From a virus (taxonomy: Duplodnaviria > Caudoviricetes): a stretch of DNA of 54,748 nt. The DNA lies in IMG/VR virus record IMGVR_UViG_3300044798_000072, positions 1 through 54,748 of that record; one strand, 5' to 3'. How positions within the stretch are numbered: the first letter of the stretch is position 1; every line of letters begins with the position of its first letter. The notes under the pieces were generated by a model. That model worked only from the letters and a program-made list of their open reading frames with translations. It was not told where the DNA came from and ran no database searches. Position numbers and translations under genes: made by a program. Positions 1 through 54,748 of the stretch are shown here, piece by piece.

Positions 1-2
1 GA

Positions 3-1073
3 AGCGCTAAGGTTAAATGCAATACAATAGCCATTTGAACTTATCAGGGTCACCCAGGGGTTTCCGGTGCCGGGAGTCCCGAAAGCATCGGAGTCACTTG
101 ATAGATAATAATTCGTGTTGAGTGGAGCATAACCGCAGTTCGTAATGGACACGCCGAAGTTTGCATTGGAAGTAATCCAGCCGGTTGTGTTGTTTGAACT
201 TACCACATCCGAAGACGAAAACTGTTGTGAATGCGTCCATGCCGAAAGCAACGAAGCCCCGCCAGAATTTGTGCCATGCCAGATTCCGTCCGGCGATTTC
301 CAGCCATTGGTCAAGACCAGATAGTAGCCCAACCCAACATCATTCGTCGCCGTTGCCGAGGTGGTGGCGGAACCGGCTGCGGTCGCATAAGGCGAGTTTG
401 TCACGTCTATATTCGTTACCCCCGTCACTGAGAAATTGCTTGAGAAATGATAAATCAGGCCATTCGCGCCGTTTGTGCCATTCGCGCCATTCGCGCCGTT
501 TGTGCCATTCGCGCCATTCGCGCCGTTTGTGCCATTCGCGCCATTCGCGCCGTTTGTGCCATTCGTTCCCGGCGTTCCCGTTATCCCCGCCGCGCCGGGG
601 ATCAGGTAGTGGATTTCGCCGGGGCTTTTTAACCGGATATATCCATCGGTATTAGACGGAGAACTGGCATCGGTGAACAGGGCCGCTTTGCCAGCGGGCA
701 CATCAAAAGAAGGCACTGATACGGGACTCTGAAAACGCACCCCAATTCCGGGATCATTGCTCTCTTGCATCCGGTTGGTGTAAATCCCAATAACTCCATA
801 ATCCAATTCAGCAACCCCATTATTTGTGCAATGAAAAAGGGCGCTGAGATTTTGAATCGTGACCAATACCCCGACATTATTTGTCCACGGCGTATTCAAA
901 ACAAACGCTGTCGAGATATTAGTGGCGACCGAGTTGGTAATCAGCGACAGCACATGGGCGTCGGCTGCGGCGGGAGTGTTCGTCGTGTATGGATTTTGAA
1001 TGACCGGATTGTTCCCGGCAAACAGGCCAAACGACAGCAACGAAAACAGAGACGAGAGAATTAGCTTTTTCAT
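3..1073 (-). CDS. Signal-peptide-bearing, TN-rich fibre/spike-like protein, copy A (3' end runs off the window)
   Basis: Not in ORF track. ATG at 1073 gives MKKLILSSLFSLLSFGLFAGNNPVIQNPYTTNTPA..., open to the window edge; near-identical to the N-terminal half of 52310..54532; has a Gly-X-Asn collagen-like tract. Confidence 0.8.
   Translation of the reverse strand, partial: MKKLILSSLFSLLSFGLFAGNNPVIQNPYTTNTPAAADAHVLSLITNSVATNISTAFVLNTPWTNNVGVLVTIQNLSALFHCTNNGVAELDYGVIGIYTNRMQESNDPGIGVRFQSPVSVPSFDVPAGKAALFTDASSPSNTDGYIRLKSPGEIHYLIPGAAGITGTPGTNGTNGANGANGTNGANGANGTNGANGANGTNGANGLIYHFSSNFSVTGVTNIDVTNSPYATAAGSATTSATATNDVGLGYYLVLTNGWKSPDGIWHGTNSGGASLLSAWTHSQQFSSSDVVSSNNTTGWITSNANFGVSITNCGYAPLNTNYYLSSDSDAFGTPGTGNPWVTLISSNGYCIAFNLSA
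459..566. repeat. 27-bp tandem repeat x4 encoding collagen-like (GAN-GTN-GAN)n
   Basis: gccattcgcgccgtttgtgccattcgc repeated 4 times (last base of 4th differs); single unit at 54005-54031. Confidence 0.95.
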
Positions 1074-1075
1074 AG

Positions 1076-1339
1076 TTATACAAGGTTGTGCCATACGCCA
1101 TTGTCATATTCCCAAAACGTGTGATTTGATGTGTCAACCGCCAGTCCGCTACCGGATGCGGGCGGAGGTGTTGGCGTCCCGCCGCCATAGTTTCCAAATG
1201 TTGCGCCCGTTCCTGTGCCGCCACCGCCAGAAAAGTTGCACAGAATTTGAAGCAGCACGGCGCGTTGCTGCGCCGGACTCAAACAAAGAAATCTATTGAG
1301 ACAAGCGTTGGCGAGAATTGTATCTATATCTTGTGCCAT
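1076..1339 (-). CDS. Small putative virion protein (one helical Cys module plus C-terminal beta module)
   Basis: Tightly packed in late operon; shares module with 1342..1893, 1898..2305 and 54529..54747. Confidence 0.7.
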   Translation of the reverse strand: MAQDIDTILANACLNRFLCLSPAQQRAVLLQILCNFSGGGGTGTGATFGNYGGGTPTPPPASGSGLAVDTSNHTFWEYDNGVWHNLV

Positions 1340-1341
1340 AA

Positions 1342-1893
1342 TTATACCTCACAGATGGTTGCGGTGATGGGTTGTCCAACAGGACCAAAGAGTTGAATGG
1401 AAAAGAAAGGGGTTTGTGTTCCGGCAACAAACGTGAAACTGCCAGAGCCGGGATTTGCAATAGTTCCATAAGGGGCGTAACCGCAAGCAGCAGGTAAGTG
1501 AATTGATGTTTCATTCGCTCCCCAAGTAAGAACATAGGAATTTCCTTCTGTAAGAGGCACATTAAACACCCCGTCACTGATAATGAAAACATAGTTTCCT
1601 GATAGGCCATAAACCGCCCCATCCGGTATCAGGTTCACACATTGATAACCGTTCCCACCACTGTTCGGAACATCAAATAACAACGTCAACGCGGCAGCCA
1701 TCGCCAAATGCTCGCCCAAACAAGCAAACCCGTTTTCACAGGCCGAAGCCCATAGTTGGTCAACTGTTTCAGTGCTGCCGGAAGCGTCATACCACAATTG
1801 CAATTCAGCCGCCCTCGATTGTTTATCGGTCAGCCGGTCGAACCCGTTTGCGACCGCCTCAGCTAAAAGCTGGTCAATGTCGCAAGTAGCCAT
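1342..1893 (-). CDS. Putative capsid-associated protein (two helical modules plus beta-rich domain)
   Basis: 183-aa ORF, operon packing downstream of major capsid gene. Confidence 0.7.
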   Translation of the reverse strand: MATCDIDQLLAEAVANGFDRLTDKQSRAAELQLWYDASGSTETVDQLWASACENGFACLGEHLAMAAALTLLFDVPNSGGNGYQCVNLIPDGAVYGLSGNYVFIISDGVFNVPLTEGNSYVLTWGANETSIHLPAACGYAPYGTIANPGSGSFTFVAGTQTPFFSIQLFGPVGQPITATICEV

Positions 1894-1897
1894 TTAA

Positions 1898-2305
1898 TTA
1901 GAGCAGGCGTATCGTTGATGCCGCCTTGAAGAAACTGCACCAAAGCGGGGTCATAATCGCGTCCAAGTCTGTCTTGCCGCAACTCAACTTACAGGCTTCC
2001 TGAATAAGAGTTTTCTCGGAAGTCGGAGCTTCCTGAGATATTTGTTGGGCAACCGCCCAAAGCAGGTAGGTGAAAATCGCGTCCCTGTCCAAATCGCCAA
2101 TGTTGCAACCGCAACACTTGCCCATTGCCAACAATTCGGGCAATGTATAAATACTATCCTCGTTGAGTGCCGAAATGATGAAATTTAAAAGCACGATTTG
2201 AATTGCCTTCCGCAAAACCGGCGATACGCACGGGTCGCGGAAACACTTGGCGAGCGGCACTAAATCCTTGCAGTCGCAACTTGGTAAAAATTCTTCTTGT
2301 GGCAT
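1898..2305 (-). CDS. Cys-rich putative capsid-associated protein (three helical modules)
   Basis: 135-aa ORF with internal repeats. Confidence 0.7.
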   Translation of the reverse strand: MPQEEFLPSCDCKDLVPLAKCFRDPCVSPVLRKAIQIVLLNFIISALNEDSIYTLPELLAMGKCCGCNIGDLDRDAIFTYLLWAVAQQISQEAPTSEKTLIQEACKLSCGKTDLDAIMTPLWCSFFKAASTIRLL

Positions 2306-2309
2306 AAAA

Positions 2310-2603
2310 TCAAACTACTCCTTCCTGTTTCGGTTGGTCGAGTCTTTCGGCCAGACCGTCGCTGCCGGGTTTTTGCTGTTCAGGTGCTTTTGTGACATTC
2401 ACAGAACCGGCTTGCTGGTCAACACTGACAACCATGAGCCGGGGAACTTCATCGCCTTCTTTGGGCGGCGTTTCGCCCCATAACGACAAAGGCAGACTGG
2501 CGGTTTCCTGCTGGTCTTGATTTCCACTCGCCTGTTCGGGCGGCGTGGCGTCCTCTGCCATCACACCATTAGGGTTTCCCGGCTTTCCCGTTGTATCAAT
2601 CAT
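2310..2603 (-). CDS. Hypothetical protein
   Basis: 97-aa ORF directly after major capsid gene. Confidence 0.65.
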   Translation of the reverse strand: MIDTTGKPGNPNGVMAEDATPPEQASGNQDQQETASLPLSLWGETPPKEGDEVPRLMVVSVDQQAGSVNVTKAPEQQKPGSDGLAERLDQPKQEGVV

Positions 2604-2617
2604 TTTTGGATTTGTTT

Positions 2618-2645
2618 GGCGGGGCGGTTTTTACTCCACCCCGCC
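2618..2645 (-). terminator. GC-rich hairpin after major capsid gene (no U-tract; pause/stability element or weak terminator)
   Basis: ggcggggcgg...ccaccccgcc inverted repeat. Confidence 0.35.
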
Positions 2646-2669
2646 GTTAATTGTTACTGCCGGATTTGA

Positions 2670-3989
2670 TTAAGCATCGCAGACATCCGGCCCGCCTTCG
2701 TAATTCTGAACCACATATTGCGGAGCGTCACCGCACACGGGCGAATCCACCATGCAACCCTGGCCTGCGTCAATCAGATGCAGAATCGGCATGTTCAAAT
2801 CCCTCTGGTCATATTCAAAACCAAGCTGCAACAGACACAGCCAGTAAAACCATTGCTGCGTTTCGTTGTTCTTGGTGCAAACCGTTCCGTCCTCAGCCGG
2901 GTAAATCAAAGCCCCCTGCGGATTGACAAAGTCCCATGCGCCATACATGGCCGAATTGACTTGGGGAATCATTTCGTGGATTTTCTTCGGCTTGGTCGTA
3001 TAGACCTTCGTGGCCATCTTGTGACTGATGACCGACAAACCATAGCGGGAGTTGAGCCATGCCGAGTTGTAAATGGGTTTCTCGCCGGTCGTCGCCGGGG
3101 TGTTCAAATACGGAAGCACGCGTTGCAGCAACCCGCCGCCGTTCGTAACGAATCGGATTTGATGCTCGTCAAAGGTCGGAGCATAAGGCCCAAACGGGTC
3201 GGCATTGATGCCCGTGCCAAGTTCATAAAGAGGCGAGACATCCTTGACGCCAACTAAGTGCAACTGCGACTTGATTTCGGGATTCTGGCCAACCAGATTT
3301 TGCCACACCTTTGAGTGGGTGATGATGTTCCGCATTCCCTTGGCAATCCCGGAATCGCGGTCATACCCGCGCAAGCCGAGGATTTGCGAGAGATACGTCA
3401 AATACTGCCAGGTCAACTGGCTGGTGGGCAGATTGCCCGCACCGCCGAGGTTAATCGTGGACAGGTTCGGCGTGGTATTCAGGGAAGTGATTGCCAGCGT
3501 TCCAAAAGCACTGCCGCAAATTTGAAGGCTGTCGTGGTATGACACCGTGCGGGCGCGGACAAAATCACCCGTAAATCCGAGCGGAATGTTGCGAATGACC
3601 TTGTAAATCTGCTTCATCTGCTGGCCAATCTTGGGCACGCGGGCAAGTTGTTCCAAACAGAATAATTGCGAACGCAGCTTGATTTGCTCCATGACCGCAG
3701 AATCGCGGGTGGAACCGTAGCCGATATACGCGCTTGGCGGGTCGCACGGGCTGTTTGCGGCGCATTCGCTGGCATCAATGACCTGCCACGGGGTCAGGTA
3801 ATTCGCCTGCTCAACATGGAGCTTGTCGAAATATACCCGGTCGGTTTCATAATCCCACACTTCGGATTGATGCCGTCCCACAAACGGGACGTTCACCATG
3901 TCGGAAATGTAGTCGTCCAAAAACGCTTCCGCAAAGACGGGCGTTTGTCGGGCGAGGTTCACACGGAGCGCGGTGCAGCTTGTTGCCAT
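2670..3989 (-). CDS. Major capsid protein
   Basis: 439 aa, downstream of portal/scaffold/GroES, long structured leader and 3' hairpin; assignment from size and context. Confidence 0.7.
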   Translation of the reverse strand: MATSCTALRVNLARQTPVFAEAFLDDYISDMVNVPFVGRHQSEVWDYETDRVYFDKLHVEQANYLTPWQVIDASECAANSPCDPPSAYIGYGSTRDSAVMEQIKLRSQLFCLEQLARVPKIGQQMKQIYKVIRNIPLGFTGDFVRARTVSYHDSLQICGSAFGTLAITSLNTTPNLSTINLGGAGNLPTSQLTWQYLTYLSQILGLRGYDRDSGIAKGMRNIITHSKVWQNLVGQNPEIKSQLHLVGVKDVSPLYELGTGINADPFGPYAPTFDEHQIRFVTNGGGLLQRVLPYLNTPATTGEKPIYNSAWLNSRYGLSVISHKMATKVYTTKPKKIHEMIPQVNSAMYGAWDFVNPQGALIYPAEDGTVCTKNNETQQWFYWLCLLQLGFEYDQRDLNMPILHLIDAGQGCMVDSPVCGDAPQYVVQNYEGGPDVCDA

Positions 3990-4223
3990 AAAATTCTTTC
4001 GTTTGTTTTGCCCGCTGACAACGCAGCGAGACGGTTAATCGGTTTATCTGCAAAACAAGTGGACGCACTTGCAACGAGTGGATTTACCACAATGAGCCGT
4101 CAGGAGCGGCACTGCCCTGATGCAGGGGATTCCTGCTTCACTTGTTCAATCGTTAATCTTCTTTAACGATAATGTAAAGGGGAAGAAGAAAAGTATAAGA
4201 GACGCTTTAAGACAAAAGAAGAA

Positions 4224-4745
4224 CTATTTCTTTTTCATTACTGCCAGCATATCGTCAAATTGGCCTTTAACCTTGCGCCGGTCATGGAGCGTGACGTTCT
4301 GGAAACAGCCAAAGAGTTCCAGGTATTGCGGGTAACGAATATCTTCAACGATGAAAAGACCGCCTGGTTTAAGTTTGGGCCAGAACACGGCCACCGCCCA
4401 AATCTGTTCGGTGATGACATGGCTGGCGTCGTCAATGATGATGTCAAAATCAGGCAGAGCATTTCTGATTTCGAGAATGTGATCCCGTTCAACTGTATCG
4501 CAACGGATGCTGGTGATTCGGTTTTCTGTAATCAATCGGGCCGGGTCATTGTCAATTCCATAGACGTGCGCATAGGTGAAAAAATCTCGCCATGCCCGAA
4601 GCGAAGCGCCGTTCATTATCCCCAATTCAAGAATGGCTTCCGCCGACTCCTGATAAGGCAGGAACAATTCTTCATACAGCGGCACATAAGAATGCGATGA
4701 CAATTTATCAGATGGATGCTTTGTAAAGGCTTCAGTAAGATTCAT
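4224..4745 (-). CDS. Class I SAM-dependent (sugar O-)methyltransferase
   Basis: ILELGIMNGASL, YGID, DIIIDDASH, LKPGGLFIVED motifs. Confidence 0.85.
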   Translation of the reverse strand: MNLTEAFTKHPSDKLSSHSYVPLYEELFLPYQESAEAILELGIMNGASLRAWRDFFTYAHVYGIDNDPARLITENRITSIRCDTVERDHILEIRNALPDFDIIIDDASHVITEQIWAVAVFWPKLKPGGLFIVEDIRYPQYLELFGCFQNVTLHDRRKVKGQFDDMLAVMKKK

Positions 4746-5947
4746 ATATTTATTTTATTTTGGTAATACCTTTCGTCCATCCATGACCGATTGTAAATAT
4801 CAACCTTTTCGGCAAGCGGTTTCCCGTCCATGTCCGCAATTAGAATTCGCAGATTCCTGCCGATTTTGAATTCTGGAATGATTGATGCCTGCGTTCGCCC
4901 CATGCGCCGGATGTATTCCGTGTGCTCACCGTAATCGGCATGGTAAATCGGGCCGCTCAAGAAACATTTCTTGCACACCCATATCTTTTCATCTTCAAAG
5001 AATTCAATCTCGCCGCGTTTAATCCGATTCCATAAATCAAACCGATTCGGTTCAAGCACGCTTTGAACTCGCTCACATTCCGCACAGCACCTTTTGAATT
5101 CATGGTCGGGTTTTATATTTGCCCGACCCGAAAACGAACCATACCAATGATGCAATCGGTAAAGTATGTGCGCCTTGCGCGAACACGTCAGCTTTGCATT
5201 GTTGGCTCGAATGCAAAAGTCTAAATCCTCGTAGTGCAGAAGGTTCGTAAAAACTTCGTCGCATCCGTTGAGTGAAAGCCAGTCTTTTCGGAACACCATG
5301 TAATTGCCGTAACAATTAAGCGGGAATAATGCAGGGAAAGCATCCTTGTCGCTGTCAGAATTCCACGATGCCCCCGGCACACCAGCCCGTTGTGGAATCT
5401 CACCCCAATTAACAACATCGCTTCCAAAGTTCCATATCTTTGTGTCATGGTTGGTTGCACTATTATCGTCCCGATTTTCCCTGTTTAACGGGTCGCATGA
5501 GTGGAAATAAAAATCCACGTTGGTTTCAGATTCAAGACAGACTTTTGTGAAATCAGGACGCACAAAACGCCAGCACGAATACCGTACAATTCTTGGCGAC
5601 TCAGAAAAACAATAGGCAGCGTTAAATACGGCACAGTCCAGACGTTTTGCAATGTGCTGATTCGGCGTGTATGGAACATGAACGATGTGCAGTTTGTAAT
5701 GTTCCGCAAGCTCCTTCATGTAACCGCTGCGTTTTGAAAAATGCGGGTCAACAATCAGCACGTCGAAATCTTTCACGGTTTGCTCAGACAAACATCGCAG
5801 TTGAGCGCGAAGCAGCCAGTCGCCTTCATACATGAAAGATGGTGTCATTGAAATGGTAAGCGGCCTTATATTGGCCCGCCTGAACACATTCACCAACTCG
5901 TCATGTTCTTGGCCGGTTGCTTTTCTCACAATCTTAAATCCTCCCAC
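4742..5947 (-). CDS. GT-A fold glycosyltransferase (GT2/GT7-like); probable start GTG at 5929
   Basis: LSEQTVKDFDVLIVD N-terminal motif; LNGCDEVF...YEDLDF C-terminal motif. Confidence 0.75.
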   Translation of the reverse strand: MGGFKIVRKATGQEHDELVNVFRRANIRPLTISMTPSFMYEGDWLLRAQLRCLSEQTVKDFDVLIVDPHFSKRSGYMKELAEHYKLHIVHVPYTPNQHIAKRLDCAVFNAAYCFSESPRIVRYSCWRFVRPDFTKVCLESETNVDFYFHSCDPLNRENRDDNSATNHDTKIWNFGSDVVNWGEIPQRAGVPGASWNSDSDKDAFPALFPLNCYGNYMVFRKDWLSLNGCDEVFTNLLHYEDLDFCIRANNAKLTCSRKAHILYRLHHWYGSFSGRANIKPDHEFKRCCAECERVQSVLEPNRFDLWNRIKRGEIEFFEDEKIWVCKKCFLSGPIYHADYGEHTEYIRRMGRTQASIIPEFKIGRNLRILIADMDGKPLAEKVDIYNRSWMDERYYQNKINI

Positions 5948-7554
5948 CTAAATTCGGCAATCGCAGACCTGCAATCATTCTGTCCGACTGCAACCAGGAT
6001 GTTATCCCCGTCCAAGAACGCACCGTAAGGAATCACCACATTCCTCTTCCAGTGGTGACAGTCGTGGACATATCGTTCATCACCGCAAAGTAAATATCTT
6101 CCCACGACCTTGACGGTTGCGAATGGCGGCCTGTTCTCCATCAGGCAAGTCCCGATGAAATAGCGGAACGACCTGTCGGGATAAACTTTTCTGGAATGGA
6201 AAAACCGGAGCAGTTTGTCGCCGCGCAGAAGCACCGCCCCGCCCCTTATCTCGCCATTCGGCCAAGTCGGGGCGGGCGACCTGTGTTCAGCCACAACCGT
6301 TTCCCGGTCAACTTCCAGCACAATTTGTTTCCCGTCCTTGATGCCGTAAATGAAATACAACTTTCCGCCCACCACAAACGGACACCAGTTTTTTTCCATG
6401 CCCGAAAAGTCGTTGTGTCCGTATTTGGGCTGGTAATGCTTTTCAACGCGCCACTGTTCCTTTTCTTCGATAACCGGCCCGTATCCCATGACCGAGAACC
6501 ACCGACCGCTTCTTTCCGTTGAAAGTGTGTATGCCGCATAAAGCCTTTCATTGAAAACGAACAATCTTGCATCCTCTTGCCCATATTCCCTATACATTTC
6601 GGGCAGAGTTAACGACAAAGTTCGCTTCCCATCGTCAATAACCAGCTTGGTTTTCCAGTTTTGAGCGGGGTGGTAACGGTAGGATTTTATCAGCCGATTG
6701 CCAAATCGCACAGCAGACAGATTGTAACCATTGTGGAACATTGTCCCACACGGGGTAATTTCAGCCGGCTTGACCCCTCGTATGATGTCCACCATTTCAA
6801 ACAGAATCCTTTTCTTGCGCCGTTCCCATTCCCCATACCGGCAATAAAATCTGAATTTAGGATGCCACGCTGAACCACGCCAACCGTCAGCGGCCAGAAC
6901 AATCGTTGGAACTTTGGATGCCTTTGAAAGATGAACGTGCGCCGTCTCAACCGTTACCAGACAATCGGCCTTGTCATATAAACCAAGCACATCAAAAATC
7001 CGGCTGGCCTTGACTTCGGACAGCCTGATAATCTTGTGGGTTGAACCAAATTCATCCTTCAACATCTTCGCCAGTTCGTTAGCTTGTTGAAACGGTGACG
7101 ACTCGCTGTGGTCGGCAAAGAGGATGAACTTCTCACTAGGGCTTGCACCCCGCCCACACCTCACTGTGCTTCTTATCAGTATCCGCTCCCGCAAGCTGCT
7201 GCGCTGGTCAAACACCAGCGGCCAATCCTCAAAATGTTCAACGCAGCCCGCACGAAGCCACTGGCTGTATTGAAATGAAGGCGTTTTGTGTTCCACGGGA
7301 TAATCCCTGCCGTGAGTTTGCGGGACAATAACATTCTCGAATTTTCGCTTGGCCAACTTTATCGCTCCCCGAACGTCGCCCATGTCACCGTCAAAAATCA
7401 CCGGCCCGACATACGACACGCCTTGCAGAATGTCAGCGTATTGCTTGGCTATGACCAGCGAAGGTTTGATTCCTGTTGTTTGGAACTCATGCAGCAGGAT
7501 TGGGAGAACTGACGCTACATCGCCGTATTTTCCGGTTTGGACATAGGCTTTCAT
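5926..7554 (-). CDS. Fusion of GT9-like (GT-B) domain and GH130/beta-mannosyltransferase-like beta-propeller
   Basis: N-terminal GKYGD and LVTVETAHVHL (GT9-like); C-terminal EDARLF, EKNWCPF, IRGG, VVIPYGA, GQND (5-blade propeller family). Confidence 0.7.
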   Translation of the reverse strand: MKAYVQTGKYGDVASVLPILLHEFQTTGIKPSLVIAKQYADILQGVSYVGPVIFDGDMGDVRGAIKLAKRKFENVIVPQTHGRDYPVEHKTPSFQYSQWLRAGCVEHFEDWPLVFDQRSSLRERILIRSTVRCGRGASPSEKFILFADHSESSPFQQANELAKMLKDEFGSTHKIIRLSEVKASRIFDVLGLYDKADCLVTVETAHVHLSKASKVPTIVLAADGWRGSAWHPKFRFYCRYGEWERRKKRILFEMVDIIRGVKPAEITPCGTMFHNGYNLSAVRFGNRLIKSYRYHPAQNWKTKLVIDDGKRTLSLTLPEMYREYGQEDARLFVFNERLYAAYTLSTERSGRWFSVMGYGPVIEEKEQWRVEKHYQPKYGHNDFSGMEKNWCPFVVGGKLYFIYGIKDGKQIVLEVDRETVVAEHRSPAPTWPNGEIRGGAVLLRGDKLLRFFHSRKVYPDRSFRYFIGTCLMENRPPFATVKVVGRYLLCGDERYVHDCHHWKRNVVIPYGAFLDGDNILVAVGQNDCRSAIAEFRWEDLRL

Positions 7555-7581
7555 TCACTTGCGCCGGATGTGAATTATTGG

Positions 7582-7737
7582 CTATTCAACAATAGGGGGT
7601 TTTATTATCCGCCAAAATATAATTGCGACACTGAAAAGATGAACCGCAAAGAACCCCCGAAGAAATGGAGGTTCTGTTTTATGCCAAGAAATCCCAATTA
7701 GCCAGATTTTCCAGTCGAAGATTATTTCAGGTTTCAT
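7582..7737 (-). CDS. Small hydrophobic hypothetical protein (51 aa)
   Basis: Manually translated MKPEIIFDWKIWLIGISW...PPIVE; start overlaps the groES 3' end. Confidence 0.45.
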   Translation of the reverse strand: MKPEIIFDWKIWLIGISWHKTEPPFLRGFFAVHLFSVAIIFWRIIKPPIVE

Positions 7738-8071
7738 CTAAAATTCCTTCCACGTCATGCTGTTTGATTTGCACCAATCGCTTGTCACCAATCTCGCAAA
7801 ACAGTCCTGAGAACTTTTTGAAAACAACCCGTTGTCCAATCTTGAATTCAGGTTCAACCAGCACGCCTTTCTTGGTTCTCAGTTTTCCGCCCATTGCGAA
7901 CACCGTTCCGGTGCTTGGCATGTCCCGGTCACGGTAAGTTTCGGGCTTCAAAATCAATCCCGATTTTTCAGGTTCGGGGTCGGGAAGGATAAATACATTT
8001 CCGGCAGTTGGCCGAAGCCTAAGACGGCGCTTGAGGCAACTCTGATTTGGCTCGCCAGTTTTCGGGGGCAT
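7727..8071 (-). CDS. groES: Co-chaperonin GroES/Cpn10
   Basis: LRPTAGNVFI...SGLIL...GTVFAMGG...KIGQRVVFKKFSG...DVEGIL. Confidence 0.9.
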   Translation of the reverse strand: MPPKTGEPNQSCLKRRLRLRPTAGNVFILPDPEPEKSGLILKPETYRDRDMPSTGTVFAMGGKLRTKKGVLVEPEFKIGQRVVFKKFSGLFCEIGDKRLVQIKQHDVEGILDET

Positions 8072-8487
8072 TATTTGCCCTCCTTCGACTCACGCTCAGA
8101 GTGCCTCAGCTTTGTTTTAGACCACGGAACTACATCAAACCAATATGAACGAAAAATCAAATTTGCAAACCGACCAGATGCTTCTTGGTGCAACCGCCGG
8201 ATATATGGGATTGAGGAAGTTTGTTCTTGAGTGGTATTCACAGATGACGAGTGAGCCGATGAATCAGGCAGAGCAAAGACTTCGCGGGTATATTGACGCA
8301 GAACTAGAGAGACTATTGAGGGAGTTGGCTGAAAGTGGCTCTCCTGATTATGCCAGAATTTTAGATTTCCGCAAAAAGCAATCACCTTAGATATGAAGTC
8401 CAAAATCCGTGGTCTAACAATGCGCTTCAGGACAACGCCGGGTGCGCTGGCCGGTTTAGCTGCATCACTGGTCGGTTTGGTTGTCAT
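8071..8487 (-). CDS. Antisense ORF starting inside attC loop, coupled to groES
   Basis: ATG in attC loop after AG-rich RBS-like tract; stop overlaps groES start (TAATG); composition not typical of a folded protein. Confidence 0.35.
   Translation of the reverse strand: MTTKPTSDAAKPASAPGVVLKRIVRPRILDFISKVIAFCGNLKFWHNQESHFQPTPSIVSLVLRQYTREVFALPDSSAHSSSVNTTQEQTSSIPYIRRLHQEASGRFANLIFRSYWFDVVPWSKTKLRHSERESKEGK
8145..8390 (+). CDS. Cassette-borne helical hypothetical protein
   Basis: 81-aa protein-like ORF in canonical position just upstream of attC. Confidence 0.6.
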   Translation: MNEKSNLQTDQMLLGATAGYMGLRKFVLEWYSQMTSEPMNQAEQRLRGYIDAELERLLRELAESGSPDYARILDFRKKQSP

Positions 8488-8535
8488 TCGTTTTCCTTTC
8501 TCTCACGGCGCGTGCCTGAGCTTGGGTTGTTAGGT
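8412..8535 (+). repeat. attC site
   Basis: GTCTAAC-aatgc-GCTTCAGG...CCTGAGC-ttgggtt-GTTAGGT (R'', L'', L', R' layout). Confidence 0.85.
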
Positions 8536-9732
8536 TCTTTTCGTCATCTTGTCAATTTCAGCAGCCATTGCGTCCGAGCCTTTGGGAGCGCCTTCGGGCG
8601 GTGGCGTTCCGCCGCCTTCGCCGCCGCTACCAGGGTCGGACTTGCGGTATTTTTTCAGTTCTTCCTCTTTGGACGCAATATCGGCCCGAAGCTGTTTGAT
8701 TATCACTTGGTCGCGCGGCCATGAAACGGCCCACCGCCGAATCAGCGATGTCATTTTGGCGCGTTCTTCCAGCGGCATATTGTTTGCACCATTGACGGCA
8801 TTATCTACAAATTCCCCGCCTTGTTTCAAGGCTGCTGTGACTTCGGCGTTTGTCCCGTCATCACCAAAGAATTCGGGATACTTCTGGACAATGGCTTGGT
8901 CATATTGATTGCGTGCGGCTTCAAACGTCTTGCCGTCGTTCTGCATCCGGTCGAGCATTTGTTTGCGCGTTTCTTGAAAGGTCACGCTCTTTTCGGACAC
9001 GGCCTTGTTGCCGTTTTCTTCAATCTGATTCAGTTCGGCGCGGTATTGCAGGGCAACATCGGCATCGTCACCAAACAGTTCTTTTGCCATCCGACGAGCA
9101 ACAGTCAGAGTTGGCGCGCCCAAAACTCGGTCAAAATCGGCCTTCGTTGCCGGTCGAGTTCTGTCCTCATCATTTTCCTTGAACGTGACAGTCAACCCCT
9201 TGACTTCTTCCAATGCCTGCCCGTATTTGTTTTTCCACGGCGTTTCATACTTGACCTTGAATTCGGGACTTTCCCGGTAATCACGGGAATAAAGGTCGGA
9301 CTCCAAAGATTGCAACCGTTGTTCCTTTTTGGCGTATTCCGCTTCCTGTTCCGGTGTCAGGAACTTGCGCTTATCCAACTCAGCAAGGCGGGATTGCAGC
9401 CGGCCAGTTTCGGCTTCCTTTTCGGACTTGGTTTGCTCGTAGGTCTTGAGCAACTTTTCGTGGGCCGTGCGGAATTCTGCCGGGGCAGTTTTCCAGTCTA
9501 ACGCTTTTTCTGCCGGGGCGGGTTTGCTTTTGGTCACTGGCGGCGTCTTTTCAGGCTTCGGTGGCGCAGGGGGTGGCGCTTTGCCCGCTTCCGGCGCTGA
9601 CGTTTCGGGCGGTGGCGCAGATTCGGGCTTGAGCGCGTCCATCTGCGATTCAAGCAGGGCGCTGCCGGTCAATGGTGCTGGCGTTACTGGCGGGGTTGTT
9701 TCAACGGGTGGAGTTGTAGAAGGTTCTGCCAT
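8530..9732 (-). CDS. Capsid scaffolding protein
   Basis: 400 aa, Pro-rich N-terminus, long coiled coil, between portal and capsid genes. Confidence 0.65.
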   Translation of the reverse strand: MAEPSTTPPVETTPPVTPAPLTGSALLESQMDALKPESAPPPETSAPEAGKAPPPAPPKPEKTPPVTKSKPAPAEKALDWKTAPAEFRTAHEKLLKTYEQTKSEKEAETGRLQSRLAELDKRKFLTPEQEAEYAKKEQRLQSLESDLYSRDYRESPEFKVKYETPWKNKYGQALEEVKGLTVTFKENDEDRTRPATKADFDRVLGAPTLTVARRMAKELFGDDADVALQYRAELNQIEENGNKAVSEKSVTFQETRKQMLDRMQNDGKTFEAARNQYDQAIVQKYPEFFGDDGTNAEVTAALKQGGEFVDNAVNGANNMPLEERAKMTSLIRRWAVSWPRDQVIIKQLRADIASKEEELKKYRKSDPGSGGEGGGTPPPEGAPKGSDAMAAEIDKMTKRT

Positions 9733-9734
9733 AA

Positions 9735-9980
9735 TCAGTTTTTGTTTTGTCCGTCAATTTGTGGGGTTGCATCAGCGATTTTCTGCGCTAGGTTTTTGGC
9801 GCGTTTTCCTACCTGCTGTTCAATGAACTGGTTGGCCAAGTCAACCTTCGTTATTTCAATGGCTGAAACCATAAAATCCAGCGGCACTTTCGCCCGCATA
9901 GCCTGTCCAACTGCCCGATGAAATGCCGTTACAAAATCTTGCGCGTTTGAGTCCATTTTAGGGTTCCAGAGTTTTGCCAT
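9735..9980 (-). CDS. Hypothetical protein
   Basis: 81-aa ORF, operon packing. Confidence 0.65.
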   Translation of the reverse strand: MAKLWNPKMDSNAQDFVTAFHRAVGQAMRAKVPLDFMVSAIEITKVDLANQFIEQQVGKRAKNLAQKIADATPQIDGQNKN

Positions 9981-10276
9981 TATTTGTCGTAGGTTTCAAG
10001 TTGGACTTTTGGCAACTGCCCAATCTTGGTGTTCTTTTCCGGCAGGTCAAGAAGCACTTCAATAAATGACCGAGCGCCCAACAACTTTTCACTGCTTGCA
10101 CCCTTTGACGCCAGTTGAGCAAGCGCGGCATCCAGCGAAACGCGCAACCAGCGGGAATTTGTCACTTCCTGCAACGCCTTCGCACTGTCGGCCTGAAACC
10201 GCTGATATTGCGCTTTGGGAGAGAAGGCGTCAACTATTGGCTCGGATACGGAAGATTCAGGTTTGGGTTTGCTCAT
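9980..10276 (-). CDS. Hypothetical protein (small head-module protein)
   Basis: 98-aa ORF, TAATG overlap. Confidence 0.65.
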   Translation of the reverse strand: MSKPKPESSVSEPIVDAFSPKAQYQRFQADSAKALQEVTNSRWLRVSLDAALAQLASKGASSEKLLGARSFIEVLLDLPEKNTKIGQLPKVQLETYDK

Positions 10277-10440
10277 GGCTTTTTCCTTTTAAATCGTTTC
10301 AACTCGCGTTGCAGTGTTTCAGCTAGCATGGAATTTGCAATTTGAGTTAGTGAAACATTGTATTCACGGTCAATTTTTTTTGACTCGCAAAAAAAACGGG
10401 CGAGGTCGGCTTCGTTTGATTCACTCAACATTACTTGCAC
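10273..10440 (-). CDS. Small basic protein, possibly ribbon-helix-helix DNA-binding
   Basis: Manually translated (M)QVMLSESNEADL...SLTQIANSMLAETLQRELKRFKRKKP; ATGA overlap with next gene. Confidence 0.4.
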   Translation of the reverse strand: MQVMLSESNEADLARFFCESKKIDREYNVSLTQIANSMLAETLQRELKRFKRKKP

Positions 10441-10449
10441 ACGCTGAAC

Positions 10450-10475
10450 TTCGTTGAATCTTCCTGAATTGTCAA
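10450..10475 (-). promoter_or_regulatory. Putative promoter TTGACA-N16-CGAA
   Basis: Intergenic; same motif at 26697-26722 and 28538-28563. Confidence 0.45.
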
Positions 10476-10479
10476 GCGG

Positions 10480-12762
10480 CTATTTTGAACTATTTTCGGC
10501 CCCGTCATTCACGCCCCGCAAGGCCGCAACGGTTCTTTCAAGGGAATCATTGATAAGTTCCTGTTTGTGACTCAAATCCTCCCGCTTGATTTCGGCCAAA
10601 AGCCTCATATTTTCGCGGGCTTGGTCAAGTTGGAATTCAATCATTTTAAGGCGTTGTTTGGCTGCATCTTGCATCTGTTTGGACTGAATCTTGGCCTGCG
10701 TCGTCATCATTATGGATTGCGCCTTGGCTGCGTCTTTGGGGTCGCCTTGTGCTCCACCCTTCGCCTGTGCTTGCCTTTGAGCGAAACTTTTAATGAAATT
10801 CATTGCCTTGCCGATAATGTCGCCATATCGCTTGATGCGCGGCTTTTCCTTTTCGTCGCCTGCCAAAACCATCAAATGTTGGCCAACGCATTGAATCGTC
10901 GTGACCAAACCGACAAGTTCATTAGGAGTTCCCATGTTGTCAGTCGCCGAAATTCTCTGGATAACTGCGCCAACCATCTTGATAAGGGTTTCGATGAAGC
11001 CAATCAAATCCACGCCCGTTCTGACTGAAACCTGATTGCCGGTCATCAATGTTCCGAACACGTTTTCGGCGGCATGAGTGCCGTCCGTTGCGCTCACTGG
11101 CGCTGTCGGCACGAGCATCAGCGCCTTAGCCGGGTCGTTGAGCATGGTTGCCGTGGACAGGCGCAAAATCTTGGTTTGCGCCATCGGGTCGTAAAGGTTT
11201 TTGTTCTGCAAAAGCCATTGGGCTTCCTGCTGCGCCAGAGTCCGGTCGCCGCCGCCAAGCACGCGCTCCGGCGTCACCCGCCATTTATCGGCCACCAGCA
11301 GTTCTTCGGGAATGCCCGCCTTGAGACAATCTTCCCTGAACTTTTTGACCTCTGCATCTTCGGATTCCTTGTAGAGAAAGCGCCTGACCAATTCCTGATA
11401 ATAAAACGCTTCCTGCAAATACATATTTTGCAGCATCCCGTTGACCATGACACTCGCCTGATTCAGCCGGGCGTTGGCTTCAAACGCTGTCATTTCCTTT
11501 TCGCGGCTGTCGTTGACATCCTTGACATAAGCCGAAGAATTCTCCTGCATCAAGCCACGCACTTCGGATTCGGCCTGCTGAACGAGTTTCGGGTCAATCT
11601 GATGGCGTTGTTCGCGTGGAACAATCGTCAATCCATCCGGGATAAACCCGTATTGCTGCAATAAAACCTGTTTAAGCCTGTCCCGGTCTGCCGGGTCTTG
11701 AATCCGAAAATACATTTTCAGGTGTTCAAACACGGCCTGAACAAATTCACAACGCAGCCGATTCAGGGTTTCCGCCGGAGCAAATAGGTCAACGCCCAAG
11801 CTCCGGACTGAATGATATTTCAGGGGCGCAACAAGATTCACGTCGCCAAATTGCACGTTCAGAATCTGGTCAATGTCATCGGCAAAAACATTGTCCTTGC
11901 CGTCGTAAATGAACTTGTCGGTTTTGACCTTGCCGATGGTTTCGCGCAAGACAATGTGCCGATACCACTTGTTAGGTTCATCCACTTCCTGCCAATAAAA
12001 TGCGCGGAGTTTTATGGTGGGAACTTTATCGGAATAAAGATAACCCTTGTTCTGGTCGTGAATTTGCTTCATCGCTTCCGGCTGGTCGCGCCAAGTTGAC
12101 GACGTGCTTTCCGTGTAAAGATTTCGTTGTTCATCCAGAATATCCCTGGCCATCTGCTGATTCCAGCCCTTGTCAACCGTTTCGCCCAACGCCATGTCTG
12201 CAAACTCTCCGGGAGTCAGATAAAGGTTCACCGCGAAATAACGCAGATTGGAAAAGTCGCAATAGGTGTCAGTCGGAATGAGCAAATCTTCCAACGGCAC
12301 AAATCGCCCCTTCCAACTGTAAGAGTTCGGCCAGAGGATTGCACCTATGCCGTGCATACAAACGGTGGCATTACGCGAACGAATCAGGAAATGATGACGC
12401 TTACCAGTGCGTCCACGCTGCAATGGCTTGTGAATCAGATTGGTGAAAACTGTTGACCATTCATCGCGCTTGTCAACCTTGCCTTCTTCCAAGGCGCAGT
12501 TGAACAGGATGCCGGGATGAAGGAGCGCATTGTTAAGCTGGCGGTTGGCATCAGCCATGACCCGCTTGCCTTCGCCCCAATTTACATTTATCTGAATGTT
12601 GAATTTTTCCTCATCCTCTTTGGTGTAGGGCTGTTGGCCATTCATCAAAGAATTTATTTTGGTGCGGTCGCTACCGCGGTCTGACTCGATTCGCTGCATG
12701 GCCTCGCAAACATCAAATATTTTTTGGGGCGAGCCGAATTCGGATTTGGATTTCCTGGCCAT
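10480..12762 (-). CDS. Portal protein
   Basis: 760 aa, helical, EMTAFEANAR motif and coiled-coil C-terminus typical of P22/podovirus-like portals. Confidence 0.75.
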   Translation of the reverse strand: MARKSKSEFGSPQKIFDVCEAMQRIESDRGSDRTKINSLMNGQQPYTKEDEEKFNIQINVNWGEGKRVMADANRQLNNALLHPGILFNCALEEGKVDKRDEWSTVFTNLIHKPLQRGRTGKRHHFLIRSRNATVCMHGIGAILWPNSYSWKGRFVPLEDLLIPTDTYCDFSNLRYFAVNLYLTPGEFADMALGETVDKGWNQQMARDILDEQRNLYTESTSSTWRDQPEAMKQIHDQNKGYLYSDKVPTIKLRAFYWQEVDEPNKWYRHIVLRETIGKVKTDKFIYDGKDNVFADDIDQILNVQFGDVNLVAPLKYHSVRSLGVDLFAPAETLNRLRCEFVQAVFEHLKMYFRIQDPADRDRLKQVLLQQYGFIPDGLTIVPREQRHQIDPKLVQQAESEVRGLMQENSSAYVKDVNDSREKEMTAFEANARLNQASVMVNGMLQNMYLQEAFYYQELVRRFLYKESEDAEVKKFREDCLKAGIPEELLVADKWRVTPERVLGGGDRTLAQQEAQWLLQNKNLYDPMAQTKILRLSTATMLNDPAKALMLVPTAPVSATDGTHAAENVFGTLMTGNQVSVRTGVDLIGFIETLIKMVGAVIQRISATDNMGTPNELVGLVTTIQCVGQHLMVLAGDEKEKPRIKRYGDIIGKAMNFIKSFAQRQAQAKGGAQGDPKDAAKAQSIMMTTQAKIQSKQMQDAAKQRLKMIEFQLDQARENMRLLAEIKREDLSHKQELINDSLERTVAALRGVNDGAENSSK

Positions 12763-12765
12763 AAA

Positions 12766-13521
12766 TTATGGTGCGGTTCGAGTTGCCCGCGCCGTTGACC
12801 GTATCGGTATCGCTTCGCCAACTTCGGGTTCGGGCTTTAGTTCATCACGGAGCAGGCCAATGAGTTGTCCCTTTTTGTCACCGTGAAACAGCACTGCTCC
12901 GGGTCGAATCTTTTCCTTGTCGGATTCGTCCTTAAGCGGGAATTGCTGTAACAGCGAGCACTTGGTTTGCATCTTCATTATCAGTTCCGCCCCGGCGATA
13001 TTGAACGGAATTGGTTTGTTGCAAAGCAGTCTCAAATCATCTGCGGCATTATTGGGATAAATGGCAACCCGTGATGGAAACAGCGCTTCTTCCTTTTCCT
13101 TCGACACGGATTTCATCACCGACCCCAAGTATCGTTTCGGTTGCTCTTCATAGGCGGCAAAAAGCATTTCCAGCCATTGCGGTTTAAGAGGAACGCAATC
13201 CGGCTCAAGCCAGAGGAACGGCCATTCAAAAATCGTGCTGACATAATTCGATGCGGCAAGGAACATCTTGTTTATGCGTTCGGCCTTTGGCTGAGTCGCT
13301 ATCCCGCTGGTTTTATCCGTTATGAACGCAGCGGTTTCAAACGCCACTTCTGCCGCAAGCTGAACCTTTGTCGCCATTTCGGGATGAACGTCACCAGACG
13401 CCACAATCAAAGCATGGCCGCGTGACTGGCGATTGTTGAGAAAGAATATCCAATCACAGAGCTTTTCGGCAAGAGCGCCGTCCTGTTTTGAAAATGGAAT
13501 TACAGTCAGTAGTTTTGTCAT
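12766..13521 (-). CDS. Putative GT-A fold nucleotide-sugar transferase
   Basis: LTVIPF N-terminal strand, FLWLEPDCVPL DxD-like motif, VLFHGDK. Confidence 0.45.
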   Translation of the reverse strand: MTKLLTVIPFSKQDGALAEKLCDWIFFLNNRQSRGHALIVASGDVHPEMATKVQLAAEVAFETAAFITDKTSGIATQPKAERINKMFLAASNYVSTIFEWPFLWLEPDCVPLKPQWLEMLFAAYEEQPKRYLGSVMKSVSKEKEEALFPSRVAIYPNNAADDLRLLCNKPIPFNIAGAELIMKMQTKCSLLQQFPLKDESDKEKIRPGAVLFHGDKKGQLIGLLRDELKPEPEVGEAIPIRSTARATRTAP

Positions 13522-13525
13522 ATAT

Positions 13526-13915
13526 TTATTTCAAAAGCCAGCATCCTGCATCGAACTTCGCCCTTTCTTCCGGTTCTGGCAAGATGTTTTCCAGTGGAAG
13601 CCAGATTTTCAGCCGGCAAACACACCCACAGCCGGCACAAAAATGCAGTTTCTTTTCGCCCCGGACATGAAGCTGCAAATGGTTCTTTATCTCAACCTGT
13701 TTCCGTATCGCATCGGCAACCGACTCCAACACCAGCCAGTCTCTAACGTGTTTCGGACAAACCAAACAGATGTCAGCGCGGGATTGAGCAACGCCCTTTT
13801 CCACCGTCAAACCGCCATGCCCCAACCAGTCACCAAGCACTTTCGCCCCGTTTGCAATCTGACCCACTCTATCAATCCAATTCATTTTGGAAACTCCGTT
13901 TTGCATACATCGCAT
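13526..13915 (-). CDS. Cys-rich hypothetical protein (probable start 13885)
   Basis: CxxCP, CxxCGC motifs. Confidence 0.65.
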   Translation of the reverse strand: MRCMQNGVSKMNWIDRVGQIANGAKVLGDWLGHGGLTVEKGVAQSRADICLVCPKHVRDWLVLESVADAIRKQVEIKNHLQLHVRGEKKLHFCAGCGCVCRLKIWLPLENILPEPEERAKFDAGCWLLK

Positions 13916-14286
13916 TTATAGCCGGTCACACGCCGACCGCTGCAAGTGGCACATATTTTCTCCGTTAAAGCCTTGCCGCATTTGGGGCAAGTTCTGACAA
14001 CAACGCGGGCCGGTTGTGATGTTCCTATTCCGCCCGTGCAATAATTGGAATTGTTTCCAATTCGCTGACAGGTGTAGTCGTCCAACTCAACGGCAACACT
14101 TGTTGGCGAAAGATGCTCCGTGTCGGATGGCAGATATACTTTGGGATTGGCAAGGCGATGTTTGATTATCCGTTGAACCTGTTCATCAAAGGTGCAGGAC
14201 ATTCCCTCAAAGGCCATTCCCGTTCGCGGGTCTGCGAAGTAGTAACCTCCGGGCGGCATCGGGCCATCATGTCTGATAAGGCTCAT
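13882..14286 (-). CDS. Zn-ribbon hypothetical protein
   Basis: CPKCG, CATCS, CDVC; start chosen at MSLIRH. Confidence 0.65.
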   Translation of the reverse strand: MSLIRHDGPMPPGGYYFADPRTGMAFEGMSCTFDEQVQRIIKHRLANPKVYLPSDTEHLSPTSVAVELDDYTCQRIGNNSNYCTGGIGTSQPARVVVRTCPKCGKALTEKICATCSGRRVTGYKCDVCKTEFPK

Positions 14287-14287
14287 A

Positions 14288-15349
14288 TCATTTGAAATCG
14301 CATAATTTGTTCTGCCGCAAAAACTGTATCCATTTACTCCCAAATTTTTCGGGCCAGTTCAAGCCGGCATCAACTTTATCTCCCATCATTTGCAGGGCCG
14401 AAATTAGTCCACAAGCCACCAAATAGCTTGTCGCATTTGAACGAACAGGAATTGCCTCGTCCTCATTTGAGGCAGAAATGTTTCCTTCAATGACCTTCCC
14501 GCCATTAAATTCAGCCACCAAGCCAATCGTATCTCCCCCGCTTGGGATTCTGTCTTTCATTTTTCGGCAAAGTGGCAATTCCAATCCGGCACGGATGTTT
14601 TTCTCTATCGCCGCCAAAGTGTCGGGCAAATAACCATAAATGTATCTAGCCTTACATCCATAATCCCAACCCCATTTAAGAATTTCTTCATGTGGGCACA
14701 ATGCCCCCGCGTTTCCGTCTGGCATGGTCAAAAGATTATCTATCGGCGGGCCTTCCAAGAAAAGAATCCTTTTACCATCTATTTCCCACGTTGATTCGTC
14801 TGAAAATTCGCTGGCAAATTCCGCTGGACTCCATGTTGCAAATCCCTCGCCATCCCAATTAAGGGGTGTGGTAGAATCCAATTCCCACTCCGTTACATCA
14901 ACTGGATTTCCATATTTTTCAATCATCATTCCAAGCAAAGCATTTACATTCCCCGGATTCATTCCGGCGCACGGAATGTGCGGCGCTTGCCATTTGTAAC
15001 GACCAAGCAACAGCTTTTTATCAAGCAAATCAACAAGCGACAATGTTCCCCGGTCTTTTTCGCAAAGAGTCGCATTGATAACAGAAACCCCCGCCCCATC
15101 TGCTTCTTGCATTACTTCCAATTTTGAAAGTTCAGTGGTTAAGTCTATAAGAATGTCGCCCCTTTCCATTCCAAAAGACCGCAAAATGTGCCACAACTGT
15201 TTAATCTCAACCAACGCATTGATTATTGGCGGCATAGATTCTTCGGATGAATCAATTAGAATAAGCTCGCTGCCTTTTTCGTATTTCTCCAACAGCGGAA
15301 TGAGCGACGTTCCACAAAGTCCATTCGCGCCAATAACCATTATCTTCAT
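14288..15349 (-). CDS. Homospermidine synthase-like (saccharopine dehydrogenase fold) enzyme
   Basis: Rossmann IGANGLCG, GMNPGNV, ELD, ATWSPAEFASE, PHEE resemble HSS motifs (GANPG, NTWS..GF..E, HxE). Confidence 0.7.
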   Translation of the reverse strand: MKIMVIGANGLCGTSLIPLLEKYEKGSELILIDSSEESMPPIINALVEIKQLWHILRSFGMERGDILIDLTTELSKLEVMQEADGAGVSVINATLCEKDRGTLSLVDLLDKKLLLGRYKWQAPHIPCAGMNPGNVNALLGMMIEKYGNPVDVTEWELDSTTPLNWDGEGFATWSPAEFASEFSDESTWEIDGKRILFLEGPPIDNLLTMPDGNAGALCPHEEILKWGWDYGCKARYIYGYLPDTLAAIEKNIRAGLELPLCRKMKDRIPSGGDTIGLVAEFNGGKVIEGNISASNEDEAIPVRSNATSYLVACGLISALQMMGDKVDAGLNWPEKFGSKWIQFLRQNKLCDFK

Positions 15350-15519
15350 ATTAAAGAGTGTCTGATTTTGACTGTGCGCCGTTCTCTGGCCTCGCGCAAG
15401 GATTTACGTTCGGCGGATTTGTTGTCGGTCAAATCGTGGGTTTGTCTTTTCACTTCATCGGCAACCATCTTCTTTTGCCGAAGCTCCGATATTTCAAAGG
15501 CTGAAAGTTCGATGCTCAT
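15346..15519 (-). CDS. Small basic hypothetical protein
   Basis: Start at MSIELS with ATGA overlap. Confidence 0.5.
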   Translation of the reverse strand: MSIELSAFEISELRQKKMVADEVKRQTHDLTDNKSAERKSLREARERRTVKIRHSLI

Positions 15520-18500
15520 TCGGAGAATATGCTGGCCGGTTTGATGGGAGGGGCAGTTGCTTGTTCCTTGTTCCAATCGTCTGACAGTCTGCCGCCCGTT
15601 CCGGCCATTATGATTCCGGTGATAAACGCTTTTGTCAAAGCATGGTCTTGCTCTGGTTTTGTAGATAGTTCATGGCTGTGCCAGATGTCGTTCATTCCCT
15701 GTTCAACCGGAATTGGCAAAATAATATCTGAAAGAAACTCCGGCCATGTGTAGGGCTTGACACCTTGCTTTGCCAAACGCTTTGGAACGGGAGGCGGCGG
15801 GCCGTAACCTGGGATTTGAGGCAATGGCCTGTCCTGATAATCGCCCTTTGTGATGACAGAAATGATGGGGCTTAAAAACGGGCTGGCCTGTGTTCGCAGG
15901 TACGAACCTGCCGTTTTATACATGCTCTCATCCGGGTAAATCAGATATTTGGTCTTGCCGCCGCTACCAGCGCCGATTTGATACAGGCGCAACGGCAACC
16001 GCGCCATTGTCAGGAATGGACTTCCCCAAGCGAAATTCATCCCGGCAACCCGGAACTTCATAAAATCGGATTCCATCGGATTCCAGCCGCCGCCACCAAG
16101 AAATGCGGGGACGCCGTTGAGCTTCTTTTTGTCCCCAAACAGAGTGTTCAACTGCTGATTGGCCAGCAGCAGGCCGAATCCAACGGCGGCGATTTTTGCC
16201 TTTTCCTTGAACTGATTTTTGGCAAACCACTTCTCAGCGTCCGTCATGCTGTCCATCTTGACCAGACTATTGGCGGCTCGTAGCGGGTCAGAAACCATCA
16301 CGGCAACGCGGGACGCTTCCAACTTCGGGGCGAACAGCGCATAGCTGGCGGCTCTTCCAAGTTGTCCGGCCCCCGCCTTGGTAACGCCGGTCATGTGGTT
16401 CACAGAATCAGCGATTGCCTTTGCCATGCTGTCGGACTTTTGGGATTCGGAGAGTTTGTCCCATTCGTGGTCGAACAGGTCTTGGCGTAGGATTTTCAGG
16501 ACGGAATAACCGCGTGTCCCCATGCCTACCAGTTTTCCAAGATGAACGCGGTCAAGTTGCGCCTTGAACCACGCCGCCATTTTGGGAAATCCTTGTGCAA
16601 GCTGCGGGTCGTTGAAATCCTCCATCTTGTTCATGTCATTCACCAGTCCGTTTCGTTGTGCGATGGTATGGTTTGGACGACGGGCCAGTGAAGATTTTTG
16701 CATCTCGAAATACTCTGGGCTGGCAACAAGCCGATACATCTTTCCAAAGTTGTCTCCGAAAACGATTGGGTGAGTTGCGGCAACCAGCGAAGCATGAGTC
16801 CCCATTGCAACCAATCCATGCCCTCCCACCTTCATGCTGAACATTGTTTTGGCTGTCGCTGGAAGCGCCTTTTGAAGCCATGTTTCCTGTGAATGTTCAA
16901 TCCAGCGTTTTGCGGCCTGTTTGAGCAACCGCGCCTGACGTTGTTTCTGCCAGACATCATCGGCAATCCGTTTGACCTGCTTGGTTTGGGACAAGCCCTT
17001 GAGAACGTCCTTGGCGTCAATGCCCAAATCTTCGGCCAGCTTGTGAACCGTGTCGCCCTTGTCAGTTCCGCCCTTGTCAATGTATTCGCTCTTGGCGCGA
17101 GTCCAAAGCGTCTTGACCTGAATCGGCGTCATCGGCTTGCCGGACTCGTAATCTTGGAAAAGTTTCTGCTGTTCGACCAAATCAGTCGGGGCTTTTGTGC
17201 CGCCAGTTTTCTTGACGGCTTTCTTGACGCTCTCGGCGTTTGACCCGTGCCTGTCGCCCTCGGCGTCCACCAGCTTTTGAGACGCATCGAAAATGGTTTT
17301 CAAGTGTGGATTAATCTTGTCCCCAAATTCGTCCACCATCACTTTTGACCACTTGGCGAAGTCGAGTCCCCAATGGGCAATGTGAGACGCGCCGATTTCA
17401 GCCACGTCACGCAACACGGTCGGGTCAATGTTGGCAGAGAAAGTGAACGCTCTTGCGCGGATTCTGGCGCGGGCGGCATCGGCCCGTTTGTCGAGGCTGG
17501 AAACAATCTTTTCAGCAATCTTGATGATGGTGTCGCTGTATCGCGGCTTGCCGGTTTCCGTCAGGTTGTCAATGGCGGCTTGCAGGCTGACTTTGGCCGG
17601 TTCAACGGCCTTGTCCGCATCCGAAACTCCCTTGGCGATTCCCTTAGCCTTTGGCTCAAGATATTTCGGCAAATCTTCCCCCGTAACATCCTTGAAAGCG
17701 CGGCTGATTCCGGTGAATGAGCCTGTGTCCAAATCGGTTTCGCCCTGTTGCGCCATGCCCTGCTTGTGCCACTCAGTTTGAATGGCCTTTGACCGAGCAT
17801 CCCAATCACTCAGAGCCTTTTGTGCCGTGCGATACGCCGTTGAATCGGTTCCAAACGTGGATTCAACTTGTCGGGCGGATTGCGCTAAATCTTCTCCATG
17901 AGCGCGAGCCAAGGCAATTAAATCAAACGATGTCGCCTTGGTTTTCTCGAAACCTTGCATGGCCTTTTCCGGGTCGGCTCCGTTGCGCTTCAAATCGCGT
18001 CCCCATTCAACGGCGGCTTCGGCGCTGACACCTTGCCCGTTTGCTGGCAACGCTGACTGACCAGCCTTTGTCCGCGCCTCACGGACGCGCTGAGCGATGC
18101 CATACACGTCACCGCCAGAGCCTTCAACCCATCCGGGGCCAGTGTCCGGGCCTTGCTTCCCTGACGGGCTTCCGGGGCCGGACATTTCACCCGTCGTCTC
18201 TGCCTTCGCTGATTCAACCTGTGCAGGTTTTGCAACGTCTTGTTTGTCCCATTTCGCTTGCGCCCACCGATTTCCCGGCGCGGCGGCAATGTTCGTCATC
18301 TCGGTGCTGGCCTTGTCAATTCCCTTGGCGAGTTTAACGGCGTCCTTTTTCGAGGCTCCGGCTTGCTGCTGAACCAAATCGTCATGCTGTTTCAGAAGTT
18401 CCGCGTATCGCGCCTGTTCTGCTGCAGTGTAGAAAAACTCAGGCGAATTTAATTCAGGGCGTTCTGTGAATGGCTTGAGTGGCAAAACTTGCTCCGGCGC

Positions 18501-20438
18501 TGGCGGTTTGGCTGCTGCTATCTGCTTTAGCGGAGTTGCCGCACCCATCTTTGCGCCAAGTTCGCCTTGTGGTAATTCAATTCCCTGCTGATTGGCAAAC
18601 GCTTTTATCTTTTCAGCATACGATTTGAACGCTTCGATTTTATCGCCTTGAGAACTTGAATTTCGAGTCGTGTGTTTGTCTAATTCACGAGCAACGTCGC
18701 TCCATGTCCCGCCATTCTCTTTCAACTTTCTCAAGGCAACGACGGCATGAAGTAGTTTGTCGCCAAAATCAGTCGGGGCGGATTCGCGGGAAAGGTTTTG
18801 AACAACGTTTCTGGCCAGTTCTGACTTGTCGGTTTCATACGTCAGTTCTTCGGGGTCATATTGCCTGTCCCACTGATACATTTCCGAACCCTCTCCGGTT
18901 GAAAAAGCGTCCAGTTTCTCCCTGTTTTCTGGGGATAATTTATCTTCCAACTTTGAAACATCAAGATTGCTTCGTCCATCAGACGCTCTAAACATTTTCT
19001 GAGCTTCCTTGTCTGAAAATCCAAGTGATTTGTAAAATGAAATTTCCGAATCTCTGTAATCGTTCCTGTATTTTATGACATCTTCCAAAGAATTGAATTT
19101 CTCCGGCATCGGTGGTGGATTAAAACCAGACGGCTTTCCACTCGCCGCTGTTGGCGTAGCGACCGATTCAGCGATCGGAGCGTTTTTGGACTCACCTGAG
19201 GGTTGAGGAATTGCTTTTCCCCTGAAATCTTCCGCAACCGATTTTGCGCGACCTAGTATTTGTTCGGGTGTGGCGTCAATCGGAAGATTGAAGGTTGCGC
19301 CATACGCCGGGTCAGATTTTGGAACGTCAGTAAAGGTGAAAGACAATAAGGGTTTGACTCCGGGATATTCATGTGTCCCATCAAACGAAAACCCCATGTC
19401 TTTGCCAATGGTTGAATAATCTACTGGCTTTACTTCTTGTGGCGCTTTTTCTCCCGCGACCACGGGTTCGGGTTTGACGGGTGGCGTTTGTTCCAAGTCA
19501 TCGCGGCCAACTTCTTCGCCAATTCCGCCGACTTCCCCTGTCGCTCGTAACTGTCCCTGATTTTCTCGTATTCTTTCGGCATTTTGAGCCTCACTTTCTG
19601 GTGTTGGTGGTTGTGCGCCTTTCGGCAATGGATATAAACTTGCTCCGGTTAAAATTGGCGCTGCGGCTGGAATTTGTTCAAGTGCGTCTCTGCCCGTCAT
19701 CGGTGCTGGCGCTTCCCGCGATGCAGGCGGTGCAACTGTTTCTAAATCTGACAATTTTCCAAAATAATCCTTGAGACTTTTGACTTCTCCGCCGCCAACG
19801 CCCAAGGCTCCTTCAAAGTTTGCCGTCGCTCCAATGATGTTGTCTCGAAGCCGCTGCGTGTCGCCTTTTTTGAAGGCATCCACGGCGTCAACGATATTCA
19901 GATAACCGCCCTTCACCATGTCGGAAATCCACTTCGCCGCCATTGGCAATTTAAGAATCGGAACACCGTAAGTAGCCATTTGTTCAGCGCCTTGAGGCGA
20001 CGTGACAAATGAAGCCAACCCCATAACCGTCTTGTCAATCGCGCTGGCGGTTTCCGTGACAACTGGGGGAAGTCCGGTGTCCCTCGTCAGTTCCGCACCT
20101 GACGGAACTTCAATTGACGACAATGGAGATGGCGGTAATGGATGGTCTGGATTTTTACCAATCGAAGCCTTTGCGAAGTCAACAACACTTTGACCTAATT
20201 TGCGCGCGGTTTCAGGGATTTCACCAATGGTCTTGAATGGCTGTTGCTGGCCTAATTCGTCAGCGGCCATTTTCAGGCGGTCGCCAATCGTAGGAGTCCA
20301 CTCACTTAATGATTGTGATGCAGGCTGCGAAGCCTCAGATGGGGCGGCGGGTTCTTCAACCGGCGTTGTCTCATCCCATGAAGGAGTGATTTCAGTCGTT
20401 TCATCCCACGTTGGAGTAGTTGTGGCCACATTATTCAA
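15516..20438 (-). CDS. Large internal virion/DNA ejection protein
   Basis: 1640 aa, Ala/Lys-rich helical, last of four ejection-like genes after the tail genes. Confidence 0.65.
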   Translation of the reverse strand: MNNVATTTPTWDETTEITPSWDETTPVEEPAAPSEASQPASQSLSEWTPTIGDRLKMAADELGQQQPFKTIGEIPETARKLGQSVVDFAKASIGKNPDHPLPPSPLSSIEVPSGAELTRDTGLPPVVTETASAIDKTVMGLASFVTSPQGAEQMATYGVPILKLPMAAKWISDMVKGGYLNIVDAVDAFKKGDTQRLRDNIIGATANFEGALGVGGGEVKSLKDYFGKLSDLETVAPPASREAPAPMTGRDALEQIPAAAPILTGASLYPLPKGAQPPTPESEAQNAERIRENQGQLRATGEVGGIGEEVGRDDLEQTPPVKPEPVVAGEKAPQEVKPVDYSTIGKDMGFSFDGTHEYPGVKPLLSFTFTDVPKSDPAYGATFNLPIDATPEQILGRAKSVAEDFRGKAIPQPSGESKNAPIAESVATPTAASGKPSGFNPPPMPEKFNSLEDVIKYRNDYRDSEISFYKSLGFSDKEAQKMFRASDGRSNLDVSKLEDKLSPENREKLDAFSTGEGSEMYQWDRQYDPEELTYETDKSELARNVVQNLSRESAPTDFGDKLLHAVVALRKLKENGGTWSDVARELDKHTTRNSSSQGDKIEAFKSYAEKIKAFANQQGIELPQGELGAKMGAATPLKQIAAAKPPAPEQVLPLKPFTERPELNSPEFFYTAAEQARYAELLKQHDDLVQQQAGASKKDAVKLAKGIDKASTEMTNIAAAPGNRWAQAKWDKQDVAKPAQVESAKAETTGEMSGPGSPSGKQGPDTGPGWVEGSGGDVYGIAQRVREARTKAGQSALPANGQGVSAEAAVEWGRDLKRNGADPEKAMQGFEKTKATSFDLIALARAHGEDLAQSARQVESTFGTDSTAYRTAQKALSDWDARSKAIQTEWHKQGMAQQGETDLDTGSFTGISRAFKDVTGEDLPKYLEPKAKGIAKGVSDADKAVEPAKVSLQAAIDNLTETGKPRYSDTIIKIAEKIVSSLDKRADAARARIRARAFTFSANIDPTVLRDVAEIGASHIAHWGLDFAKWSKVMVDEFGDKINPHLKTIFDASQKLVDAEGDRHGSNAESVKKAVKKTGGTKAPTDLVEQQKLFQDYESGKPMTPIQVKTLWTRAKSEYIDKGGTDKGDTVHKLAEDLGIDAKDVLKGLSQTKQVKRIADDVWQKQRQARLLKQAAKRWIEHSQETWLQKALPATAKTMFSMKVGGHGLVAMGTHASLVAATHPIVFGDNFGKMYRLVASPEYFEMQKSSLARRPNHTIAQRNGLVNDMNKMEDFNDPQLAQGFPKMAAWFKAQLDRVHLGKLVGMGTRGYSVLKILRQDLFDHEWDKLSESQKSDSMAKAIADSVNHMTGVTKAGAGQLGRAASYALFAPKLEASRVAVMVSDPLRAANSLVKMDSMTDAEKWFAKNQFKEKAKIAAVGFGLLLANQQLNTLFGDKKKLNGVPAFLGGGGWNPMESDFMKFRVAGMNFAWGSPFLTMARLPLRLYQIGAGSGGKTKYLIYPDESMYKTAGSYLRTQASPFLSPIISVITKGDYQDRPLPQIPGYGPPPPVPKRLAKQGVKPYTWPEFLSDIILPIPVEQGMNDIWHSHELSTKPEQDHALTKAFITGIIMAGTGGRLSDDWNKEQATAPPIKPASIFSE

Positions 20439-21435
20439 CGTATCTTAGGAATTCTTTCGTGTCGGCATCAAATACAGCTTGTCGGCCATCCTTTGTCAAC
20501 CGAATAACTTCGTTGGCTTTGGCGGTCGGTTCAACCGACTCGCTTTCGGCTGCTGCTGGCGTCGTAAAACCAACACCACGGCCATAACGCGCCTGCCACG
20601 CCGCATCTGCTTCTGTTCTGCCCCCGGCGTAATTGGTCAAATCAGGCTTTCCCTGTTCGCCTGAGATAAAGAATTTTCCTCTGTTTTGTGGATAATATGA
20701 TGCTCCCTGTCCCATTGCATTCTGCATTGCATCTCTGGCGGGCATAATTGCATTGGCGTATGGAGCAATTATGGGAACGTCCGCTTCTGTAGATTCGTTG
20801 GTTGCCGTCGAAGGCTCGGCGGGCGGGACAAAGGATGTTCCGGTGCGGCTGAATGGTGTTTGGACTTCGGGCGTAACAGTGGATTGTGCGCTTGAAGAAA
20901 CGTCTCCACGAACGGCTTCTTGATATTTTGCATTCCAGTCTTGCCACTGTCTGTCTGATTCATTCTTTTGTTTTTCCCAATTCGCACGCATAACCGCGTA
21001 ATCCGGGTCGCTTGGTTTCAAGTGCAGAATCGCTTTTTGTGCTGCTGTTGACATGGCTTGCGCTTTCACCATTTGAGAATGCAAAGCAGTTAGGTCGCGT
21101 CTTTCCGTCTTGGATATTTCCGGCATTGAAGCCAGTACCGTCCATTTTTGGAGCAGGGGCGCAAACCGCTTTGTGACCGTCACACCAGTTGGCTCGTCGC
21201 GGGTTAAATCTTTAATGGCGCTTCCGGTTGCCGAATCAAAATCATCGGAGATTTGTTTGAACATTCCCGGCTTCAAGAACTTTTCGGGGTATGTCTCAAT
21301 TATTTTCCGTTTTGCCAGTGCCGGTTTAAGATACAATTCAAGCGAATCAGACTCGTCATAACCCGACGCATCATAACGCGACATGGCCTTGTTCCAGTCC
21401 GCGTCAAACATTGAACTTAAATCTTGGGTGTCCAT
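20431..21435 (-). CDS. Putative ejection protein
   Basis: 334 aa, position in tail-ejection block. Confidence 0.5.
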   Translation of the reverse strand: MDTQDLSSMFDADWNKAMSRYDASGYDESDSLELYLKPALAKRKIIETYPEKFLKPGMFKQISDDFDSATGSAIKDLTRDEPTGVTVTKRFAPLLQKWTVLASMPEISKTERRDLTALHSQMVKAQAMSTAAQKAILHLKPSDPDYAVMRANWEKQKNESDRQWQDWNAKYQEAVRGDVSSSAQSTVTPEVQTPFSRTGTSFVPPAEPSTATNESTEADVPIIAPYANAIMPARDAMQNAMGQGASYYPQNRGKFFISGEQGKPDLTNYAGGRTEADAAWQARYGRGVGFTTPAAAESESVEPTAKANEVIRLTKDGRQAVFDADTKEFLRYVE

Positions 21436-21436
21436 A

Positions 21437-22018
21437 TCAATACATCGGCGACCATTTTCCCGTGTTCACATAAGACTTAGGGGTTTCACTGGAAGTTTTG
21501 CTGGGAGTTGGCGCTTCCATAGTCAACAAATTAACCGGCCCCGCATTTCCAGCCGGGGTTGTTTGGTAAAACATGGACTTGTCAGAAATGTCACTGTATT
21601 GAGGGTGGGCGGATTTCCATTGCGTGAAGGCGATTCGGTTTAGATAGTCTTTAACGTAGGCATCTGCTGACGAACTGTCTCCCAAGCTGCTCAATAATTG
21701 CAAATAGCCTGGGCTGCTCTGCAATGTCTGTTGCTGTTGTGAATACTTTTGGCCTTGTTCGGATTGTGTCTGCTGTTCTTGCGCCAATTTATTCGCGGCC
21801 AATCTCGCGGCAGTTTGTTCGCCCAATGATTGACCGAACTCGCTCCCTTGCTGGCTCAATTGGGCCTGTTGATATGCCATTTGCTGTGCATATTCATTGG
21901 CTTGTTGCTGCAACTCTTGTTGTGAAAATCCAAGTCCCTGTTGCCATTGGCTCGCTTGTGTGGTTTGCTGGTTTCCAAGCAACCCTTGCAAGTATTGAAG
22001 CATGTCATTGTAATTCAT
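21437..22018 (-). CDS. Gln-rich putative ejection protein
   Basis: Q-rich coiled coil. Confidence 0.55.
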   Translation of the reverse strand: MNYNDMLQYLQGLLGNQQTTQASQWQQGLGFSQQELQQQANEYAQQMAYQQAQLSQQGSEFGQSLGEQTAARLAANKLAQEQQTQSEQGQKYSQQQQTLQSSPGYLQLLSSLGDSSSADAYVKDYLNRIAFTQWKSAHPQYSDISDKSMFYQTTPAGNAGPVNLLTMEAPTPSKTSSETPKSYVNTGKWSPMY

Positions 22019-22033
22019 AAATGTTTCTCCATT

Positions 22034-22552
22034 TCACGATTGCCCGCCTGAGTATGTTGGAATCTGCGTCTGGTTGCTGCTGGTAATCTTTTCGCCCAAA
22101 CTAAGAGCTTGCAACATCGCCTGGAACTGTTGGAGTTGTAAATTCTGACCAAATTCAGAACTTTGTTCGCCCAACTGTTGTCCGAATTGGGTGTTTTGCA
22201 GCGATTGACCGGCAGTAGGAACAACCGTGCCGGAGTATCCGCCTATGGTGGAAAGCAAATCCTGCAATCCGGTTTGCTGGCGTTGTTGCGCCTGTTGGCC
22301 ATAAAGGTCGTAACCCCGATTGCGGAGAAAGTCACTGGTTGACCCCACCCCGGAACCCGCCCCGAAATAGGCGTTGGAAGTCCGGGCCGCGCTTGCCGAT
22401 GGCAACCCGGAAAGAAGATTGCTAATAACGCTGGTGGCCTGCCCGCCCAACTTGTCGAATCCCGGCAAGACCTGATTCAGATATGCCGATGTGTCACCCG
22501 GCAATGCAGTTGAAGTCGTTTGGCTCGACCCACCGTAAGATGCTCCTGCCAT
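22034..22552 (-). CDS. Gly/Gln-rich putative ejection/pilot protein
   Basis: GGSSQTTST N-terminus, Q-rich. Confidence 0.55.
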   Translation of the reverse strand: MAGASYGGSSQTTSTALPGDTSAYLNQVLPGFDKLGGQATSVISNLLSGLPSASAARTSNAYFGAGSGVGSTSDFLRNRGYDLYGQQAQQRQQTGLQDLLSTIGGYSGTVVPTAGQSLQNTQFGQQLGEQSSEFGQNLQLQQFQAMLQALSLGEKITSSNQTQIPTYSGGQS

Positions 22553-22556
22553 AAAA

Positions 22557-23552
22557 TCAGTATAAACTCCTTATTCTTCGTCCCGACATTGCTACAACCT
22601 GAATGGGCGTAGTCTGGTCGGGAAATTTGTCTCGGTCACGGAAATTCAATTCCCGGATGGCCTTCAAAATAAAAGCCTCGGCAGTCGGGTTATCCTGCGC
22701 CTGTTCCGCTTTGATGGCCTGAATCATAAACGCCAATGCGTCGAAGTCGTCTATCAAAAGAAAATCTCGGTCATTGACCAGTGGAATAAATTCGAGCTTT
22801 ATCAGCGCCTCAATCCTGCGCCAGCAAATCCCATTGGCGTCCGGTCTGCCGTGCGGTGCGTTGTGGATGCAGGAACGGCGATAACGCGGATTGGTTTCAT
22901 TTGGCTGGTATTGCGCCAAGTCAACCACATCAGTTGTTGTCGGGTCATACGAATACAAATAAGCCATCCCGCTTGTTGCTTCGCGGGTAACAGAATCAAT
23001 CTGTGTGACGAGCGTTGCATCCGTTCCGTATGGACTGGCGGCGGTGATGGTCAGTCCGTCAATCCATTGGCCGGTAACTGGGTTTTGTTCTTGTAACGGT
23101 TGCCCGCCGTATTTCTTGCCGTAGATGGTTATTTTCTTTCCGATGTCAGCGAGTTTGACGACATTGTAGCGTATCTGTTTCCCGGTCGTGCCGGTGATGT
23201 CATTGTAACAGGGCGCGGTTCCGGCGTCTTCCAGAACAACATCGGAACGCCATTCAGAATGAACGTGATGCGCCCCCGTGAACCGATACCAGTTATTGAA
23301 AACGTGTCCGGGTTTGTCGTGCTGGAAGCGAACGCCTTCGATTGTGCCGGCCCAATTCGGCCATGTGATTTCGCAACCACGGGTGCAAAATTCAACCACC
23401 TGAGTCGTGCCATACCAGTCACCACGTTTCAGCAACCGGCGAATCGCCGTGTTGACCAACGCAATGAACGCAGCCGAATTCGGACAATTACTTGAGATGT
23501 TCTTGATTGTCTCGTCGTTCTTGGCGTCTGCTAATTGTAGCGTGAAAGGCAT
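22557..23552 (-). CDS. Putative head-tail adaptor/tail tubular protein
   Basis: Helical termini (LVNTAIRRLL) flanking beta-rich core; adjacent to nozzle-like gene. Confidence 0.5.
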   Translation of the reverse strand: MPFTLQLADAKNDETIKNISSNCPNSAAFIALVNTAIRRLLKRGDWYGTTQVVEFCTRGCEITWPNWAGTIEGVRFQHDKPGHVFNNWYRFTGAHHVHSEWRSDVVLEDAGTAPCYNDITGTTGKQIRYNVVKLADIGKKITIYGKKYGGQPLQEQNPVTGQWIDGLTITAASPYGTDATLVTQIDSVTREATSGMAYLYSYDPTTTDVVDLAQYQPNETNPRYRRSCIHNAPHGRPDANGICWRRIEALIKLEFIPLVNDRDFLLIDDFDALAFMIQAIKAEQAQDNPTAEAFILKAIRELNFRDRDKFPDQTTPIQVVAMSGRRIRSLY

Positions 23553-23588
23553 TGCTTTATCGTTAATCCTGTTTCTAGTTCATGTCAA

Positions 23589-26102
23589 CTATGGCGCGGC
23601 GCAAATTGGCCTTGCAAATGGCGCTTCCGGTTCGCTGGTTGCCTGCACTCGCATTCCCATGAACTTTATTGTTCCGGTTACGATTACGCGCAACTGGAAG
23701 AAATAACCAACGCGCATCTGACGTTCGCCCTGAACTTCGCAATCGTCGGATGAAGGCTCGCCCAAACCCATGCGCGGCTTCCATGTCGTCGGGTCAACGG
23801 TGAATTTCCGCCACGTCGTCCAGATGGGATTAAAGTCGGGCCGGTATTGAACTTCGATGTCAACCGTGCCGGAAATATCCTTTGTGTAAATTTCGCCGTC
23901 GGCCAGTTTCGCCAGTTCGTTCAACGGTTTGATGTCCTTGTTGAAAATAACCGGGGTGTCAAAGTTCCAAGAAATTCTATCCGTTCCATTGTCCAATGTT
24001 TGAGGGTCGGCTGAGTATAAATACTCCACCAACTCAATCAGGTTGGTGGTTTTATTTCTAGTGAAAGCAAAGGCGCGGCGGGTTCCGTTGACCTTCCCGC
24101 AAACAACCTGCAATATATTTAAATCCGTCCATGCGCCCTCATAAACCGCTGGCAGTTTTGTTCTCAGATTGCTGACTGTATCGAAACTCATTGCCACCAA
24201 CCCGGAATGAACGACGCCGCTTGCAGTTTGGGCCGGGTCATAGACGTGCAAATCCCGGTTGTCGAAGGGAATTGCGCTGCCAACCGATAAAAGAGTCTGG
24301 TCATCGTCATCAAAGATGTAACTAACTTCCCGGCTGATGGGAGTATTCCCCCCGCCAACGCTTCCGCTGGAAACAAAATCTCGCCGCGCCTGAATCAGCG
24401 AACCAAGCCCGTCATATTCTCTGAATATAATGTCGCTATTGTCAATAATGGTTGAGTCCTGTCCAAGCGGCCCCTTTCCGACCAAAGACGCCGGAAGAAT
24501 CAGTTGAACCGCTGTCCAGGTTGAACGGTCGGCGGGAAGATTGACCGAAAACATGGAATTGGCTGTCCCAATTTGCAGCGGGCCTTGACCCAAAGAATTG
24601 TCCAGCACGGCGGGAAATATCATAGCCGTGATGATGTCGCCCGAAGTTGGAAGCCGGAATGTTCCGCTGCCCGGCAAGAAGGTTTGTTCAGTGGTTTTTA
24701 GAACACTGTCCCGATAATCATTTGCCACAGTCCCCGCCCCGCCACCAACAATATCGCCCGCCCCAAAAGTTATTCCGTCAATTCCAGAATACCAGACCCG
24801 GCCTTGTCCGTATGCGCCCATGCGACCGGCAGGCAATTCAGGCACAGACAGAATATCCCCGGCGTGTGAACCTGTCGGCATGGCCGCGCCAGCATCTGCT
24901 GTGTCAGTAAGATTTTGCAAGTAAAGTGTCGTGCTTCCGCCCGAAGGCGCAACTGACGCGACAAGGGTGTATCGGTCTGTTCCTATAAACGCCGTTTGAT
25001 TGTTTGTGTTGGTATAAATCCGGTCAATCGTGACTGTCACAGTGCTTCCCACCGCCGGCACGGTGAAAACAGCGGTTGTATTACCGATAATAAAGTTAAT
25101 TCCGCCACCGGTGGCTTGAATTGAAGAACCGGCAATAACTGTTACGCCATAAACACCATAAGTAAGCGGCTTGATGTCAATGGTTGGAGGCGTAGTATTC
25201 GTGTATATTCCAAGCACCTTGAAATTATCCGAGCCAACCGTGTAAGCGCCCATCCCGACATAAACATGACAACCATCAATCGTAATAACATCATTTATAG
25301 ACAAACCACCCACGGCAGTAACTTCCACTCCGTTGATTGCTTGAAAGTTCGGACCACCCGCCTTGGTGGTGACAATGCTGCCAATCACACTCGGATTTAC
25401 GATGATTTGTGAACCTATTGGCATAACCGCTCCCGGTGTTCCGGTTACGTTGGTTAAAATGACAGTGTTGCCACCACCTATACTTTGAATCGTCTCGTAA
25501 AACTCACTGTTAAATATAACCGGCACATTAAATGGCCCGATGTAGTTAGAAACCAGGGTTACAGTTATGACTTCGCCGATAACTCTTGTGGCGGGAAAAA
25601 GGGCCGCACTGGTATTCACTCCAAGAGGAACCGAATCGCCATAAGACCGGCGCGAAGTTGTTCCATCGTAAAAGATAGGCAATGCTCCGCTGCCATCATT
25701 CACAATCAGCCACTTTTCCGCCTGCAACATCCATGCCTTTGCAACCGTCGCGCTGTTCAAATCGCCAACCACACTGATGTCGGCCACGGTGAAACTGCCG
25801 CCTATTTCAGTGAATGAAAACAAATGCCCTGAAATCTGTGCAATCAATTGTTCCGTTCCGTAATCTGGCCGGTAATATCCCCCGCCCTGAAACAGACCGC
25901 CCTCAACCGTTGCTTGGTCGGTTGGACTGGCGAAAATAAAGTTGCGCTTCATCTTCGGCGGGCGATGGGAAATATAAGCGCCTCGGACGGTCGCGTTTTC
26001 GGCGCGAGCTAGCTGGTTTTTCGGAAGCAGTAAAGGTTCTATCCCGCCGTTGACTCCGGCATCAAACGCGGCAAGAAAGTCGAGATAGGTTTTCGCGGCC
26101 AC
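23589..26102 (-). CDS. Putative tail nozzle/stabilisation protein
   Basis: 837 aa beta-rich; FDAGVN..., NTPISREV, GYFFQLRV motifs like podovirus nozzle proteins. Confidence 0.6.
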   Translation of the reverse strand: MAAKTYLDFLAAFDAGVNGGIEPLLLPKNQLARAENATVRGAYISHRPPKMKRNFIFASPTDQATVEGGLFQGGGYYRPDYGTEQLIAQISGHLFSFTEIGGSFTVADISVVGDLNSATVAKAWMLQAEKWLIVNDGSGALPIFYDGTTSRRSYGDSVPLGVNTSAALFPATRVIGEVITVTLVSNYIGPFNVPVIFNSEFYETIQSIGGGNTVILTNVTGTPGAVMPIGSQIIVNPSVIGSIVTTKAGGPNFQAINGVEVTAVGGLSINDVITIDGCHVYVGMGAYTVGSDNFKVLGIYTNTTPPTIDIKPLTYGVYGVTVIAGSSIQATGGGINFIIGNTTAVFTVPAVGSTVTVTIDRIYTNTNNQTAFIGTDRYTLVASVAPSGGSTTLYLQNLTDTADAGAAMPTGSHAGDILSVPELPAGRMGAYGQGRVWYSGIDGITFGAGDIVGGGAGTVANDYRDSVLKTTEQTFLPGSGTFRLPTSGDIITAMIFPAVLDNSLGQGPLQIGTANSMFSVNLPADRSTWTAVQLILPASLVGKGPLGQDSTIIDNSDIIFREYDGLGSLIQARRDFVSSGSVGGGNTPISREVSYIFDDDDQTLLSVGSAIPFDNRDLHVYDPAQTASGVVHSGLVAMSFDTVSNLRTKLPAVYEGAWTDLNILQVVCGKVNGTRRAFAFTRNKTTNLIELVEYLYSADPQTLDNGTDRISWNFDTPVIFNKDIKPLNELAKLADGEIYTKDISGTVDIEVQYRPDFNPIWTTWRKFTVDPTTWKPRMGLGEPSSDDCEVQGERQMRVGYFFQLRVIVTGTIKFMGMRVQATSEPEAPFARPICAAP

Positions 26103-26112
26103 ACGTTTTGCC

Positions 26113-26664
26113 TTACGGATAAGTCCAGTTCGTGCAAATAATTCCGTTAGTGATCGCCAGATAATTTGTCATCAAGGTCGAGCGTGCGGTGGCAATGCCG
26201 GTGAATTTCATTCCCGACAATGCCGAAGGCGCAACATTCGATGCCAAGCCTGTTCCATTTCCATTCACCAGATTTGTCAACCCGACATTGGCCGGTTGCT
26301 TGGTGGTGTCCACAGCAATTCTGGCATCGGCGTTAGTCGAAATAAGATTCATCGAGTCGGCGGGAGTATTGGTTGTCAACGGCCCGCGCAGAATCGGCGG
26401 CAGGGCCATCGCCGACATGGTGAAAAAGAGAAAGGCGAACACCCCTATCAATTTCAGCCAGTTGGCGCTTCCGGCTGCCAGTGCAATCCAGAAACTTTGG
26501 GTGGCGGAATTGAGGTAGGTTTGTCCGGCATAAATTGCCACCTTTACGCCGGTCGGGTCAACCGCGTCAGGTGTAAGGACGGTTAAATCCTGTCCCGGAG
26601 CGCCGGGTATGGCGACTAGGGCGGGGTCAGGACAGGCACATCGGGATTGGCAGGCTTGGGACAT
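26113..26664 (-). CDS. Fibre-like protein with internal signal-peptide/TM segment
   Basis: IPGAPG, beta module, KLIGVFAFLFFTMSAMA, PLTTNTPA, GNGTGL. Confidence 0.65.
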   Translation of the reverse strand: MSQACQSRCACPDPALVAIPGAPGQDLTVLTPDAVDPTGVKVAIYAGQTYLNSATQSFWIALAAGSANWLKLIGVFAFLFFTMSAMALPPILRGPLTTNTPADSMNLISTNADARIAVDTTKQPANVGLTNLVNGNGTGLASNVAPSALSGMKFTGIATARSTLMTNYLAITNGIICTNWTYP

Positions 26665-26696
26665 AAATCGTTATCGTTAACTCACGTTTCAGATAT

Positions 26697-26722
26697 TTCG
26701 TTTGTTTTTCTGAAACTGTCAA
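26697..26722 (-). promoter_or_regulatory. Putative late-operon promoter TTGACA-N16-CGAA overlapped by inverted repeat gtttcaga...tctgaaac
   Basis: In the divergent gap between structural operon and terminase. Confidence 0.5.
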
Positions 26723-26739
26723 GTAAGTTCTTTGTCAGA

Positions 26740-28521
26740 ATGCCCAAAGCAAGAACTTGGCCGATGTTGGGGTGGGATTTCCCCCTGTCCATGAATGCGC
26801 TGGACGTTCATTTTTTCTTCATCAACAAAGGGGACGAATGGCTCAAGCATCAGGGCCGTTCCCTGTTCTATCATTTCCGCGAAGCCTTTTCTTTGCTCTG
26901 GCCGCAGGATAAACACAATCGCTGGTCGGACTTGATTCTGAAATCGTTTTGCGAGCATGAAGTGACGGTTTTGCTTGGCTCGGCGGATTCCGGCAAAACT
27001 TGGACGATGAGCAAAATTGCATTGGTGGATTACTGGTCGCAGCCGGACAAGACCTTGTGGCTCATTTCCACCACCGAGGGGCGGGGTTCGGAGCTTCGCA
27101 TTTGGGGCGCTACCAAAGACCTGTTCAATCAGGCAAAAACCCGCCACCCGAATCTGGCCGGGAAACCGCTGGATTATCTGAAAACCATAACCACGGATTC
27201 TCTGGATGACGAAAAAGAACTGGCTCGCTCACTCCGACGCGGACTGATTATCGTTCCCTGCAAGACGGGCGGCTTGTCCAGCGGACTTGCCCCGTTCATC
27301 GGCATCAAAGCCCCGCGCCTGCGCCATGCCGGGGATGAATTGGCGGTAATGACCGACAGTTTTCTCAACGCCTATTCAAACTGGTATGGCAAGAGTGATT
27401 TCAAGGGCATCATGTCGGGCAACTTCATGGAAACCGACGACCCGCTTGGCATCGCATCCGAGCCGGAGGATGGATGGGACTCGTTCCACGACACCGGCAA
27501 AACGCAGGAATGGACGGGCAAGTTTTACAACGCGCATGTTGTCGCTCTTGATGGGCGCGATTCTCCTAATTTCGATTTACCGCCAAACCAGTATGATTTT
27601 CTGATTGGAGAAAAGAAACTCAACGCCATCAAAAAAACCTACGGCACGGATTCATGGCAGTGGTGGTCGCAGTGTGTGGGCAAGCCGGTCAAGGGCATGG
27701 ACATCTGGCGCGTGCTCTCCAAAGACTTCGCCAAACAACATCATGCCGACGAGGATATTATCTGGTCGGGCAAACCGCTGACATCGCTCTACGCGCTCGA
27801 CCCGGCTTATGGCGGGGGCGACCGCTGTGTTGGACGCCGGCTTGATTTTGGCGAAGCAGTTGATAAGACCATTATTCTGCGGGTGGGTGAACCTGAAATC
27901 ATTCCCATTGCCCGGACTTCAAATCTTGAACCGGAAGAACAAATCGCCATCTTCGTCAAAAACCGGCTGGAACAACTCGGCATCCCGCCGCAAAACTGCT
28001 TTTACGATTCGTTCGGTCGCGGCACGCTCGGCTTCTCCTTTGCCAAACTGTTCGGCGCAACCTGTCCCGTGCCGGTTGATTCCGGTTCGCAACCCACCAC
28101 CCGCCCCGTCCGATTCGACCTCTACATTGAAGAACTGAACAATCGCAAGCGCCTCAAACGCTGCGACGAGCATTACATCAAGTTCATCACCGAGCTTTGG
28201 TTTTCCGTCCGCGAAACCATCCAAGCCGAACAACTCCGCAATTTAGACGCCGAAACCCTGCGCGAAGGCTGTTCCCGCAAGTTCACCCGCAAGAACGACA
28301 AGTTGGAAGTCGAGCCGAAAGACGACATGAAAACCCGGCTGGGCAAGTCTCCCGACCTTTTTGATAATCTGGCCATTGGCGTCGAAGGCGCTCGCCGTCT
28401 CGGTTTCAAAATCCAGCGCATCGGCGGTGACATCAAGAAATCCGACCAACCCGACTGGCTGGACAAACAGGTAAAAGGCTATCAGGAACTGCTCAAAGAC
28501 CGGCAGCTGGTGAACGCCTAA
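26740..28521 (+). CDS. terL: Terminase large subunit
   Basis: Walker A GSADSGKT, Walker B-like AGDE, nuclease LDPAYGGGD and KSPDLFD. Confidence 0.9.
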   Translation: MPKARTWPMLGWDFPLSMNALDVHFFFINKGDEWLKHQGRSLFYHFREAFSLLWPQDKHNRWSDLILKSFCEHEVTVLLGSADSGKTWTMSKIALVDYWSQPDKTLWLISTTEGRGSELRIWGATKDLFNQAKTRHPNLAGKPLDYLKTITTDSLDDEKELARSLRRGLIIVPCKTGGLSSGLAPFIGIKAPRLRHAGDELAVMTDSFLNAYSNWYGKSDFKGIMSGNFMETDDPLGIASEPEDGWDSFHDTGKTQEWTGKFYNAHVVALDGRDSPNFDLPPNQYDFLIGEKKLNAIKKTYGTDSWQWWSQCVGKPVKGMDIWRVLSKDFAKQHHADEDIIWSGKPLTSLYALDPAYGGGDRCVGRRLDFGEAVDKTIILRVGEPEIIPIARTSNLEPEEQIAIFVKNRLEQLGIPPQNCFYDSFGRGTLGFSFAKLFGATCPVPVDSGSQPTTRPVRFDLYIEELNNRKRLKRCDEHYIKFITELWFSVRETIQAEQLRNLDAETLREGCSRKFTRKNDKLEVEPKDDMKTRLGKSPDLFDNLAIGVEGARRLGFKIQRIGGDIKKSDQPDWLDKQVKGYQELLKDRQLVNA

Positions 28522-28537
28522 TTTCGTCAATAAAAAC

Positions 28538-28563
28538 TTGACAGTTGTAAATTCTCGTGCGAA
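28538..28563 (+). promoter_or_regulatory. Putative promoter TTGACA-N16-CGAA
   Basis: Directly after terL stop, upstream of a structured non-coding stretch. Confidence 0.45.
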
Positions 28564-28604
28564 TTGTCTTGCGTGATTGCTACTTTAAAGTTTAATTCAG
28601 TTTT

Positions 28605-28666
28605 GCCGTCTGTGGCCGGGAAACCGGCAAGCGCCGCCAAAGTAGCTTCACACACAGACGGCTTTT
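28605..28666 (+). terminator. Branched hairpin followed by U-tract
   Basis: gccgtctgtg...cacagacggc-tttt enclosing gccgg-GAAA-ccggc. Confidence 0.45.
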
Positions 28667-29166
28667 CCATATCCACCCAAAGCCCGGCACAATTCGCTTC
28701 GGCAGTTAGACCATGACTTACGCTGAATATCTTCAAACTATCGGCGTGGGGCAATAAAATGAAGGGCCATTGACCGGCCTGAATTAAACTCGGTCAACGT
28801 GGTGGCGGCCTTCGGTAATGCTCCGACACTCGCCCAAACGCGGCCAGATGGACTGAAAACCGGCTGGCTTAAAGATGTAAGGCAAATTGGGTTTTAACTC
28901 GATGTTCCGGCTTTGCAGGACGATTCAACTGGCAAACGATATTGCCCGGCTCCCGATGATTAAGGCGTGCCGAATGTTTGAATTGATAACCAATTCTCTG
29001 CGAGGTTGGATTATGCCCAGACCCAAATTCGTGAGTGCTGCATCGTTCAATTACTCCTTCAATTTCACTCCAAGTAATCCCTTAAATTAACCGAACCTTA
29101 ACCAAACTATCCCAAAAATACGGCTCTCTAAGAAATGGCTATGTCGTATTTAGGGACTCCTTTTCC

Positions 29167-29196
29167 GGGCGGGGGGTGGGGGCCGGGGGTGTGGGG
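29167..29196 (+). other. G-quadruplex-forming tract; candidate packaging/terminus region
   Basis: G3-C-G6-T-G5-CC-G5-TGT-G4 in a non-coding gap near terminase. Confidence 0.5.
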
Positions 29197-29302
29197 ACGG
29201 TCAGGGAAAAAAGAATGCTTTGTTGTTGGCCGGCAATTAAGGTGACGCACAATAGTAGTTATATTCAATTGGCTAAACACCACAAGAGACAGCCGTTGAT
29301 TG

Positions 29303-29659
29303 TCAACTGCTTGTGCCGTTTGGGTCTGCTGTTGGCTGTTCTGCCGCTGAAACACCACAAGGCAAGGGCACACTAGCGCTCTCCACTTGTGGTGCTGGCG
29401 CTGACTCAGGCCGCGTCTTGGGCTTCTTGGCAACTGGCCTGAGAGTGCCAGGGAGCGGCTTGCCACGAGCTATTCTGACCTGTTCACAGGCGTCTGACCA
29501 CGCACGGATTAGGGCCGTAATGTCGCGGGCGACCTGCTGTTCGCTTTCGCTTGCTTTCCCCTTTCCCAGCTTCATTGCGAGCTTGTAAGCAAGGTCTTGC
29601 AGTTCATAACCCTGCTGTCGTGTTGGTGTTCGGTCTTTTGGCAAAATTGAGTTGGACAT
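29303..29659 (-). CDS. Hypothetical protein, candidate terminase small subunit
   Basis: Start at MSNSILPK; helical core with basic RIARGKPLPGTLRP; function inferred from position only. Confidence 0.4.
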   Translation of the reverse strand: MSNSILPKDRTPTRQQGYELQDLAYKLAMKLGKGKASESEQQVARDITALIRAWSDACEQVRIARGKPLPGTLRPVAKKPKTRPESAPAPQVESASVPLPCGVSAAEQPTADPNGTSS

Positions 29660-29763
29660 TCTGTTTGGCGATACCTGTTGCTGAACTTGGCACTGGTTGT
29701 GAGCTTTTGCAAGTGTCCATTTTTCTGTTGACTTTTGTCCTGCTTGGCGGTAGGCTATCGGTA

Positions 29764-29928
29764 ATGAACAAGGCAGCACAGGTTTTGGGCCGGCTTGGGG
29801 GATTGAAACGAGCGGCAAACATGACCAGCATTCAGCGTCAAGCCGCCGCTGCCCTTGCTGCCAATGCCCGTTGGACTGCGAAGCGGCAAGCATTGCCCGT
29901 GCCAAGTGCGGCTTCTTCCGTGAAATAA
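29764..29928 (+). CDS. Small basic GRLGGLKRA...ARW protein (putative DNA-binding)
   Basis: Recognisable motif AAQVLGRLGG...AANARW. Confidence 0.6.
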   Translation: MNKAAQVLGRLGGLKRAANMTSIQRQAAAALAANARWTAKRQALPVPSAASSVK

Positions 29929-30028
29929 ATCTTCGGTTTGATTGATTCTTTTCTTGCGTAGCGTTAAGCATTGGATTATTGTCTTGTCAGTAACAGTAAA
30001 CAACCAACCGAACAACACAGACAAAAAT

Positions 30029-30289
30029 ATGACAACCGCAACTGCCCAAGACTGGATTGACACCGACCCAAATGCCTGCCGCGCTGACGTGAAGCGTCTC
30101 GGACTCGACAAAGCGGTCGAATACCAACTCTCCCTGATTATTGACCGCGCCGCCGCTGGTGGTGACAACCGCTGGGACGATGCCGAGGAAAATATGCCAA
30201 ACCAAAGCCGCATGGATGCGGAAGATGTTGCCCGGCAAATAAAGAGCCGCTGTGCTTATTCAGTTCGCACGCGAATCGTCGAAGAATAA
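30029..30289 (+). CDS. Early hypothetical protein
   Basis: ATG after A-rich leader; TTGCGT-17-TATTGT promoter-like sequence near 29954. Confidence 0.6.
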   Translation: MTTATAQDWIDTDPNACRADVKRLGLDKAVEYQLSLIIDRAAAGGDNRWDDAEENMPNQSRMDAEDVARQIKSRCAYSVRTRIVEE

Positions 30290-30461
30290 TTCCCTCGCTA
30301 ACCAACACGAAAGGTAATATGAAAAACACGCATCAAAACGACAAGGCGACTTAGATTGCAAGCGGACCAACAACCGACTCTTACAACCCTTACCGAGTGG
30401 ACACAACGGCCAAGCGGCCATTGGGCGCGGAATTAACCGCAAATGAAAGACCAATAAAACC

Positions 30462-30857
30462 ATGAATGCAAAGACACTTGAAGCAATCACGCGCCACGGC
30501 GAAACCCTGTTAAGGGCTTTCCCGAACGCAACCGAGAAAAACCCTGTAACGCTTTGCAAAAAGTTACGCCGGATTGAAAACGCAGTTGCCAAGCCGATTC
30601 TGGATTACACTAACGGCGACAATGGCATGACGATTGAAAAGCTGGACGTTCAAACGGATAAGGCGTATTCGCGCTTATTACGCTTGCTTGGGAACACTAC
30701 GCCCATTTTGATTAACCGCGATCCACGCGGCCACGCCTTGAAAATAAACGACGCCTGGTCGCACCAGTTTAACGATGGGCAATACGCAGCCAAAATGCCC
30801 GCGCTTTACACCGACATGGGCGGGTATGGCATTCTAGCGCCTGATTTGAACCAATAA
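30462..30857 (+). CDS. Early hypothetical protein
   Basis: 131 aa, NRDPRG and DMGGYGILAP motifs. Confidence 0.7.
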   Translation: MNAKTLEAITRHGETLLRAFPNATEKNPVTLCKKLRRIENAVAKPILDYTNGDNGMTIEKLDVQTDKAYSRLLRLLGNTTPILINRDPRGHALKINDAWSHQFNDGQYAAKMPALYTDMGGYGILAPDLNQ

Positions 30858-30879
30858 CCCACCCACTCAACGCAAAATT

Positions 30880-31350
30880 ATGAAAAGCCAAATAATGCAG
30901 GACGACGTGAAGCGGTTCGCTGCCCGTCAAGAAATTGAACGCGCCGGGGCTTGTGTCGAAACATACAACGATGACGGCATGACGGTTGAACCGGGAAACA
31001 AACGCAAATCAAACCGATACTTTCTCAGAGGTTCCACTCAGAACCTCACAGGTTCTACACAACACCAAGACAGAGGTTCCAAACAGGCACACGAATTTAA
31101 CTCAGTAGAACTTAATTCAAAGAATGGAGAGTCCGCCCCCGTTCTTTTAAGAGCAAAAACGCGGAGCATGGCGGAAATAATTCACTTGGACAAAGAGCGT
31201 GACCGTTTGGAAAAAGAGCGGCAGGACATTCGCAGAAAAGCCGAAACGGGACTGGGCGGATATTCCTACACGGATACGCAACGCGCCCGAATCGTCGAAA
31301 TCAAAGAACGCATCGCAGCCATTGACAAGGCAACACACATTGAATTATGA
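30880..31350 (+). CDS. Hypothetical protein
   Basis: 156-aa ORF, ATGA overlap. Confidence 0.5.
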   Translation: MKSQIMQDDVKRFAARQEIERAGACVETYNDDGMTVEPGNKRKSNRYFLRGSTQNLTGSTQHQDRGSKQAHEFNSVELNSKNGESAPVLLRAKTRSMAEIIHLDKERDRLEKERQDIRRKAETGLGGYSYTDTQRARIVEIKERIAAIDKATHIEL

Positions 31351-31562
31351 ACGCATACACTCAGGCATTAACCCACCTAAGAGGCTGGTCAGACGCGGCG
31401 GGAAGCCGACCCATGAACCAAACCTATTTAGATATGGACGACCAAGCCACAGCCGCCGCTTATTCTGACGGATACGCCTTAGGCAAAGCAGATCGCCGAC
31501 GCGCATCGGATTATTCAGAAGCAAAATTTGGAGTCAAATTTAATGAAATCAAATTACAATGA
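31347..31562 (+). CDS. Hypothetical protein
   Basis: 71 aa, AYSDGY motif. Confidence 0.6.
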   Translation: MNAYTQALTHLRGWSDAAGSRPMNQTYLDMDDQATAAAYSDGYALGKADRRRASDYSEAKFGVKFNEIKLQ

Positions 31563-31615
31563 TTTTCCCCTTTCCAGTTTTCTTTTACGCGGTCAACAAT
31601 TAACACATTGAAGAT

Positions 31616-31846
31616 ATGAGTGAAGAAGTAATTTATCACCTGCTCAAGCCGAAGGAATTTCGGGTGTGGTGCGTCCACAATCGGCCACCCGGCCCAAAGA
31701 TGAACGTGACGCAATTCCCATCCAAGGCGAACTGCGTCAACTGCTTGACGAATTATCGCTATGCCCACAACAAGAGGGCCTGTTTTCACAAACGCTGGAC
31801 TGACCGCTATAACCCACCAGAAAGAACGCCAGCATTGGAGGAATAA
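31616..31846 (+). CDS. Hypothetical protein (CxxC)
   Basis: 76-aa ORF. Confidence 0.55.
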   Translation: MSEEVIYHLLKPKEFRVWCVHNRPPGPKMNVTQFPSKANCVNCLTNYRYAHNKRACFHKRWTDRYNPPERTPALEE

Positions 31847-31848
31847 TT

Positions 31849-32046
31849 ATGAGTGATTACAAATACGAAATGCAGCTTTTGGCCGAACAAGCCGCAGAGG
31901 AAAAATACGGCAAGGATTTCAGCGAGCTTCCTTCATCCGTTCAGGATGAGCTTTACCGCCGAGCGATGGACGATTGGCACGACCAACGAACGGAACAGGC
32001 CGACATGATGCGAGACGCGGCCAGAGACAGAGCAATGGGAATCTAG
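31849..32046 (+). CDS. Acidic hypothetical protein
   Basis: GGAGG RBS, 65 aa. Confidence 0.65.
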   Translation: MSDYKYEMQLLAEQAAEEKYGKDFSELPSSVQDELYRRAMDDWHDQRTEQADMMRDAARDRAMGI

Positions 32047-32075
32047 ACAATTCAAACACAACAACAAATGAGAAT

Positions 32076-32279
32076 ATGAAACTAAAACCTTACAGCATAA
32101 ATTCCGCCAAGCTCGCCCGGTTTCGCGCTGACAGAATCCGCAAGGCTGGAAAGCATAAATGCGTCCGTATCTTGGGCGCGACTGTTAGCCAGATCACCAG
32201 CGGGAGCAAAACTTTGAAACGCCCAAAAGTCCTAGCGCGATTCTACGAGTGCAAAATCTGCGGGCGCGACATGATATGA
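32076..32279 (+). CDS. Basic Zn-ribbon hypothetical protein
   Basis: Start at MKLKPY; HKC...ECKICG. Confidence 0.5.
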   Translation: MKLKPYSINSAKLARFRADRIRKAGKHKCVRILGATVSQITSGSKTLKRPKVLARFYECKICGRDMI

Positions 32280-32532
32280 CTTTCACCCCGTCAATGCGTC
32301 CTCGTGTCCGGCGTGGCCTTTTGCGGTGCTTTCCGCTGAGGCATCGTATCTTCATCCACGCATCGGATTGGCAAGGACAAAGCCGCAAGCCATTGCTCGC
32401 CGCCGGCCTAACACATGGCGCAGGCAGGTTATGGCCGGTTCACCTACCGAGAAAATTGCGGCCATTGGCGGGGTGTTCTTAACGTGTTAAAATGCAATGA
32501 AATACAGTGTTTCACAATTTGTTAAATAATCG

Positions 32533-32561
32533 TTGACACAAACTGTAAAAAAGATTAAGCT
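32533..32561 (+). promoter_or_regulatory. Sigma70-like promoter
   Basis: TTGACA-17-TAAGCT in AT-rich gap. Confidence 0.6.
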
Positions 32562-32570
32562 CTTTCAGTT

Positions 32571-32774
32571 ATGAGAACAAGAAAACCAAAGAATAAATTC
32601 ACCCGATTCTGCGCCGACCTTGACGCGCTTAAAGTTGGCGACACCATTTCGCATTCGATTGATGAGGCTCTCAGGTGGCGGGCATACAATCTCGCCCAGT
32701 TTGTCGGAGTCGAAATCAAGATTCGGGAAATACCGACGAAGAAGGGCCGTTACGAAGTAACGCGCATCCGGTGA
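32571..32774 (+). CDS. Small putative DNA-binding protein
   Basis: LKVGD...YEVTRI pattern, paralog-like to 32870. Confidence 0.6.
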   Translation: MRTRKPKNKFTRFCADLDALKVGDTISHSIDEALRWRAYNLAQFVGVEIKIREIPTKKGRYEVTRIR

Positions 32775-32869
32775 TATGACAGAATATAAGGAAGAACTCA
32801 CCCGTCGAGCAAGAAAGCTAATCTGGGCGTCGAAGATTCAACCGATAACAAAGTGATATAAAATAATTT

Positions 32870-33103
32870 ATGAGCGAAATAAAAATTGAAAATAACATAC
32901 CCTGTCCAGTCGGTCGGGCTTCGGGAGGAAAATGGAAATCTATTCTTTCGACGATGAAGGATGGAGAATCCTTTGTTGTGGACAATCTAACTGTCGCCGG
33001 TTCCGTGCGGGCCTCCGCGCACCAAGCTGGGTTCAGGATAAAATCCCATTGCCTTGATGATGGGAGAGTCCGCATTTGGAAAATCAGCACCATCAAGCCA
33101 TGA
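32870..33103 (+). CDS. Small putative DNA-binding protein
   Basis: IENNIPCP...MKDGESF...GRVRIW. Confidence 0.65.
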   Translation: MSEIKIENNIPCPVGRASGGKWKSILSTMKDGESFVVDNLTVAGSVRASAHQAGFRIKSHCLDDGRVRIWKISTIKP

Positions 33104-33317
33104 ACACATTTTTTATCTGGTGGCATAGACGGCTTGCCGCTCACCACTTCGCGCTGTCAAGGCAAGGATGGAGTATGATGCATGAAGGAAGCTGGCATTA
33201 CGCATGGATGGAATGGCATCTTGACCAAGTAAAACGACTTTCCGCGCCGGAGCGCAAAGTGCCTGCAACGGCTCAGGAGAGCGCGGTTAGGCAGCGAGAC
33301 GGCGCGGGATTGAATTT

Positions 33318-33512
33318 ATGAACGACCAAGACAGAATCAAAGTGGGTGACAAGGTGCATGTGGACTTCAATAACACACAAACCACACTCTGCCATGAGGC
33401 TGAGGTATTGTGGTCGCCGACCAACATGGGCGAATCGTGGATATTCAAAGACACAACCACCGGATTAGTCCACTACGTTTCCGAGGGATGCACAATCTCA
33501 AAATTGCGGTGA
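33318..33512 (+). CDS. SH3-like hypothetical protein
   Basis: IKVGDKVHV, 64 aa. Confidence 0.55.
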   Translation: MNDQDRIKVGDKVHVDFNNTQTTLCHEAEVLWSPTNMGESWIFKDTTTGLVHYVSEGCTISKLR

Positions 33513-33524
33513 ACAAAACAAAAT

Positions 33525-33614
33525 ATGAACGAACCAAAAACAATCGAAATGGAAATCGTCAGTCAAACCGACGACAAGCTTGTAAAATTCGCAACCAAGA
33601 CGGGACTTGAAAAG
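33525..33614 (+). pseudogene. 5' fragment of phage gene interrupted by IS1595-family element
   Basis: ORF start runs in frame into IS end at 33615; probable 3' remnant LRDMARV...QAQRI ends at 35422. Confidence 0.55.
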
Positions 33615-35312
33615 GGCAATAATATACTTGACTCACATGCGGCAAAAGGTTTAATCTTTCCGAAACCTAAACGAAAGAAAAAACCCGTGACCGTTATAAT
33701 TGGAATAATTTGCGAATTTGGAATCGTGCTGGCAAGCGATAGTCAAACCACGTTTGGAGATAACTCTAAAAGGTGTGATGCTGAAAAAATCCGCGTGGTA
33801 AAATTCAAAGAAAGCGACGACAAAGTATTGGTAGCCCAATCAGGGTCAGTTGAAACATCAAGCCGAGCAATAGACGTAATGGAACAATTGGCGGCTGACC
33901 GAAAATTGGAAAACGAAGAAACGGTTATCAGCACTGTCCAGAAAGCCATGCATAAAGTAAGAACAGAAATACGACATCAAAACTTCGATTGCAGCGCGGA
34001 AGAATTCGACAAAATCATAACCAATCACGGATTGGACTGTTCTTTGATGACGGCGAATTTTTTCGACAAGAAGCCTTTTATTCACACATTTAACTTTCAG
34101 CGCGGAACAACTGAAAACTGCAAAACATTTTACGAATCCACCGGATGCGGCTCTGCGCTGTCCAATTATATTTTAAGCGAATTATGTTCACCAAAAATGG
34201 ATTCTCGGTTGGGACAAGCCATTGCAGTTTATGTCGTAGATAAAGCGATCAAACACGTTGCCTACTGCGATAGGCCAATACGATTGGCGACCATTTATCC
34301 GTGGGAGTCGTCATTCTTTCCTTCACCATCAAATTTGCTTGGCTCTCTACTTGATGAATCTAAATCAACAGCGCCGCGCATATTTTCATCTGCTCCGCCC
34401 TTATTTATGGACAATGTTAAGATAGAAGACGCCGAAGAAGTCGAAAAAATCATAAATAAAGTGACTAAAATTGATGAGGAAACAAAGCCGCAGAGAATTA
34501 AAAAGCTACGCGAAGCATTGATTTCTTACGCTGACACAATGAATGACTATTCCCAAGCAGCCTTAACAAAGAAACAAGCACCAAATGAATAACGAATTTC
34601 CACAAACCCTAGTCGCCGCAATTCGGCATTTCTCTGACCCGCAAGTGGCGTTTGACTTCATGGTGAAACTGCGCTGGCCGGACAAGGTGAAATGCCCGCG
34701 CTGCCAGTGTGAGGACGTGAGTTTCATTGCCACGCGCAAAATCTGGAAATGCAAGCATTGCACAGAGAAAGGCCAGTTCTCCGTTCGCGTCGGCACGATT
34801 ATTGAAGATAGCGCATTGTCATTGGACAAATGGCTTGCCGCGATCTGGATGATTGCCAATGACAAAAACGGCGTTAGCTCCTACGAAGTTCATCGCTCAA
34901 TCGGCGTCACGCAAAAAACCGCTTGGTTCATGCTGCAAAGAATCCGGCTCGCTATGCAAACCGGCACGTTTGAAAAGATGAAGGGGGAAATCGAAGCCGA
35001 CGAAACTTATATCGGCGGCAAAGTTCGCAATATGCACGTTGAACAGAAACGCAAACGCGGTCGCGGGACTGGCGGCGTAGGTAAGGCGATTGTTATGGGA
35101 TTATTGGCGCGGCACAGTAAAGCGGGCACAAGTAAGGTGAAGGTCAAACACGTTCCAAACTCCCGGCGCGGCACGGTTCAAGGCGAAATCCGCGAACACG
35201 TCGAGGCTGGTTCACAGGTGTTCACGGATGCCCTGCCATCTTACAATGGGTTGAATCCTGATTACGTTCACGAAGCAATCAATCACGCCGAATGTTATGT
35301 GCGCGGGAATGT
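33615..35312 (+). mobile_element. IS1595-family element with passenger gene, right end deleted
   Basis: Left end GGCAATAATATACTTGACTCA resembles the TIRs at 48720/49963; transposase truncated; no right TIR found. Confidence 0.8.
33687..34592 (+). CDS. Proteasome beta-subunit-like Ntn hydrolase (Thr protease), IS passenger
   Basis: GTG start gives (M)TVIIGI...GIVLASDSQTT...KI...SG...STGCGS; also in frame with upstream ATG 33525. Confidence 0.8.
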   Translation: MTVIIGIICEFGIVLASDSQTTFGDNSKRCDAEKIRVVKFKESDDKVLVAQSGSVETSSRAIDVMEQLAADRKLENEETVISTVQKAMHKVRTEIRHQNFDCSAEEFDKIITNHGLDCSLMTANFFDKKPFIHTFNFQRGTTENCKTFYESTGCGSALSNYILSELCSPKMDSRLGQAIAVYVVDKAIKHVAYCDRPIRLATIYPWESSFFPSPSNLLGSLLDESKSTAPRIFSSAPPLFMDNVKIEDAEEVEKIINKVTKIDEETKPQRIKKLREALISYADTMNDYSQAALTKKQAPNE

Positions 35313-35379
35313 TGCGCGACATGGCCCGCGTGAAGTTGATGGACGAATCACTGTCAGACTCCATCTGGACAAAAGTTAA
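34585..35379 (+). pseudogene. IS1595-family transposase, C-terminally truncated
   Basis: Zn ribbon CPRC/CKHC, KTAWFMLQRIR, EADETYIGG, VFTD, then breaks after HAECYVRGNV before the HTNxIE catalytic Glu. Confidence 0.9.
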
Positions 35380-35464
35380 TGAACTCGCCGATTGGTGCGA
35401 CGAACAAGCCCAAAGAATATGAACAAACAAAATGAACTCGCGGTAAATTAACAAAACAAAACCT

Positions 35465-35899
35465 ATGCCTACCATAAATGACCTAAAACAGTTCAAGTAT
35501 TTAACCAAAGCCGATGTTACACCACCCGTGCTGGTGACTATTCGCAGCTATGAACAAGTCAATGTTGCCAAGGAGGGGGCAGAACCAGAAATGCGATGGG
35601 CGTTGCTATTTGATGAATTGGACAAACCAGCAATCGTCAACAGCACGAACGGCCAAATCATAGCCGCTATCACCAAGAGCGAAGATTTTGACGGCTGGAT
35701 TGGACACAAAATCGTTTTGTTCAACGACCCGAATATCAGCTTCGGGGGGAAACTCACCGGCGGCATTCGTTGCCGCGCCCCGCGCAACCAGTCGGCACAA
35801 ACCGCGCCCGCGCCCTCCGCTGCACCAGCCAAGGCCAACCCCGCGCCAGTTGTTGAAGCTGCCGAGCAAGAGGCGGGAGATTCCTGGGTCCCTTTTTGA
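35465..35899 (+). CDS. Putative ssDNA-binding/recombination protein
   Basis: KYLTKAD, NSTN, WIGHKI, GGIR; acidic tail ending VPF. Confidence 0.6.
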   Translation: MPTINDLKQFKYLTKADVTPPVLVTIRSYEQVNVAKEGAEPEMRWALLFDELDKPAIVNSTNGQIIAAITKSEDFDGWIGHKIVLFNDPNISFGGKLTGGIRCRAPRNQSAQTAPAPSAAPAKANPAPVVEAAEQEAGDSWVPF

Positions 35900-36005
35900 A
35901 ACGCGGATTGATGTTATGCGAAAAATGCGGAAAATTCAAATCGGTTGCTTGGTCGGTTAAACACCAAGCAGCCGTTTGTTTCACTTGTCAAATGGAACCA
36001 GTAAA

Positions 36006-36368
36006 ATGAAAGCTATCGTTTCTCAAATAATTCTGACCAGTTTCAGCAGCCGTGCTGACGGGAGCATGAGCTTTCGCGGCGTGACCCCGGAGCTTTCCAC
36101 CGTGGAAAAAGTTGCCATGATGGAATTGCAAAACCTTAACTGCCGCGCACTGTTTGAACCATCGGACTTTTCCAGCGACGGCAAAGTTGAAATGAAAAAT
36201 CCGATTGGCACAAAGCCGCCAAGCGTCAGGCTTCGCGGCGTCCTGTTTGTGCTTTTCAAGCAGCTTACGGCCAGAGGAAAGCTGGACGGGAAAAACTTTG
36301 ACACGTTTTACGTCGAGCAAATGGAAACCATAATTCAGTCCTACAAAGACCAACTCGAACCTGAATAA
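36006..36368 (+). CDS. Hypothetical protein
   Basis: SRADGSMS, KPPSVRLRGVL. Confidence 0.65.
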   Translation: MKAIVSQIILTSFSSRADGSMSFRGVTPELSTVEKVAMMELQNLNCRALFEPSDFSSDGKVEMKNPIGTKPPSVRLRGVLFVLFKQLTARGKLDGKNFDTFYVEQMETIIQSYKDQLEPE

Positions 36369-36371
36369 ATT

Positions 36372-37019
36372 ATGAACCGAATTTTCTACGACCTCGAAAC
36401 CGAGGGATTGCCAGAAGCCGACCTTGCCAAGCTCATGCCGGAATTCGCGGCGGGCGCAAACCTGAAAGACCCGGCCAAGATTGTCGCCGCCATCGCTGAC
36501 AAGAAACAGGACTGGCTGGACGGCGCGGCATTGAAAGCCATCACCGGCAAGATTGTGGCAGTGACGATTGCTTGGGACGACACTGAGCCGACAATGTTTG
36601 CCAACGACCCCGACGGCGAAATTGGTTTAATCAAGATTGTTTTGCGTGAACTGAAACGGATGATTTCGGTTGGAGGCATGGCTTACGCTTGGAACGGCCA
36701 CGGCTTTGACCTACCATTTCTTTGTCAGCGGGCGGCGGTTCACAACATCCAAGCCTTTCGTGACCTGACCGTGAATGTCCGGGGCAGGTTCTATTGGCAC
36801 GAATCGCTAATTGACCCAAAACTTGTCTGGTCAAATTACTCACCCGACCATACCGGAACCAGTCTGAAATCTGTTGCGCTTGCATTGGGTGTTGGTGAAA
36901 AAATTGGAAGCGGCAAGGACTTCGCCAAACTGCTCAAGGAAAATCCAGCCGAGGCTACACGCTACGCGCTGGCCGACATTACTTTGATGCGTGGCATAAT
37001 AAACCGAATGGGAATATGA
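36372..37019 (+). CDS. DEDD 3'-5' exonuclease (PolB-exo-like)
   Basis: YDLET, WNGHGFDLPFL, YALAD. Confidence 0.85.
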   Translation: MNRIFYDLETEGLPEADLAKLMPEFAAGANLKDPAKIVAAIADKKQDWLDGAALKAITGKIVAVTIAWDDTEPTMFANDPDGEIGLIKIVLRELKRMISVGGMAYAWNGHGFDLPFLCQRAAVHNIQAFRDLTVNVRGRFYWHESLIDPKLVWSNYSPDHTGTSLKSVALALGVGEKIGSGKDFAKLLKENPAEATRYALADITLMRGIINRMGI

Positions 37020-37112
37020 CCAACAACCGCAACCCGAAGCCGGATTCGACCTGACGCCATAAGCAAACCAAAAACGAATATGAAGAAACATCTTGTCACT
37101 GCAAAACGCGCT

Positions 37113-37180
37113 GTGAAACGACAAGCCGCTGCCGGAACTGGAGTGCGTAGCTCCAGTTCTGTGCAGCGCCCTTGTTAGGC
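37113..37180 (-). repeat. attC-like site 1 (degenerate)
   Basis: AAC...cgctgc-cggaactggag/ctccagttctg-t-gcagcg-ccctt-GTTAGGC. Confidence 0.55.
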
Positions 37181-37201
37181 CACTCGCAACGAAATAAAAA
37201 T

Positions 37202-37459
37202 ATGAACATAACATTCGATAAACTGACGCTCGAAATAAACCGAGAGGAGGCATACGCGCTCTACTCGACAATCAAACATGGTCTTGAGGACAGAATCAAA
37301 GACCACTGGCACAACCATCCAGACTCATACGAGAAACTGGAATCTCAACGACTGCACATGATGCGTGAACTTGCCAGATTCACGGGCAACGACTTTAACT
37401 ATGACTCCGCCGAGCTAAAAAGGCTGCTGACGGAATACCAGAAACCTAAAGTGGCCTAA
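37202..37459 (+). CDS. Cassette 1 hypothetical protein
   Basis: Stop TAA inside GCCTAAC. Confidence 0.7.
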   Translation: MNITFDKLTLEINREEAYALYSTIKHGLEDRIKDHWHNHPDSYEKLESQRLHMMRELARFTGNDFNYDSAELKRLLTEYQKPKVA

Positions 37460-37577
37460 CGCCGCGCTATGCCGCGACTCTGGAAACGAGCGTGGAGCGC
37501 AAAAACCGGAATAAAATTATGAGCAAAACAACGAACGTAAGACGCCAAGAGTCGTTGGCATCAGCAAGAGGTTCTAC
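37454..37577 (-). repeat. attC-like site 2
   Basis: GCCTAAC..gctatgccgcgactct / agagtcgttggcatcagc..GTTCTAC. Confidence 0.8.
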
Positions 37578-37761
37578 AGCTTCGTGCGACCTGCGAAGCC
37601 CACTAGCAAAAGCGCGTGACGCATTTCTGGCGAGCGAGGAAGGCGAGAAGCTGACGAATCCAGGCATACTAAGAAGCCGTGACCTGCGCCAATATCTCGA
37701 AAATCGAATCGAACTCGCCTACCTCGCGGGCGTAGCCGATGCCAAAAAGCTAAAGCTGTAG
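37519..37761 (+). CDS. Cassette 2 hypothetical protein
   Basis: ATG in attC2 loop; stop TAG in GTAGAAC. Confidence 0.7.
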   Translation: MSKTTNVRRQESLASARGSTASCDLRSPLAKARDAFLASEEGEKLTNPGILRSRDLRQYLENRIELAYLAGVADAKKLKL

Positions 37762-37889
37762 AACGACCGACTTGCGCCGCAGCCACGGATAACGGCTGAC
37801 GGCTCCGAAAAGGAAAAAATATGAGAGAAGAAAAAGACCAATCGAAAACTGAAAGCGTAGTGGCTGTTGGCTCGAAGGAGTTGTTAGCG
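37758..37889 (-). repeat. attC-like site 3
   Basis: GTAGAAC..gccgcagccac / gtggctgttggc..GTTAGCG. Confidence 0.75.
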
Positions 37890-38042
37890 ATGGAACAATT
37901 ATACGCGAAGCTCAAACACCGAGAGCACGAACAAAGAGTAAAAGCCGTCGAAGCCGTGAACCGTGCCGAAACATACCAAGACGCTTCAATAGAAGTGGAC
38001 TTCACGATGGACAAAATCAAGAAAATGCTCACAAGCAGCTAA
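37821..38042 (+). CDS. Cassette 3 coiled-coil hypothetical protein
   Basis: ATG in attC3 loop; stop in GCTAAC. Confidence 0.7.
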   Translation: MREEKDQSKTESVVAVGSKELLAMEQLYAKLKHREHEQRVKAVEAVNRAETYQDASIEVDFTMDKIKKMLTSS

Positions 38043-38126
38043 CGCAGAGTTCAGGAACGCCGCACGCAAGGCGTCCGACTCTGAAGGCAGCGTCCAATAG
38101 GCGTTTCCTGCAACGATTTGTTGGGC
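38037..38126 (-). repeat. attC-like site 4
   Basis: AGCTAAC-gcaga-gttcaggaacgcc / ggcgtttcctgcaac-gattt-GTTGGGC. Confidence 0.85.
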
Positions 38127-38148
38127 AGCAAAATTGAGATATACAAAA

Positions 38149-38856
38149 ATGAAAAAGACACTTGGCGAACTTATCGAACCCGGATTTAGCCACTATCGAA
38201 GCATCGGCGAACTGGCGCGCACGCTCCAATTCCTGATGTCCACGGCGCACACATTCCGCGACCCAGGCCGCTGGGGAACTTCCGGCCCGCAAGAATATCT
38301 GTGCGCCTACGGCGGATGCGTGAACTGCGACACCCAGCCGTGGCACAGTGGCCGGATCGTCTCAACAAATCCCCATGTGGTCGAGACAACCACATGGCAG
38401 CAAAACCAAGACAGCATCCGCGACTGCATCCTCGACGCGCTCTGCTCACGCTATCCGGCGGAACTGCGCTGGCGGAAGCGGCACAAAATCAGTCTCGACA
38501 CGCTGCTGAAATTCCCGATGGCTTATCAGAATCAGGACAACGAAAAAAAGGTGTGGGAGCAACCGATGGGGCTTGGACTCGGCGGGACATTCGTGCCATG
38601 CGTCGAACCGATACTATTCTGCCGACGCGGAAACCTGCCCGCAAAACGCCGAATGGATCGCAACTGGTGGGGGTGGCCGCGTGGACGGCACAGCCAAAAA
38701 CCAGAAGCGTTTCAGACGATGGTGGAGTCAGTAAGTCCCGGCCCATACTTGGAAATGTTTGCTCGACGCAAGCGGGAAGGCTGGGCGGCGTGGGGCAATG
38801 AAATAACCAGTGACCTAAAAATGCAGAACATTGGCGCTGAGGCGCGCGACCTATGA
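38149..38856 (+). CDS. Chimeric protein with C-terminal half of an MT-A70 adenine methyltransferase
   Basis: GLG...EPILFCRRG, HSQKPE, YLEMFAR, GWAAWGNE present; catalytic DPPW absent. Confidence 0.7.
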   Translation: MKKTLGELIEPGFSHYRSIGELARTLQFLMSTAHTFRDPGRWGTSGPQEYLCAYGGCVNCDTQPWHSGRIVSTNPHVVETTTWQQNQDSIRDCILDALCSRYPAELRWRKRHKISLDTLLKFPMAYQNQDNEKKVWEQPMGLGLGGTFVPCVEPILFCRRGNLPAKRRMDRNWWGWPRGRHSQKPEAFQTMVESVSPGPYLEMFARRKREGWAAWGNEITSDLKMQNIGAEARDL

Positions 38857-38926
38857 CAACCGCAAACGAAAATGCTCCCGGCAAACCTGAAGGCGTAATC
38901 ACGTCGCCTCCAGCAACTTGTTCGGT
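38823..38926 (-). repeat. attC-like site 5
   Basis: GCAGAAC..gctgaggcg / cgcctccagc-aactt-GTTCGGT. Confidence 0.8.
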
Positions 38927-39101
38927 GGCTTGGTGGATCGTATTGAGGCCACCAGAAAAGTGGGCGCGCGGCGAATTCAGCCACAGTCCGATGCCAATAG
39001 CCGCATTCATAAGTGAACGGATGGCGAAGGAATGGATAGCGTCCGCAGCGCACAGATACCGTGATATAATTCAGCCACCGAATGAGAAAGTTCAGATATG
39101 A
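38853..39101 (+). CDS. Cassette 5 hypothetical protein
   Basis: ATG in attC5, ATGA overlaps at both ends. Confidence 0.65.
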   Translation: MTTANENAPGKPEGVITSPPATCSVAWWIVLRPPEKWARGEFSHSPMPIAAFISERMAKEWIASAAHRYRDIIQPPNEKVQI

Positions 39102-39207
39102 GCGACCAAAATCACAAGCACTTTTATATTTACGGGCGATGCCAATGCGGGCAAGTCCAACCGAACTACAACGCGCAGAGCGAATTATCTGCAACGCCTT
39201 GTTCGGC
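39077..39207 (-). repeat. attC-like site 6
   Basis: ACCGAAT..gttcagata / tatctgcaac-gcctt-GTTCGGC. Confidence 0.7.
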
Positions 39208-39343
39208 GTGGGTGACGGCGATCTGGCGTGAATCGTTTCGTTGTGAACACACCTCGCTATTGGTGTTTTGTAGCTGGTTAACAGCAATGGGAAAGCTGCA
39301 AGCATCGGGCTGGCCTGTGCATTTTGAGGGCCGTGAACAATGA
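39098..39343 (+). CDS. Cassette 6 hypothetical protein
   Basis: ATG in attC6. Confidence 0.5.
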   Translation: MSDQNHKHFYIYGRCQCGQVQPNYNAQSELSATPCSAWVTAIWRESFRCEHTSLLVFCSWLTAMGKLQASGWPVHFEGREQ

Positions 39344-39344
39344 C

Positions 39345-39476
39345 GCCGAACGCCAAGCTCACTGACCGGAGCGCCAAATGACAATTTCGCCACACGCACC
39401 CCGCAACCAGGCACCGCGACCGGCGCTGTCTGAACTGGAAGCGCAAGCTCCGGTTCAGTGCAGCGCCGGGTTAGCC
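39345..39476 (-). repeat. attC-like site 7
   Basis: GCCGAAC-gccaa-gctcactgaccggagc / gctccggttcagtgcagc-gccgg-GTTAGCC. Confidence 0.9.
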
Positions 39477-39704
39477 TGCATTTCGACGGCGATGGTGGCG
39501 AAACATAAAGGCTGCCCGGAGCTAAAACCGTGTAAGCACTGCGGCTACTCGCCGGTGAGGATTGACACGACATTTGCGAACGGCTCGAAAGCCTTCGCCT
39601 TCGGATGCCCGAATGAGGAATGCAACCCGCGAGGCCGGCATTCGGTCTTGATGCCATCGAAGCGGGAAGCAGCAGCCGCATGGAATTACGCCAATGCAGG
39701 CTAA
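39378..39704 (+). CDS. Lar-like restriction alleviation Zn-finger protein
   Basis: LKPCKHCG...CPNEEC...AAAAWN. Confidence 0.7.
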   Translation: MTISPHAPRNQAPRPALSELEAQAPVQCSAGLACISTAMVAKHKGCPELKPCKHCGYSPVRIDTTFANGSKAFAFGCPNEECNPRGRHSVLMPSKREAAAAWNYANAG

Positions 39705-39826
39705 CGATCAAGCTCACGCGCAGCCACTTGTGAGCGAGACAGGAAAATGAAACCAACAACCAAATTACTGCGACGCACGACAAAACCGAGGGGCGAGTGG
39801 CTGTTGCGTGCAGCGCGGTGTTAGAC
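39699..39826 (-). repeat. attC-like site 8
   Basis: GGCTAAC..gctcacgcgcagccac / gtggctgttgcgtgcagc-gcggt-GTTAGAC. Confidence 0.9.
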
Positions 39827-39831
39827 GACCT

Positions 39832-40104
39832 ATGACGAGAGAAATCATAATACAACCAGTGCTCAACGGCTACGTGTGTGTCGTTGGATGTCAGCGCGTC
39901 GCGTTCACTGACAAGCAAACGATGCTGGGGCAACTCAGCGAATACCTCGACAAGCCCGATGAAGTGGAACAACGCTACATCGAACGTGCCGTGAACAAAA
40001 TGCCAGCGGTGCCGCAACCGTGCAGGCCAACCGACTGCTGTGAGTCAAGCGCGCCCACGCCGTCCGTAACGATGGGACGTGTGGAAGAACGCCGGCCACG
40101 ATAA
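39832..40104 (+). CDS. Cassette 8 hypothetical protein
   Basis: MTREIIIQPVLNGYVCVVGCQ... Confidence 0.7.
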   Translation: MTREIIIQPVLNGYVCVVGCQRVAFTDKQTMLGQLSEYLDKPDEVEQRYIERAVNKMPAVPQPCRPTDCCESSAPTPSVTMGRVEERRPR

Positions 40105-40138
40105 CACAAATGACGACCAGGCTCGCAAGGGTCTGGTC

Positions 40139-40430
40139 GTCTAACGACGGAGCTATGCCGCGCCGTCAAACTAAATAAAAATATGGAAAATCCAAAACTT
40201 CTAGCCTGCCCGTTCTGTGGCAGCGAAGTGACGCTCAAAGATACCGGCAATGACGCCGGATACCGATGGCTCGTGCGCTGCGATAATGCGCTCTGCATGG
40301 TCAACCCATTCGCACGGGCAAAAAGCCTAGATGCGACAATGGCAATCTGGAACCAAAGGGCAGGCGGTCGAAAACCAGCGCCGCCCGAAACCGAGACCGT
40401 AAAGGCGTTGGCATCAGCGACTGGTTCTAC
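40139..40430 (-). repeat. attC-like site 9 with ~240-nt coding loop
   Basis: GTCTAAC..gctatgccgcgcc / ggcgttggcatcagc-gactg-GTTCTAC. Confidence 0.75.
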
Positions 40431-40656
40431 CGCTGGCTACGACTGGACTGTGATGTGCGATAAATTGCCACCGCACTGCGTCAGGGTGATGACCTATTCA
40501 CCACAACCAATCGGTGCGCGGCAGAATCTTACGGACGGAGTAGCCATCCTATGCTGGAACGCTCACGAACAACGATGGTGCGATGACAACGGGGAGACAT
40601 CCATGTTCAAACCGACAGCCTGGTGGCCAATAACCATCCCAACTAAAAAGCGGTAG
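40183..40656 (+). CDS. Lar-like Zn finger fused to DUF551-like domain
   Basis: ACPFCG...CDNALC...IWNQR then WTVMCDKLP...PTAWWPI. Confidence 0.75.
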   Translation: MENPKLLACPFCGSEVTLKDTGNDAGYRWLVRCDNALCMVNPFARAKSLDATMAIWNQRAGGRKPAPPETETVKALASATGSTAGYDWTVMCDKLPPHCVRVMTYSPQPIGARQNLTDGVAILCWNAHEQRWCDDNGETSMFKPTAWWPITIPTKKR

Positions 40657-40746
40657 AACACCCAAGCTGAGCGATGACGCCACTACCAACATCCGATTGC
40701 AAACAAGAGCGCCAAGGCGTCATTCGCTCCAGCGCCCTTGTTAGGC
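40653..40746 (-). repeat. attC-like site 10
   Basis: GTAGAAC..gctgagcgatgacgc / gcgtcattcgctccagc..GTTAGGC. Confidence 0.9.
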
Positions 40747-41513
40747 ATCTTGTCCTATTTTCAGGAGGTCTTGTCTCTTGGGCGACAGCAAAGCGCGTGG
40801 TAGCAGCCCACGGCACGGATGGCGTAGTGCTGCTGTTCGCTGACACGATGATGGAAGATGAAGACCTGTATCGCTTCATAGTCCAAGCCGCCGAAAATGT
40901 CGGCGTGCCGCTGACTCGAATCGCGGACGGTCGCAACCCGTGGGAAGTCATGCGCGATGAACGAATCATCGGCGGCGGAATGACTGGCGCTGATCCATGC
41001 AGCAAAATACTGAAACGCCAACTGCTCGACCGATGGACGCGGGAAAACTGCCAGCCGGAAACGGTTTCTCATGTGGGACTCGACTGGACAGAGCATCACC
41101 GGCTAGACCGGATGCGCGTGAGGATGCCGGAACGCAAATGGTCTGCGCCGATGACAGAAGCTCCCTACATGACGAAGCCGCAAATGATGGCGTGGCTGAA
41201 ATCGGAAGGCATCGAACCTCCGAGACTCTACAAAATGGGATTCCCGCACAACAACTGCGGCGGCTTCTGCATCAAAGCCGGTCAAGCTCACTTCGAGCTA
41301 CTGCTGCGGATGATGCCAGACCGCTACGCTTACCACGAACAGAAGGAAGAAGAAATGAGACAGATGCTCGGAAAAGACTATGCCGTGCTGCGCGAACAGC
41401 GCGACGGAAACAAATTCCCGCTCACGCTGCGGAAGCTGCGCGAGCGGATTCAGTCACAAGGCTCATTCGACCAATTCGAGTGGGGCGGCTGTGGCTGCGC
41501 GATAGATGCCTAA
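40674..41513 (+). CDS. PAPS-reductase-like (PP-loop, Cys-cluster) phage protein
   Basis: FSGGLVS, FADTMMEDEDLYRF, CSKILK, HNNCGGFCIKAG, GGCGC. Confidence 0.8.
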   Translation: MTPLPTSDCKQERQGVIRSSALVRHLVLFSGGLVSWATAKRVVAAHGTDGVVLLFADTMMEDEDLYRFIVQAAENVGVPLTRIADGRNPWEVMRDERIIGGGMTGADPCSKILKRQLLDRWTRENCQPETVSHVGLDWTEHHRLDRMRVRMPERKWSAPMTEAPYMTKPQMMAWLKSEGIEPPRLYKMGFPHNNCGGFCIKAGQAHFELLLRMMPDRYAYHEQKEEEMRQMLGKDYAVLREQRDGNKFPLTLRKLRERIQSQGSFDQFEWGGCGCAIDA

Positions 41514-41606
41514 CGTATGAGCCAAGCCACAGCCAACCAGAAACCGTCAACCGCGATAGCGGATGCTGGACGCCCGATGGCTGTTGGCTTCGGCGATTTG
41601 TTCGGC
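41508..41606 (-). repeat. attC-like site 11
   Basis: GCCTAAC..gccaagccacagcca / tggctgttggcttcggc-gattt-GTTCGGC. Confidence 0.85.
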
Positions 41607-41861
41607 ATCGTGCTGTCGGTCCGCGAGTCTGCAATAGTGAAACTTCTCTCGGAGGGCATGACCGTAAAAGAGATCGCCCTCAATCTCAAAATCTCGAATA
41701 AGACCGTCGAGTTCCACTCCCTGCGAGCGCGCCGGAAAATCGGTAATCTATCCATTGCTGTGATGACTCGGTTCGCAATCATAAATGGACTGAGTGAACT
41801 TACGATGCCGAACAGAGAGATAACCAACACAAAATCCGACTCTAAATCCACAAATGCCTAG
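41517..41861 (+). CDS. LuxR-type HTH protein
   Basis: LSVRESAIVKLLSEGMTVKEIALNLKISNKTVEFH. Confidence 0.85.
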   Translation: MSQATANQKPSTAIADAGRPMAVGFGDLFGIVLSVRESAIVKLLSEGMTVKEIALNLKISNKTVEFHSLRARRKIGNLSIAVMTRFAIINGLSELTMPNREITNTKSDSKSTNA

Positions 41862-42138
41862 ACGTTATACAGATAGGGATAGGCAACTTGCAACGCACGC
41901 AAGGGCTAGAATACGAATATCCGCGCCTGATTTCAGCAGCGCGTCTCGTCGGAAAGTTCGTATGCCACGCGGCAGGATCAGGTTCACGCTTACGCTGGAA
42001 GATCACCAGATTGGGGACAAGATGAGATTGGGCCTGTTCGCGCTTCCGTGGCGGGGAAGATTTGTATCAACCGACGGCCAGCAGTTGAGCGCGGTCAAGA
42101 TTATATCAGCGGTCAACACCGTTCTTTGCCATGATTGA
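41854..42138 (+). CDS. Hypothetical protein
   Basis: 94 aa, overlapping starts/stops. Confidence 0.55.
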   Translation: MPRRYTDRDRQLATHARARIRISAPDFSSASRRKVRMPRGRIRFTLTLEDHQIGDKMRLGLFALPWRGRFVSTDGQQLSAVKIISAVNTVLCHD

Positions 42139-42388
42139 GTCCAAGCTAAAATCAGCCGCGCTGGAGTTCAGTCGAAAGTCCGGCATTCGTCCTGCCGTGC
42201 TGGTTCAAGAGGCGATGCAGATTGGGGCGAGCATTGCCCTGGAACACGCCGTCACGAAGGTTAAGAACGAAACCAAGCTGCGCCAGCGGTTGAACCGAAT
42301 TGGACTGCAAGACGGCGGGGAGAAAAGCGGGAGTTTGGTGATTGAGGAATTGGAAAATAAATCGTTGACAAATGGGGCGGTAGGATAG
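42131..42388 (+). CDS. Hypothetical protein
   Basis: 85 aa. Confidence 0.6.
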   Translation: MIESKLKSAALEFSRKSGIRPAVLVQEAMQIGASIALEHAVTKVKNETKLRQRLNRIGLQDGGEKSGSLVIEELENKSLTNGAVG

Positions 42389-42739
42389 AACTTAAAGCAT
42401 CGCATATTTTATGCGGTCAGAGCTTTTGAGATGGCCCTGTGAACGCAGTTGAAAATGAACCTAACGAAATTTCAAGTCCGTTGCTGTTGGCGACCTTGCC
42501 AAAAAGCTGAAAGGCTCTGCGACATCTCAACGCCAACGGCAGCGGTCTTGAGCTTTTGATTTTATGGATAAATCTCTTTTTGGGTTTCGGATTTACACAA
42601 GCGATTCTGGAAATGTTGTGATAACACAGGATACAGGCCGTGAGGAAAACGTTGTTATTTTGAAGCCAGAGCAAATACCATTGCTTGTTTCATGGCTCAA
42701 AGAAGCGGCGTCTGAAATTTACACCCCGGAGGAAAGGCA

Positions 42740-43426
42740 ATGACCTTTCAAATCAAAGACTGGAACTCTCACTTTGAGAATGACCGCAGCCGACAGCGGG
42801 CTAATTGTTCCTTCGTATGCGTCCCAAACAAGCAGCACGGGATGGGATTCTGCCGCATCATGGCTGAACAGGACGGCGCGGCAATTTATGGAATATGGCA
42901 TTGTATTGTCGGAGCCTGTTCCCAACAGAAGCATCGTGACGGTTGGCTAACCGCAGACGGTGACATGGCGGGGAGTCCGTGGGGAGTTGGCGACCTTGCG
43001 TTGAAATTCAGAAGGCCTGAAAAAGAGGTTGAAAGAGCGTTACAAGTGCTTTGTTCTGAAAAGGTTGGGTGGATTATTATACACGGTAACAGCCAAGTAA
43101 CCGCCGACTCACCGCCGACTCACCTAGAAGAGAAGGAAGGGAAAGAAGGAAGAGAAGAGAAAGAAGGCGCTAGCTCCCTCTCTGAAATACCTTCTTGGAA
43201 TGAATTTTGGGAATACTGCAAGTCTCCTCAATGCGGGATAGCGGCGGAATGGTTTGCGAAGGACAAATATCTTTCCGTGGATGATTGGTCTAAAAAGAGG
43301 GACTGGCGGAAGTTCGCGCTCCGAGTTCGCGGCTGGTGGGACAACGATGGCAGGCCGATGACGCCACCAAAAAAGAACGGTTCCGACACGGGGCCACAAA
43401 AATCATACCTTCAAAGGCCGGGATAA
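42740..43426 (+). CDS. Phage replication initiator
   Basis: IKDWNSHFEN N-terminus, EEKEGKEG linker, directly upstream of dnaB. Confidence 0.7.
   Translation: MTFQIKDWNSHFENDRSRQRANCSFVCVPNKQHGMGFCRIMAEQDGAAIYGIWHCIVGACSQQKHRDGWLTADGDMAGSPWGVGDLALKFRRPEKEVERALQVLCSEKVGWIIIHGNSQVTADSPPTHLEEKEGKEGREEKEGASSLSEIPSWNEFWEYCKSPQCGIAAEWFAKDKYLSVDDWSKKRDWRKFALRVRGWWDNDGRPMTPPKKNGSDTGPQKSYLQRPG
43100..43168 (+). other. Candidate replication origin inside initiator gene
   Basis: accgccgactc x2 tandem followed by purine-skewed tract, as in lambda O-type genes. Confidence 0.4.
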
Positions 43427-43427
43427 A

Positions 43428-44687
43428 ATGGAAACGAAACTACCGCCGCACAGCGCAGATGCAGAGCAGTTCGTCATAGGCTGCTGTCTGACGACGCCGG
43501 TTGAATCCGTTCCTGAATCCATTGGCCGAATTAACAGCGGCCACTTTTACGACCAGCGGAACAGAATCGTTTGGGAAGCGATGGCAACAATGCGGCCTGA
43601 CGAAGTGGACGCCATCACAGTGCGGCAGTATTTGAAGGGCTTTAAAAGTTCTGAAAAGATTGGCGGCGACCAATACCTTGCGCTGTGTCAGGACAAGGTT
43701 ACATCTTCCGCGATGCTCCCAGCCATGCTGGACATCCTCGTTGAGCAAAAGATTCGGCGGGACATCATTGCCACGGCGACAGAGGCGGAAATGGCGGCTT
43801 ACAGTCCCGGCAACGCGCTTGAAATTCTGGACACCATCGAAAGCAAAATCCTAAAAATCAGACCCGCACAGACCGAAGTCGTCGGCATCAAAGAACTGGT
43901 TCACGCCGCTATTGGCCGGATTGAATCCAAATTCCTGAACGGTGACAAAATAACCGGACTGGAAACCGGACTGGTTGACCTTGACCGGCTGACGGATGGA
44001 TTACACCCCTCTGAAATGCTGGTAATCGCCGCGCTGCCAAGCCGGGGCAAGACAGCCCTTGCCGTTAATATCGCAGTCCGGTCTGCGTTGGCCGGCGTCC
44101 CGGCGCTGATTCTTTCCGCAGAAATGCGCCCCGTGCAACTTGTCGTTCGGTCAATCTGTTCTGAATCCCGCGTCAATTTTCACCACGTCAAAGAGTCAGA
44201 CATGCCAGCCATGATGTCCGCTTGCACAAGGCTGTCCAATGCTCCGCTTTACATCGAGCGAGCCAGCGGGTTCACCATAGGACAAGTCAAGGCCATTGCC
44301 CGACGCCATCACCAAAAAAACGGCATCAAACTGATTGTGATTGATTACCAGCAGCGGCTTGTCGGCGAGGGGGACAATCAGGAACAGAAAATCGCGTCCA
44401 TTTCCAAGGGCGTGAAAGATATTGCGATGGAGTTGGACGTGCCGGTGATTCTGCTTTCACAGGTGAACAAGGACGGCGAGACGAAACACGCCCGCGCCAC
44501 AGCCGAGGACTGCGATTCATTATTTAAATTAGAAAATGAGGGGGAACTTAACCCGACGATTCAAACCGTAAAACTGATTGTTGAAAAATCACGCGACGGT
44601 CAAACCGGATACGTCATGCTGGAATTTTTCAAAGAATTTACCCGATTCGAGAATCGTTCGCCGGTTGATGAAAAGGACATTCCATGA
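43428..44687 (+). CDS. dnaB: Replicative DNA helicase
   Basis: PPHSADAE, AALPSRGKT, SAEM, IVIDY, LSQVN, KSRDG. Confidence 0.95.
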   Translation: METKLPPHSADAEQFVIGCCLTTPVESVPESIGRINSGHFYDQRNRIVWEAMATMRPDEVDAITVRQYLKGFKSSEKIGGDQYLALCQDKVTSSAMLPAMLDILVEQKIRRDIIATATEAEMAAYSPGNALEILDTIESKILKIRPAQTEVVGIKELVHAAIGRIESKFLNGDKITGLETGLVDLDRLTDGLHPSEMLVIAALPSRGKTALAVNIAVRSALAGVPALILSAEMRPVQLVVRSICSESRVNFHHVKESDMPAMMSACTRLSNAPLYIERASGFTIGQVKAIARRHHQKNGIKLIVIDYQQRLVGEGDNQEQKIASISKGVKDIAMELDVPVILLSQVNKDGETKHARATAEDCDSLFKLENEGELNPTIQTVKLIVEKSRDGQTGYVMLEFFKEFTRFENRSPVDEKDIP

Positions 44688-44880
44688 AGCGCGACCCAAA
44701 ATCCCCCTGGCCCGGTGGCTACGCTCAATTCCGGCGTGAGATTACCGCTGAGATTAACGCCAAGTTCCGCGCCTTGCAGATTTGGGACGAGATTTGCCTG
44801 TCAGCCGTGTCAAGGCACGGCGGGGACAGGGGACAGAAGAAAGAAAGGAATCAATTTCAGTAAACAACAAAACACCAACT

Positions 44881-45561
44881 ATGAAAAACACCAAACCAAA
44901 AATCGAAACCAAATCGGTCAAACACACGTTCACGCCCGAAGAAATAATGCAACTCAACGGCGATTTTCGCCGTTCGTATGACTCGCTTAAATCCGTTGAA
45001 GCGGAATTCGACAGTGTGAAAGCAACATACAAAGCCAAAACTACTGAGGCGGAGAGCCGCATGGAAACCCTGTCAGCCACACTCAACGCCGGGTTTGAAA
45101 TGCGGCAGGAAAAGTGCCGCGTTGTCCTTACGCCGAAGGAATCCAAGAAGTATTACTTTTTGGAGGCGTCCCCGGAAGATTCGGAGCCTGTATTGATCGA
45201 GCCAATGACTCCCGCAGACTTTCAGGCCGAGTTGATTGAAGCTGAAGGAAAGTTTGAACTACGTGAAGAAATTCCGCTGTTCGCCGCGCTTGGTGAAAAC
45301 AGCAGCGACAACGGCACGCTTATCATTGGCCGGCTCAACAAGCTCTGGTATGCCGCGCTCCGCGTTAACATCGGAACCAGAATTCTTGGAGAGCGGCTAG
45401 ACAGTGAACAGCCCGCCAATAAGAAACGCTTTGATGCCGTTAAACGCGGCTGCAAACGCTTCGATGAATGGGTGACGGAAAATCTTGGCAAGGACGAAGC
45501 AAAAGGTTTTCAAAACGGAATAGCGGACGTTTTAGAGAAGCACAAAGAACGCGAGGAATAA
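44881..45561 (+). CDS. Hypothetical coiled-coil protein
   Basis: Start MKNTKPK; TAATG overlap with next gene. Confidence 0.65.
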   Translation: MKNTKPKIETKSVKHTFTPEEIMQLNGDFRRSYDSLKSVEAEFDSVKATYKAKTTEAESRMETLSATLNAGFEMRQEKCRVVLTPKESKKYYFLEASPEDSEPVLIEPMTPADFQAELIEAEGKFELREEIPLFAALGENSSDNGTLIIGRLNKLWYAALRVNIGTRILGERLDSEQPANKKRFDAVKRGCKRFDEWVTENLGKDEAKGFQNGIADVLEKHKEREE

Positions 45562-46055
45562 TGTTATCCGCTGATTTCAATTCTACAATGCGGGCGAAAG
45601 GTTTCGCCCAAAACGAAGCTGGCGAGTGGGTGAAAGTTTCATCCAGTCCGCTCGCCAGCGTTTCAAATACTCAACCAGAAGTGTCCCTTGTCATCACCGG
45701 ACAGATTCGCGGCGGAAAGAACAATATGATTGTGACCCGAACGGGTATGCACTTTCCGAAACCTGAGTGGGCGAAGTGGCGCGATAACGCTGTTGCTGAA
45801 ATCAAGCGTCAGTTGCCACCATGTTTCAAGCCGTTGGACGTTCCGATCAATATGCGTCTGAATTACATTGCTGGCGACAAGCGGCGTCGGGACATGCCCG
45901 CAATCTTGGATTCAATATTTCATGTAGTCGAGCGGGCGGGAGTTGTAACAGATGATTCCCTGATATGGGTTGTGGAATCCAGCCGCAGCTACGACAAAGA
46001 GCATCCAATGGCAATTATGTATTTAACCGCAACCAAACAGGAGAATAAAAAATGA
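45561..46055 (+). CDS. rusA: RusA-like Holliday junction resolvase
   Basis: GGKNN, DKRRRD, GVVTDD. Confidence 0.75.
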   Translation: MLSADFNSTMRAKGFAQNEAGEWVKVSSSPLASVSNTQPEVSLVITGQIRGGKNNMIVTRTGMHFPKPEWAKWRDNAVAEIKRQLPPCFKPLDVPINMRLNYIAGDKRRRDMPAILDSIFHVVERAGVVTDDSLIWVVESSRSYDKEHPMAIMYLTATKQENKK

Positions 46056-46285
46056 AATCACCATTGTCATCTGACCGATTGCAAAAGTGCCTTGCCGCGC
46101 TTCGGGGCGCGGGAGAACAAGGCATCACGCCGATTGAACTCAACAACCAGTGCGGGTCAACCCGTGCGACCAGTGACGTGTCGGAGTTGCGCCAGTGGGG
46201 TATCCCAATCGAGAAGAATTACGTTGGCGTGACGGCGAACAAACGAAGGCTGTTCCGATACCGCCTTTCAACCGCGAGTGCGTAG
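46052..46285 (+). CDS. Winged HTH protein
   Basis: ITPIEL...VSELRQWGIPI...YRL. Confidence 0.7.
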   Translation: MKSPLSSDRLQKCLAALRGAGEQGITPIELNNQCGSTRATSDVSELRQWGIPIEKNYVGVTANKRRLFRYRLSTASA

Positions 46286-46288
46286 GGT

Positions 46289-46471
46289 ATGAACAAGAAA
46301 ACCACCATTGAAGTTGAATCCGAACAAACCGCTTGGGAATGGTTTGCACAAGCACACCCCCATGAAGCATACGCCACTTGGCCGAATCGGTTTTGGGAAT
46401 TTTTCCAAAGCCGATGTCCCAACACAAGCCGCGCCCAAATGGAGAAAACCCTGAAGGAAACAGCCGAATGA
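46289..46471 (+). CDS. Hypothetical protein
   Basis: 60 aa, operon packing. Confidence 0.55.
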   Translation: MNKKTTIEVESEQTAWEWFAQAHPHEAYATWPNRFWEFFQSRCPNTSRAQMEKTLKETAE

Positions 46472-46740
46472 AACTCCCCCTCCTGATTCTAACCCTCTGC
46501 CTGAGCACGTTGTTGGGCTGCGGGCGTGAATCTGCGAAAATCGAGACGCATCCGACACCGAACGGCCAGTGGAGTCCGCCAGTGTCGTCAATGACTCTCG
46601 ACGACCTCAAAGGACTGACAGGGCTGCAACCAACAAACGGAACGCTCCAAGAAATAGTCATCTGGACAAATGCGGAAAACACCAAGGCGCTCGGAATAAC
46701 CAGAGACGGTGGAATCTGGTTTCGCATGAAACTGGAATAG
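46468..46740 (+). CDS. Putative lipoprotein
   Basis: MKLPLLILTLCLSTLLGC lipobox. Confidence 0.65.
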   Translation: MKLPLLILTLCLSTLLGCGRESAKIETHPTPNGQWSPPVSSMTLDDLKGLTGLQPTNGTLQEIVIWTNAENTKALGITRDGGIWFRMKLE

Positions 46741-46756
46741 CGGCCCAACAACTGAT

Positions 46757-47167
46757 ATGCGAACAGCCTTGATTATATCGGCGCTTGCCATCGCCCTGCC
46801 CTGCTTCGGCCAGAGCAGCATGGAGCGGAGGCTGGTGTGCCTTGCGATGGTGGAAACTGGTTGCAATGACATGGCTATTGGGCCAAGCGGAGAGCGGGGG
46901 AGATACCAAGAAACGCTTGCGGTTTTCAAAGAGTTCAACCCAACAAACTGCTGGCAGTTTTATTACGGACTAACCAATGCCGACTTCGCCAGATTGCAGG
47001 CCGAGGGAGTGATGCTAAACCGGCTGCATCGCTATGGGCGCGTTGCAACTGACACCGAGTTTTACCTTCTTTGGCATCGCCCAGCACGTCCAAACCACCC
47101 AAAACCAGCCGAGAAAGACCGCGCCTTGCGGTTCCAAAACCTATGCCTATCGAAAACAGCCAACTAA
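46757..47167 (+). CDS. Secreted lysozyme-like/lytic transglycosylase protein
   Basis: Signal peptide then LAMVETG...AIGPSGERGRYQ. Confidence 0.65.
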   Translation: MRTALIISALAIALPCFGQSSMERRLVCLAMVETGCNDMAIGPSGERGRYQETLAVFKEFNPTNCWQFYYGLTNADFARLQAEGVMLNRLHRYGRVATDTEFYLLWHRPARPNHPKPAEKDRALRFQNLCLSKTAN

Positions 47168-47406
47168 GCGATAAAATAGCATCAAAACGAGCAGAGAGAC
47201 TTTCAACGTGTCCTTCATCGTGGAGGGGCATCCTAAGACGTTCTTGGCTCGGAAAGAGTCGAAAAACCGCTATCGCCGCGTTTTGTGGTGAGTGCTTAGG
47301 ATTCGACCGACAAGGAATAGCCGATTGTACCGGATTTGCCTGTTCACTCTACCATTTCAGGCCATTCCAGAAAAACGCTGGGAAAAAACCGCCCGCAAAA
47401 CCATAA
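47143..47406 (+). CDS. Zn-binding hypothetical protein
   Basis: AIAAFCGECLG...C...CSLYHFRP. Confidence 0.65.
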   Translation: MPIENSQLSDKIASKRAERLSTCPSSWRGILRRSWLGKSRKTAIAAFCGECLGFDRQGIADCTGFACSLYHFRPFQKNAGKKPPAKP

Positions 47407-47425
47407 CCCCCGACACCACTGACAA

Positions 47426-47617
47426 ATGAAAAAGAATAAACGCTACCTAGTTTATGACACGGAATCAATGGGATGGACAATCGGAGACCCTGAATTGGTC
47501 GAGGTGAAGTGCCTTGAGATTTCAAAAAAAGGCATGGTCAAACTGCTCTATCCCATCAGTGGAATGACGCAATGGGAAAGACAGGGACGTTTCAACATAT
47601 TTGAAACGCTGGCATGA
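47426..47617 (+). CDS. Hypothetical protein
   Basis: 63 aa. Confidence 0.55.
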   Translation: MKKNKRYLVYDTESMGWTIGDPELVEVKCLEISKKGMVKLLYPISGMTQWERQGRFNIFETLA

Positions 47618-47757
47618 AAATCCACATGCTTCACATCGGCCAAAGCCATGAAATGCCCTGTATGCGGTAAAAACGATTGCGCCTTTATCCTATGGATACA
47701 GGGCATTAAAAAATCACGGAAAGGGAAGAAACCGACCCGACAACGAAAGGACGGCAA

Positions 47758-48117
47758 ATGAGCTATTGCAGATTCAGCAGCGATAATTGGAAATCCGATG
47801 TTTACGCATGGGCGGATTGTGGTGGCGGATACCGAACCGAAGTTGCGGCGAATCGGATTGTCGGTGACGTTCCACCTATTCCGCGCTTTGACAGCGTTTC
47901 AAAAGAGGAATTCATTGCCGCCATGAAGGCGCAATCCGAATTTTTGGATGACTGCAAACGCGAGAACATCGGGTTGTCCCGCGATGGCCAAGGATTCCAT
48001 GACGACACTCCCCAAGAATTGCTTGAGCGATTTTTGAGTCTGCGGGAAGAAGGCTATCATGTTCCAGATTCTGCCATCGAATGTGTCCGCGAAGAAGTGC
48101 TTGAACAAATGAAATGA
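47758..48117 (+). CDS. Hypothetical protein
   Basis: MSYCRFSSD...SDVY; GYHVP. Confidence 0.7.
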   Translation: MSYCRFSSDNWKSDVYAWADCGGGYRTEVAANRIVGDVPPIPRFDSVSKEEFIAAMKAQSEFLDDCKRENIGLSRDGQGFHDDTPQELLERFLSLREEGYHVPDSAIECVREEVLEQMK

Positions 48118-48296
48118 AAATCCACCTTCTGCATATCGGCAAGACGATTCCCAAGCGGCTGTTGTCTCACGGATGGCGTGAAACTGGCCATTCAATCCAT
48201 CACGGGCATGGACTTTGGACGTTCCGGCTTGAGAAGGAAAAGGCGGCGATAAAAAACAACCAAGTAAAATACCCAGTCAGGCGCGGTCGTCTTTGA
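48114..48296 (+). CDS. Hypothetical protein
   Basis: Last gene of plus arm, converges on 48277. Confidence 0.5.
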   Translation: MKIHLLHIGKTIPKRLLSHGWRETGHSIHHGHGLWTFRLEKEKAAIKNNQVKYPVRRGRL

Positions 48297-48708
48297 AGGC
48301 TCCCGCACCACCAATCGAGACGCCAGCAAAAATAGCATCCATCTGCAACCTCTCAAACGCAGTCGGATTCGGCTTGATGCTCTGCATCGCTTCGAGCAGC
48401 AGGCCGTTGCATTGCTGTTCGTTCAATCCGGCGAGTTGCGTTGATCCGTCAGGCAGGACAATCAAAAGCATGTTCCTGAAAGCGGAATCGTGCATGATGG
48501 TTGGCAGCGACCACCATCCGGTCGGAATCAGGTAAAGCGGCGGCCCCCACAAGACTTTTGGAATTGAAGCGAAATCGGTTGGCTGCGCGTATGGAATTCG
48601 ATAGTGAGTTCCGTCCCGCGCAACGTAATCCACTGGCTTGACCAGCTTCGACACGCTGTAATCAATGCACTGGATTGTCTCGAAATCAACCGTGTTGAAT
48701 CCAATCAT
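48277..48708 (-). CDS. DUF1353-like protein
   Basis: TDFASIP...IMHD...GVSIGG. Confidence 0.75.
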   Translation of the reverse strand: MIGFNTVDFETIQCIDYSVSKLVKPVDYVARDGTHYRIPYAQPTDFASIPKVLWGPPLYLIPTGWWSLPTIMHDSAFRNMLLIVLPDGSTQLAGLNEQQCNGLLLEAMQSIKPNPTAFERLQMDAIFAGVSIGGAGAFKDDRA

Positions 48709-48781
48709 ATCCTATTTTTGGTAATAATATACCTGTTACAACATGGCCATTATCGGCCATTTGGCCCGGCGTGACCTGATT

Positions 48782-48952
48782 TCAACGGTGCTTTTTGGCT
48801 TCCCGTTTTCTAAAGTTGCCGGCCTGAAATTCAGCCAACTGTTTGTCCGATTCCGCCTTGGTGTTTGACAACACATTCCTGACGGCTCTTTTGAAGCCGT
48901 CAAACGAAACCAGCGGAATACCGTCGGCTGATTGATGTTTTTTGCCGCTCAT
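48782..48952 (-). CDS. Small basic IS passenger protein (56 aa)
   Basis: Manually translated MSGKKHQSADGIPLVSFDGFKRAVRNVLSNTKAESD... Confidence 0.55.
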   Translation of the reverse strand: MSGKKHQSADGIPLVSFDGFKRAVRNVLSNTKAESDKQLAEFQAGNFRKREAKKHR

Positions 48953-48961
48953 CAAATCATT

Positions 48962-49531
48962 TCACCATTTTACCACAAAATTTAATAAGACTTTTAAAAA
49001 ACCCGACTTTTCTATCCTTTCCCTTCTTAAAATTTTAATTGGTTCTCCATAAGCGGGGTATCTTCCGTTTAGGCATTCAAGCGTCGTATGTTCAATAATT
49101 GCATGTCTGCCGAGTTTGCTTCGCCAGTTGCCATTTATCGTTTGTCTGGCAGCATGAGTTGGCATTCCCGCAAAAGTATGTGGCGGCGTTCCGATTCGGT
49201 CAAAATAAATAGCCACCTTTTCAAAGTTAGGTTCATCAAGCTTTTCATCGAACTCGTTATATCGTGATTTCAATGAACAAAACATCTCAATAAAAGCAGG
49301 AACGCTTTGTTCTCTAGTCACTCCGTCTGGCCAATAATACAGATAATATGGGTCTGGCCACCACCACCGCGTATTGTCGCCAGCAGCATAGGCAATACAA
49401 TTGTATCTTTTAAGCCTCCACCAGATCATCCATTTAGGCCAACTAACAATGCGATATAATTCTCTAGTTAAGCTAGGGAACAAACCCTTTTCGAGTTTTC
49501 TTGGCAAATACCTTTTAATCCAAATACCCAT
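48962..49531 (-). CDS. Passenger protein with putative papain-like Cys-His dyad
   Basis: YNCIAYAA...THAARQ...WRSKLG. Confidence 0.6.
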   Translation of the reverse strand: MGIWIKRYLPRKLEKGLFPSLTRELYRIVSWPKWMIWWRLKRYNCIAYAAGDNTRWWWPDPYYLYYWPDGVTREQSVPAFIEMFCSLKSRYNEFDEKLDEPNFEKVAIYFDRIGTPPHTFAGMPTHAARQTINGNWRSKLGRHAIIEHTTLECLNGRYPAYGEPIKILRRERIEKSGFLKVLLNFVVKW

Positions 49532-49916
49532 TCTCTTTTCCCCATTTCAACCAAGCATCTCTCATCTTTTTTAAATTTCCCGCATCCTCTGGCTTAACTG
49601 GCGAAGCTTTTGTGAGCGCCCTTAATGCAGTAAACCAGTGATTTGTTTCCTTTTTCAAATCACGAAGAATAAATTTAATAGCCGGTTGCCCCATTCCTAT
49701 AATATCCAAGTAGTCGGGATGCATGACAATTGCGGAGATCGCAGATTGAAATTTTGTTTCATTTTTCCATCTCTTTGACTTCTGATTAAATTCTGTTTCC
49801 AACTGCGAAATATCAACGGAACCTGCTGGTGCGGCAAATTTCAAGGCGGCATCCGCGTCAGCAAAAAATTCAGTGGCCTCTTTCAGCGTCTTTGGAAACT
49901 CGTTGTTTTCTTTCAT
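49515..49916 (-). CDS. Transposase N-terminal stub fused to helical passenger protein
   Basis: MKENNEFPKTLKEATEFFAD parallels MNNEFPQTLVAAIRHFSD of 34585; rest IIGMG...NHWF.AL...WLKWG unrelated. Confidence 0.7.
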   Translation of the reverse strand: MKENNEFPKTLKEATEFFADADAALKFAAPAGSVDISQLETEFNQKSKRWKNETKFQSAISAIVMHPDYLDIIGMGQPAIKFILRDLKKETNHWFTALRALTKASPVKPEDAGNLKKMRDAWLKWGKENGYLD

Positions 49917-50113
49917 GCCACAAATTTAACACAAATCATTGTTGTGTCAAGTATATTATTACCCTATTTTTCCATTCGATTATCGTGTTGAGGATAAACC
50001 ACCCAACCACAACCGAGCCGAAGATGATTAGGAATATGGCCATATTAAAAACCGGGGCTTTTTCCTCCTTGTTACACAGTAATGTTATACGAAGTGTGCC
50101 CCGGCGATGGAGA

Positions 50114-50704
50114 TTAAAAGCTGAATCTCAGGAGCGGCCCAACATTGGCTTGATTCCAATTCTTGCCACCCATGATGCAATGTTCATAATCACCAACAAT
50201 GCCAACTGTCAGGGATTTCTTGCCCCATATCCAAGTGTGGAAGTTGATTAAACCACCCGGCCCGGCGCTTCCATAAAGCGATGACTTTCCTAAGCCGGTC
50301 GAGGCTTCGAGAAACTCGGTTACACGCACCCCCAATATGGTTTGAGAGACTTGCAGCTGGGCCTGAACTCCCGCCGTGATTTGCATTCCGTTCATTTCCT
50401 CAGCCCTGACACCTGCCCAAAAGTTAGGCGTTACGGCGTAGAGAACCGCACCACCATACCCCCACTTCTTGTCCGTGAGGTCGTATGAGATATACGGGAT
50501 TGCAGCCCAATTTGTTTGGCCACCAAGGTCAACATTTGTTCCGCTGGATGACGTTAGCGCCGTCCAGATTTCGCTCAACCCACCAAAAAGGGACGGAGCA
50601 GCATTTGTCGAGGGCGCATTGGTTTGCGCTTGAACTGTGAATGCGGCCAGCGCGGCCAGTGCAACTACTAATTTGCTACTAAATTTCCAACTATTAGTTT
50701 TCAT
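50114..50704 (-). CDS. Putative outer-membrane beta-barrel protein
   Basis: Signal peptide (TVQA), alternating amphipathic strands, terminal LRFSF. Confidence 0.6.
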   Translation of the reverse strand: MKTNSWKFSSKLVVALAALAAFTVQAQTNAPSTNAAPSLFGGLSEIWTALTSSSGTNVDLGGQTNWAAIPYISYDLTDKKWGYGGAVLYAVTPNFWAGVRAEEMNGMQITAGVQAQLQVSQTILGVRVTEFLEASTGLGKSSLYGSAGPGGLINFHTWIWGKKSLTVGIVGDYEHCIMGGKNWNQANVGPLLRFSF

Positions 50705-50749
50705 AGAATTAAAGGTTACTGCGTTTTCGTTTAATTTGCCAGCGTGAAA

Positions 50750-51040
50750 TTAAAGGATGGGCGGTGGCGGATTGGTTGGCGCGGCTGCCAGCGGAGCGGC
50801 AGAGGCATCCGGCCCAATAAGGTTGATTTTGTCAATTGCAACGGCATTCTTTTCAGAGTTGGCGGCATCGCCAGCAGAAATAAACCCAATGCCACCGAGA
50901 ATGGACATTATGGTTGCGCCACAGTCCACTTCTGTCAGCGCATGGTGCATCAGGGCATAGACAAGATGAACGAGTCCAAGCACAATCATTCCAACTCCAA
51001 CGCAGGATGTTTTCCAATGAGAGAATAGTTTTTGAATCAT
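50750..51040 (-). CDS. Holin-like membrane protein
   Basis: HWKTS..G motif, two TM segments. Confidence 0.6.
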   Translation of the reverse strand: MIQKLFSHWKTSCVGVGMIVLGLVHLVYALMHHALTEVDCGATIMSILGGIGFISAGDAANSEKNAVAIDKINLIGPDASAAPLAAAPTNPPPPIL

Positions 51041-51044
51041 AATT

Positions 51045-51416
51045 TCAATTTGGTTTGTTTTTCTTGCCAAGTTCGTCCAACAGCATTCGCAGATTTTGTG
51101 CATGGCCTTCAGCCAATTCCCTGACCAGCTTCGAGTTGTTGTCGGCCAGTTCCTTCGTCACCAATGCGTTGCTGGAAATGCGGTGTTCGGTTGCCAGTCG
51201 CTCGCCTTCCACCATCTTCAACATCGTTTGGCTGTTTTCTTTCGACTGGCGATATAAAAAATAAACGCAGATGACACACACCGCGCCGAGAATTGTCGTC
51301 AATGGCCAGTGTGCCAAGGCATTTAATGTGCCGGGGTCAGTGGGCAATCCGCCTTCGATGCTCGCTCCCATCCCTGTAAAAGCTGCCAGAAACGATAAAT
51401 ACTTCATTTTATCCAT
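51045..51416 (-). CDS. Holin/antiholin-like membrane protein
   Basis: Hydrophobic segments followed by coiled coil. Confidence 0.5.
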   Translation of the reverse strand: MDKMKYLSFLAAFTGMGASIEGGLPTDPGTLNALAHWPLTTILGAVCVICVYFLYRQSKENSQTMLKMVEGERLATEHRISSNALVTKELADNNSKLVRELAEGHAQNLRMLLDELGKKNKPN

Positions 51417-51529
51417 TCACCCTTTCGTTGAGGCTGATGGCGATGAACAGTTGGAGGGTGCGGGTCATGTGCTGGTCAGTTGTTCAATTGCACAACGCTC
51501 GACGGCGGCTCTTTTTGGAGTAAAAGTTT

Positions 51530-51961
51530 TCATGGCTGGTAGATCCTTTTTTTCGAAGGAGTGGTCAGCGCATAGCCGGAGATCATGTTTGAGACCGAAT
51601 TGCTGGCGCGCACGGCGAAGAAACCCCTCTGGCCGTTAGTCACGGTGAAGGTGTAGCCGTTCGTTCTCACAATCGCAACAACCGGCCAGTTGGTGGGAGC
51701 GCCAGGCAACAAGTTAATATTTGACTGTACCCAAAACGTGGTGTTGGAATCGGTCGGGTAATCCCAAACGAAAACCTTTTTGGAAAACTGATACGCCGGG
51801 CGGGGCGGATGACTTTGCTGCATCAACGCGAATGACTGCTTGGCGTTGACTGGCGCGGACTTCTTGACTGCCTTGGGTGGTGTCAGGCTTGTCGCGCCAA
51901 TGGCCTGCGTCACGCAGCCGGCGAGCAGCAGCAAACAGAAAATGGTGAGCGTGCGGGTCAT
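51530..51961 (-). CDS. Lipoprotein with Ig/FN3-like C-terminal domain
   Basis: LLAGC lipobox; WDYP...VQSNINL...TNW...FFAVRA. Confidence 0.65.
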   Translation of the reverse strand: MTRTLTIFCLLLLAGCVTQAIGATSLTPPKAVKKSAPVNAKQSFALMQQSHPPRPAYQFSKKVFVWDYPTDSNTTFWVQSNINLLPGAPTNWPVVAIVRTNGYTFTVTNGQRGFFAVRASNSVSNMISGYALTTPSKKRIYQP

Positions 51962-51964
51962 GGG

Positions 51965-52291
51965 TCAATGATTCCGTATATACACGACATCCCCCCACCA
52001 AACTCCGCTGTTGGTTGTGACCTGCGATGTGCTGGTAAAAGCATTGGCCCAGTTGGTTCCCCCGCCGGTTCCTTTGGCGTTGGCATCAATGTACCACTTC
52101 CGGAAAACGCGCTTCCAGCCGGGAGGTCGCATGGCCAAAGCATCAACCCGATTGGTTCCTACCAGATAAATGACCATTCCGGTTGAATTGGTTCTCACCG
52201 GGGTGACTGGAAGCGGCCCACTTGGAGCCGTGAACTCTGCCGCTAAAACAGCAAACCCAAGGAGCGTGAAAGAAAGAATCGTTTTTTTCAT
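51965..52291 (-). CDS. Secreted protein ending in a beta-helix N-cap stub
   Basis: Signal peptide; WYIDANAKGTGGGTNWANAF...GDVVYI then stop. Confidence 0.6.
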   Translation of the reverse strand: MKKTILSFTLLGFAVLAAEFTAPSGPLPVTPVRTNSTGMVIYLVGTNRVDALAMRPPGWKRVFRKWYIDANAKGTGGGTNWANAFTSTSQVTTNSGVWWGDVVYIRNH

Positions 52292-52309
52292 GGTGATATT
52301 TGGTTGGGG

Positions 52310-54532
52310 TCATTGATTGGTTGTCCAAGTTACAGCGCCAGAAACGCCGATGTGCGGATAGATTGGCCAATTTGTGACGGATAAAGTTGCAGCATTAATG
52401 TTTGTCAGCCCGGAACCGTTGCCGGTGAAGGTGCCGGTGAATGCCCCTGTGTAATTTGTGCTGCTTCCATCCCAGACATAATCCGGTTTTGGAATCTGCG
52501 TATACACCCCGGCAGCCGTCAAAGAATAATTGGTCATCGGCACCATGCCGGATCCTGACCGATTTGCTACATTGTAAACACGAAGCGGTTCGGCAGATAT
52601 AAATACCATAGGACGCCCGACGGTTTCAAAAGTAACCTGACTCAACTCGTTGGTCGCGTAAATAGCCGCTGAACCATCAACACAAATCCCTGACAGGCCA
52701 CCAAAAAAGTGCAGATTGTGAAACCCACAGTTGCCGCCGTTGTTGAGTATCATTCCTGCGCCTGAAAACATTTCCAGCGCCGTAGGCGGACGCAAAACAA
52801 ATGAAGGAAAGCTGGTAGAGTCGTTGGTTGTCCATGAGTTTGTGAACACTCCCGAAGTAATCTGAGAAGCGGCTACAACGTGAAGGTTTGCCATTTGGAT
52901 GTGTTCGGTGTTCGCAAATATATTAACTGCGGCACCCTCTAAGTATCCATCGTGAACGTCAACATATCCAGCCTGAGAACCATCAACCATTAACCCAAGC
53001 ATTCCTGGTGGCGTTAAAGTTGGGATGACCCCTTGAACAATGGTTCCATTAGTAATATATCCATACCAACCGATGAAGAAATCATGCAGCGTTGTTGTCT
53101 GTGGCAACCCATCCAAACAAACAGCAACCGATTTCGCTCCAACATTCGAGAAGCAAAGCGCCATGTTCCCAGCCTCCCAATGTGCACGAGGCATAGTGAG
53201 ACTCGTGCCGTACTGACTGGCAATGCAAAGCACGTTGCTGTCGCCGATAATGGTAGTTGTCGGGAAACCAGAACCGTTTAACACAAAATTGAATGGGATA
53301 TGGTCAGGGATGAAGTATCCAGCAGGATTGTAGAACACTCCCGGCCCCAACTCAAAGCGTCCACCACAAGAACGGTTCAAATTCCAACAGACAAAAACAT
53401 CGTGATAACCGGACAGTTTTGTGACTGTCGGTGGCGTAGTCATTCCGACTGGCAAGGCATTAATCTGTGTCCACGGGCCGGTTATCTGGTCAGCCCCAAA
53501 GAAGTTTGTCATGCTATCCGGGGTATCAGATATAGTGAACTTCGGCGAAGCGCTAAGGTTAAATGCAATACAATAGCCATTTGAACTTATCAGGGTCACC
53601 CAGGGGTTTCCGGTGCCGGGAGTCCCGAAAGCATCGGAGTCACTTGATAGATAATAATTCGTGTTGAGCGGAGCATATCCGCAGCCAGTAATTGAGACGC
53701 CGAAGTTCGCGTTGGAAGTAATCCAGCCGGTTGTGTTGTTTGAACTAACAACATCGGAAGATGAAAACTGCTGCGAGTCCAACCACGCCGCAAGCAAAGA
53801 ACCGCCAGCGTAATTTGTGGGGTGCCAGATACCCGTCGGCGATTTCCAGCCATTGGTCAAGACCAAGTAGTAGCCCAACCCAACATCATTCGTCGCCTGT
53901 GTCGCGGTGGTGGCGGAACCGGCTGCGGTCGCATAAGGCGAGTTTGTCACGTCTATATTCGTTACCCCCGTCACTGAGAAATTGCTTGATAAATGATAAA
54001 TCAGGCCATTCGCGCCGTTTGTGCCATTCGTTCCCGGCGTTCCCGTTATCCCCGCCGCGCCGGGGATCAGGTAGTGGATTTCGCCGGGGCTTTTTAACCG
54101 GATATATCCATCGGTATTAGACGGAGAACTGGCATCGGTGAACAGGGCTGCTTTGCCAGCGGGCACATCAAAAGAAGGCACTGATACGGGACTCTGAAAA
54201 CGCACCCCACTTCCGGGATTATTGCTCTCTTGCATCTGGTTGGTGTAAATCCCAATAACTCCATAATCCAATTCAGCAACCCCAGTATTTGTGCAATGAA
54301 AAAGGGCGCTGAGATTTTGAATCGTGACCAATACCCCGACATTATTTGTCCACGGCGTATTCAAAACAAACGCTGTCGAGATATTAGTGGCAACCGTGTT
54401 GGTAATCAGGGACAGAACGTGGGCGTCAGCCATTGCTGGCGTGTTTGTCGTGTAGGCGTTTTGAAGAACCGTGTTGGCCCCCGCAAAACAAAACATGGGC
54501 AGAAACAGCAGCGAGAATAAAAGTTTTTTCAT
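52310..54532 (-). CDS. Signal-peptide-bearing fibre/spike-like protein with beta-helix, copy B
   Basis: MKKLLFSLLFLPMFCFA; collagen-like tract; GGRFELGPGVF...LNGSG...TTI; FTGNGSGLTN. Confidence 0.75.
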   Translation of the reverse strand: MKKLLFSLLFLPMFCFAGANTVLQNAYTTNTPAMADAHVLSLITNTVATNISTAFVLNTPWTNNVGVLVTIQNLSALFHCTNTGVAELDYGVIGIYTNQMQESNNPGSGVRFQSPVSVPSFDVPAGKAALFTDASSPSNTDGYIRLKSPGEIHYLIPGAAGITGTPGTNGTNGANGLIYHLSSNFSVTGVTNIDVTNSPYATAAGSATTATQATNDVGLGYYLVLTNGWKSPTGIWHPTNYAGGSLLAAWLDSQQFSSSDVVSSNNTTGWITSNANFGVSITGCGYAPLNTNYYLSSDSDAFGTPGTGNPWVTLISSNGYCIAFNLSASPKFTISDTPDSMTNFFGADQITGPWTQINALPVGMTTPPTVTKLSGYHDVFVCWNLNRSCGGRFELGPGVFYNPAGYFIPDHIPFNFVLNGSGFPTTTIIGDSNVLCIASQYGTSLTMPRAHWEAGNMALCFSNVGAKSVAVCLDGLPQTTTLHDFFIGWYGYITNGTIVQGVIPTLTPPGMLGLMVDGSQAGYVDVHDGYLEGAAVNIFANTEHIQMANLHVVAASQITSGVFTNSWTTNDSTSFPSFVLRPPTALEMFSGAGMILNNGGNCGFHNLHFFGGLSGICVDGSAAIYATNELSQVTFETVGRPMVFISAEPLRVYNVANRSGSGMVPMTNYSLTAAGVYTQIPKPDYVWDGSSTNYTGAFTGTFTGNGSGLTNINAATLSVTNWPIYPHIGVSGAVTWTTNQ

Positions 54533-54747
54533 ACAATTTGACTCCATCCGTTGACGTATCCCCATACGATTTTGTTTACATCAATCACAACACTGGCCAG
54601 ATTAGGCGGATTTAATATCGGTGGCCCGGCATAATTTATTGAATCTGGCGCTCCTTCCACTCCCGTGCCGCCATTGCTTGCCCCATACAGGACGCAGAGC
54701 ATTATGTCGCGCGGTGAAAGTCTGTCGTATCCGGCGGCAATGGCATC
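54529..54747 (-). CDS. Partial small protein paralogous to 1076..1339
   Basis: Manually translated ...DAIAAGYDRLSPRDIMLCVL...VIDVNKIVWGYVNGWSQIV; ATGA overlap with copy B. Confidence 0.7.
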   Translation of the reverse strand, partial: DAIAAGYDRLSPRDIMLCVLYGASNGGTGVEGAPDSINYAGPPILNPPNLASVVIDVNKIVWGYVNGWSQIV

Positions 54748-54748
54748 G

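What the first reader, a model, noticed from the sequence alone, without database searches (positions are those of the whole stretch)
8071..8535. Solo cassette inside the head operon that is open on both strands
Seen: between scaffold and groES lies a full cassette with 12-bp complementary ends, a canonical attC (8412-8535) and a decayed attC arm upstream (gtgcctcagctttgtt, 8101-8116). The top strand has an 81-aa ORF. The operon strand has a 138-codon ORF that starts in the attC loop and stops on the groES start (TAATG). The scaffold stop codon is itself supplied by the GTTAGGT box. Inference: a captured host-style cassette tolerated because antisense read-through avoids polarity, possibly an intermediate showing how reverse cassettes and de novo genes arise.
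Basis: partly seen in the sequence, partly recalled or inferred. Interest (0 to 1): 0.8.

Follow-up and report, generated by a model that had tools for sequence, protein, structure and literature searches.

The report
Integron gene cassette inside phage head operon
A small mobile gene cassette of the kind stored in bacterial integrons sits, backwards, between two head-assembly genes of an uncultured peat phage, which suggests that phages can pick up such cassettes even inside their structural operons.

Summary
Window 8117-8529 is a 413-bp unit: an 81-aa ORF on the + strand, then a 124-nt attC-type site (8412-8535). A second, decayed site lies upstream (8017-8122). The unit sits between a scaffold-like gene and the phage GroES, which abut in 5 of 7 relatives examined. 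A covariance model built only from 56 attC sites of integrase-bearing Verrucomicrobial integron arrays scores the site 38.4 bits (E 1.4e-8, whole window) and the upstream site 28.1 bits. A class-1-trained model gives only 12.2 bits, and the site is not a stable hairpin. The 12-nt complementary ends are that family's signature: 7-12 nt in 30 of 30 bacterial cassettes. The + ORF is the real gene (frame test LR about 90-245, pLDDT 84 against 48). The 138-codon operon-strand ORF is best read as a by-product. The phage has no integrase but carries an array of the same sites at 37-41.6 kb. 'Captured host-style cassette' is supported. 'Read-through avoids polarity' and 'de novo gene' are not. Phage-borne attC clusters are already published (PMC9892861), so this is a new variant of a known kind.

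The parts
8117..8529 (+). Gene cassette unit (413 bp). It runs from TTAGAC, the first six bases after the crossover point of the upstream site, to the G of its own GTTAGGT box.
   Evidence: Absent from the scaffold/GroES junction in 5 of 7 relatives. blastn of the insert against the 23 relatives' loci held then gave only short matches (21 nt or less, best E 0.092). The boundaries follow the G|TT rule on the right. On the left a T (8116) stands where a G is expected.
8412..8535 (+). attC-type recombination site of the cassette: R'' GTCTAAC, R' GTTAGGT. The last six bases belong to the phage side and hold the scaffold gene's stop codon.
   Evidence: R2 (bacterial attC model) 38.4 bits, E 1.4e-8 window-wide. 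R1 (class 1 attC model) 12.2 bits, E 1.2 window-wide. Arm-pairing score 14.0, inside the 11.3-15.8 range of the sites taken from class 1 arrays. No stable whole-site hairpin.
8145..8390 (+). ORF81, the cassette's cargo gene: an orphan three-helix protein on the same strand as the attC top strand and antisense to the head operon.
   Evidence: Codon score 0.204, like real genes. Frame test LR about 90-245 over the antisense frame. One homologue, P0002: 81 aa, 85% identical, no indel. AF2 pLDDT 84.1. No Pfam, PHROG or PDB fold match.
8017..8122 (+). Decayed upstream attC-type site: R'' GCCTAAG, R' TTTAGAC. Its bottom strand now provides the Shine-Dalgarno sequence, the ATG and about 17 N-terminal codons of GroES.
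   Evidence: R2 28.1 bits, E 1e-5. R1 10.8 bits. The Cpn10 match starts at residue 19 here, but at residue 2-3 in three relatives and residue 14 in L004.
8117..8128 (.). Left arm of the 12-nt perfect inverted repeat (partner 8406-8417). This is the cassette start, complementary to the region of the cassette's own R'' box.
   Evidence: In 30 of 30 bacterial cassettes of this family the same complementarity is 7-12 nt.
8406..8417 (.). Right arm of the 12-nt inverted repeat. It overlaps the R'' box.
8071..8487 (-). 138-codon ORF on the operon strand. It starts in the centre of the attC and ends TAATG on the GroES start. Best read as a non-coding shadow frame.
   Evidence: Codon score 0.029 against a shadow mean of -0.05. 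AF2 pLDDT 47.9, no residue at 70 or above. No full-length match in the library of predicted proteins: the best hit was a 40-aa piece.
7727..8071 (-). Phage GroES (Cpn10) gene, downstream neighbour, with an attC-derived N-terminal extension.
   Evidence: Pfam Cpn10 E 8.9e-11, residues 19-110. PHROG co-chaperonin GroES.
8530..9732 (-). Scaffold-like gene, upstream neighbour. The function is assumed from position and composition only. Its stop codon lies in the R' box.
   Evidence: ORF. Homologues follow the portal-like gene in relatives. No Pfam family.
37049..41606 (-). Context, not part of the finding: a cluster of nine sites of the same attC family, all with the top strand on the - strand. 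The genes between them are on the + strand.
   Evidence: R2 16.4-65.8 bits. R1 11.9-34.3 bits for seven of them. No + strand hit at these seven site positions; the two + strand rows in the region, 7.4 and 6.1 bits, lie elsewhere. Gene strand.

Best explanation
Window 8117-8529 is a genuine integron-type gene cassette: one promoterless small gene (ORF81) followed by its attC recombination site. It lies next to a second, decayed attC (8017-8122). Both sites belong to the attC family that fills chromosomal integron arrays of soil and peat Verrucomicrobiota, so the phage's host is probably of that group (inferred).

The pair was inserted between the scaffold-like gene and GroES of the phage head operon. 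Most likely (inferred, not shown) the host's integron integrase, acting in trans during infection, recombined folded cassette DNA at a G|TT. That G|TT is the complement of the scaffold gene's stop context, ACC-TAA-C. This geometry keeps the stop codon on the phage side. It also forces the cassette's top strand to be antisense to the operon.

A first event left an attC there, and a second added the ORF81 cassette at the same crossover point. The older site then decayed (G to T at 8116), and its bottom strand was taken over as the ribosome-binding site, start codon and first ~17 codons of GroES.

ORF81 has no detectable promoter and faces the late transcript, so it is probably a silent passenger. 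The 138-codon ORF on the operon strand is a by-product of GC-rich cassette sequence.
For: Insertion. Scaffold and GroES overlap by 4 nt, or lie 3 or 33 nt apart, in L002, L003, L006, L007 and L008. That is 5 of the 7 relatives whose ORFs were listed. Cpn10 was confirmed by tblastn in L003 and L008 and by Pfam in L002 and L007; L006 scores 19.8 bits, just under the 21.1 cut-off.

attC identity. Model R2, built from 56 bacterial sites only, gives 38.4 bits (E 1.4e-8) for 8412-8535 and 28.1 bits (E 1e-5) for 8017-8122. The best hit outside this site family in the window is 12.2 bits.

The bacterial sites are real integron sites.
- 65 R1 hits in 40 kb of five loci, each locus on one strand.
- The longer ORF lies on the attC top strand in 27 of 30 cassettes.
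- TIGR02249 scores over its cut-off in 5 of 5 MAGs and in 0 of 14 controls.
- intI lies divergently beside the array on one contig.

R1 was built from 13 class 1 attCs. It finds held-out real attCs at 17.5-41.4 bits, and window sites at up to 34.3 bits.

Cassette geometry. ORF81 starts 23 nt after the upstream R' box and stops 21 nt before R''. The end complementarity is 12 nt, against 7-12 nt in 30 of 30 bacterial cassettes.

Family structure. On the 22 R1 hits from the window and three relatives' loci, 84.7% of cells pair, against 22-40% when partners are slid. All 9 L-box pairs show compensatory changes. That alignment was fitted to the model, which biases the count towards the structure.

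ORF81 is coding.

Other cargo at the same slot. P0005 shares only the 27 attC-coded residues (24 of 27 identical) and then differs.

Cargo family in another cassette. P0004 matches only the body, 8131-8370 (33 of 80 identical). It begins and ends with peptides encoded by attC bottom strands: CSDLLG occurs 21 times and PNVES-stop 43 times in six-frame translations of the 120 bacterial loci.

Published precedent. attC clusters occur in phages, and 5 of 6 tested phage attCs recombined with IntI1 (PMC9892861, sections 2.1 and 3.4 read).
Against: - The site is a weak attC by general criteria. R1 gives 12.2 bits, below all six held-out real attCs I identified by their cassettes (17.5-41.4 bits), and E 1.2 window-wide.
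- R2 at 38.4 bits is below all held-out bacterial sites (54.6-103.9 bits).
- Folding energy is -0.108 kcal/mol per nt. The 11 distinct correctly delimited class 1 sites give -0.21 to -0.32; a twelfth (qnrVC1) was misdetected.
- z is -0.3 (bottom) and -0.9 (top), against -2.9 to -9.7 for the bottom strands of those sites. The bottom strand is 3.1 kcal/mol less stable than the top, the reverse of the published trend.
- About 62 nt of the centre are unpaired.
- The left junction reads T|TTAGAC, not G|TTAGAC.
- No tyrosine or serine recombinase in the 97%-complete record.
- No ORF81 homologue in 828 kb of bacterial array loci (best E 0.11). Among 5.8 billion proteins only P0002 was found, on a 2153-nt contig of unknown context.
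- In the phage's own array, and in relatives' arrays, the genes lie on the attC bottom strand, the opposite of bacterial cassettes. The sites also follow local transcription at both loci. That fits a phage-intrinsic role as well.
- No recombination was observed: contigs of two runs, possibly the source samples, show no joint.
Confidence: 0.7

Rival explanations
1. The ~100-130-nt repeats are phage-intrinsic junction elements. They would act as RNA or DNA hairpins at gene boundaries, for processing, termination, coupling or module shuffling. They descend from, or converge on, attC sites. On this view the ORF81 module moved by homologous or illegitimate recombination between such repeats, not by an integron integrase.
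For: - All sites have their bottom strand on the sense strand of the flanking genes, at both loci of the window and in three relatives.
- 6 of 9 window sites hold the stop codon of the upstream gene in the R' box (ORF ends; boxes).
- Several genes start inside or just after a site.
- Arrays persist in relatives with only 59-64% portal identity.
- No integrase in the phage.
- Phage copies score well below bacterial ones with R2: 16.4-65.8 bits against 54.6-103.9.
- A ~42-nt direct likeness flanks the insert.
Against: - The sites are homologous in sequence to bacterial integron attCs, including central motifs.
- The ORF81 unit has the canonical bacterial arrangement: ORF on the top strand, 12-nt end complementarity. 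It does not have the arrangement of the phage's own array.
- No promoter-like or terminator-like site lies in the insert.
- RNA folds of the nine copies favour neither strand consistently.
- The flank likeness is marginal: 13 of 500 shuffles reach its score.
Confidence: 0.2
2. The 138-codon operon-strand ORF is the functional product: a 'reverse cassette' gene, or a spacer ORF that couples translation from the insert into GroES. On this view ORF81 is the shadow frame.
For: - It is on the operon strand.
- A GGA-rich stretch lies 8 nt before its ATG, and its stop overlaps the GroES start as TAATG.
- Genes of the phage's array also start inside attC sites, and one has a similar N-terminus: MTPLPTSD against MTTKPTSD.
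- P0005 is an open frame of the same kind over a different cargo.
- Only 11 of 291 81-codon windows of real genes have this antisense frame open.
Against: - The periodic Markov test gives delta +0.066 per nt for ORF81. No real-gene window among the 291 reaches the mirrored value. LR is about 90-245.
- Codon score 0.029 against 0.204.
- pLDDT 47.9 against 84.1, with the caveat of one against two sequences.
- The window's own predicted protein on record is ORF81, not this ORF.
- GroES has its own strong ribosome-binding site.
- P0005 and P0004 were seen only because a gene caller reported an open frame, so there is ascertainment bias.
- 7 of 30 bacterial cassettes also have opposite-strand ORFs of 85 aa or more.
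Confidence: 0.08
3. Chance resemblance or assembly chimera: a stretch of bacterial integron sequence wrongly joined into a phage contig, or an ordinary intergenic region that merely fits the two 7-nt boxes.
For: - The two boxes plus arm pairing alone arise in 21 of 300 shuffles of the window.
- The whole-site fold is not better than shuffles.
- The only runs holding the stretch may be its source samples.
Against: - R2 gives 38.4 and 28.1 bits for the two sites, against 12.2 bits for the best hit outside the family.
- A 413-bp unit with phage genes within 50 nt on both sides is an unlikely chimera.
- Contigs of 14.1 kb and 50.9 kb from two runs carry it without any difference.
- GroES uses the upstream site as its start.
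Confidence: 0.02

Closest known systems
Clusters of attC sites lacking an integrase (CALINs) in phage genomes (Qi et al. 2023, PMC9892861; abstract and sections 2.1 and 3.4 read)
   Same: attC-type sites and cassettes in a phage with no integron integrase. Two sites lie within 400 bp at the head-operon locus, plus a larger cluster elsewhere. The cargo includes methyltransferase-like and orphan genes. That paper also notes GTTRRRY motifs at boundaries and raises off-target or illegitimate recombination.
   Different: This is an uncultured peat phage lineage, not in that survey's NCBI set. The cassette sits inside the head morphogenesis operon, antisense to it. One site has been taken over as the start of a phage gene. 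In the phage's main array all genes lie on the attC bottom strand. No recombination assay was done here. The paper's supplementary tables could not be seen, so a similar case listed there cannot be excluded.
Gene cassettes of sedentary chromosomal integrons, here those of Verrucomicrobial MAGs (loci L039, L071, L078, L097, L104)
   Same: The same attC family by a model built from them. The ORF is on the attC top strand. Body length is 289 bp, against 188-530 bp. The cassette start is complementary to its own R'' over 12 nt, against 7-12 nt.
   Different: It is not in an array next to intI and attI. The site is longer (124 nt against mostly 99 nt) and diverged: 38.4 bits against 54.6-103.9. The left junction has lost its G. 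No bacterial homologue of the cargo was found.
Class 1 integron attC sites (aadA1, aadA2, cmlA1 and others, taken from plasmids)
   Same: Both boxes fit the consensus. The first 10 nt, GTCTAACAAT, are identical to the aadA1 and aadA2 sites. Arm pairing is as good: 14.0 against 11.3-15.8.
   Different: The whole-site hairpin is missing. Per-nt energy is about a third to a half of theirs. The class-1-trained model gives only 12.2 bits.
Phage morons, and the mobile promoter-stem-loop cassettes of T4-type phages (recalled from memory; no paper read here)
   Same: A small extra gene bounded by repeated structured elements, present in one phage and absent from relatives at the same junction.
   Different: No promoter or terminator was detected in the insert. 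The bounding repeats are homologous to bacterial integron attC sites.

Membership tests
integron attC recombination site | R'' box RYYYAAC and R' box GTTRRRY at the two ends, 57-141 nt apart (definition read in PMC5027507) | tested here: met
   GTCTAAC at 8412-8418 and GTTAGGT at 8529-8535, 124 nt overall. Only 4 of the 11 distinct correctly delimited class 1 sites meet both strict boxes as my script delimited them (5 of all 14 rows).
integron attC recombination site | Paired R and L boxes separated by an unpaired central spacer | tested here: met
   R1 aligns the site over all 60 model positions, with 4 of 17 pairs marked non-standard. Arm score 14.0 is within the range of real sites. In the phage family 84.7% of cells pair, and 9 of 9 L-box pairs show compensatory changes (the alignment was fitted to the model).
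integron attC recombination site | Extrahelical bases on the arm opposite the AAC of the bottom strand | tested here: inconclusive
   In the minimum-energy folds, single-base bulges interrupt the paired arms. From my own hand pairing of the arms, there is one bulged base on the expected arm (the T in GCTTCAGG) and one on the other arm.
integron attC recombination site | Stable single-strand hairpin over the whole site, with the bottom strand at least as stable as the top | tested here: not met
   -13.4 kcal/mol for the bottom strand (z -0.02 to -0.4) and -16.5 for the top. The 11 distinct correctly delimited class 1 sites give z -2.9 to -9.7 and -0.21 to -0.32 kcal/mol per nt, against -0.108 here.
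integron attC recombination site | Significant score with an attC covariance model | tested here: met
   Family model R2: 38.4 bits, E 1.4e-8. General class-1-trained model R1: only 12.2 bits, E 1.2 window-wide and 0.067 within 3 kb. IntegronFinder's and HattCI's own models were not available.
integron attC recombination site | Recombined by an integron integrase | not testable with these tools
   Needs a conjugation-based attC x attI assay.
integron gene cassette | A single promoterless ORF followed by its attC on the same strand | tested here: met
   ORF81 (8145-8390, +) and the site (8412-8535, +). The coding strand was decided. No promoter-like site in the insert (sigma-70 consensus only).
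integron gene cassette | Boundaries at G|TTRRRY, and a cassette start complementary to its own R'' | tested here: met
   Right boundary G|TTAGGT. Left boundary T|TTAGAC, so the G is missing. Complementarity 12 nt, against 7-12 nt in 30 of 30 bacterial cassettes.
integron gene cassette | Presence/absence polymorphism, or alternative cargo at the same site | tested here: met
   Absent in 5 of 7 relatives. P0005 shows another cargo behind the same attC-coded peptide. This is protein-level inference only, because its DNA could not be fetched.
complete integron | intI gene with attI next to the cassettes | tested here: not met
   No PF00589 or PF00239 match in the 97%-complete record.
CALIN as used for phages in PMC9892861 | At least two predicted attC sites within 3 kb, with no integrase | tested here: met
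   8017-8122 and 8412-8535 with R2. With my class 1 model both fall below 20 bits. The paper's own pipeline, with its 20-bit threshold, could not be run.
MITE or TA-duplicating transposon | Terminal inverted repeats with a target duplication; non-coding or transposase cargo | tested here: not met
   The 12-nt repeat can be read as 9-nt terminal repeats plus a TA duplication. But the same complementarity is universal in the bacterial cassettes, the unit is 84% ORF, and no other copy of the ends occurs in the window.

The most novel reading that the evidence does not exclude
This phage lineage lives in permanent exchange with its host's chromosomal integron. Host integrase inserts attC units into the phage at AA|C contexts right after stop codons, which would explain two things: every site is antisense to the flanking genes, and R' boxes double as stop codons. 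Phage genes thereby become bracketed by attC sites on the 'wrong' strand. Such units would be ready-made inverted cassettes that can be excised and banked in bacterial integrons. On this reading, phage arrays like this one are a birthplace of new (reverse) integron cassettes, and the head-operon cassette is the traffic caught in the opposite direction.
Probability: 0.2. Interest if true: 0.85.

Novelty: new variant of a known kind. Interest (0 to 1): 0.6.

Why it matters
Integron cassettes are thought to move mainly between bacterial integrons on chromosomes, plasmids and transposons. Phage carriage was reported only recently, and only for clusters found by general models.

This case adds four points:
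- A canonical host-type cassette lies inside a structural operon of a probably virulent phage.
- A decayed attC has been reused as the translation start of a phage chaperonin gene.
- The attC family ties an uncultured peat phage lineage to Verrucomicrobial hosts.
- It is a concrete case for testing whether integrase-driven insertion at stop-codon contexts shapes phage genomes.

It also shows that general attC models under-score such sites (12 bits against 38 bits with a host-family model). Surveys of phage genomes may therefore miss them.

Tried and rejected
Searches that led nowhere
- DNA of the junction region (window 7000-10500) against 50,697 phage records: no match.
- Single-protein locus searches with the portal-like protein, ORF81, P0002 and P0005: no confirmed locus.
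- Rfam on 7600-8900: only one chance-level hit, MEG8_3 at E 0.31.
- Promoter and terminator scan: nothing inside the insert.
- Sequencing runs: no RNA holder listed. The two DNA holders may be the source samples. Their contigs show no joint and no variant in the insert.
- Protein atlas: no usable feature hit. The structural neighbours were all under the bar.
- Foldseek against PDB: 0 matches at E 0.001 or better.
- RNAalifold on my class 1 attC alignment predicted no structure, so I wrote the structure by hand from the aadA1 fold and checked it.
- Pairwise identities among the copies did not single out a nearest relative of the solo site.
- tblastn of ORF81, P0002, P0004 and P0005 against 120 bacterial loci: nothing significant.

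Ideas I dropped
- I first read the site as probably not an attC, from the fold z-scores and the 7% shuffle rate. I dropped that reading.
- Segmental duplication of the GroES 5' end as the origin of the site. It is replaced by 'two members of one repeat family'.
- A MITE with TA duplication (see the membership test).
- My attempt to rebuild the ancestral empty junction gave no start codon for GroES, so I make no claim about the exact first insertion point.

Limits
- dN/dS per strand could not be computed, because no DNA of any ORF81 homologue could be obtained.
They may list comparable phage cases.
- The Verrucomicrobia literature search was seen as a listing only. I make no claim that such integrons are unpublished.
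Full report
**What the window is.** It is a whole IMG/VR virus record of 54,748 bases, estimated 97% complete. Contigs of two peat-metagenome runs hold it, and these may be its source. The head genes run on the - strand:
- a 760-aa portal-like gene (10480-12762; 306 homologues);
- a 400-aa scaffold-like gene (8530-9732; the function is assumed, no family hit);
- a 458-bp gap;
- a Cpn10/GroES gene (7727-8071; Pfam E 8.9e-11).

**The observation.**
- the boxes GTCTAAC (8412-8418) and GTTAGGT (8529-8535);
- the scaffold stop codon inside the second box;
- the 12-nt perfect inverted repeat 8117-8128 / 8406-8417;
- the 81-aa + ORF;
- the 138-codon - ORF, which starts inside the site and ends TAATG on the GroES start.

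Two things differ. The site is not a stable hairpin (z -0.64 and -0.02). And the upstream 'arm' is a whole decayed site (8017-8122) that overlaps the GroES start.

**It is an insertion.** I fetched 8 related loci from viral contigs and 16 from metagenomes through portal alignments. I listed ORFs for 7 of the viral loci.
- In L002, L003 and L008 the scaffold and GroES genes overlap by 4 nt.
- In L006 they lie 3 nt apart, and in L007 33 nt apart.
- L004 has two extra same-strand genes there.
- L009 has an unassigned 73-aa ORF.

Cpn10 was confirmed by tblastn or Pfam. L006 is just under the Pfam cut-off. The insert gave only short matches (21 nt or less, best E 0.092) in the 23 relatives' loci held then. 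Neither attC model finds a site at the junction in the 22 distinct relatives' loci. The three metagenome loci that also reach the junction (L011, L012, L020) were only scanned by tblastn, not read.

**Is it an attC?** My first tests were lukewarm.
- A rule-based scan ranked the site first in the window, but 21 of 300 shuffles did as well.
- Against attC sites that I extracted from class 1 integrons on ten plasmids, the arms pair as well (14.0 against 11.3-15.8). The whole-site energy, z-score and strand asymmetry do not fit.
- I then built a covariance model (R1) from 13 of those sites, with a hand-written structure. It recovers held-out real sites at 17.5-41.4 bits.
- In the window R1 gave only 12.2 bits for the site. 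But it revealed seven sites on the - strand at 37.7-41.6 kb, of up to 34.3 bits (E 4e-6), and the decayed site at 8017-8122.
- All nine align as one family.
- Three of five relatives' whole records have similar clusters.
- Across the 22 hits the L-box helix is kept by compensatory changes in 9 of 9 pairs (the alignment was fitted to the model).

**Link to bacterial integrons.** I scanned one genome per prokaryote species with a 23-letter pattern taken from the phage sites.
- By my count of the titles, 76 of the 120 come from records named as Verrucomicrobia-type, many from soil, bog, palsa or peat.
- 13 stretches hold four or more matches.
- Five such loci hold 65 R1 hits in 40 kb, mostly 99 nt long and on one strand per locus.
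- The longer ORF lies on the attC top strand in 27 of 30 cassettes.
- All five genomes have integron-integrase matches over the curated cut-off, against 0 of 14 control genomes.
- On one contig the integrase gene lies divergently about 670 nt from the last site.

A second model (R2) was built only from 56 of these bacterial sites.
- It scores the window's 8412-8535 at 38.4 bits (E 1.4e-8, third best in the window) and 8017-8122 at 28.1 bits.
- The best hit outside the family is 12.2 bits.
- Held-out bacterial sites score 54.6-103.9 bits, and relatives' phage sites 23.3-63.1 bits.
- So the phage copies are diverged members of that family.

E-values from these models are rough, by the tool's own statement.

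**Cassette signature.** In all 30 bacterial cassettes the first bases after the crossover point are perfectly complementary to the region of the cassette's own R'' box, over 7-12 nt. The head-operon unit has 12. Joining 8527-8529 to 8117 onwards would give a perfect 15-nt stem with 8406-8420 (read). That is what a circular cassette of this family should have. The 'complementary ends' are therefore the family's hallmark, not transposon ends.

**Which strand codes.** The evidence favours ORF81.
- Codon score: ORF81 0.204, against 0.156 +/- 0.09 for real genes. The - ORF scores 0.029, against -0.05 +/- 0.09 for shadow ORFs.
- A periodic Markov comparison of exactly this pair of frames gives +0.066 per nt for ORF81. 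None of 291 real-gene windows shows the mirrored value. The likelihood ratio is about 90-245.
- ORF81 has an 81-aa homologue, 85% identical and without indels.
- ORF81 folds as three helices with pLDDT 84.1 from two sequences. The - ORF gives 47.9 from one sequence.
- An exhaustive search with the - ORF found four proteins:
  - a 40-aa identical fragment;
  - P0004, which matches only the cassette body;
  - P0005, which matches only the 27 attC-coded residues and then diverges;
  - one spurious repeat protein.
- P0004's ends are peptides that attC bottom strands encode. It is therefore the antisense reading of a distant ORF81-type cassette flanked by attCs. This is inferred from protein only.
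- P0005 indicates a different cargo behind the same site.

**How it most likely works.**
- Shown: a host-type cassette plus a second decayed site lie between two genes that abut in relatives. The scaffold stop codon is the phage-side half of the R' box. The GroES ribosome-binding site, ATG and about 17 extra N-terminal codons lie in the decayed site: the Cpn10 match starts at residue 19, against residue 2-3 in three relatives and residue 14 in L004.
- Inferred: a host integron integrase acting in trans inserted the units at the G|TT complementary to ACC-TAA-C. This fixed the antisense orientation and preserved the stop. ORF81 is promoterless and probably silent (one search covers only sigma-70-type sites).

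**What speaks against this, or stays open.**
- The site scores weakly on general attC criteria.
- The G at the left junction is missing.
- The phage has no integrase.
- No bacterial homologue of the cargo was found.
- In the phage's own array, and in relatives' arrays, the genes lie on the attC bottom strand. Six of nine R' boxes hold the upstream gene's stop codon.

That regularity is the best argument for the rival view, that the phage uses these elements itself.

**Comparison with what is known.** attC clusters without an integrase have been reported in 17 phages out of 10,705 genomes screened. Five of six tested phage sites recombined with IntI1 (PMC9892861; abstract and sections 2.1 and 3.4 read). 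That survey required two sites per cluster and used general models.

The present case is of that kind. Its new features are:
- the place (inside a head operon, antisense);
- the reuse of a decayed site as a gene start;
- the inverted gene orientation in the main array;
- the tie to Verrucomicrobial integrons.

The definitions of attC features were taken from passages of PMC5027507.

**Verdict.** The core of the interpretation (a captured host-style cassette) is supported. Its functional extras (read-through, de novo gene) are not. This is a new variant of a known kind, of moderate to good interest.

Noticed in passing
window 37049-41606 (- strand sites), genes 37492-41861 (+ strand): A cluster of nine attC-family sites (R2 16.4-65.8 bits), all with the top strand opposite to the genes between them. 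Those genes include a GerE/LuxR regulator (41517-41861), a Lar-like protein (40183-40656), a weak PAPS-reductase match (40674-41513) and a weak MT-A70 match (38134-38856). In five of the seven stronger sites the R' box holds the stop codon of the upstream gene, and several ORFs start inside a site. This is the reverse of the bacterial arrangement.
   Followed up: partly
L036 (G001:C1:1500-5500), L037 (G005:C1:7600-10500), L038 (G002:C1:42900-45000): Relatives with 59-64% portal identity carry clusters of the same sites. With R1 and filters off there are 7, 4 and 2 hits; with R2 there are 8, 5 and 1. Again the genes lie on the opposite strand. Two other complete relatives (G003, G004) have none.
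   Followed up: partly
window 8165-8177 (-), 8447-8459 (+), 8468-8480 (+): Three copies of CTGGYCGGTTT lie inside the cassette. Two are tandem in the centre of the attC, and one is inverted inside codons 8-11 of ORF81. They give a second perfect 12-nt inverted repeat (8166-8177 / 8468-8479) that crosses the first one. No explanation was found.
   Followed up: partly
window 8018-8071 (- strand): GroES carries about 17 extra N-terminal residues (MPPKTGEPNQSCLKRRL...) encoded by the bottom strand of the decayed attC. Whether they are translated or tolerated is unknown.
   Followed up: partly
window 1-1094 and 53547-54565; tandem 9-nt units at 432-593: The two ends of the record carry similar ORFs (88-98% identical stretches) with runs of 9-nt repeats. 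These are either two paralogous fibre-like genes or imperfect terminal redundancy of the assembly.
   Followed up: no
L004 10220-10902: One relative has two extra same-strand genes (138 aa and 93 aa, no Pfam family) in the same scaffold/GroES slot, without any attC-type site. The junction therefore also accepts ordinary insertions.
   Followed up: partly
window 4224-7554 (- strand): Between GroES and the presumed capsid gene lie two large ORFs without family hits (542 aa and 401 aa; the first is conserved in relatives) and a methyltransferase-like gene (PHROG 21658). This is unusual content for a head operon.
   Followed up: no
L040, L052, L056, L058, L066, L092, L106, L112 and others: Several contigs of MAGs labelled Bifidobacteriaceae ('binchicken' co-assemblies) carry the same attC pattern, one with four copies. 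The labels look doubtful for this attC type.
   Followed up: no

Follow-up and report, generated by a model that had tools for sequence, protein, structure and literature searches.

Inverted array of eleven attC-bounded gene cassettes in an uncultured peat phage record that lacks an integrase gene

The window, a 54,748-nt uncultured peat phage record (IMGVR_UViG_3300044798_000072, rated 97% complete) that was analysed as a whole, contains eleven attC-bounded cassettes in its replication/accessory region, flanked by an exonuclease gene and a DnaB gene. This confirms the observation of the original prediction, in which an integron-like array read in reverse had been described, and the interpretation given there is supported overall. 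The array is very probably a true integron-type array of cassettes that lacks an integrase (CALIN), carried by a phage in inverted orientation, and a host IntI would drive it. The term CALIN is taken as it is used by Qi et al. 2023 (PMC9892861), for at least two close attC sites with intI absent; here, 10 model matches lie within 4.6 kb, with no integrase in 54.7 kb. Profile searches of the whole 54.7-kb record with TIGR02249 and PF00589 returned no tyrosine recombinase candidate, and no intI candidate stands beside the array, as it would in a complete integron, or elsewhere in the record.

DNA folds and a listing of the arms place 11 hairpins (E1 to E11) between the units. In their plan an R box is followed by 4-7 nt of unpaired spacer; next come 3 bp and a bulged C, then 5 bp and a bulged T, and finally a stem with a variable loop. 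Both bulges sit on the plus-strand 3' arm, where an extra C and T had been predicted. The pattern is cleanest in E8, E10 and E11; E1 and E7 deviate. All 11 hairpins end 3' in GTT, and 9 begin 5' with AAC, the exceptions being E6, with AAT where AAC had been read, and E1, with an ambiguous GAC or AAC. The left end of E1 is itself ambiguous (37049 in the model, 37113 as first proposed), and hairpin 5 has its left R box at 38823-38829. The consensus GTTRRRY fits four of the 11 (GTTAGGC twice, GTTGGGC and GTTAGAC), the rest reading GTTCTAC, GTTCGGC and similar.

Covariance-model searches bore out the identification as attC sites. The attCs used to build model R2, 14 in all, came from three IntI-adjacent, Verrucomicrobial-type chromosomal integrons (loci L068, L103 and L121). 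Nine of the 11 hairpins were matched with scores of 22-65 bits (E from 6e-4 to 4e-16) and a tenth, E1, with 13.8 bits (E = 0.12); within the array every match was on the minus strand, and E9, a hairpin of 292 nt, was missed. The attC architecture claimed for the hairpins holds in the DNA folds, and their geometry is that of IntI-linked attCs. R2 also detects class 1 attCs absent from its training set (21-38 bits). Model R1, built from the gammaproteobacterial attCs of Vibrio, Shewanella and estX, matched just one hairpin (E4, 16.9 bits). In the bulged T and C, the 3-bp/5-bp spacing and the arm motifs, the phage plus strand corresponds to the bottom strand of chromosomal attCs. As judged by sequence and structure, the sites are of the family found in Verrucomicrobiae and Limisphaerales-type chromosomal integrons. 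Such sedentary integrons (L068, L103 with L164, L134 and L135) share with the phage the R box GCCTAAC/GTTAGGC followed by spacer, 3 bp, bulge, 5 bp, bulge and stem, as well as complementary ends (9-12 nt) and stop codons within the R box. With no tyrosine recombinase in the record, and attCs of the type present in IntI-bearing genomes, we infer that a host IntI acts in trans. In the class 1 site attCaadA7, the bottom strand has R' as 5'-RYYYAAC and extrahelical bases G16 and T23 near L'' (Nivina et al. 2016; PMC5027507). The phage bulges, at about 16 and 22, lie close to these positions, but the sites differ from the class 1 type described there in that the first bulge is C and not G, an arm motif is conserved, and many loops are long and coding.

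The ends of the cassettes carry a second signature. Seven pairs of exactly complementary unit ends, GTT... and ...AAC, of 11-13 nt are present within 37174-41813: 37174/37460 (11 nt), 37571/37764 (12 nt), 39470/39705 (13 nt), 39820/40145 (11 nt), 40424/40659 (11 nt), 40740/41514 (11 nt) and 41600/41813 (12 nt), which are the ends of units 1, 2 and 7 to 11. All seven had been quoted in the original prediction and all are exact, although the first is 11 nt rather than 10. A weaker pair of 9 nt bounds unit 6 (39201/39351), and end complementarity is weak in three units. GTT-led pairs of at least 10 nt number 11 in the whole window, 7 of them inside the 4.6-kb array; 100 first-order shuffles of the whole window averaged 2.15 and never exceeded 7. 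Three bona fide integrons used as positive controls (Vibrio IntIA, Shewanella and class 1) showed end complementarity of 8-12 nt, and it was also present in the IntI-adjacent Verrucomicrobial arrays, in keeping with the proposal that it is a footprint of cassettes.

Typically, although not obligatorily, a cassette has its ORF on the attC top strand, with the attC after it. This is not the layout of the phage array. Strand controls, in which R2 matched four class 1 attCs on the gene strand and, in four complete integrons, attCs on the strand opposite to intI, are consistent with the plus strand being the attC bottom strand, as had been predicted. Because the genes lie on the plus strand, and the attC top strand on the minus strand, the array is inverted, and each attC precedes its gene. 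The claim that the genes occupy the unusual strand was likewise upheld: in 19 of 26 phage units the longer ORF ran on the strand opposite to the attC top strand (same strand in 2, ties in 5), as against 2 of 51 bacterial units (same strand in 39, ties in 10). The sedentary integrons adjoin intI and carry their genes on the attC top strand, whereas the phage has no intI and uses the bottom strand; in four of the five IntI genomes the IntI genes scored above the TIGR02249 cut-off.

In ten of the 11 hairpins, an ORF that begins with an ATG in the loop continues through the 3' arm as far as GTT, and in eight of these it goes on as the gene of the unit, so that the start codon and the first 17-35 residues come from the hairpin. 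Such reading frames, with the hairpins on the sense strand and attC sites thought to contain weak terminators (Qi et al., PMC9892861), are also what would be seen if the hairpins acted mainly at the level of RNA or expression, for instance as processing sites, terminators or modules for starting translation, with mobility incidental. That account is regarded as very improbable because it leaves the unit-specific complementary ends, the covariance identity with IntI-linked attCs and the AAC-precise polymorphism described below unexplained. An expression role can coexist with integron-type mobility as a second role of the hairpins.

Along the array, attC sites are placed on the minus strand and units on the plus strand. 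At the far end of the array, attC 1 (E1, 37049-37180) is weak, with a degenerate left R box, and is placed by the fold as well as by its R2 match; its 32-aa leader ORF (37080-37178, plus strand) terminates at the TAG of GTTAG. Unit 1 (37174-37460) holds an ORF at 37202-37459 whose stop codon lies within the R box and for which family searches found no match. The loop of attC 2 (E2, 37454-37577; R2 22.0 bits, E = 6e-4) contains the ATG (37519) of unit 2 (37571-37764; ORF 37519-37761), and that of attC 3 (E3, 37755-37888; 28.1 bits, E = 1.1e-5) an ATG at 37821, from which the ORF of unit 3 (37884-38042) runs to 38042; the ends of this unit are complementary over only about 6 nt. The sole hairpin with no internal ATG is attC 4 (E4, 38037-38126; 35.1 bits), which is also the only one matched by R1. 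It is followed by unit 4 (38120-38829), an MT-A70-like DNA methyltransferase gene (phrog_359, 2.2e-19; PF05063, 6.1e-5, just below the cut-off) whose ORF (38134-38856) extends 27 nt into attC 5 (E5, 38823-38926; 23.0 bits, E = 3e-4). Unit 5 (38920-39083) has an unknown ORF at 38853-39101 and AAT instead of AAC as its right triplet. The next site, attC 6 (E6, 39077-39207; 31.9 bits), recurs alone in pond and viral-metagenome contigs in which both flanks differ from those in the window, with 3 differences in the one long piece displayed, from X3. Unit 6 (39201-39351) has an ORF at 39098-39343.

The second half of the array begins with attC 7 (E7, 39345-39476; 37.1 bits, E = 3.2e-8) and unit 7 (39470-39705), which encodes a Lar-like restriction alleviation protein (ORF 39378-39704; phrog_599, 1.6e-5). 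In attC 8 (E8, 39699-39826; 50.7 bits, E = 4.4e-12), a 25-aa leader ORF (39747-39824) terminates at the TAG of GTTAG, and unit 8 (39820-40145) holds an unknown ORF at 39832-40104. The long attC 9 (E9, 40139-40430), placed by its fold and arms, carries an entire Lar-like ORF as an insert in the loop. Its arms match E2, and 30 of 30 nt of the right one are identical to a hairpin arm in L001. Forms of E9 without the insert also occur (joints 40193->40401 and 40187->40369). Unit 9 (40424-40659) is the in-frame C-terminal part of the ORF 40183-40656. The PAPS-reductase-like gene of unit 10 (40740-41514; phrog_424, 7.4e-49, residues 24-275) depends on attC 10 (E10, 40653-40746; 29.5 bits) for 22 residues and for the one start codon available to it (40674), the family match beginning at residue 24. 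The best match to R2 is attC 11 (E11, 41508-41606; 64.9 bits, E = 4.4e-16), which by blastn is about 75% identical over its full length to attCs of L068, a Verrucomicrobiae chromosomal integron. Unit 11 (41600-41813) encodes a LuxR/GerE-type HTH regulator (ORF 41517-41861; PF00196, 3.2e-13). The folds gave no hairpin after unit 11, where the array ends at 41813, and this position is therefore the attI-side end of the array as read on the top strand.

Cassette-precise gain or loss at the AA/C junction, as foreseen in the original prediction, was seen in run X1, a peat run that is possibly the window's own source. One joint, 37457->38827, skips 1369 nt at a depth of 7.3, with the AAC of E5 (38827-38829) at its right end; another, 41511->41811, skips 299 nt at a depth of 9.65, removing attC 11 and unit 11. 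Both run from AAC to AAC with just 3 letters shared, and the depths sum to the flank level (15.9 + 7.3 and 11.6 + 9.65, against flanks of 22-24). Contigs of X1 also break at cassette borders. These deletion forms could represent co-existing strains instead of ongoing excision.

Among related phages, with flanks 76-78% identical, other cassettes occupy the same locus. Unit 10 is common to the window and two other phage contigs, L144 and L150, at 91-92% nucleotide identity, with homology ending at AAC (41512-41514) in all three comparisons; between the window and L144 it resumes at the last unit's AAC. The expectation that breakpoints would fall at this triplet thus held for unit 10, but some breakpoints lie on the GTT side, where the crossover-triplet rule does not predict them. 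Upstream of the PAPS unit, the window and L144 have different hairpins, the homology breaking about 14 nt before GTT, and hairpins alone are shared between unrelated units (98% identity for L001/L004 and 89% for L144/L005). Over the longer term, hairpins and units assort independently, which crossovers at AA/C only do not explain.

Short homology linkers have been proposed for the boundary sequences of lambdoid phages. The hairpin arms could in the same way serve mainly as linkers for the phage's general recombination, their resemblance to attC reflecting ancestry with no current IntI activity. Independent assortment, some breakpoints that fall within the conserved 3' arm or to the GTT side, the family-wide identity of about 20 nt in the arms and the exonuclease gene adjoining the array would all suit such linkers. 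They are nonetheless considered unlikely, as the X1 joints share just the 3 letters of the AAC crossover triplet, the three-way homology of unit 10 ends exactly at AAC and not inside an arm, and unit-specific end complementarity, a trace of a circular intermediate, is not a product of homologous exchange.

The record is classed as a phage on the strength of IMG/VR, CheckV, its gene content, a weak match to terminase and one Atlas lead; the tested proteins of the left block, presumed structural, gave no PHROG match at <=1e-5 to any head, tail or packaging family. A search of the five IntI-bearing genomes with window DNA 20000-37100 gave no match. The attCs are of the chromosomal integron type, and published Vibrio phages carry captured host integron pieces (PMC9892861), so that the array might be thought a passive fragment of a host chromosomal integron, captured, misassembled or misbinned, with no role in phage biology. 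This seems most improbable given that the cassettes hold phage-type genes (phrog_359, phrog_599 twice and phrog_424), the gene orientation is the reverse of that in bacterial arrays, several related phage contigs carry arrays at the same backbone position, and the array contig has the depth of its flanks, with contigs overlapping across the borders. A separate single cassette (8017-8535, plus strand) lies in the left minus-strand gene block, presumed structural from its position. Its two attCs (8017-8122 and 8412-8535; R2 48.9 and 43.4 bits) have their top strand on plus and flank a minus-strand ORF (8071-8487), so that the arrangement is inverted here too.

Clusters of attC sites in phages are already known (PMC9892861), and the peat array is another form of these. 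Qi et al. 2023 report attC sites and cassettes, methyltransferase cassettes included, with intI absent, in virulent and temperate phages, and IntI1 supplied in trans recombined 5 of 6 phage attCs tested (PMC9892861). The CALINs described there come from cultured phages and have a minimum of two attCs, whereas 11 are present in this uncultured one; the cassettes of TJE1 and PH101 are oriented as in typical bacterial arrays, whereas gene orientation is reversed throughout the peat array and in four related contigs, although a reversed array may also exist among the other CALINs of that study. Start codons inside attCs, the Verrucomicrobial attC type and cassette-precise forms in one sample further set the peat array apart from the CALINs of that account (PMC9892861).

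Each cassette consists of one attC hairpin followed by one gene unit on the plus strand. In the integron-type mechanism proposed here, the host integron integrase would, during infection, fold and cut the plus (bottom) strand at AA/C, and cassettes would be excised as circles and inserted into, or exchanged between, phage genomes. The outcome would be a shuffling store of counter-defence genes (the DNA methyltransferase, the two Lar-like genes and the PAPS-reductase-like gene). According to the work of Loot et al. in bacterial genomes (bioRxiv 10.1101/2022.09.11.507474), isolated attCs and non-classical attG sites in the genome can receive cassettes through IntI; insertion outside integrons, here into a phage genome, would explain the first seeding of the array and the single cassette at 8017-8535. 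More tentatively, these phages may keep a private pool of mirror-image counter-defence cassettes run on the host integrase, with hairpins and units separately exchangeable and a functional inversion of two parts. The attC would double as a translation start module and leader, and the inversion would act as a firewall, since cassettes captured across the phage/host divide would lie antisense and silent. So read, the pool would mirror, on the phage side, the bacterial integrons in which anti-phage defence cassettes are stored.

Integrons are familiar from bacteria, and recent preprints describe both chromosomal and mobile ones as repositories of defence against phages. Here, a phage lineage with no integrase carries a long array that has the attC type of the presumed host lineage, varies between co-occurring genomes and contains anti-restriction and DNA-modification genes. 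Its systematic inversion, with start codons inside attC, is a departure from the textbook cassette layout, and for a virus that could not otherwise be placed, the attC type gives a prediction of the host. If a host IntI drives the array, one recombinase would serve both sides of the arms race, and accessory-gene mosaicism in this phage group would have a defined site-specific mechanism.

The complementary unit ends proposed in the original prediction for the array at 37113–41813 were all recovered, by a repeat search and by our own scan, as exact pairs of 11–13 nt at 37174/37460, 37571/37764, 39470/39705, 39820/40145, 40424/40659, 40740/41514, and 41600/41813, with an additional pair of 9 nt at 39201/39351. 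GTT-led pairs of at least 10 nt number 11 in the window, 7 of them within the 4.6 kb of the array; shuffled sequence gave 2.15 such pairs per 54.7 kb. Between the units lie 11 hairpins (E1 to E11), and the cleanest of these (E8, E10, and E11) adopt a consistent fold under DNA parameters, running from an R box through an unpaired spacer, 3 bp, a bulged C, 5 bp, a bulged T, and a stem to a variable loop. The C and T said to bulge from the plus-strand 3' arm are visible in the DNA folds, most cleanly in these three hairpins. As controls for end complementarity, we took three integrons that Qi et al. (2023; PMC9892861) name: a Vibrio anguillarum phage with IntIA and VCR-type attCs (L010), Shewanella phage M16-3 (L011), and a class 1 array in a P1 isolate (L013). 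Consecutive units in all three carry complementary GTT.../...AAC ends of 8–12 nt with attC-sized gaps between them, the same signature that had been put forward as an integron footprint. In the controls, the bulges occupy the 5' arm of the gene (top) strand, the opposite arm to that in the phage. MITE- or IS-like terminal repeats were ruled out, because the ends vary by unit and agree with those of the integron controls, and RNase III-type sites alone were ruled out, because they leave the complementary ends unexplained. A hairpin is present at the left end of the array and none at the right; read along the top strand, the layout is as if begun at an attI-type junction and closed by an attC.

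To score the hairpins as attC sites, two covariance models were built. The first (R1, from 16 attCs of Vibrio, Shewanella, and estX) gave 16–31 bits on class 1 attCs outside its training set and detected only E4 in the window (minus strand, 16.9 bits). We attribute this poor yield to the narrow range of a gammaproteobacterial model, since even the bona fide aadA2 attC scored just 16.1 bits. The conserved hairpin-arm motif was then scanned in 185,579 species genomes, giving at least 120 matching stretches. As most single matches would arise by chance, use was confined to loci that hold several copies of the motif together with end pairs. Among the matches listed, such loci occur in a Verrucomicrobiae MAG (L068), in Limisphaerales (L096 and L121), in L103, in Chloroflexia (L119), and in Luteimonas (L108), and 4 of 5 such genomes encode IntI above the TIGR02249 cut-off. 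The intI gene of L068 lies within the locus and adjoins the array, the array of L103 continues unbroken in genome G004 to an intI about 0.75 kb past its last attC, and two further bacterial loci (L134 and L135) also have attCs on the flanks of intI. In L068 (4541–5055), the first two attCs beside intI are the same over their 155 nt and flank duplicated units, as though a cassette had recently been duplicated in tandem. Verrucomicrobial-type attCs scoring 80–84 bits were also seen on a 1675-nt contig (L025) of a MAG labelled Bifidobacteriaceae, a contig that is probably misbinned.

On their bottom strand, these chromosomal attCs are laid out like the plus strand of the phage (stem, T, 5 bp, C, 3 bp, spacer, GTTAGGC), and the arms of the two sets are identical in parts. 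A second model (R2) was built exclusively from chromosomal attCs, 14 sites of L068, L103, and L121 in top-strand orientation, and the window was searched with filters off. Every match in the array fell on the minus strand: E11 (64.9 bits), E8 (50.7), E7 (37.1), E4 (35.1), E6 (31.9), E10 (29.5), E3 (28.1), E5 (23.0), E2 (22.0), and E1 (13.8; E = 0.12). The attC search on both strands suggested with the original prediction scored, with R2, 10 of the 11 hairpins at 13.8–64.9 bits and missed E9 (292 nt), the arms of which match those of E2 and of a hairpin in the related phage contig L001. Because R2 also recognized four attCs of class 1, at 21–38 bits and on the strand of their genes, it serves as a model of attCs in general, and the strand that it assigns is trustworthy. 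E11 is about 75% identical to the L068 attCs along its full length. The window and the bacterial loci have no cassette ORF in common, their matches being confined to attCs and one DnaB-like match.

The bottom strand of an attC is recognized by a conserved AAC in R' and extrahelical bases near L'' (Nivina et al., 2016; PMC5027507), and by this rule the coding (plus) strand of the phage is the attC bottom strand. The exclusively minus-strand matches of R2 in the array and the bulges on the plus-strand 3' arm bear out this assignment, which had been made in the original prediction. For a count of orientation, the longest ORF per strand was compared in each unit between two model hits spaced 80–2200 nt from each other, leaving out the array of contig L006, which duplicates that of L005; units 8 and 9 were taken as one, E9 not being a model hit. 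In the phage arrays (window, L001, L004, L005, and L144; 26 units), the ORF lies opposite the top strand in 19 units and on it in 2, with 5 ties, as against 2 opposite, 39 on the top strand, and 10 ties in 51 units of bacterial arrays. The genes thus lie opposite to the canonical strand, as claimed, and the inversion is kept in L004, a related phage with its array on the other strand.

Inverted orientation means that an attC precedes its gene. An ATG-led ORF reads through the 3' arm in 10 of the 11 hairpins; 8 of these run on as the gene of the unit, and 2 end at the TAG of GTTAG. In the PAPS-reductase cassette, both the match to the family and every homologue start at residue 22–24, which corresponds to the GTT, and reading the sequence by eye from the GTT to the conserved SGG motif gave no in-frame ATG, GTG, or TTG. 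The start codon of this gene would therefore have to come from the hairpin.

Relatives with flanking genes 76–78% identical in nucleotide sequence have no array content in common with the window and carry arrays of the same kind, at the array locus and elsewhere. Two related phages differ in the backbone position and in the strand of their arrays (L001, 4910–6271, downstream of DnaB; L004, 2385–4409, far upstream and inverted), with genes on the attC bottom strand in each. Unit 10 is common to the window, L144, and L150 at 91–92% nucleotide identity, and each of the three pairings shows its homology ending at the AAC (41514/41515). The window and L144 are alike again from exactly the AAC that closes the last unit, after 296 nt in the one and about 1390 nt in the other. 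More distant PAPS-reductase homologues (L145–L152 and L154–L156) gave a single R2 match (L147) and are uninformative on boundaries. Logan contigs from a peat metagenome that is possibly the source of the window (X1) were aligned to it and break at cassette borders. One joint (37457 to 38827, depth 7.3) skips 1369 nt, or three cassettes, and another (41511 to 41811, depth 9.65) skips 299 nt comprising attC 11 and the LuxR unit. The two sides of each joint share only three letters, which are AAC, and the depths of full and deleted forms add up to the flank depth. Because 31-mer contigs cannot make joints from a 3-nt repeat, deletion-form molecules exist in the sample. The joints lie at the plus-strand 5' end of hairpins, where bottom-strand AA|C cleavage is expected. 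Cassette-precise gain or loss at this junction, the comparison suggested with the original prediction, is found in the AAC-to-AAC joints and in the end of unit 10 homology.

Over longer times, hairpins and units act as modules distinct from each other. The window and L144 have unlike hairpins before the common PAPS unit, on its upstream side, and hairpins 98% identical (L001, 5858–5952; L004, 3056–3150) or 89% identical (L144, 2840–2941; L005, 3743–3844) have unrelated neighbouring units, in phages with backbone genes only about 77% identical. E6 by itself, and the Lar insert of E9 by itself, turn up again in pond, lake, or viral-metagenome contigs, where the sequence on either side is unlike. 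The shares of 0.05–0.07 in three other metagenomes (X3–X5) consist only of hairpins or single modules and are no basis for a habitat claim. From these comparisons, hairpins seem to move, or to stay conserved, independently of genes. If crossovers took place at AA|C only, every hairpin would stay with the unit downstream of it, which does not fit this assortment. Rare top-strand recombination, which occurs at lower yet non-zero frequencies (Qi et al., PMC9892861), is a possible source, as is homologous exchange within the conserved arms.

The cargo of the array includes a DNA methyltransferase (phrog_359, 2.2e-19), a PAPS-reductase-like enzyme (phrog_424, 7.4e-49), two Lar-like restriction alleviation proteins, and a LuxR-type regulator; a further six small ORFs are without family. 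The loop of E9 (40139–40430) contains a complete Lar-like ORF; pond and lake contigs hold an E9-type hairpin without the insert (joints 40193 to 40401 and 40187 to 40369), and two other metagenomes hold the insert (40196–40426) at 0 differences, set in other surroundings. In the left minus-strand gene block, a minus-strand ORF (8071–8487) lies between two plus-strand attCs (8017–8122 and 8412–8535; R2 48.9 and 43.4 bits), forming a single inverted cassette (8017–8535) directly adjoined by a GroES-like gene (7727–8071; phrog_3188, 3.5e-9). Cassettes are therefore present at more than one locus of the window.

The window is the entire IMG/VR virus record (54,748 bp), which is linear and has a completeness rating of 97%. 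The plus strand carries every gene of the array region, where the left neighbour is a 3'-5' exonuclease-like gene (36372–37019, plus strand) and the right neighbour a DnaB helicase gene (43428–44687, plus strand). Just upstream of the exonuclease gene lie an IS1595/ISXO2-type DDE transposase ORF (34585–35379; PF12762, 7.3e-24) and an HslV/proteasome-like peptidase gene (33525–34592; HslV-like PHROG match). PHROG scans of 20 ORFs from the left block, backbone, and flanks, with 9 of 10 proteins rescanned at a looser cut-off, gave six named matches only: terminase (weak, 4.1e-8), GroES, HslV-like, DarB-like, and two families of unknown function. The tested left-block proteins, presumed structural, had no match at or below 1e-5 to head, tail, or packaging families, and a 1640-aa ORF (15516–20438) had only a weak DarB-like antirestriction match (phrog_10089, 2.1e-5). 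Because structural matches are absent among the tested proteins and the terminase match is weak, the label "phage" draws chiefly on gene content, IMG/VR, and CheckV. No PHROG family matched the majority of large ORFs in the left block, so the virus is very divergent; there was one Atlas lead to virus-only clusters, and blastn in "distant" mode of 36300–42800 against 50,697 phage records gave no match.

Clusters of attC sites in phages are already known from the one directly relevant paper found (PMC9892861), which reports 17 clusters lacking an integrase (CALINs) in cultured or deposited phage genomes, recombination by IntI1 of 5 of 6 phage attCs tested, and two phages with cassettes in the orientation typical of bacteria. 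A full-text literature search found no report of start codons inside attCs, of a Verrucomicrobial-type phage array, of cassette-precise forms within one sample, or of an inverted array, although the supplementary tables of PMC9892861 may hold further phage CALINs together with their orientations.

The phage hairpins score 22–70 bits with R2, overlapping Verrucomicrobial loci outside the training set and, at the top of this range, exceeding the Chloroflexia, Luteimonas, and class 1 sites. A comparison of 20000–37100 with five IntI-bearing genomes gave no match and hence no host link, which is not evidence against one. The attC type of the phage is that of IntI-bearing Verrucomicrobial genomes. 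Because of this likeness, and because no tyrosine recombinase was found in the whole virus record, we infer that a host IntI acting in trans would be the most economical reading of the array.

What the first reader, a model, noticed from the sequence alone, without database searches (positions are those of the whole stretch)
37454..41606. attC sites double as translation-initiation modules and N-terminal coding sequence
Seen: 8 of 11 genes have their ATG inside the attC (37519, 37821, 38853, 39098, 39378, 40183, 40674, 41517). Unrelated proteins therefore share arm-encoded leaders (LASARGS, LASATGS, VGSKELL, RSSALVR, VQCSAGL, VGFGDLFG). Six stops sit at the crossover box (TAA in TAAC x4, TAG in GTAGAAC x2), while three ORFs run across it. 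Inference: each cassette carries its own start and stop, so shuffling keeps the operon translatable; read-through ORFs would get neighbour-dependent C-termini; the hairpin may enforce translational coupling.
Basis: partly seen in the sequence, partly recalled or inferred. Interest (0 to 1): 0.82.

Follow-up and report, generated by a model that had tools for sequence, protein, structure and literature searches.

The report
Phage integron cassettes starting inside attC
A phage of Verrucomicrobiota bacteria carries a row of about eleven small genes separated by genuine integron recombination sites, and because the genes lie on the unusual strand, each site also supplies the stop of the gene before it and often the start and first 20-37 codons of the gene after it.

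Summary
A covariance model built only from attC sites of Verrucomicrobiota chromosomal integrons (next to IntI genes) finds 9 sites on the + strand between 37454 and 41606 (E 1e-11 to 1.6e-4), plus 2 elsewhere on the - strand. Seven long ORFs start inside these sites. An eighth starts inside a probable split site. Six stops sit in the 5' box.

The phage coding strand is the attC bottom strand, so each attC lies 5' of its gene. Host arrays are the opposite way round (171 canonical vs 13; phages 45 vs 5).

For three genes the attC-embedded start is the only usable one. The PAPS-reductase-like gene has lost the ATG that 11 homologues keep. Five others could start just downstream.

In one metagenome, contigs show phage variants lacking three cassettes or one cassette, with junctions in the AAC of the 5' boxes.

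The phage has no integrase, so it is a CALIN, a kind already reported in phages. The inverted polarity with embedded starts appears new. Translation itself and hairpin-mediated coupling are untested.

The parts
37049..37180 (+). J0: degenerate first attC. The 3' arm is intact and the 5' arm is poor. It holds mini-ORF 37080-37178, which ends at the TAG of the GTTAGGC box.
   Evidence: Model R1 gives E=1.1. A 17-nt identity of its 3' arm with 40730-40746. ORF listed.
37202..37459 (+). Cassette ORF of 85 aa with no family match. Its stop TAA lies in the GCCTAAC box.
37454..37577 (+). attC J1. It holds ATG 37519 in its loop, behind an A-rich leader.
   Evidence: R1 28.6 bits, E 1.6e-4. P(unpaired) around the ATG 0.76.
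37519..37761 (+). ORF of 80 aa. There is no in-frame start after the attC. Its stop TAG lies in GTAGAAC.
37758..37888 (+). attC J2. It holds ATG 37821. An alternative start, ATG 37890, lies just downstream with AAGGAG 9 nt before it.
   Evidence: R1 E 1.3e-4
37821..38042 (+). ORF of 73 aa. Its stop TAA lies in AGCTAAC.
38037..38126 (+). attC J3 with no internal start. The gene starts 23 nt downstream. The site is conserved at 79% in L003 between different genes, with compensatory changes.
   Evidence: R1 E 1.2e-5
38149..38856 (+). MT-A70-like DNA methyltransferase ORF. It reads across the next 5' box, and its stop overlaps ATG 38853 (ATGA).
38823..38926 (+). attC J4. It holds ATG 38853. The box reads GTTCGGT, in the reading frame where GTTAG would give a TAG stop.
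   Evidence: R1 E 1.9e-6
38853..39101 (+). ORF of 82 aa. It reads across the next box, and its stop overlaps ATG 39098.
39077..39207 (+). attC J5. It holds ATG 39098. The box reads GTTCGGC.
   Evidence: R1 E 3e-6
39098..39343 (+). ORF of 81 aa. It is followed by the 12-codon mini-ORF 39340-39381, with ATGA overlaps at both ends.
39345..39476 (+). attC J6. It holds ATG 39378.
   Evidence: R1 E 5.4e-7
39378..39704 (+). Lar-like ORF of 108 aa, with the family match at residues 46-103. An alternative ATG lies at 39492. Its stop TAA lies in GGCTAAC.
39699..39826 (+). attC J7. It holds mini-ORF 39748-39823, which ends at the TAG of GTTAGAC. The gene restarts at 39832.
   Evidence: R1 E 4e-11
39832..40104 (+). 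ORF of 90 aa, 92% identical to a protein encoded in L050. The nucleotide homology runs from the 3' box to the next 5' box.
40139..40170 (+). 5' arm of a probable split attC (J8).
   Evidence: Duplex with 40398-40432 is -24.7 kcal/mol against -17.7+-3.3 for shuffles; 13 of 500 shuffles reach it. It is the best partner among all windows in 40171-40700.
40183..40656 (+). ORF of 157 aa. A Lar-like domain (residues 1-67) lies inside the split attC loop, fused through the 3' arm to a second domain. Its stop TAG lies in GTAGAAC.
40398..40430 (+). 3' arm of the split attC (J8b), 84% identical to the 3' arm of J1.
40653..40746 (+). attC J9. It holds ATG 40674.
   Evidence: R1 E 2.7e-8
40674..41513 (+). 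PAPS-reductase-like ORF of 279 aa. Its native start has been replaced by the end of the attC. Its stop TAA lies in GCCTAAC.
41508..41606 (+). attC J10. It holds ATG 41517, 3 nt after the upstream TAA.
   Evidence: R1 60.5 bits, E 1.1e-11
41517..41861 (+). GerE/LuxR-type HTH ORF of 114 aa. An alternative GTG lies at 41610. It reads across the terminal box.
41807..41813 (+). Terminal 5'-type box GCCGAAC, the right edge of the array.
   Evidence: Joint 41511->41811 in run X1. Homology with L003 resumes at 41811.
37458..38826 (.). Block of three cassettes that is present or absent in a natural population.
   Evidence: Run X1: the joint has depth 7.3, the present form 15.9, the flanks 22.3 and 23.0. 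The shared letters are AAC.
41512..41810 (.). One cassette (J10 plus the HTH gene) that is present or absent in the same population.
   Evidence: Run X1: the joint has depth 9.65, the present form 11.6, the flanks 23.0 and 23.7.
8412..8535 (-). attC outside the finding. The upstream gene's TAA lies in its box, and the 138-aa ORF 8071-8487 starts inside it.
   Evidence: R1 E 6.9e-7
8017..8122 (-). attC outside the finding. ORF 7727-8071 starts inside it.
   Evidence: R1 E 1.1e-10

Best explanation
The region is a cluster of genuine integron attC sites without an integrase (a CALIN), in the early-gene region of a phage whose host is most likely a member of the Verrucomicrobiota. The sites belong to the same homogeneous attC family as the chromosomal integrons of that phylum.

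In the phage the genes are written on the attC bottom strand. Reading along the mRNA, a junction has these parts in order:
- the 5' box RYYYAAC (canonical R'), which usually holds the TAA/TAG of the upstream gene;
- a 5' arm;
- a variable loop or arm that holds an ATG;
- a 3' arm with bulged bases (canonical L''), ending in GTTRRRY (R'').

The 3' arm is translated as residues ~10-37 of the downstream protein, in whichever frame the gene uses.

Recombination at the AAC of the 5' box, presumably by the host integron integrase, moves units of the form attC + ORF + stop. Each mobile unit therefore keeps a start and a stop of its own, and the polycistronic message stays readable after a gain or loss.

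Shown here: site identity, polarity, the position of starts and stops, loss of the native start in one gene, and presence/absence variants with junctions at AAC.

Inferred: that the host IntI does the cutting, that the embedded ATGs are the starts used for all eight genes, and that close stop-start spacing gives translational coupling.
For: 1. Family identity. Up to 17 hits fall in one 8-kb stretch. By my count of the titles, 85 of the 120 carry Verrucomicrobiota-lineage names.

2. Link to IntI. 4 of 4 genomes with big arrays have an IntI above the TIGR02249 cut-off, against 0 of 14 control genomes. In 3 of the 3 contigs I fetched, the arrays (10, 17 and 11 sites) lie directly 5' of intI on its coding strand.

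3. Structure in the host sites. RNAalifold on 52 chromosomal sites predicts 20 pairs, 9 of them with compensatory changes.

4. Model hits in the window. The model built from those sites hits the window 11 times at E<=1.6e-4.

5. Structure in phage copies. The same model gives 154 hits in 517 kb of 48 viral sources (47 loci plus the window). In these copies 94.8% of pair cells are paired, against 73.6% in shuffles and 32-45% when partners are slid.

6. Polarity. The literature gives the bottom strand as 5'-RYYYAAC...EHBs near L''...GTTRRRY-3' (PMC5027507, passages). The phage coding strand reads exactly this way, with its bulges in the 3' arm.

7. ORF orientation between neighbouring sites. Bacterial: 171 canonical, 13 phage-like, 119 ambiguous, of 303. 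Viral: 45 phage-like, 5 canonical, 52 ambiguous, of 102. Window: 6, 0 and 3.

8. Starts inside the upstream site. 34 of 45 viral phage-like ORFs and 5 of 6 in the window.

9. Frames. All three are used, but the frame that turns GTTAG into a TAG stop is rare (4 of 45 viral pass-through ORFs). It occurs only with a mutated box, as do the 3 such cases in the window.

10. Lost native start. Of 11 homologues of the PAPS-reductase-like gene outside attC arrays, 10 start 0-5 codons before the conserved K/R-H and one starts 13 codons before. The window copy has no start there.

11. Crossovers. L019 differs from L018 by one attC+methyltransferase unit bounded by GCCTAAC. Run X1 shows joints 37457->38827 and 41511->41811, with depths that add up to the flank depth.
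Against: - No tyrosine or serine recombinase is encoded in the window, nor in 4 of 5 related phage records, two of them complete. The recombinase is therefore assumed, not seen.
- Three comparisons share the gene body only: window/L003, window/L050 and L038/L042. Homology starts at the 3' box and ends at the next 5' box. A single bottom-strand crossover point does not predict this. It needs top-strand events or homologous recombination in the conserved arms.
- Five of the 8 genes have an alternative in-frame start 0-6 codons after the site, one of them with an SD-like AAGGAG.
- There are no RNA or protein data.
- The joints rest on one contig each with a shorter side of 27 letters, were laid at 88% likeness, and come from a run that may be the source sample.
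- The orientation counts leave about half of the segments ambiguous and rest on ORF length alone.
- Alignment A3 is fitted to the model.
- No phage cassette protein matched a cassette in the 906 kb of bacterial loci held. Actual exchange with host arrays is not shown.
Confidence: 0.72

Rival explanations
1. The sites are mainly short conserved linker sequences at which general homologous recombination between co-infecting phages swaps gene modules. On this view their attC ancestry is incidental and no integron integrase acts on the phage.
For: Gene-only modules bounded by the 3' box on the left and the next 5' box on the right are seen in 3 comparisons. L017 and L019 share only a 117-nt site at 96% identity, between unrelated genes. 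The arms are long and similar enough (about 20-25 nt) to serve as microhomology. L019 holds ORFs (504-1235 and 1277-1936) that I read by eye as possible recombinase and exonuclease genes, without any family search.
Against: The two population joints share only AAC (3 letters) at the junction, and the L018/L019 indel shares 8 letters. That is too little for homologous exchange, and it is exactly where an integron integrase cuts. Pairing and bulges are kept by compensatory changes in 146 distinct phage copies, which a pure sequence linker does not need.
Confidence: 0.15
2. The sites are relics of cassettes picked up from host integrons. Their overlap with reading frames is a by-product of genome compaction, with no role in translation, and most real starts lie just downstream of the 3' box.
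For: Five of 8 genes have a downstream in-frame start, one of them behind AAGGAG. Homologues outside arrays work without any leader. The leader peptides are read in three frames and are not conserved as protein.
Against: Three genes have no usable downstream start. The PAPS-reductase-like gene has lost its own ATG. Pass-through ORFs are found at 45 of 95 viral sites against 84 of 389 bacterial sites. The stop-creating frame is avoided or the box is mutated. The ATGs in the J1 and J2 loops sit behind the same A-rich leader as starts outside the sites (family D1).
Confidence: 0.1
3. The elements are primarily RNA hairpins that regulate translation or mRNA stability of the early operon, and only resemble attC sites.
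For: Strong predicted hairpins of -27 to -55 kcal/mol enclose the starts. Stop-start spacing is 0-20 nt in 5 junctions. In integrons, translation of upstream cassettes is known to shape expression downstream (PMC11511950, abstract only).
Against: The elements match a model made from sites adjacent to IntI genes, where most ORFs lie on the other strand. The conserved features are therefore not tied to one mRNA sense. Cassette gain and loss happens at the boxes. No Rfam family matches.
Confidence: 0.03

Closest known systems
[quoted passage not shown] 2023, PMC9892861; abstract, section 3.4 and term searches read)
   Same: Both are arrays of attC sites without intI in phages. Methyltransferase cassettes are present in both. 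Those authors showed that IntI1 recombined 5 of 6 tested attC sites from three virulent phages.
   Different: That paper reports 17 CALINs with a minimum of two sites each. My term searches of its main text found no mention of start codons, of ORFs overlapping sites, or of opposite or antisense coding polarity. Here there are 9-11 sites per phage, in the window and in several other viral records, all with genes on the bottom strand and starts embedded in the sites, and the family is shared with host chromosomal integrons. Its supplementary tables could not be read, so its gene orientations are not known to me.
Sedentary chromosomal integrons with homogeneous attC sites (for example the Vibrio cholerae superintegron; recalled, plus the listings)
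   Same: The attC family is highly uniform within a lineage. Arrays are long and lie 5' of intI. The Verrucomicrobiota arrays seen here fit this type.
   Different: The phage array has no intI or attI, and its ORFs lie on the opposite strand relative to attC polarity.
Reverse-oriented cassettes in chromosomal integrons (toxin-antitoxin cassettes with their own promoters; recalled)
   Same: The ORF lies on the attC bottom strand.
   Different: Those are a minority inside canonical arrays and are described as self-expressed units. Here a whole array has this polarity, is read as one phage operon, and places starts inside the sites. In the bacterial loci held, 13 of 303 cassettes have this polarity, and 11 of the 13 also start inside the site.
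Fused gene cassettes and translation signals in class 1 integrons (PMC4670013, search listing only); attC effects on translation of downstream cassettes (Jacquier et al. 2009, recalled)
   Same: Both show an interplay between attC and translation, and ORF fusions across cassette borders.
   Different: Those concern top-strand attCs lying 3' of genes. Here the site is the 5' end of the gene.
PeSL mobile regulatory cassettes of T4-type phages (Arbiol et al. 2010; recalled, not read here)
   Same: In both, repeated stem-loop modules flank small accessory genes of a phage and mark the borders of shuffled units.
   Different: PeSLs are a promoter plus stem-loop and are thought to recombine by homology. 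The present sites are integron attCs with R/L boxes and bulged bases.

Membership tests
Integron attC site | Terminal inverse boxes: 5'-RYYYAAC-3' and 5'-GTTRRRY-3' on the recombining strand | tested here: met
   The 5' boxes are GCCTAAC (x2), GTAGAAC (x2), AGCTAAC, GCAGAAC, ACCGAAT, GCCGAAC and GGCTAAC. The 3' boxes are GTTAGGC, GTTAGAC, GTTAGCC, GTTGGGC, GTTCGGC/T and GTTCTAC. Several depart from the strict R/Y consensus at 1-2 positions. AAC/GTT is kept in 8 of 9 (AAT at 39081-39083).
Integron attC site | Imperfect hairpin with paired L boxes, bulged (extrahelical) bases on one arm, an unpaired central spacer and a variable terminal loop | tested here: met
   The consensus of 52 chromosomal sites has 20 pairs. 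T and C are bulged in the 3' arm and there is an asymmetric internal loop. In phage copies 94.8% of cells are paired, and 16 of 20 pairs show changes on both sides.
Integron attC site | Same family as sites that flank cassettes next to an integron integrase | tested here: met
   The model was built from chromosomal arrays only. Arrays lie 5' of IntI genes that pass the TIGR02249 cut-off in 3 of the 3 contigs fetched and in 4 of 4 genomes. The window is hit at E 1e-11 to 1.6e-4.
Integron attC site | Crossover within the conserved AAC/GTT triplet | tested here: met
   Joints 37457->38827 and 41511->41811 share the letters AAC. The one-cassette indel between L018 and L019 is bounded by GCCTAAC. 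Caveat: each joint rests on one contig with a 27-letter shorter side.
Integron attC site | Recombined by an integron integrase as folded single strand | not testable with these tools
   This needs a conjugation-based attC x attI assay.
Integron attC site | Detected by the standard attC model of IntegronFinder or HattCI | not tested
   Those models are not on hand. Rfam holds no match.
Complete integron | intI gene and attI site beside the array | tested here: not met
   No PF00589 or PF00239 match in six frames of the 97%-complete record. The array is therefore a CALIN, not a complete integron.
Canonical integron cassette | ORF on the top strand with the attC at its 3' end | tested here: not met
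   Window: 6 of 9 inter-site segments have the ORF on the bottom strand, 0 on the top strand, 3 ambiguous. Pfam and PHROG hits all lie on the + strand, which is the bottom strand.

The most novel reading that the evidence does not exclude
Phages of Verrucomicrobiota keep their own pool of strand-inverted integron cassettes. They borrow the host's integron integrase to gain, lose and reorder early and anti-restriction genes such as Lar-like proteins and methyltransferases. Because their ORFs lie on the attC bottom strand, the attC has become a portable 5' translation module carrying the stop for the neighbour, the start codon and an N-terminal leader. The inverted polarity would keep phage cassettes silent if they land in a host integron, and host cassettes silent in a phage. 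Two gene pools would then share one recombination machinery while staying insulated in expression.
Probability: 0.4. Interest if true: 0.85.

Novelty: new variant of a known kind. Interest (0 to 1): 0.7.

Why it matters
Integrons are known as bacterial devices, and their chromosomal arrays have recently been described as stores of anti-phage defence genes (bioRxiv 10.1101/2024.07.02.601686, passages). Here a phage, and dozens of related viral contigs, carry long arrays of the host's own attC family around early genes that include anti-restriction functions. Cassette presence/absence variants are visible in a natural population.

That makes a concrete question testable: do phages use host integron integrases to shuffle counter-defence genes?

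The inverted coding polarity shows how an attC can be co-opted as a start-codon-bearing leader. One enzyme gene has already lost its own ATG to it. This bears on how cassettes stay expressible after shuffling, and on gene calling in such regions, where starts and N-termini will be mis-set if attCs are assumed to be intergenic.

Tried and rejected
- Rfam at gathering thresholds on the whole window gave nothing, and there are no tRNAs.
- blastn of 36300-42400 against deposited phages gave no match.
- PHROGs on ten large ORFs gave no family at 1e-5. The viral nature of the record rests on the IMG/VR/CheckV label and on DnaB, exonuclease and collagen-like hits.
- The ungapped inverted-repeat finder missed most sites.
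- A fixed-width weight matrix mis-registered seeds with variable spacing and missed J0. I replaced it with the covariance model.
- nhmmer with the same alignment found only 5 of the 11 window sites. I used it only for the bacterial orientation counts.
- The search for related loci with the 94-aa protein 41854-42135 found only the contig already held.
- Phage cassette proteins against 906 kb of bacterial loci gave no hit. The only hits between cassette sets were translated attC arms.
- The breakpoint survey of all viral pairs was swamped by a tandem-repeat region in L035/L039 and by undetected sites. Only a handful of junctions were informative.
- The idea that the 5' arm carries stops in all three frames was rejected. 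That holds for only 3% of viral and 10% of bacterial representative sites; two frames (TAA, TGA) are usual in bacterial sites.
- I considered and dropped the following readings of the elements: Chi-like sites, REP/RAYT elements, MITEs, RNase III sites and promoter elements. None fits the match to IntI-linked arrays.
- The X3 joint 40193->40401 (side 26, other metagenome) is too weak to count. X3 and X4 hold only small shares of the stretch, and I draw no habitat claim from them.
- Supplementary tables of PMC9892861 could not be read.
- None listed a paper describing start codons embedded in attC sites of phage arrays or a bottom-strand coding bias in phages. That is the limit of my claim that this is not in print.

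Full report
WHAT THE WINDOW IS

The window is a whole IMG/VR virus record of 54,748 bases, estimated 97% complete, with linear ends. The finding lies in a + strand block of small genes between an exonuclease-like gene (36372-37019) and a DnaB-type helicase (43428-44687). Family searches name few of the eleven genes:
- an MT-A70-like methyltransferase (38149);
- two Lar-like restriction-alleviation domains (39378, 40183);
- a PAPS-reductase-like protein (40674);
- a GerE/LuxR-type HTH protein (41517).

CHECKING THE OBSERVATION

By eye, every junction carries an imperfect palindrome that begins with a ...TAAC/GAAC box and ends with a conserved arm of the type YBCAGCG-NNN-TTGTTRGGC. The arm is read in three different frames in different genes, for example S-V-Q-R-P-C-stop, R-S-S-A-L-V-R and V-Q-C-S-A-G-L. 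The repeat is therefore a nucleic-acid feature and not a protein motif. A crude matrix scan gave 10 hits against 0.78 expected from shuffles, with 7 of the 8 + strand hits lying in 37.8-41.6 kb.

WHERE THE ELEMENTS COME FROM

An exact 17-mer and then a degenerate 20-mer of the arm found 6 and 33 stretches in viral contigs. By my count of the record titles, 85 of the 120 carry names of Verrucomicrobiota lineages. The other 35 carry other or no names, and some of these may be binning or labelling noise.

Four of four genomes with large arrays encode an integron integrase above the curated TIGR02249 cut-off, which none of 14 control genomes reaches. In the three contigs I fetched, arrays of 10, 17 and 11 sites lie immediately 5' of intI and on its coding strand. 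The sites there are very uniform; a 98-nt form recurs. These are ordinary chromosomal integrons with a homogeneous attC family.

STRUCTURE AND MODEL

I aligned 52 non-redundant chromosomal sites. The consensus fold has these parts:
- a 7-bp box helix;
- an asymmetric internal loop;
- a CT/AG step;
- a bulged C;
- a GAGCCA/TGGCTC helix;
- a bulged T;
- a 5-6 bp stem of free sequence, in which 11-22 of 52 sequences carry changes on both sides of a pair.

A covariance model of this alignment, which contains no phage sequence, was run on the window with filters off. It gives nine + strand matches from 37454 to 41606 and two - strand matches at 8017-8122 and 8412-8535, with E values from 1e-11 to 1.6e-4. 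Everything else has E>=0.56. The junction at 37049-37180 is a weak match (E 1.1) with a good 3' arm only.

The junction before 40183 is not matched. Its 5' arm (40139-40170) and a 3' arm 230 nt further on (40398-40430) resemble the two arms of the 37454 site. Their variable stems are complementary to each other, and each is the other's best partner in a sliding duplex scan. The duplex energy is -24.7 kcal/mol against -17.7+-3.3 for shuffles, and 13 of 500 shuffles reach it. I read this as one attC whose loop holds the Lar-like domain, with moderate confidence.

In 47 viral loci plus the window (517 kb) the model finds 154 sites, up to 11 per locus. In the 146 distinct copies, 94.8% of pair cells are paired, against 73.6% in shuffles and 32-45% when partners are slid. 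This alignment is fitted to the model, so the figure leans towards the structure.

Passages of Nivina et al. 2016 (PMC5027507) state three things about the bottom strand: its R' reads 5'-RYYYAAC-3', its R'' reads 5'-GTTRRRY-3', and the extrahelical bases lie near L''. The phage coding strand reads exactly so, with the bulges in the 3' arm. In the bacterial arrays this same orientation points towards intI, as a canonical bottom strand should.

I compared the longest ORF on either strand between neighbouring sites:

| Set | Bottom-strand (phage-like) | Top-strand (canonical) | Ambiguous | Total |
|---|---|---|---|---|
| Bacterial loci | 13 | 171 | 119 | 303 |
| Viral loci, model-defined sites | 45 | 5 | 52 | 102 |
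| Window | 6 | 0 | 3 | 9 |

The phage genes therefore lie on the opposite strand, relative to attC polarity, from the host's cassettes. This puts each attC at the 5' end of a gene instead of its 3' end.

STARTS AND STOPS

Of the phage-like ORFs, 34 of 45 in viral loci and 5 of 6 in the window begin inside the upstream site. Stops fall most often at the TAA of GCCTAAC or the TGA of AGCTGAGCC in the next site.

In the window, seven long ORFs start inside model-defined sites and one starts inside the probable split site. The site at 39699 holds only a 25-codon mini-ORF that ends at the TAG of its own 3' box, with the gene restarting 9 nt later. The weak site at 37049 does the same.

Reading through the 3' box is possible in two frames. 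In the third frame GTTAG gives a TAG stop. Among viral sites with a pass-through ORF the frames count 20, 21 and 4. All four in the stop-creating frame, and the three such cases in the window, have the A of the box replaced. The box constrains the genes and the genes constrain the box, which argues that both functions are under selection.

ARE THE EMBEDDED ATGs REALLY USED?

No expression data exist, but the sequence decides some cases:
- 37519 has no other in-frame start.
- The Lar-like domain of 40183 begins at residue 1.
- For 40674 the next in-frame start lies at codon 42, beyond the PP-loop.

Eleven homologues of the 40674 protein in other viral contigs, none preceded by such a site, carry an in-frame start 0-5 codons (ten of them) or 13 codons (one) before the conserved K/R-H-[IV]-[IV]-x-F-S-G-G. 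In the window and in L003 the codons at that place are the end of the attC (..L-V-R-H..) and no start is left. This gene has lost its own start and depends on the site's ATG. It also shows that the leader is an add-on and not part of the ancestral protein.

The other five genes have an in-frame ATG or GTG 0-6 codons after the site. 37890 is preceded by AAGGAG at 9 nt. Their starts remain open.

In predicted RNA folds the ATGs of 37519, 37821 and the mini-ORF at 39748 sit in the loop behind A-rich leaders, with mean unpaired probability 0.66-0.79. The other five sit in the 5' arm (0.22-0.47), 0-20 nt after the upstream stop, three of them as ATGA overlaps. That fits termination-reinitiation coupling but does not test it.

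EVIDENCE THAT THE SITES RECOMBINE

1. Two nearly identical phage contigs, L018 and L019, differ by one unit made of a site plus a methyltransferase gene. The unit is bounded on both sides by GCCTAAC.

2. Contigs of a peat-metagenome run (X1, which may be the source sample) break exactly at the 5' boxes. One contig joins 37457 to 38827 and skips three cassettes. Its depth is 7.3, the present form has 15.9, and the flanks have 22.3 and 23.0. Another contig joins 41511 to 41811 and skips the last site and most of the HTH gene. Its depth is 9.65, the present form has 11.6, and the flanks have 23.0 and 23.7. In both joints the only shared letters are AAC. The second joint reveals a terminal box, GCCGAAC at 41807-41813. 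Homology with the related contig L003 resumes at 41811, so this is the right edge of the array.

Caveats: each joint rests on one contig with a 27-letter shorter side, laid at 88% likeness. The second run, X2, shows only the full form.

3. Against a simple picture, three comparisons share only the gene body, from the 3' box to the next 5' box, with unrelated site interiors. These are window/L003 at 92% over 790 nt, window/L050, and L038/L042. L017 and L019 share only a site. Crossovers therefore also happen at or near the 3' box, either by rare top-strand events or by homologous recombination in the conserved arms.

WHO CUTS

The window has no tyrosine or serine recombinase in any frame. Of five related phage records with 9-11 sites each, one incomplete record has a generic tyrosine recombinase. 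The two complete ones, which have terminal repeats, have none. The host's integron integrase is the obvious candidate, but that is inference.

COMPARISON WITH WHAT IS KNOWN

Qi et al. 2023 (PMC9892861; abstract, section 3.4 and term searches read) reported integron parts in 21 phages. These included 17 CALINs with at least two sites each and methyltransferase cassettes. They showed that IntI1 recombines 5 of 6 tested attC sites from three virulent phages. attC clusters in phages are therefore a known kind.

My term searches of that paper's main text found nothing on start codons, on ORF overlap with sites, or on opposite or antisense coding polarity. Its supplements could not be read.

Work on translation in integrons concerns top-strand sites 3' of genes. 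For this I saw only the abstract of PMC11511950 and the search listing of PMC4670013, and I recall Jacquier et al. 2009.

Five literature searches listed nothing that describes attC sites serving as the 5' coding end of phage genes.

I therefore rate this as a new variant of a known kind. It is a long phage CALIN of the host's own attC family, with uniformly inverted coding polarity, embedded starts, and visible population-level cassette turnover.

VERDICT

Use of the embedded start is forced for three of the eight genes and open for five. Coupling by the hairpin is untested.

Noticed in passing
window 8017-8122 and 8412-8535 (- strand): Two further attC sites (E 1e-10 and 7e-7) flank a single 138-aa ORF (8071-8487) in the otherwise structural-looking - strand half of the genome. 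They show the same arrangement: the upstream TAA lies in the box and the ORFs start inside the sites.
   Followed up: partly
window 34585-35379: An IS1595-family transposase gene (DDE_Tnp_IS1595 plus zinc ribbon) sits inside the phage early region.
   Followed up: no
window 33525-34592: A 355-aa ORF with a weak proteasome-subunit (PF00227) match, which is unusual in a phage.
   Followed up: no
window 31038-31111, inside ORF 30880-31350: GGTTCTAC, GGTTCCAC and GTAGAAC motifs and a short hairpin resemble the boxes of the 37454-type site. They are read as repeated R/T-G-S-T peptides. The attC model does not match here.
   Followed up: no
window 40196-40426: The Lar-like body plus the 3' arm occurs with zero differences inside contigs of 1198 and 931 nt from two other metagenomes (runs X3 and X4). 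One X3 contig joins 40193 to 40401, as if the loop lacked the Lar insert. That joint has a 26-letter side and is weak.
   Followed up: partly
window 39340-39381, 39748-39823, 37080-37178: Three mini-ORFs of 12-32 codons lie inside or across sites. The first is chained to both neighbours by ATGA overlaps. The other two end at the TAG of the 3' box, ahead of a restart.
   Followed up: partly
L035 about 11500-11830 and L039 about 2820-3220: A region of short tandem repeats gives many staggered alignments between these two viral contigs.
   Followed up: no
bacterial loci, e.g. L101:6686, L053:2864, L183:3486, L110: 13 of 303 cassettes in the host arrays have the phage-like polarity, and 11 of these start inside the site. 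No homology to the phage cassettes held here was found.
   Followed up: partly
window starts 37202, 37519, 38149, 40183: Four starts share an A-rich leader of the type AATAAAAATATG and lack a clear Shine-Dalgarno sequence (repeat family D1).
   Followed up: no
Genome-contig hits L055, L074, L076, L114, L128, L141, L157, L159: Eight stretches with the Verrucomicrobiota-type attC arm are labelled Bifidobacteriaceae in co-assembly MAGs. This may be mislabelling or mis-binning.
   Followed up: no

What the first reader, a model, noticed from the sequence alone, without database searches (positions are those of the whole stretch)
40139..40659. A whole Lar-like domain encoded inside an attC loop
Seen: the arms of site 9 (nearly the same as site 2) are 292 bp apart end to end, versus 68-132 bp for the others. 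The loop holds the ATG and a complete CPFCG..C..C..WNQR domain, fused through the arm to a DUF551-like domain in the cassette body. Established: known attC sites are mostly under ~150 bp. Inference: the variable loop acts as a second cargo slot that generates domain fusions. A separate GCAA-capped hairpin (40112-40141) overlaps the left box.
Basis: partly seen in the sequence, partly recalled or inferred. Interest (0 to 1): 0.75.

Follow-up and report, generated by a model that had tools for sequence, protein, structure and literature searches.

The report
Protein domain inside phage attC hairpin
A phage gene starts inside an integron-type recombination hairpin whose loop has grown to encode a whole anti-restriction zinc-ribbon domain, a conserved arrangement that could let recombination sites double as protein-building modules.

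Summary
Site 9 (40139-40430, 292 nt) has the same two complementary arms as site 2 (37454-37577). Its loop holds the ATG (40183) and a complete Lar zinc ribbon (Pfam E 4e-8). The ORF reads through the 3' arm into a further domain.

The arms belong to a large family of structured sites in uncultured-virus contigs. The family shows strong covariation, with 121 compensatory cells against 49 in shuffles (0 of 500). It has attC architecture: AAC...GTT ends, unpaired spacers, an L helix with two extra bases on one arm, and a variable loop. A model built from 39 family members finds ten more sites in the window (37113-41606), all on the + strand and 68-132 nt long.

Integron-integrase genes lie just downstream of such arrays in 8 of 47 related records. 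The window has none, so it is a "CALIN".

Lar-in-loop sites recur in at least 11 other loci, 278-298 nt long. Their Lar domains are only 33-47% identical to this one, yet their arms are conserved, covary across the loop and are read in two frames.

This is a new long-loop, coding variant of attC. Recombination activity, the crossover point and the "cargo slot" mechanism remain untested. DUF551 likeness rests on leads only.

The parts
40139..40430 (+). Site 9: attC-type site with a very long variable terminal structure (292 nt; AAC 40143-40145 to GTT 40424-40426)
   Evidence: Regex and complementarity check. Same arms as the short site in L014. Arm classes covary in 10 Lar-type sites.
40139..40145 (+). 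5' R box GTCTAAC (fits RYYYAAC)
40152..40164 (+). 5' arm: L box GCTATGCC plus inner stem GCGCC
   Evidence: the pairs were verified letter by letter.
40183..40656 (+). ORF of 157 aa: Lar zinc ribbon, then an arm-encoded linker, then a C-terminal body
40195..40362 (+). Lar_restr_allev domain (residues 5-60), lying wholly inside the loop
   Evidence: Pfam PF14354, E 4.1e-8.
40404..40418 (+). 3' arm: GGCG-TT-GGCAT-C-AGC with extra T and C bases; encodes ALAS of the linker
40424..40430 (+). 3' R box GTTCTAC (GTT is conserved; the box does not fit GTTRRRY)
40427..40653 (+). Cassette body. The domain also occurs on its own in other proteins; possibly DUF551-like
   Evidence: Stand-alone relatives P0007, P0010, P0013, P0014, P0016 and P0018. 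Atlas lead. Pfam negative.
40112..40141 (+). GCAA-capped 13-bp hairpin abutting the 5' R box; role unknown
   Evidence: RNA fold z-score -7.1.
37454..37577 (+). Site 2: short twin of site 9, with the ATG (37519) in its loop
   Evidence: CM 54.9 bits (it was a seed sequence).
37113..37180 (+). Site 1 (weak match)
   Evidence: CM 16.9 bits, E 0.018.
37758..37889 (+). Site 3
   Evidence: CM 23.9 bits, E 1.6e-4.
38037..38126 (+). Site 4
   Evidence: CM 32.6 bits, E 4.6e-7.
38823..38926 (+). Site 5
   Evidence: CM 27.4 bits, E 1.5e-5.
39077..39207 (+). Site 6 (weak match)
   Evidence: CM 18.8 bits, E 0.0049.
39345..39476 (+). Site 7. The next ORF (39378-39704) carries a second Lar-like domain, this time after the site
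   Evidence: CM 31.1 bits. Pfam E 0.025 and PHROG 599 E 1.6e-5.
39699..39826 (+). Site 8
   Evidence: CM 38.9 bits, E 6.6e-9.
40653..40746 (+). Site 10. The ATG (40674) of the PAPS-reductase-like gene lies inside it
   Evidence: CM 45.2 bits, E 1e-10.
41508..41606 (+). Site 11. The ATG (41517) of the LuxR-type gene lies inside it
   Evidence: CM 51.1 bits, E 1.9e-12.

Best explanation
Site 9 is a member of a phage-borne, integron-type family of attC recombination sites. In this family the coding strand is the strand that folds.

The window carries an integrase-less array (a CALIN) of 11 such sites between 37.1 and 41.6 kb. There is one small early or accessory gene per interval. The stop codon of the upstream gene usually sits in the 5' R box (YTAAC). 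The start codon of the next gene usually sits inside the site.

Site 9 belongs to a conserved long-loop subfamily. Its variable terminal structure (about 240 nt) encodes a whole Lar-type zinc ribbon, and its 3' arm encodes the linker (V)KALASATGS. Every protein started there is therefore a Lar-X fusion.

Shown: the anatomy, covariation, array organisation, integrase linkage in relatives, recurrence of Lar-in-loop sites, and exchange of bodies behind the arm.

Inferred: that the site is (or recently was) recombined as a folded single strand by an IntI supplied in cis in ancestors or in trans. Also inferred: that exchanges at the arms, whether site-specific or homologous, create new Lar-X combinations used against host restriction.
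For: (1) Family and structure. The right-box pattern is in 16 other IMG/VR contigs. A two-box pattern gave 93 matches, of which 51 pass a complementarity and GTT filter. In 44 elements the cognate inner helix averages 6.7 bp, against 2.7 bp for non-cognate arm pairs. The helix is at least 5 bp in 77% of cognate pairs against 9% of non-cognate pairs, and there are 27 different inner sequences. On 39 aligned sites, 89.9% of cells pair against 75.0% in shuffles. There are 121 both-side changes against 49, and the covariation score is 0.361 against 0.114 (0 of 500 shuffles each). Slid controls pair in 25-55% of cells.

(2) attC architecture. The sites have AAC and GTT ends and 5-6-nt unpaired spacers. 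Two extra bases (C in 39 of 39 sites, T in 36 of 39) lie on the 3' arm. Nivina 2016 describes this for the recombinogenic bottom strand. Seventeen G-T wobbles at one pair fit folding of this strand only.

(3) Array in the window. The model finds ten further sites in the window, all on the + strand and within 4.5 kb, eight of them at E<0.001. Nothing else on the + strand scores below E 0.5.

(4) Integrase linkage. TIGR02249-like genes are present in 2 of 18 and 6 of 29 records that hold the element, and 4 of these score over the curated cut-off. In 7 of those 8 records the nearest site is 0.24-2.3 kb upstream of intI on the same strand. All 45 of 45 model hits in 16 loci are co-oriented within their locus.

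(5) Lar-in-loop recurs. Ten of 15 metagenome loci have both arms around a Lar ribbon, with spans of 278-298 nt and Lar 33-47% identical. There is one more in IMG/VR (L249), and its array ends at an integrase scoring 265.3 bits. Arm classes GCGCCG/GGCG (4 sites) and GCGTGC/CACG (6 sites) are concordant in 10 of 10. The right arm is translated in two frames, LASAxG and VGISD. In the L008/L012 group the ATG conserved inside the element is out of frame with the LASADGS reading (a 1-nt indel relative to L006), so the arm is conserved at the nucleotide, not the protein, level.

(6) Mobility. L095 has one extra unit (attC plus 836 nt) relative to L033, bounded by 100% identical sites. Twenty-four of 155 relatives have Lar plus the arm peptide followed by mostly different bodies. 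P0002 has a Lar and linker 100% identical to this one but a different body. The same bodies also occur behind different Lars: P0002 with P0023, and P0006 with P0031.
Against: No integrase gene or remnant is in this 97%-complete record.

Unconstrained single-strand DNA folds of 40139-40430 do not pair the arms. Forcing the arms to pair costs 7.7 kcal/mol (-42.6 against -50.3). For site 2 the cost is 2.0 kcal/mol.

The extended R-box consensus is mostly missing. RYYYAAC fits 5 of 39 sites and GTTRRRY fits 6 of 39, while GTTC occurs in 23 of 39. The fourth R pair is unpaired in 16 of 39.

The extra base next to the spacer is C, not the G of studied attC sites.

The ORFs lie on the strand that reads as the bottom strand, which is the reverse of canonical cassettes.

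The geometry predicts the crossover at the 5' AA|C. The Lar/body junctions, however, sit at the 3' GTT, so some exchanges may be plain homologous recombination.

Part of the complementarity (two pairs, plus AAC and GTT) was imposed by my search patterns. I also removed six doubtful rows by eye before the counts.

The model did not recover site 9 full-length (9.6 bits, partial), although it did recover the 286-nt L230 site.

There is no experiment.
Confidence: 0.8

Rival explanations
1. The sites are now only homologous-recombination boundary repeats, working like the PeSL cassettes of T4-type phages. In this integrase-less phage, short conserved arms promote RecA- or phage-recombinase-mediated shuffling, and the hairpin is a relic.
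For: There is no IntI in the window. Module junctions are seen at both ends of the element, including the 3' GTT, where canonical IntI cleavage is not expected. In 40 of 59 pairs of near-identical elements both flanks differ. Arm pairing is not the minimum-energy fold for site 9.
Against: Compensatory changes keep the helix across 27 different inner sequences and across 240-nt loops. Homologous recombination does not require that. The extra bases, the spacers and the integrase adjacency in relatives are features of attC sites.
Confidence: 0.12
2. The structure is an mRNA leader hairpin. It would serve translational coupling or repression, or RNA processing, and not DNA recombination. The folded strand is the sense strand, start codons sit in the loop or stem, and the upstream stop codon sits at the foot.
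For: There are G-U pairs on the sense strand (17 of 39 sites at one pair). An ATG lies inside the site in sites 2, 3, 7, 9, 10 and 11, and the stop codon lies in the 5' box.
Against: No Rfam family matches. This reading does not explain the integron integrases next to the arrays. It does not explain the AAC/GTT ends, or the cassette indel bounded by identical sites. It may still be a second, added role.
Confidence: 0.05
3. Site 9 is a hybrid of two half-sites. A deletion fused the left arm of one attC to the right arm of the next, trapping a former Lar cassette between them.
For: Stand-alone Lar genes exist behind a left arm only, with a stop and a lost right L box (L241 and L242). A Lar-like domain also occurs as an ordinary cassette body in the window (39378-39704).
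Against: The same two arms form a normal 119-nt site in L014, and identity stops exactly at TAAC and GGTTC. Left and right arm classes are concordant in 10 of 10 Lar-type sites. The arrangement persists while Lar diverged to 33-47% identity. No remnant arms lie inside the loop.
Confidence: 0.03

Closest known systems
Integron attC sites, and clusters of attC sites lacking an integrase (CALINs), in phages (Qi et al. 2023, PMC9892861; abstract and section 3.4 read)
   Same: Imperfect hairpin with AAC/GTT ends, unpaired spacers, extra bases on one arm and a variable loop. One-strand arrays with one gene per interval. Integron integrase next to the arrays in some relatives. Methyltransferase cassettes are present.
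   Different: Site 9 is 284-292 nt, against the quoted range of 57-141 bp. Its loop encodes a folded protein domain. ORFs start inside the sites and lie on the bottom-like strand. The extended R consensus is mostly absent. The L box is strongly conserved in sequence.
Long-loop attC sites of sedentary chromosomal integrons, such as Vibrio VCRs (Nivina 2016, PMC5027507; passages read)
   Same: A homogeneous repeat family with long, branched variable terminal structures.
   Different: Natural class 1 VTS are quoted as 3-100 nt (Nivina 2020, passage). VCR loops are non-coding (recalled). Here the loop is about 240 nt and coding.
Synthetic attC sites embedded in coding sequences and peptide linkers (Nivina et al. 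2020, PMC7439510; abstract and passages read)
   Same: A recombination hairpin that at the same time encodes a peptide linker between two protein domains.
   Different: Those sites were engineered, with a VTS of 3-21 nt, and were tested with IntI1. These sites are natural and untested, and a whole domain sits in the loop.
PeSL mobile regulatory cassettes of T4-type phages (PMC2839356 and PMC4122927; search listing and start of abstracts only)
   Same: Conserved intergenic stem-loop modules flank small variable phage genes and are linked to gene shuffling.
   Different: As recalled, PeSLs are promoter-terminator motifs acting through homologous recombination. They have no tyrosine-recombinase linkage, no AAC/GTT boxes and no extra bases.
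Shufflons and Gin/Cin invertible tail-fibre segments (recalled, no call)
   Same: Recombination sites inside a coding sequence that swap C-terminal protein segments behind a constant N-terminal part.
   Different: Those are double-stranded inverted sites that work by inversion. Here the sites are direct repeats of folded single-strand sites in a cassette array.

Membership tests
Integron attC site | Conserved 5'-AAC and GTT-3' triplets at the two ends, able to pair | tested here: met
   Site 9 has AAC at 40143-40145 and GTT at 40424-40426. In the 39 seed sites the three pairs hold in 39, 36 and 36 sites. This was partly imposed by the search pattern. It is independently present in the model hits within the window.
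Integron attC site | Extended R boxes RYYYAAC and GTTRRRY that are complementary over 7 nt | tested here: not met
   Site 9 has GTCTAAC, which fits, and GTTCTAC, which does not. In the family, 5 of 39 and 6 of 39 sites fit. The fourth pair is unpaired in 16 of 39.
Integron attC site | Unpaired central spacer of about 5-6 nt on each arm | tested here: met
   The left spacer is G plus 4-5 nt and the right spacer is 5 (rarely 6) nt, in alignment A3. The comparison is to Nivina 2016.
Integron attC site | L-box helix with 2-3 extrahelical bases on the L'' arm, with a 6-bp stem between the first and last | tested here: inconclusive
   Extra C (39 of 39) and extra T (36 of 39) lie on the 3' arm. The spacing is 5 or 6 bp, depending on which T of the TT is taken as extruded. 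The first extra base is C rather than G.
Integron attC site | Total length about 57-141 bp with a short to moderate variable terminal structure | tested here: not met
   Site 9 is 284-292 nt and the Lar-type relatives are 278-298 nt. The ten other window sites are 68-132 nt.
Integron attC site | Occurs in co-oriented arrays bounding single-gene cassettes | tested here: met
   There are 11 sites on the + strand between 37113 and 41606. All 45 of 45 hits are co-oriented within their locus in relatives. There is a cassette indel between L033 and L095.
Integron attC site | Integron integrase (IntI, TIGR02249) adjacent to the array | tested here: not met
   None is in the window. It is present in 8 of 47 related records, 4 of them over the cut-off, and in L249 (265.3 bits). 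It always lies downstream on the same strand. The window is therefore a CALIN.
Integron attC site | Cassette ORF on the top strand, upstream of its own attC | tested here: not met
   The ORFs with Pfam or PHROG support (Lar, PAPS reductase, MT-A70, DUF551 in L024) lie on the strand that carries the extra bases in its 3' arm. They run toward intI.
Integron attC site | Recombined by IntI as a folded bottom strand | not testable with these tools
   This needs an attC x attI or attC x attC assay.
Lar_restr_allev (PF14354) | HMM score over the gathering threshold | tested here: met
   33.8 bits against 28.6, residues 5-60.
DUF551 (PF04448) | HMM match of the C-terminal body | tested here: not met
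   No hit at E<=1 and no BLASTP alignment to the DUF551 protein of L024. There are Atlas feature and structure leads only.

The most novel reading that the evidence does not exclude
Phage integrons use dual-coded attC sites. The recombinogenic strand is the coding strand, and each site supplies the translation start and the N-terminus of the next protein. In one conserved subfamily the loop carries a whole anti-restriction zinc ribbon. Recombination at the arms would then assemble combinatorial Lar-X anti-defence proteins. This would be a natural counterpart of the engineered coding attC sites, and a domain-shuffling role for integron machinery.
Probability: 0.35. Interest if true: 0.85.

Novelty: new variant of a known kind. 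Interest (0 to 1): 0.72.

Why it matters
attC sites are thought of as short, non-coding hairpins behind genes. Here a conserved class about twice the known maximum length carries a folded protein domain in its loop and a linker peptide in its arm. The recombination site sits in the middle of a gene.

If these sites are active, integron-type recombination in phages would shuffle protein domains, not just whole genes, in a region full of anti-restriction functions.

As I recall, IntegronFinder caps attC length at about 200 bp by default, so standard searches would miss such sites. The extent of phage integrons may therefore be underestimated.

The family also offers natural templates for the coding attC sites that so far have only been engineered.

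Tried and rejected
- **Rfam.** There were no matches at gathering thresholds in the window or in 16 loci. An E-value scan of site 2 gave only a chance-level S-element hit (E 1.8).
- **GenBank phages.** blastn of 36500-43500 found no match.
- **Unconstrained folds.** Folds of site 9, site 2 and other sites gave z-scores from -2.2 to +0.2, and mostly the arms did not pair. Thermodynamics alone would therefore have rejected the finding. The comparative data overturned that.
- **Simple motif statistic.** There are 71 RYYYAAC and 67 GTTRRRY in the window, against roughly 53 expected from my own arithmetic. This is uninformative.
- **Protein-level explanation of the right arm.** Rejected because the arm is read in two frames, and because in the L008/L012 group the element's conserved ATG is out of frame with the LASADGS reading.
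- **Genome-contig scan for a bacterial host.** Only 4 of 120 rows passed my filter (MAGs labelled Elusimicrobia, Chthoniobacter and Pseudomonadota, plus L194, which I later judged doubtful). No host call was made.
- **Long-loop scan of IMG/VR (gap 235-265).** One of 38 matches was real. Gaps of 66-234 nt were not scanned, so the full length distribution is unknown.
- **Loci not followed up.** L003 and L004 (Lar relatives) and L021 and L022 (left-box hits) were not examined beyond regex.
- **Earlier findings.** The search of earlier findings returned nothing.
- **attI.** A look for attI between the last site and intI in L024 and L020 showed only a shared GAACAAC. No conclusion was drawn.
- **Rows dropped by eye.** L036, L049, L061, L082, L094 and L194 were dropped for poor inner stems. 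Six near-duplicates and site 9 were left out of alignment A3.
- **Supplements.** The supplementary tables of Qi 2023, which list the phage CALINs, could not be seen. They might already include relatives of this family.

Full report
**What the window is.** The window is a whole IMG/VR virus record of 54,748 bp, estimated 97% complete. The region from 33 to 46 kb on the + strand is an early or accessory module. It holds an exonuclease, an MT-A70-like methyltransferase, two Lar-like proteins, a PAPS-reductase-like protein, a LuxR-type regulator and a DnaB helicase.

**Checking the observation.** Site 2 and site 9 share two blocks in the same order and codon phase. The left block is CTAACG-n-GCTATGCCGCG and the right block is CGTTGGCATCAGC-n4-GGTTCTAC (blastn E 3.4e-4 for the right block). 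The blocks are complementary: GCTATGCC plus GCGCC pairs with GGCG-T-T-GGCAT-C-AGC, leaving an extra T and an extra C on the 3' arm.

Site 9 spans 292 nt (40139-40430), against 116-124 nt for site 2. Its loop holds the ATG (40183) and a complete Lar zinc ribbon (PF14354, residues 5-60, E 4.1e-8). The ORF continues through the 3' arm, which encodes KALASATGS, into a 70-aa body.

The GCAA hairpin at 40112-40141 is real (z-score -7.1).

The 'DUF551-like' label for the body is not borne out by Pfam or by BLASTP. It rests only on ESM Atlas leads. The body does belong to a family of small proteins that also occur without Lar, such as P0007, P0010, P0013, P0014, P0016 and P0018.

**The arms belong to a large family.** On its own, folding would have dismissed the idea. 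Unconstrained single-strand DNA folds do not pair the arms. Forcing the arms to pair costs 7.7 kcal/mol for site 9 and 2.0 kcal/mol for site 2 (one search is void because of an indexing slip). The comparative data say otherwise.

- The right-box pattern occurs in 16 other IMG/VR contigs, nearly always with the left box 50-90 nt upstream.
- A two-box pattern gave 93 matches, of which 51 pass a filter that requires a complementary variable position and a following GTT.
- In 44 elements the cognate inner helix averages 6.7 bp, against 2.7 bp for non-cognate arm pairs. There are 27 different inner sequences. Six doubtful rows were removed by eye beforehand.
- On an alignment of 39 sites, 89.9% of cells pair against 75.0% in shuffles. 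There are 121 compensatory cells against 49, and the covariation score is 0.361 against 0.114 (0 of 500 shuffles in each case). Slid controls pair in 25-55% of cells.
- Two of the 19 pairs, and the AAC and GTT ends, were imposed by my patterns. The seven inner pairs were not.
- In the L008/L012 group a 1-nt indel puts the conserved ATG out of frame with the arm. Elsewhere the arm is read in a second frame, VGISD instead of LASAxG. The conservation is therefore at the nucleotide level, not the protein level.

**Architecture.** The layout is that of an attC site as described in the passages of Nivina et al. 2016 that I read. It has AAC and GTT at the ends and unpaired spacers of 5-6 nt. Its L helix has extra bases on one arm, here C in 39 of 39 sites and T in 36 of 39. 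It also has a variable terminal structure.

The extra bases lie on the 3' arm of the gene-sense strand, which is the geometry of the recombinogenic bottom strand. Seventeen G-T wobbles at one pair fit folding of that strand only.

There are departures from the canonical site. The extended RYYYAAC and GTTRRRY consensus is met in only 5 and 6 of 39 sites, and GTTC is the commonest 3' end (23 of 39). The first extra base is C rather than G.

**An array in the window.** A covariance model built from the 39 sites finds ten further sites in the window. They are all on the + strand, lie between 37113 and 41606, and are 68-132 nt long. Each site lies at a gene boundary. The upstream stop codon is usually inside the 5' box (GCC TAA CG). 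The next start codon is often inside the site, as in sites 2, 3, 7, 9, 10 and 11.

The model recovers site 9 only in part (9.6 bits). It does recover the 286-nt relative in L230 full-length.

**Link to integron integrases.** L020 carries a 330-aa integron integrase (TIGR02249, 347 bits against a cut-off of 265). It lies 208 nt downstream of the last of seven sites.

Among records holding the element, TIGR02249-like genes occur in 2 of 18 and in 6 of 29, and 4 of these score over the curated cut-off. L005 could not be searched. In 7 of these 8 records the nearest site lies 0.24-2.3 kb upstream of intI on the same strand. All 45 of 45 model hits in 16 loci are co-oriented within their locus.

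This is the canonical position of an array relative to intI if the displayed strand is the bottom strand, which agrees with the extra-base geometry. The genes, however, lie on that same strand and run toward intI, the reverse of classical cassettes.

The window has no integrase or remnant of one. It is therefore a cluster of attC sites lacking an integrase. Such clusters have been reported in phages (Qi et al. 2023; abstract and section 3.4 read).

**Lar in the loop is a conserved subfamily, not an accident.** A search of JGI metagenomes with an alignment of Lar relatives returned 15 loci. In 10 of them both arms flank a Lar ribbon, with spans of 278-298 nt and Lar only 33-47% identical to the window's. 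A long-gap scan of IMG/VR added one more, L249 (1 real match of 38). The array in L249 ends at an integrase scoring 265.3 bits.

The ten long sites fall into two arm classes, GCGCCG with GGCG (4 sites) and GCGTGC with CACG (6 sites). Left and right classes are concordant in all ten, across loops of about 240 nt. The arms are 89-93% identical while the loops are 68% identical.

L014 carries the same two arms as a normal 119-nt site without Lar. Identity to site 9 begins at TAACG and ends at GGTTC. This rules out, for practical purposes, a hybrid of two unrelated half-sites.

L231 holds a 261-nt site whose loop encodes a different, non-Lar 65-aa segment with no Pfam family. That site stands beside a Lar-type site and a disrupted intI. 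So at least two kinds of loop cargo exist.

L241 and L242 show a decayed form, with a left arm, a stand-alone Lar, a stop codon and no right L box.

**Evidence of exchange.**
- L095 differs from L033 by one extra unit (a site plus 836 nt) bounded by 100% identical sites.
- Among 155 relatives, 24 have Lar followed by the arm-encoded peptide and then mostly unrelated bodies.
- P0002 has a Lar and linker 100% identical to the window's but a different body.
- The same bodies occur behind different Lars: P0002 with P0023, and P0006 with P0031.
- The body of P0021 resembles the separate window gene 38853-39101. I judged this by eye.

These junctions fall at the 3' GTT. Two pairs, L068 with L077 and L032 with L046, instead keep the site with its downstream body and differ upstream. 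The crossover predicted from the geometry is at the 5' AA|C. The data therefore do not say whether the exchanges behind the arm are site-specific or homologous.

**Conclusion.** Three points remain untested or weak. The first is that the site recombines. The second is that the loop is a general cargo slot: only two cargo types were seen, and most variation lies behind the arm. The third is that the body is a DUF551 domain.

**Search of the literature.** Three full-text searches found no report of a natural attC with a protein domain in its loop. Engineered coding attC sites exist (Nivina et al. 2020; abstract and passages read). Supplementary tables of the phage-integron paper could not be consulted.

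Noticed in passing
window 8017-8122 (-) and 8412-8535 (-): Two weak attC-type matches on the minus strand (16.5 and 19.8 bits; E 0.023 and 0.0024) flank ORF 8071-8487 (-), next to a GroES-like gene (7727-8071, Cpn10 E 9e-11) in the structural region. By eye the arms pair, but the R boxes of the first are decayed. They may be a relic cassette outside the main array.
   Followed up: partly
window 34585-35379 (+): An IS1595 (ISXO2-like) DDE transposase with its zinc ribbon (Pfam E 7e-24 and 6e-13) lies inside the phage early region, 1.7 kb upstream of the array.
   Followed up: no
window 39378-39704 (+): A second Lar-like protein (PHROG 599 E 1.6e-5; Pfam E 0.025, below threshold). Its zinc ribbon lies after site 7 as an ordinary cassette body, not in the loop.
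   Followed up: partly
L231:3804-4784 (+), with inner ORF 4111-4686: An integron-integrase gene next to a Lar-type site keeps only its first ~100 residues (TIGR02249 positions 3-102, E 2.7e-23) and its last motif. The middle is replaced by a 191-aa ORF in another frame with no Pfam family. This may be an inserted mobile gene.
   Followed up: partly
L033 vs L095 (sites at 5664 and 6593 on the reverse strand of L095): A clean cassette presence/absence difference between two viral contigs, bounded by 100% identical 93-nt sites.
   Followed up: partly
P0009 (1784 aa): A predicted 'protein' with 14 separate matches to residues ~47-85 of the query (Lar end plus linker). It is probably a stop-free read-through of a long cassette array. 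I did not inspect it.
   Followed up: no
L009/L015 (reverse strand of L009 ~6167-6799): A right arm without a left box within 110 nt. It is preceded in frame by a RuvC-like N-terminus (IAVDPGASGG, recognised by eye). This may be another loop cargo or a broken site.
   Followed up: no
window 33525-34592 (+): A proteasome/HslV-like peptidase gene in the phage (Pfam Proteasome E 1e-7; PHROG 1040).
   Followed up: no
window 37190-37205, 37507-37521, 40171-40185: Start codons are preceded by A-rich AAATAAAAATATG-type leaders without a clear Shine-Dalgarno sequence (family D18). This may be a hint about the host's mode of translation initiation.
   Followed up: no
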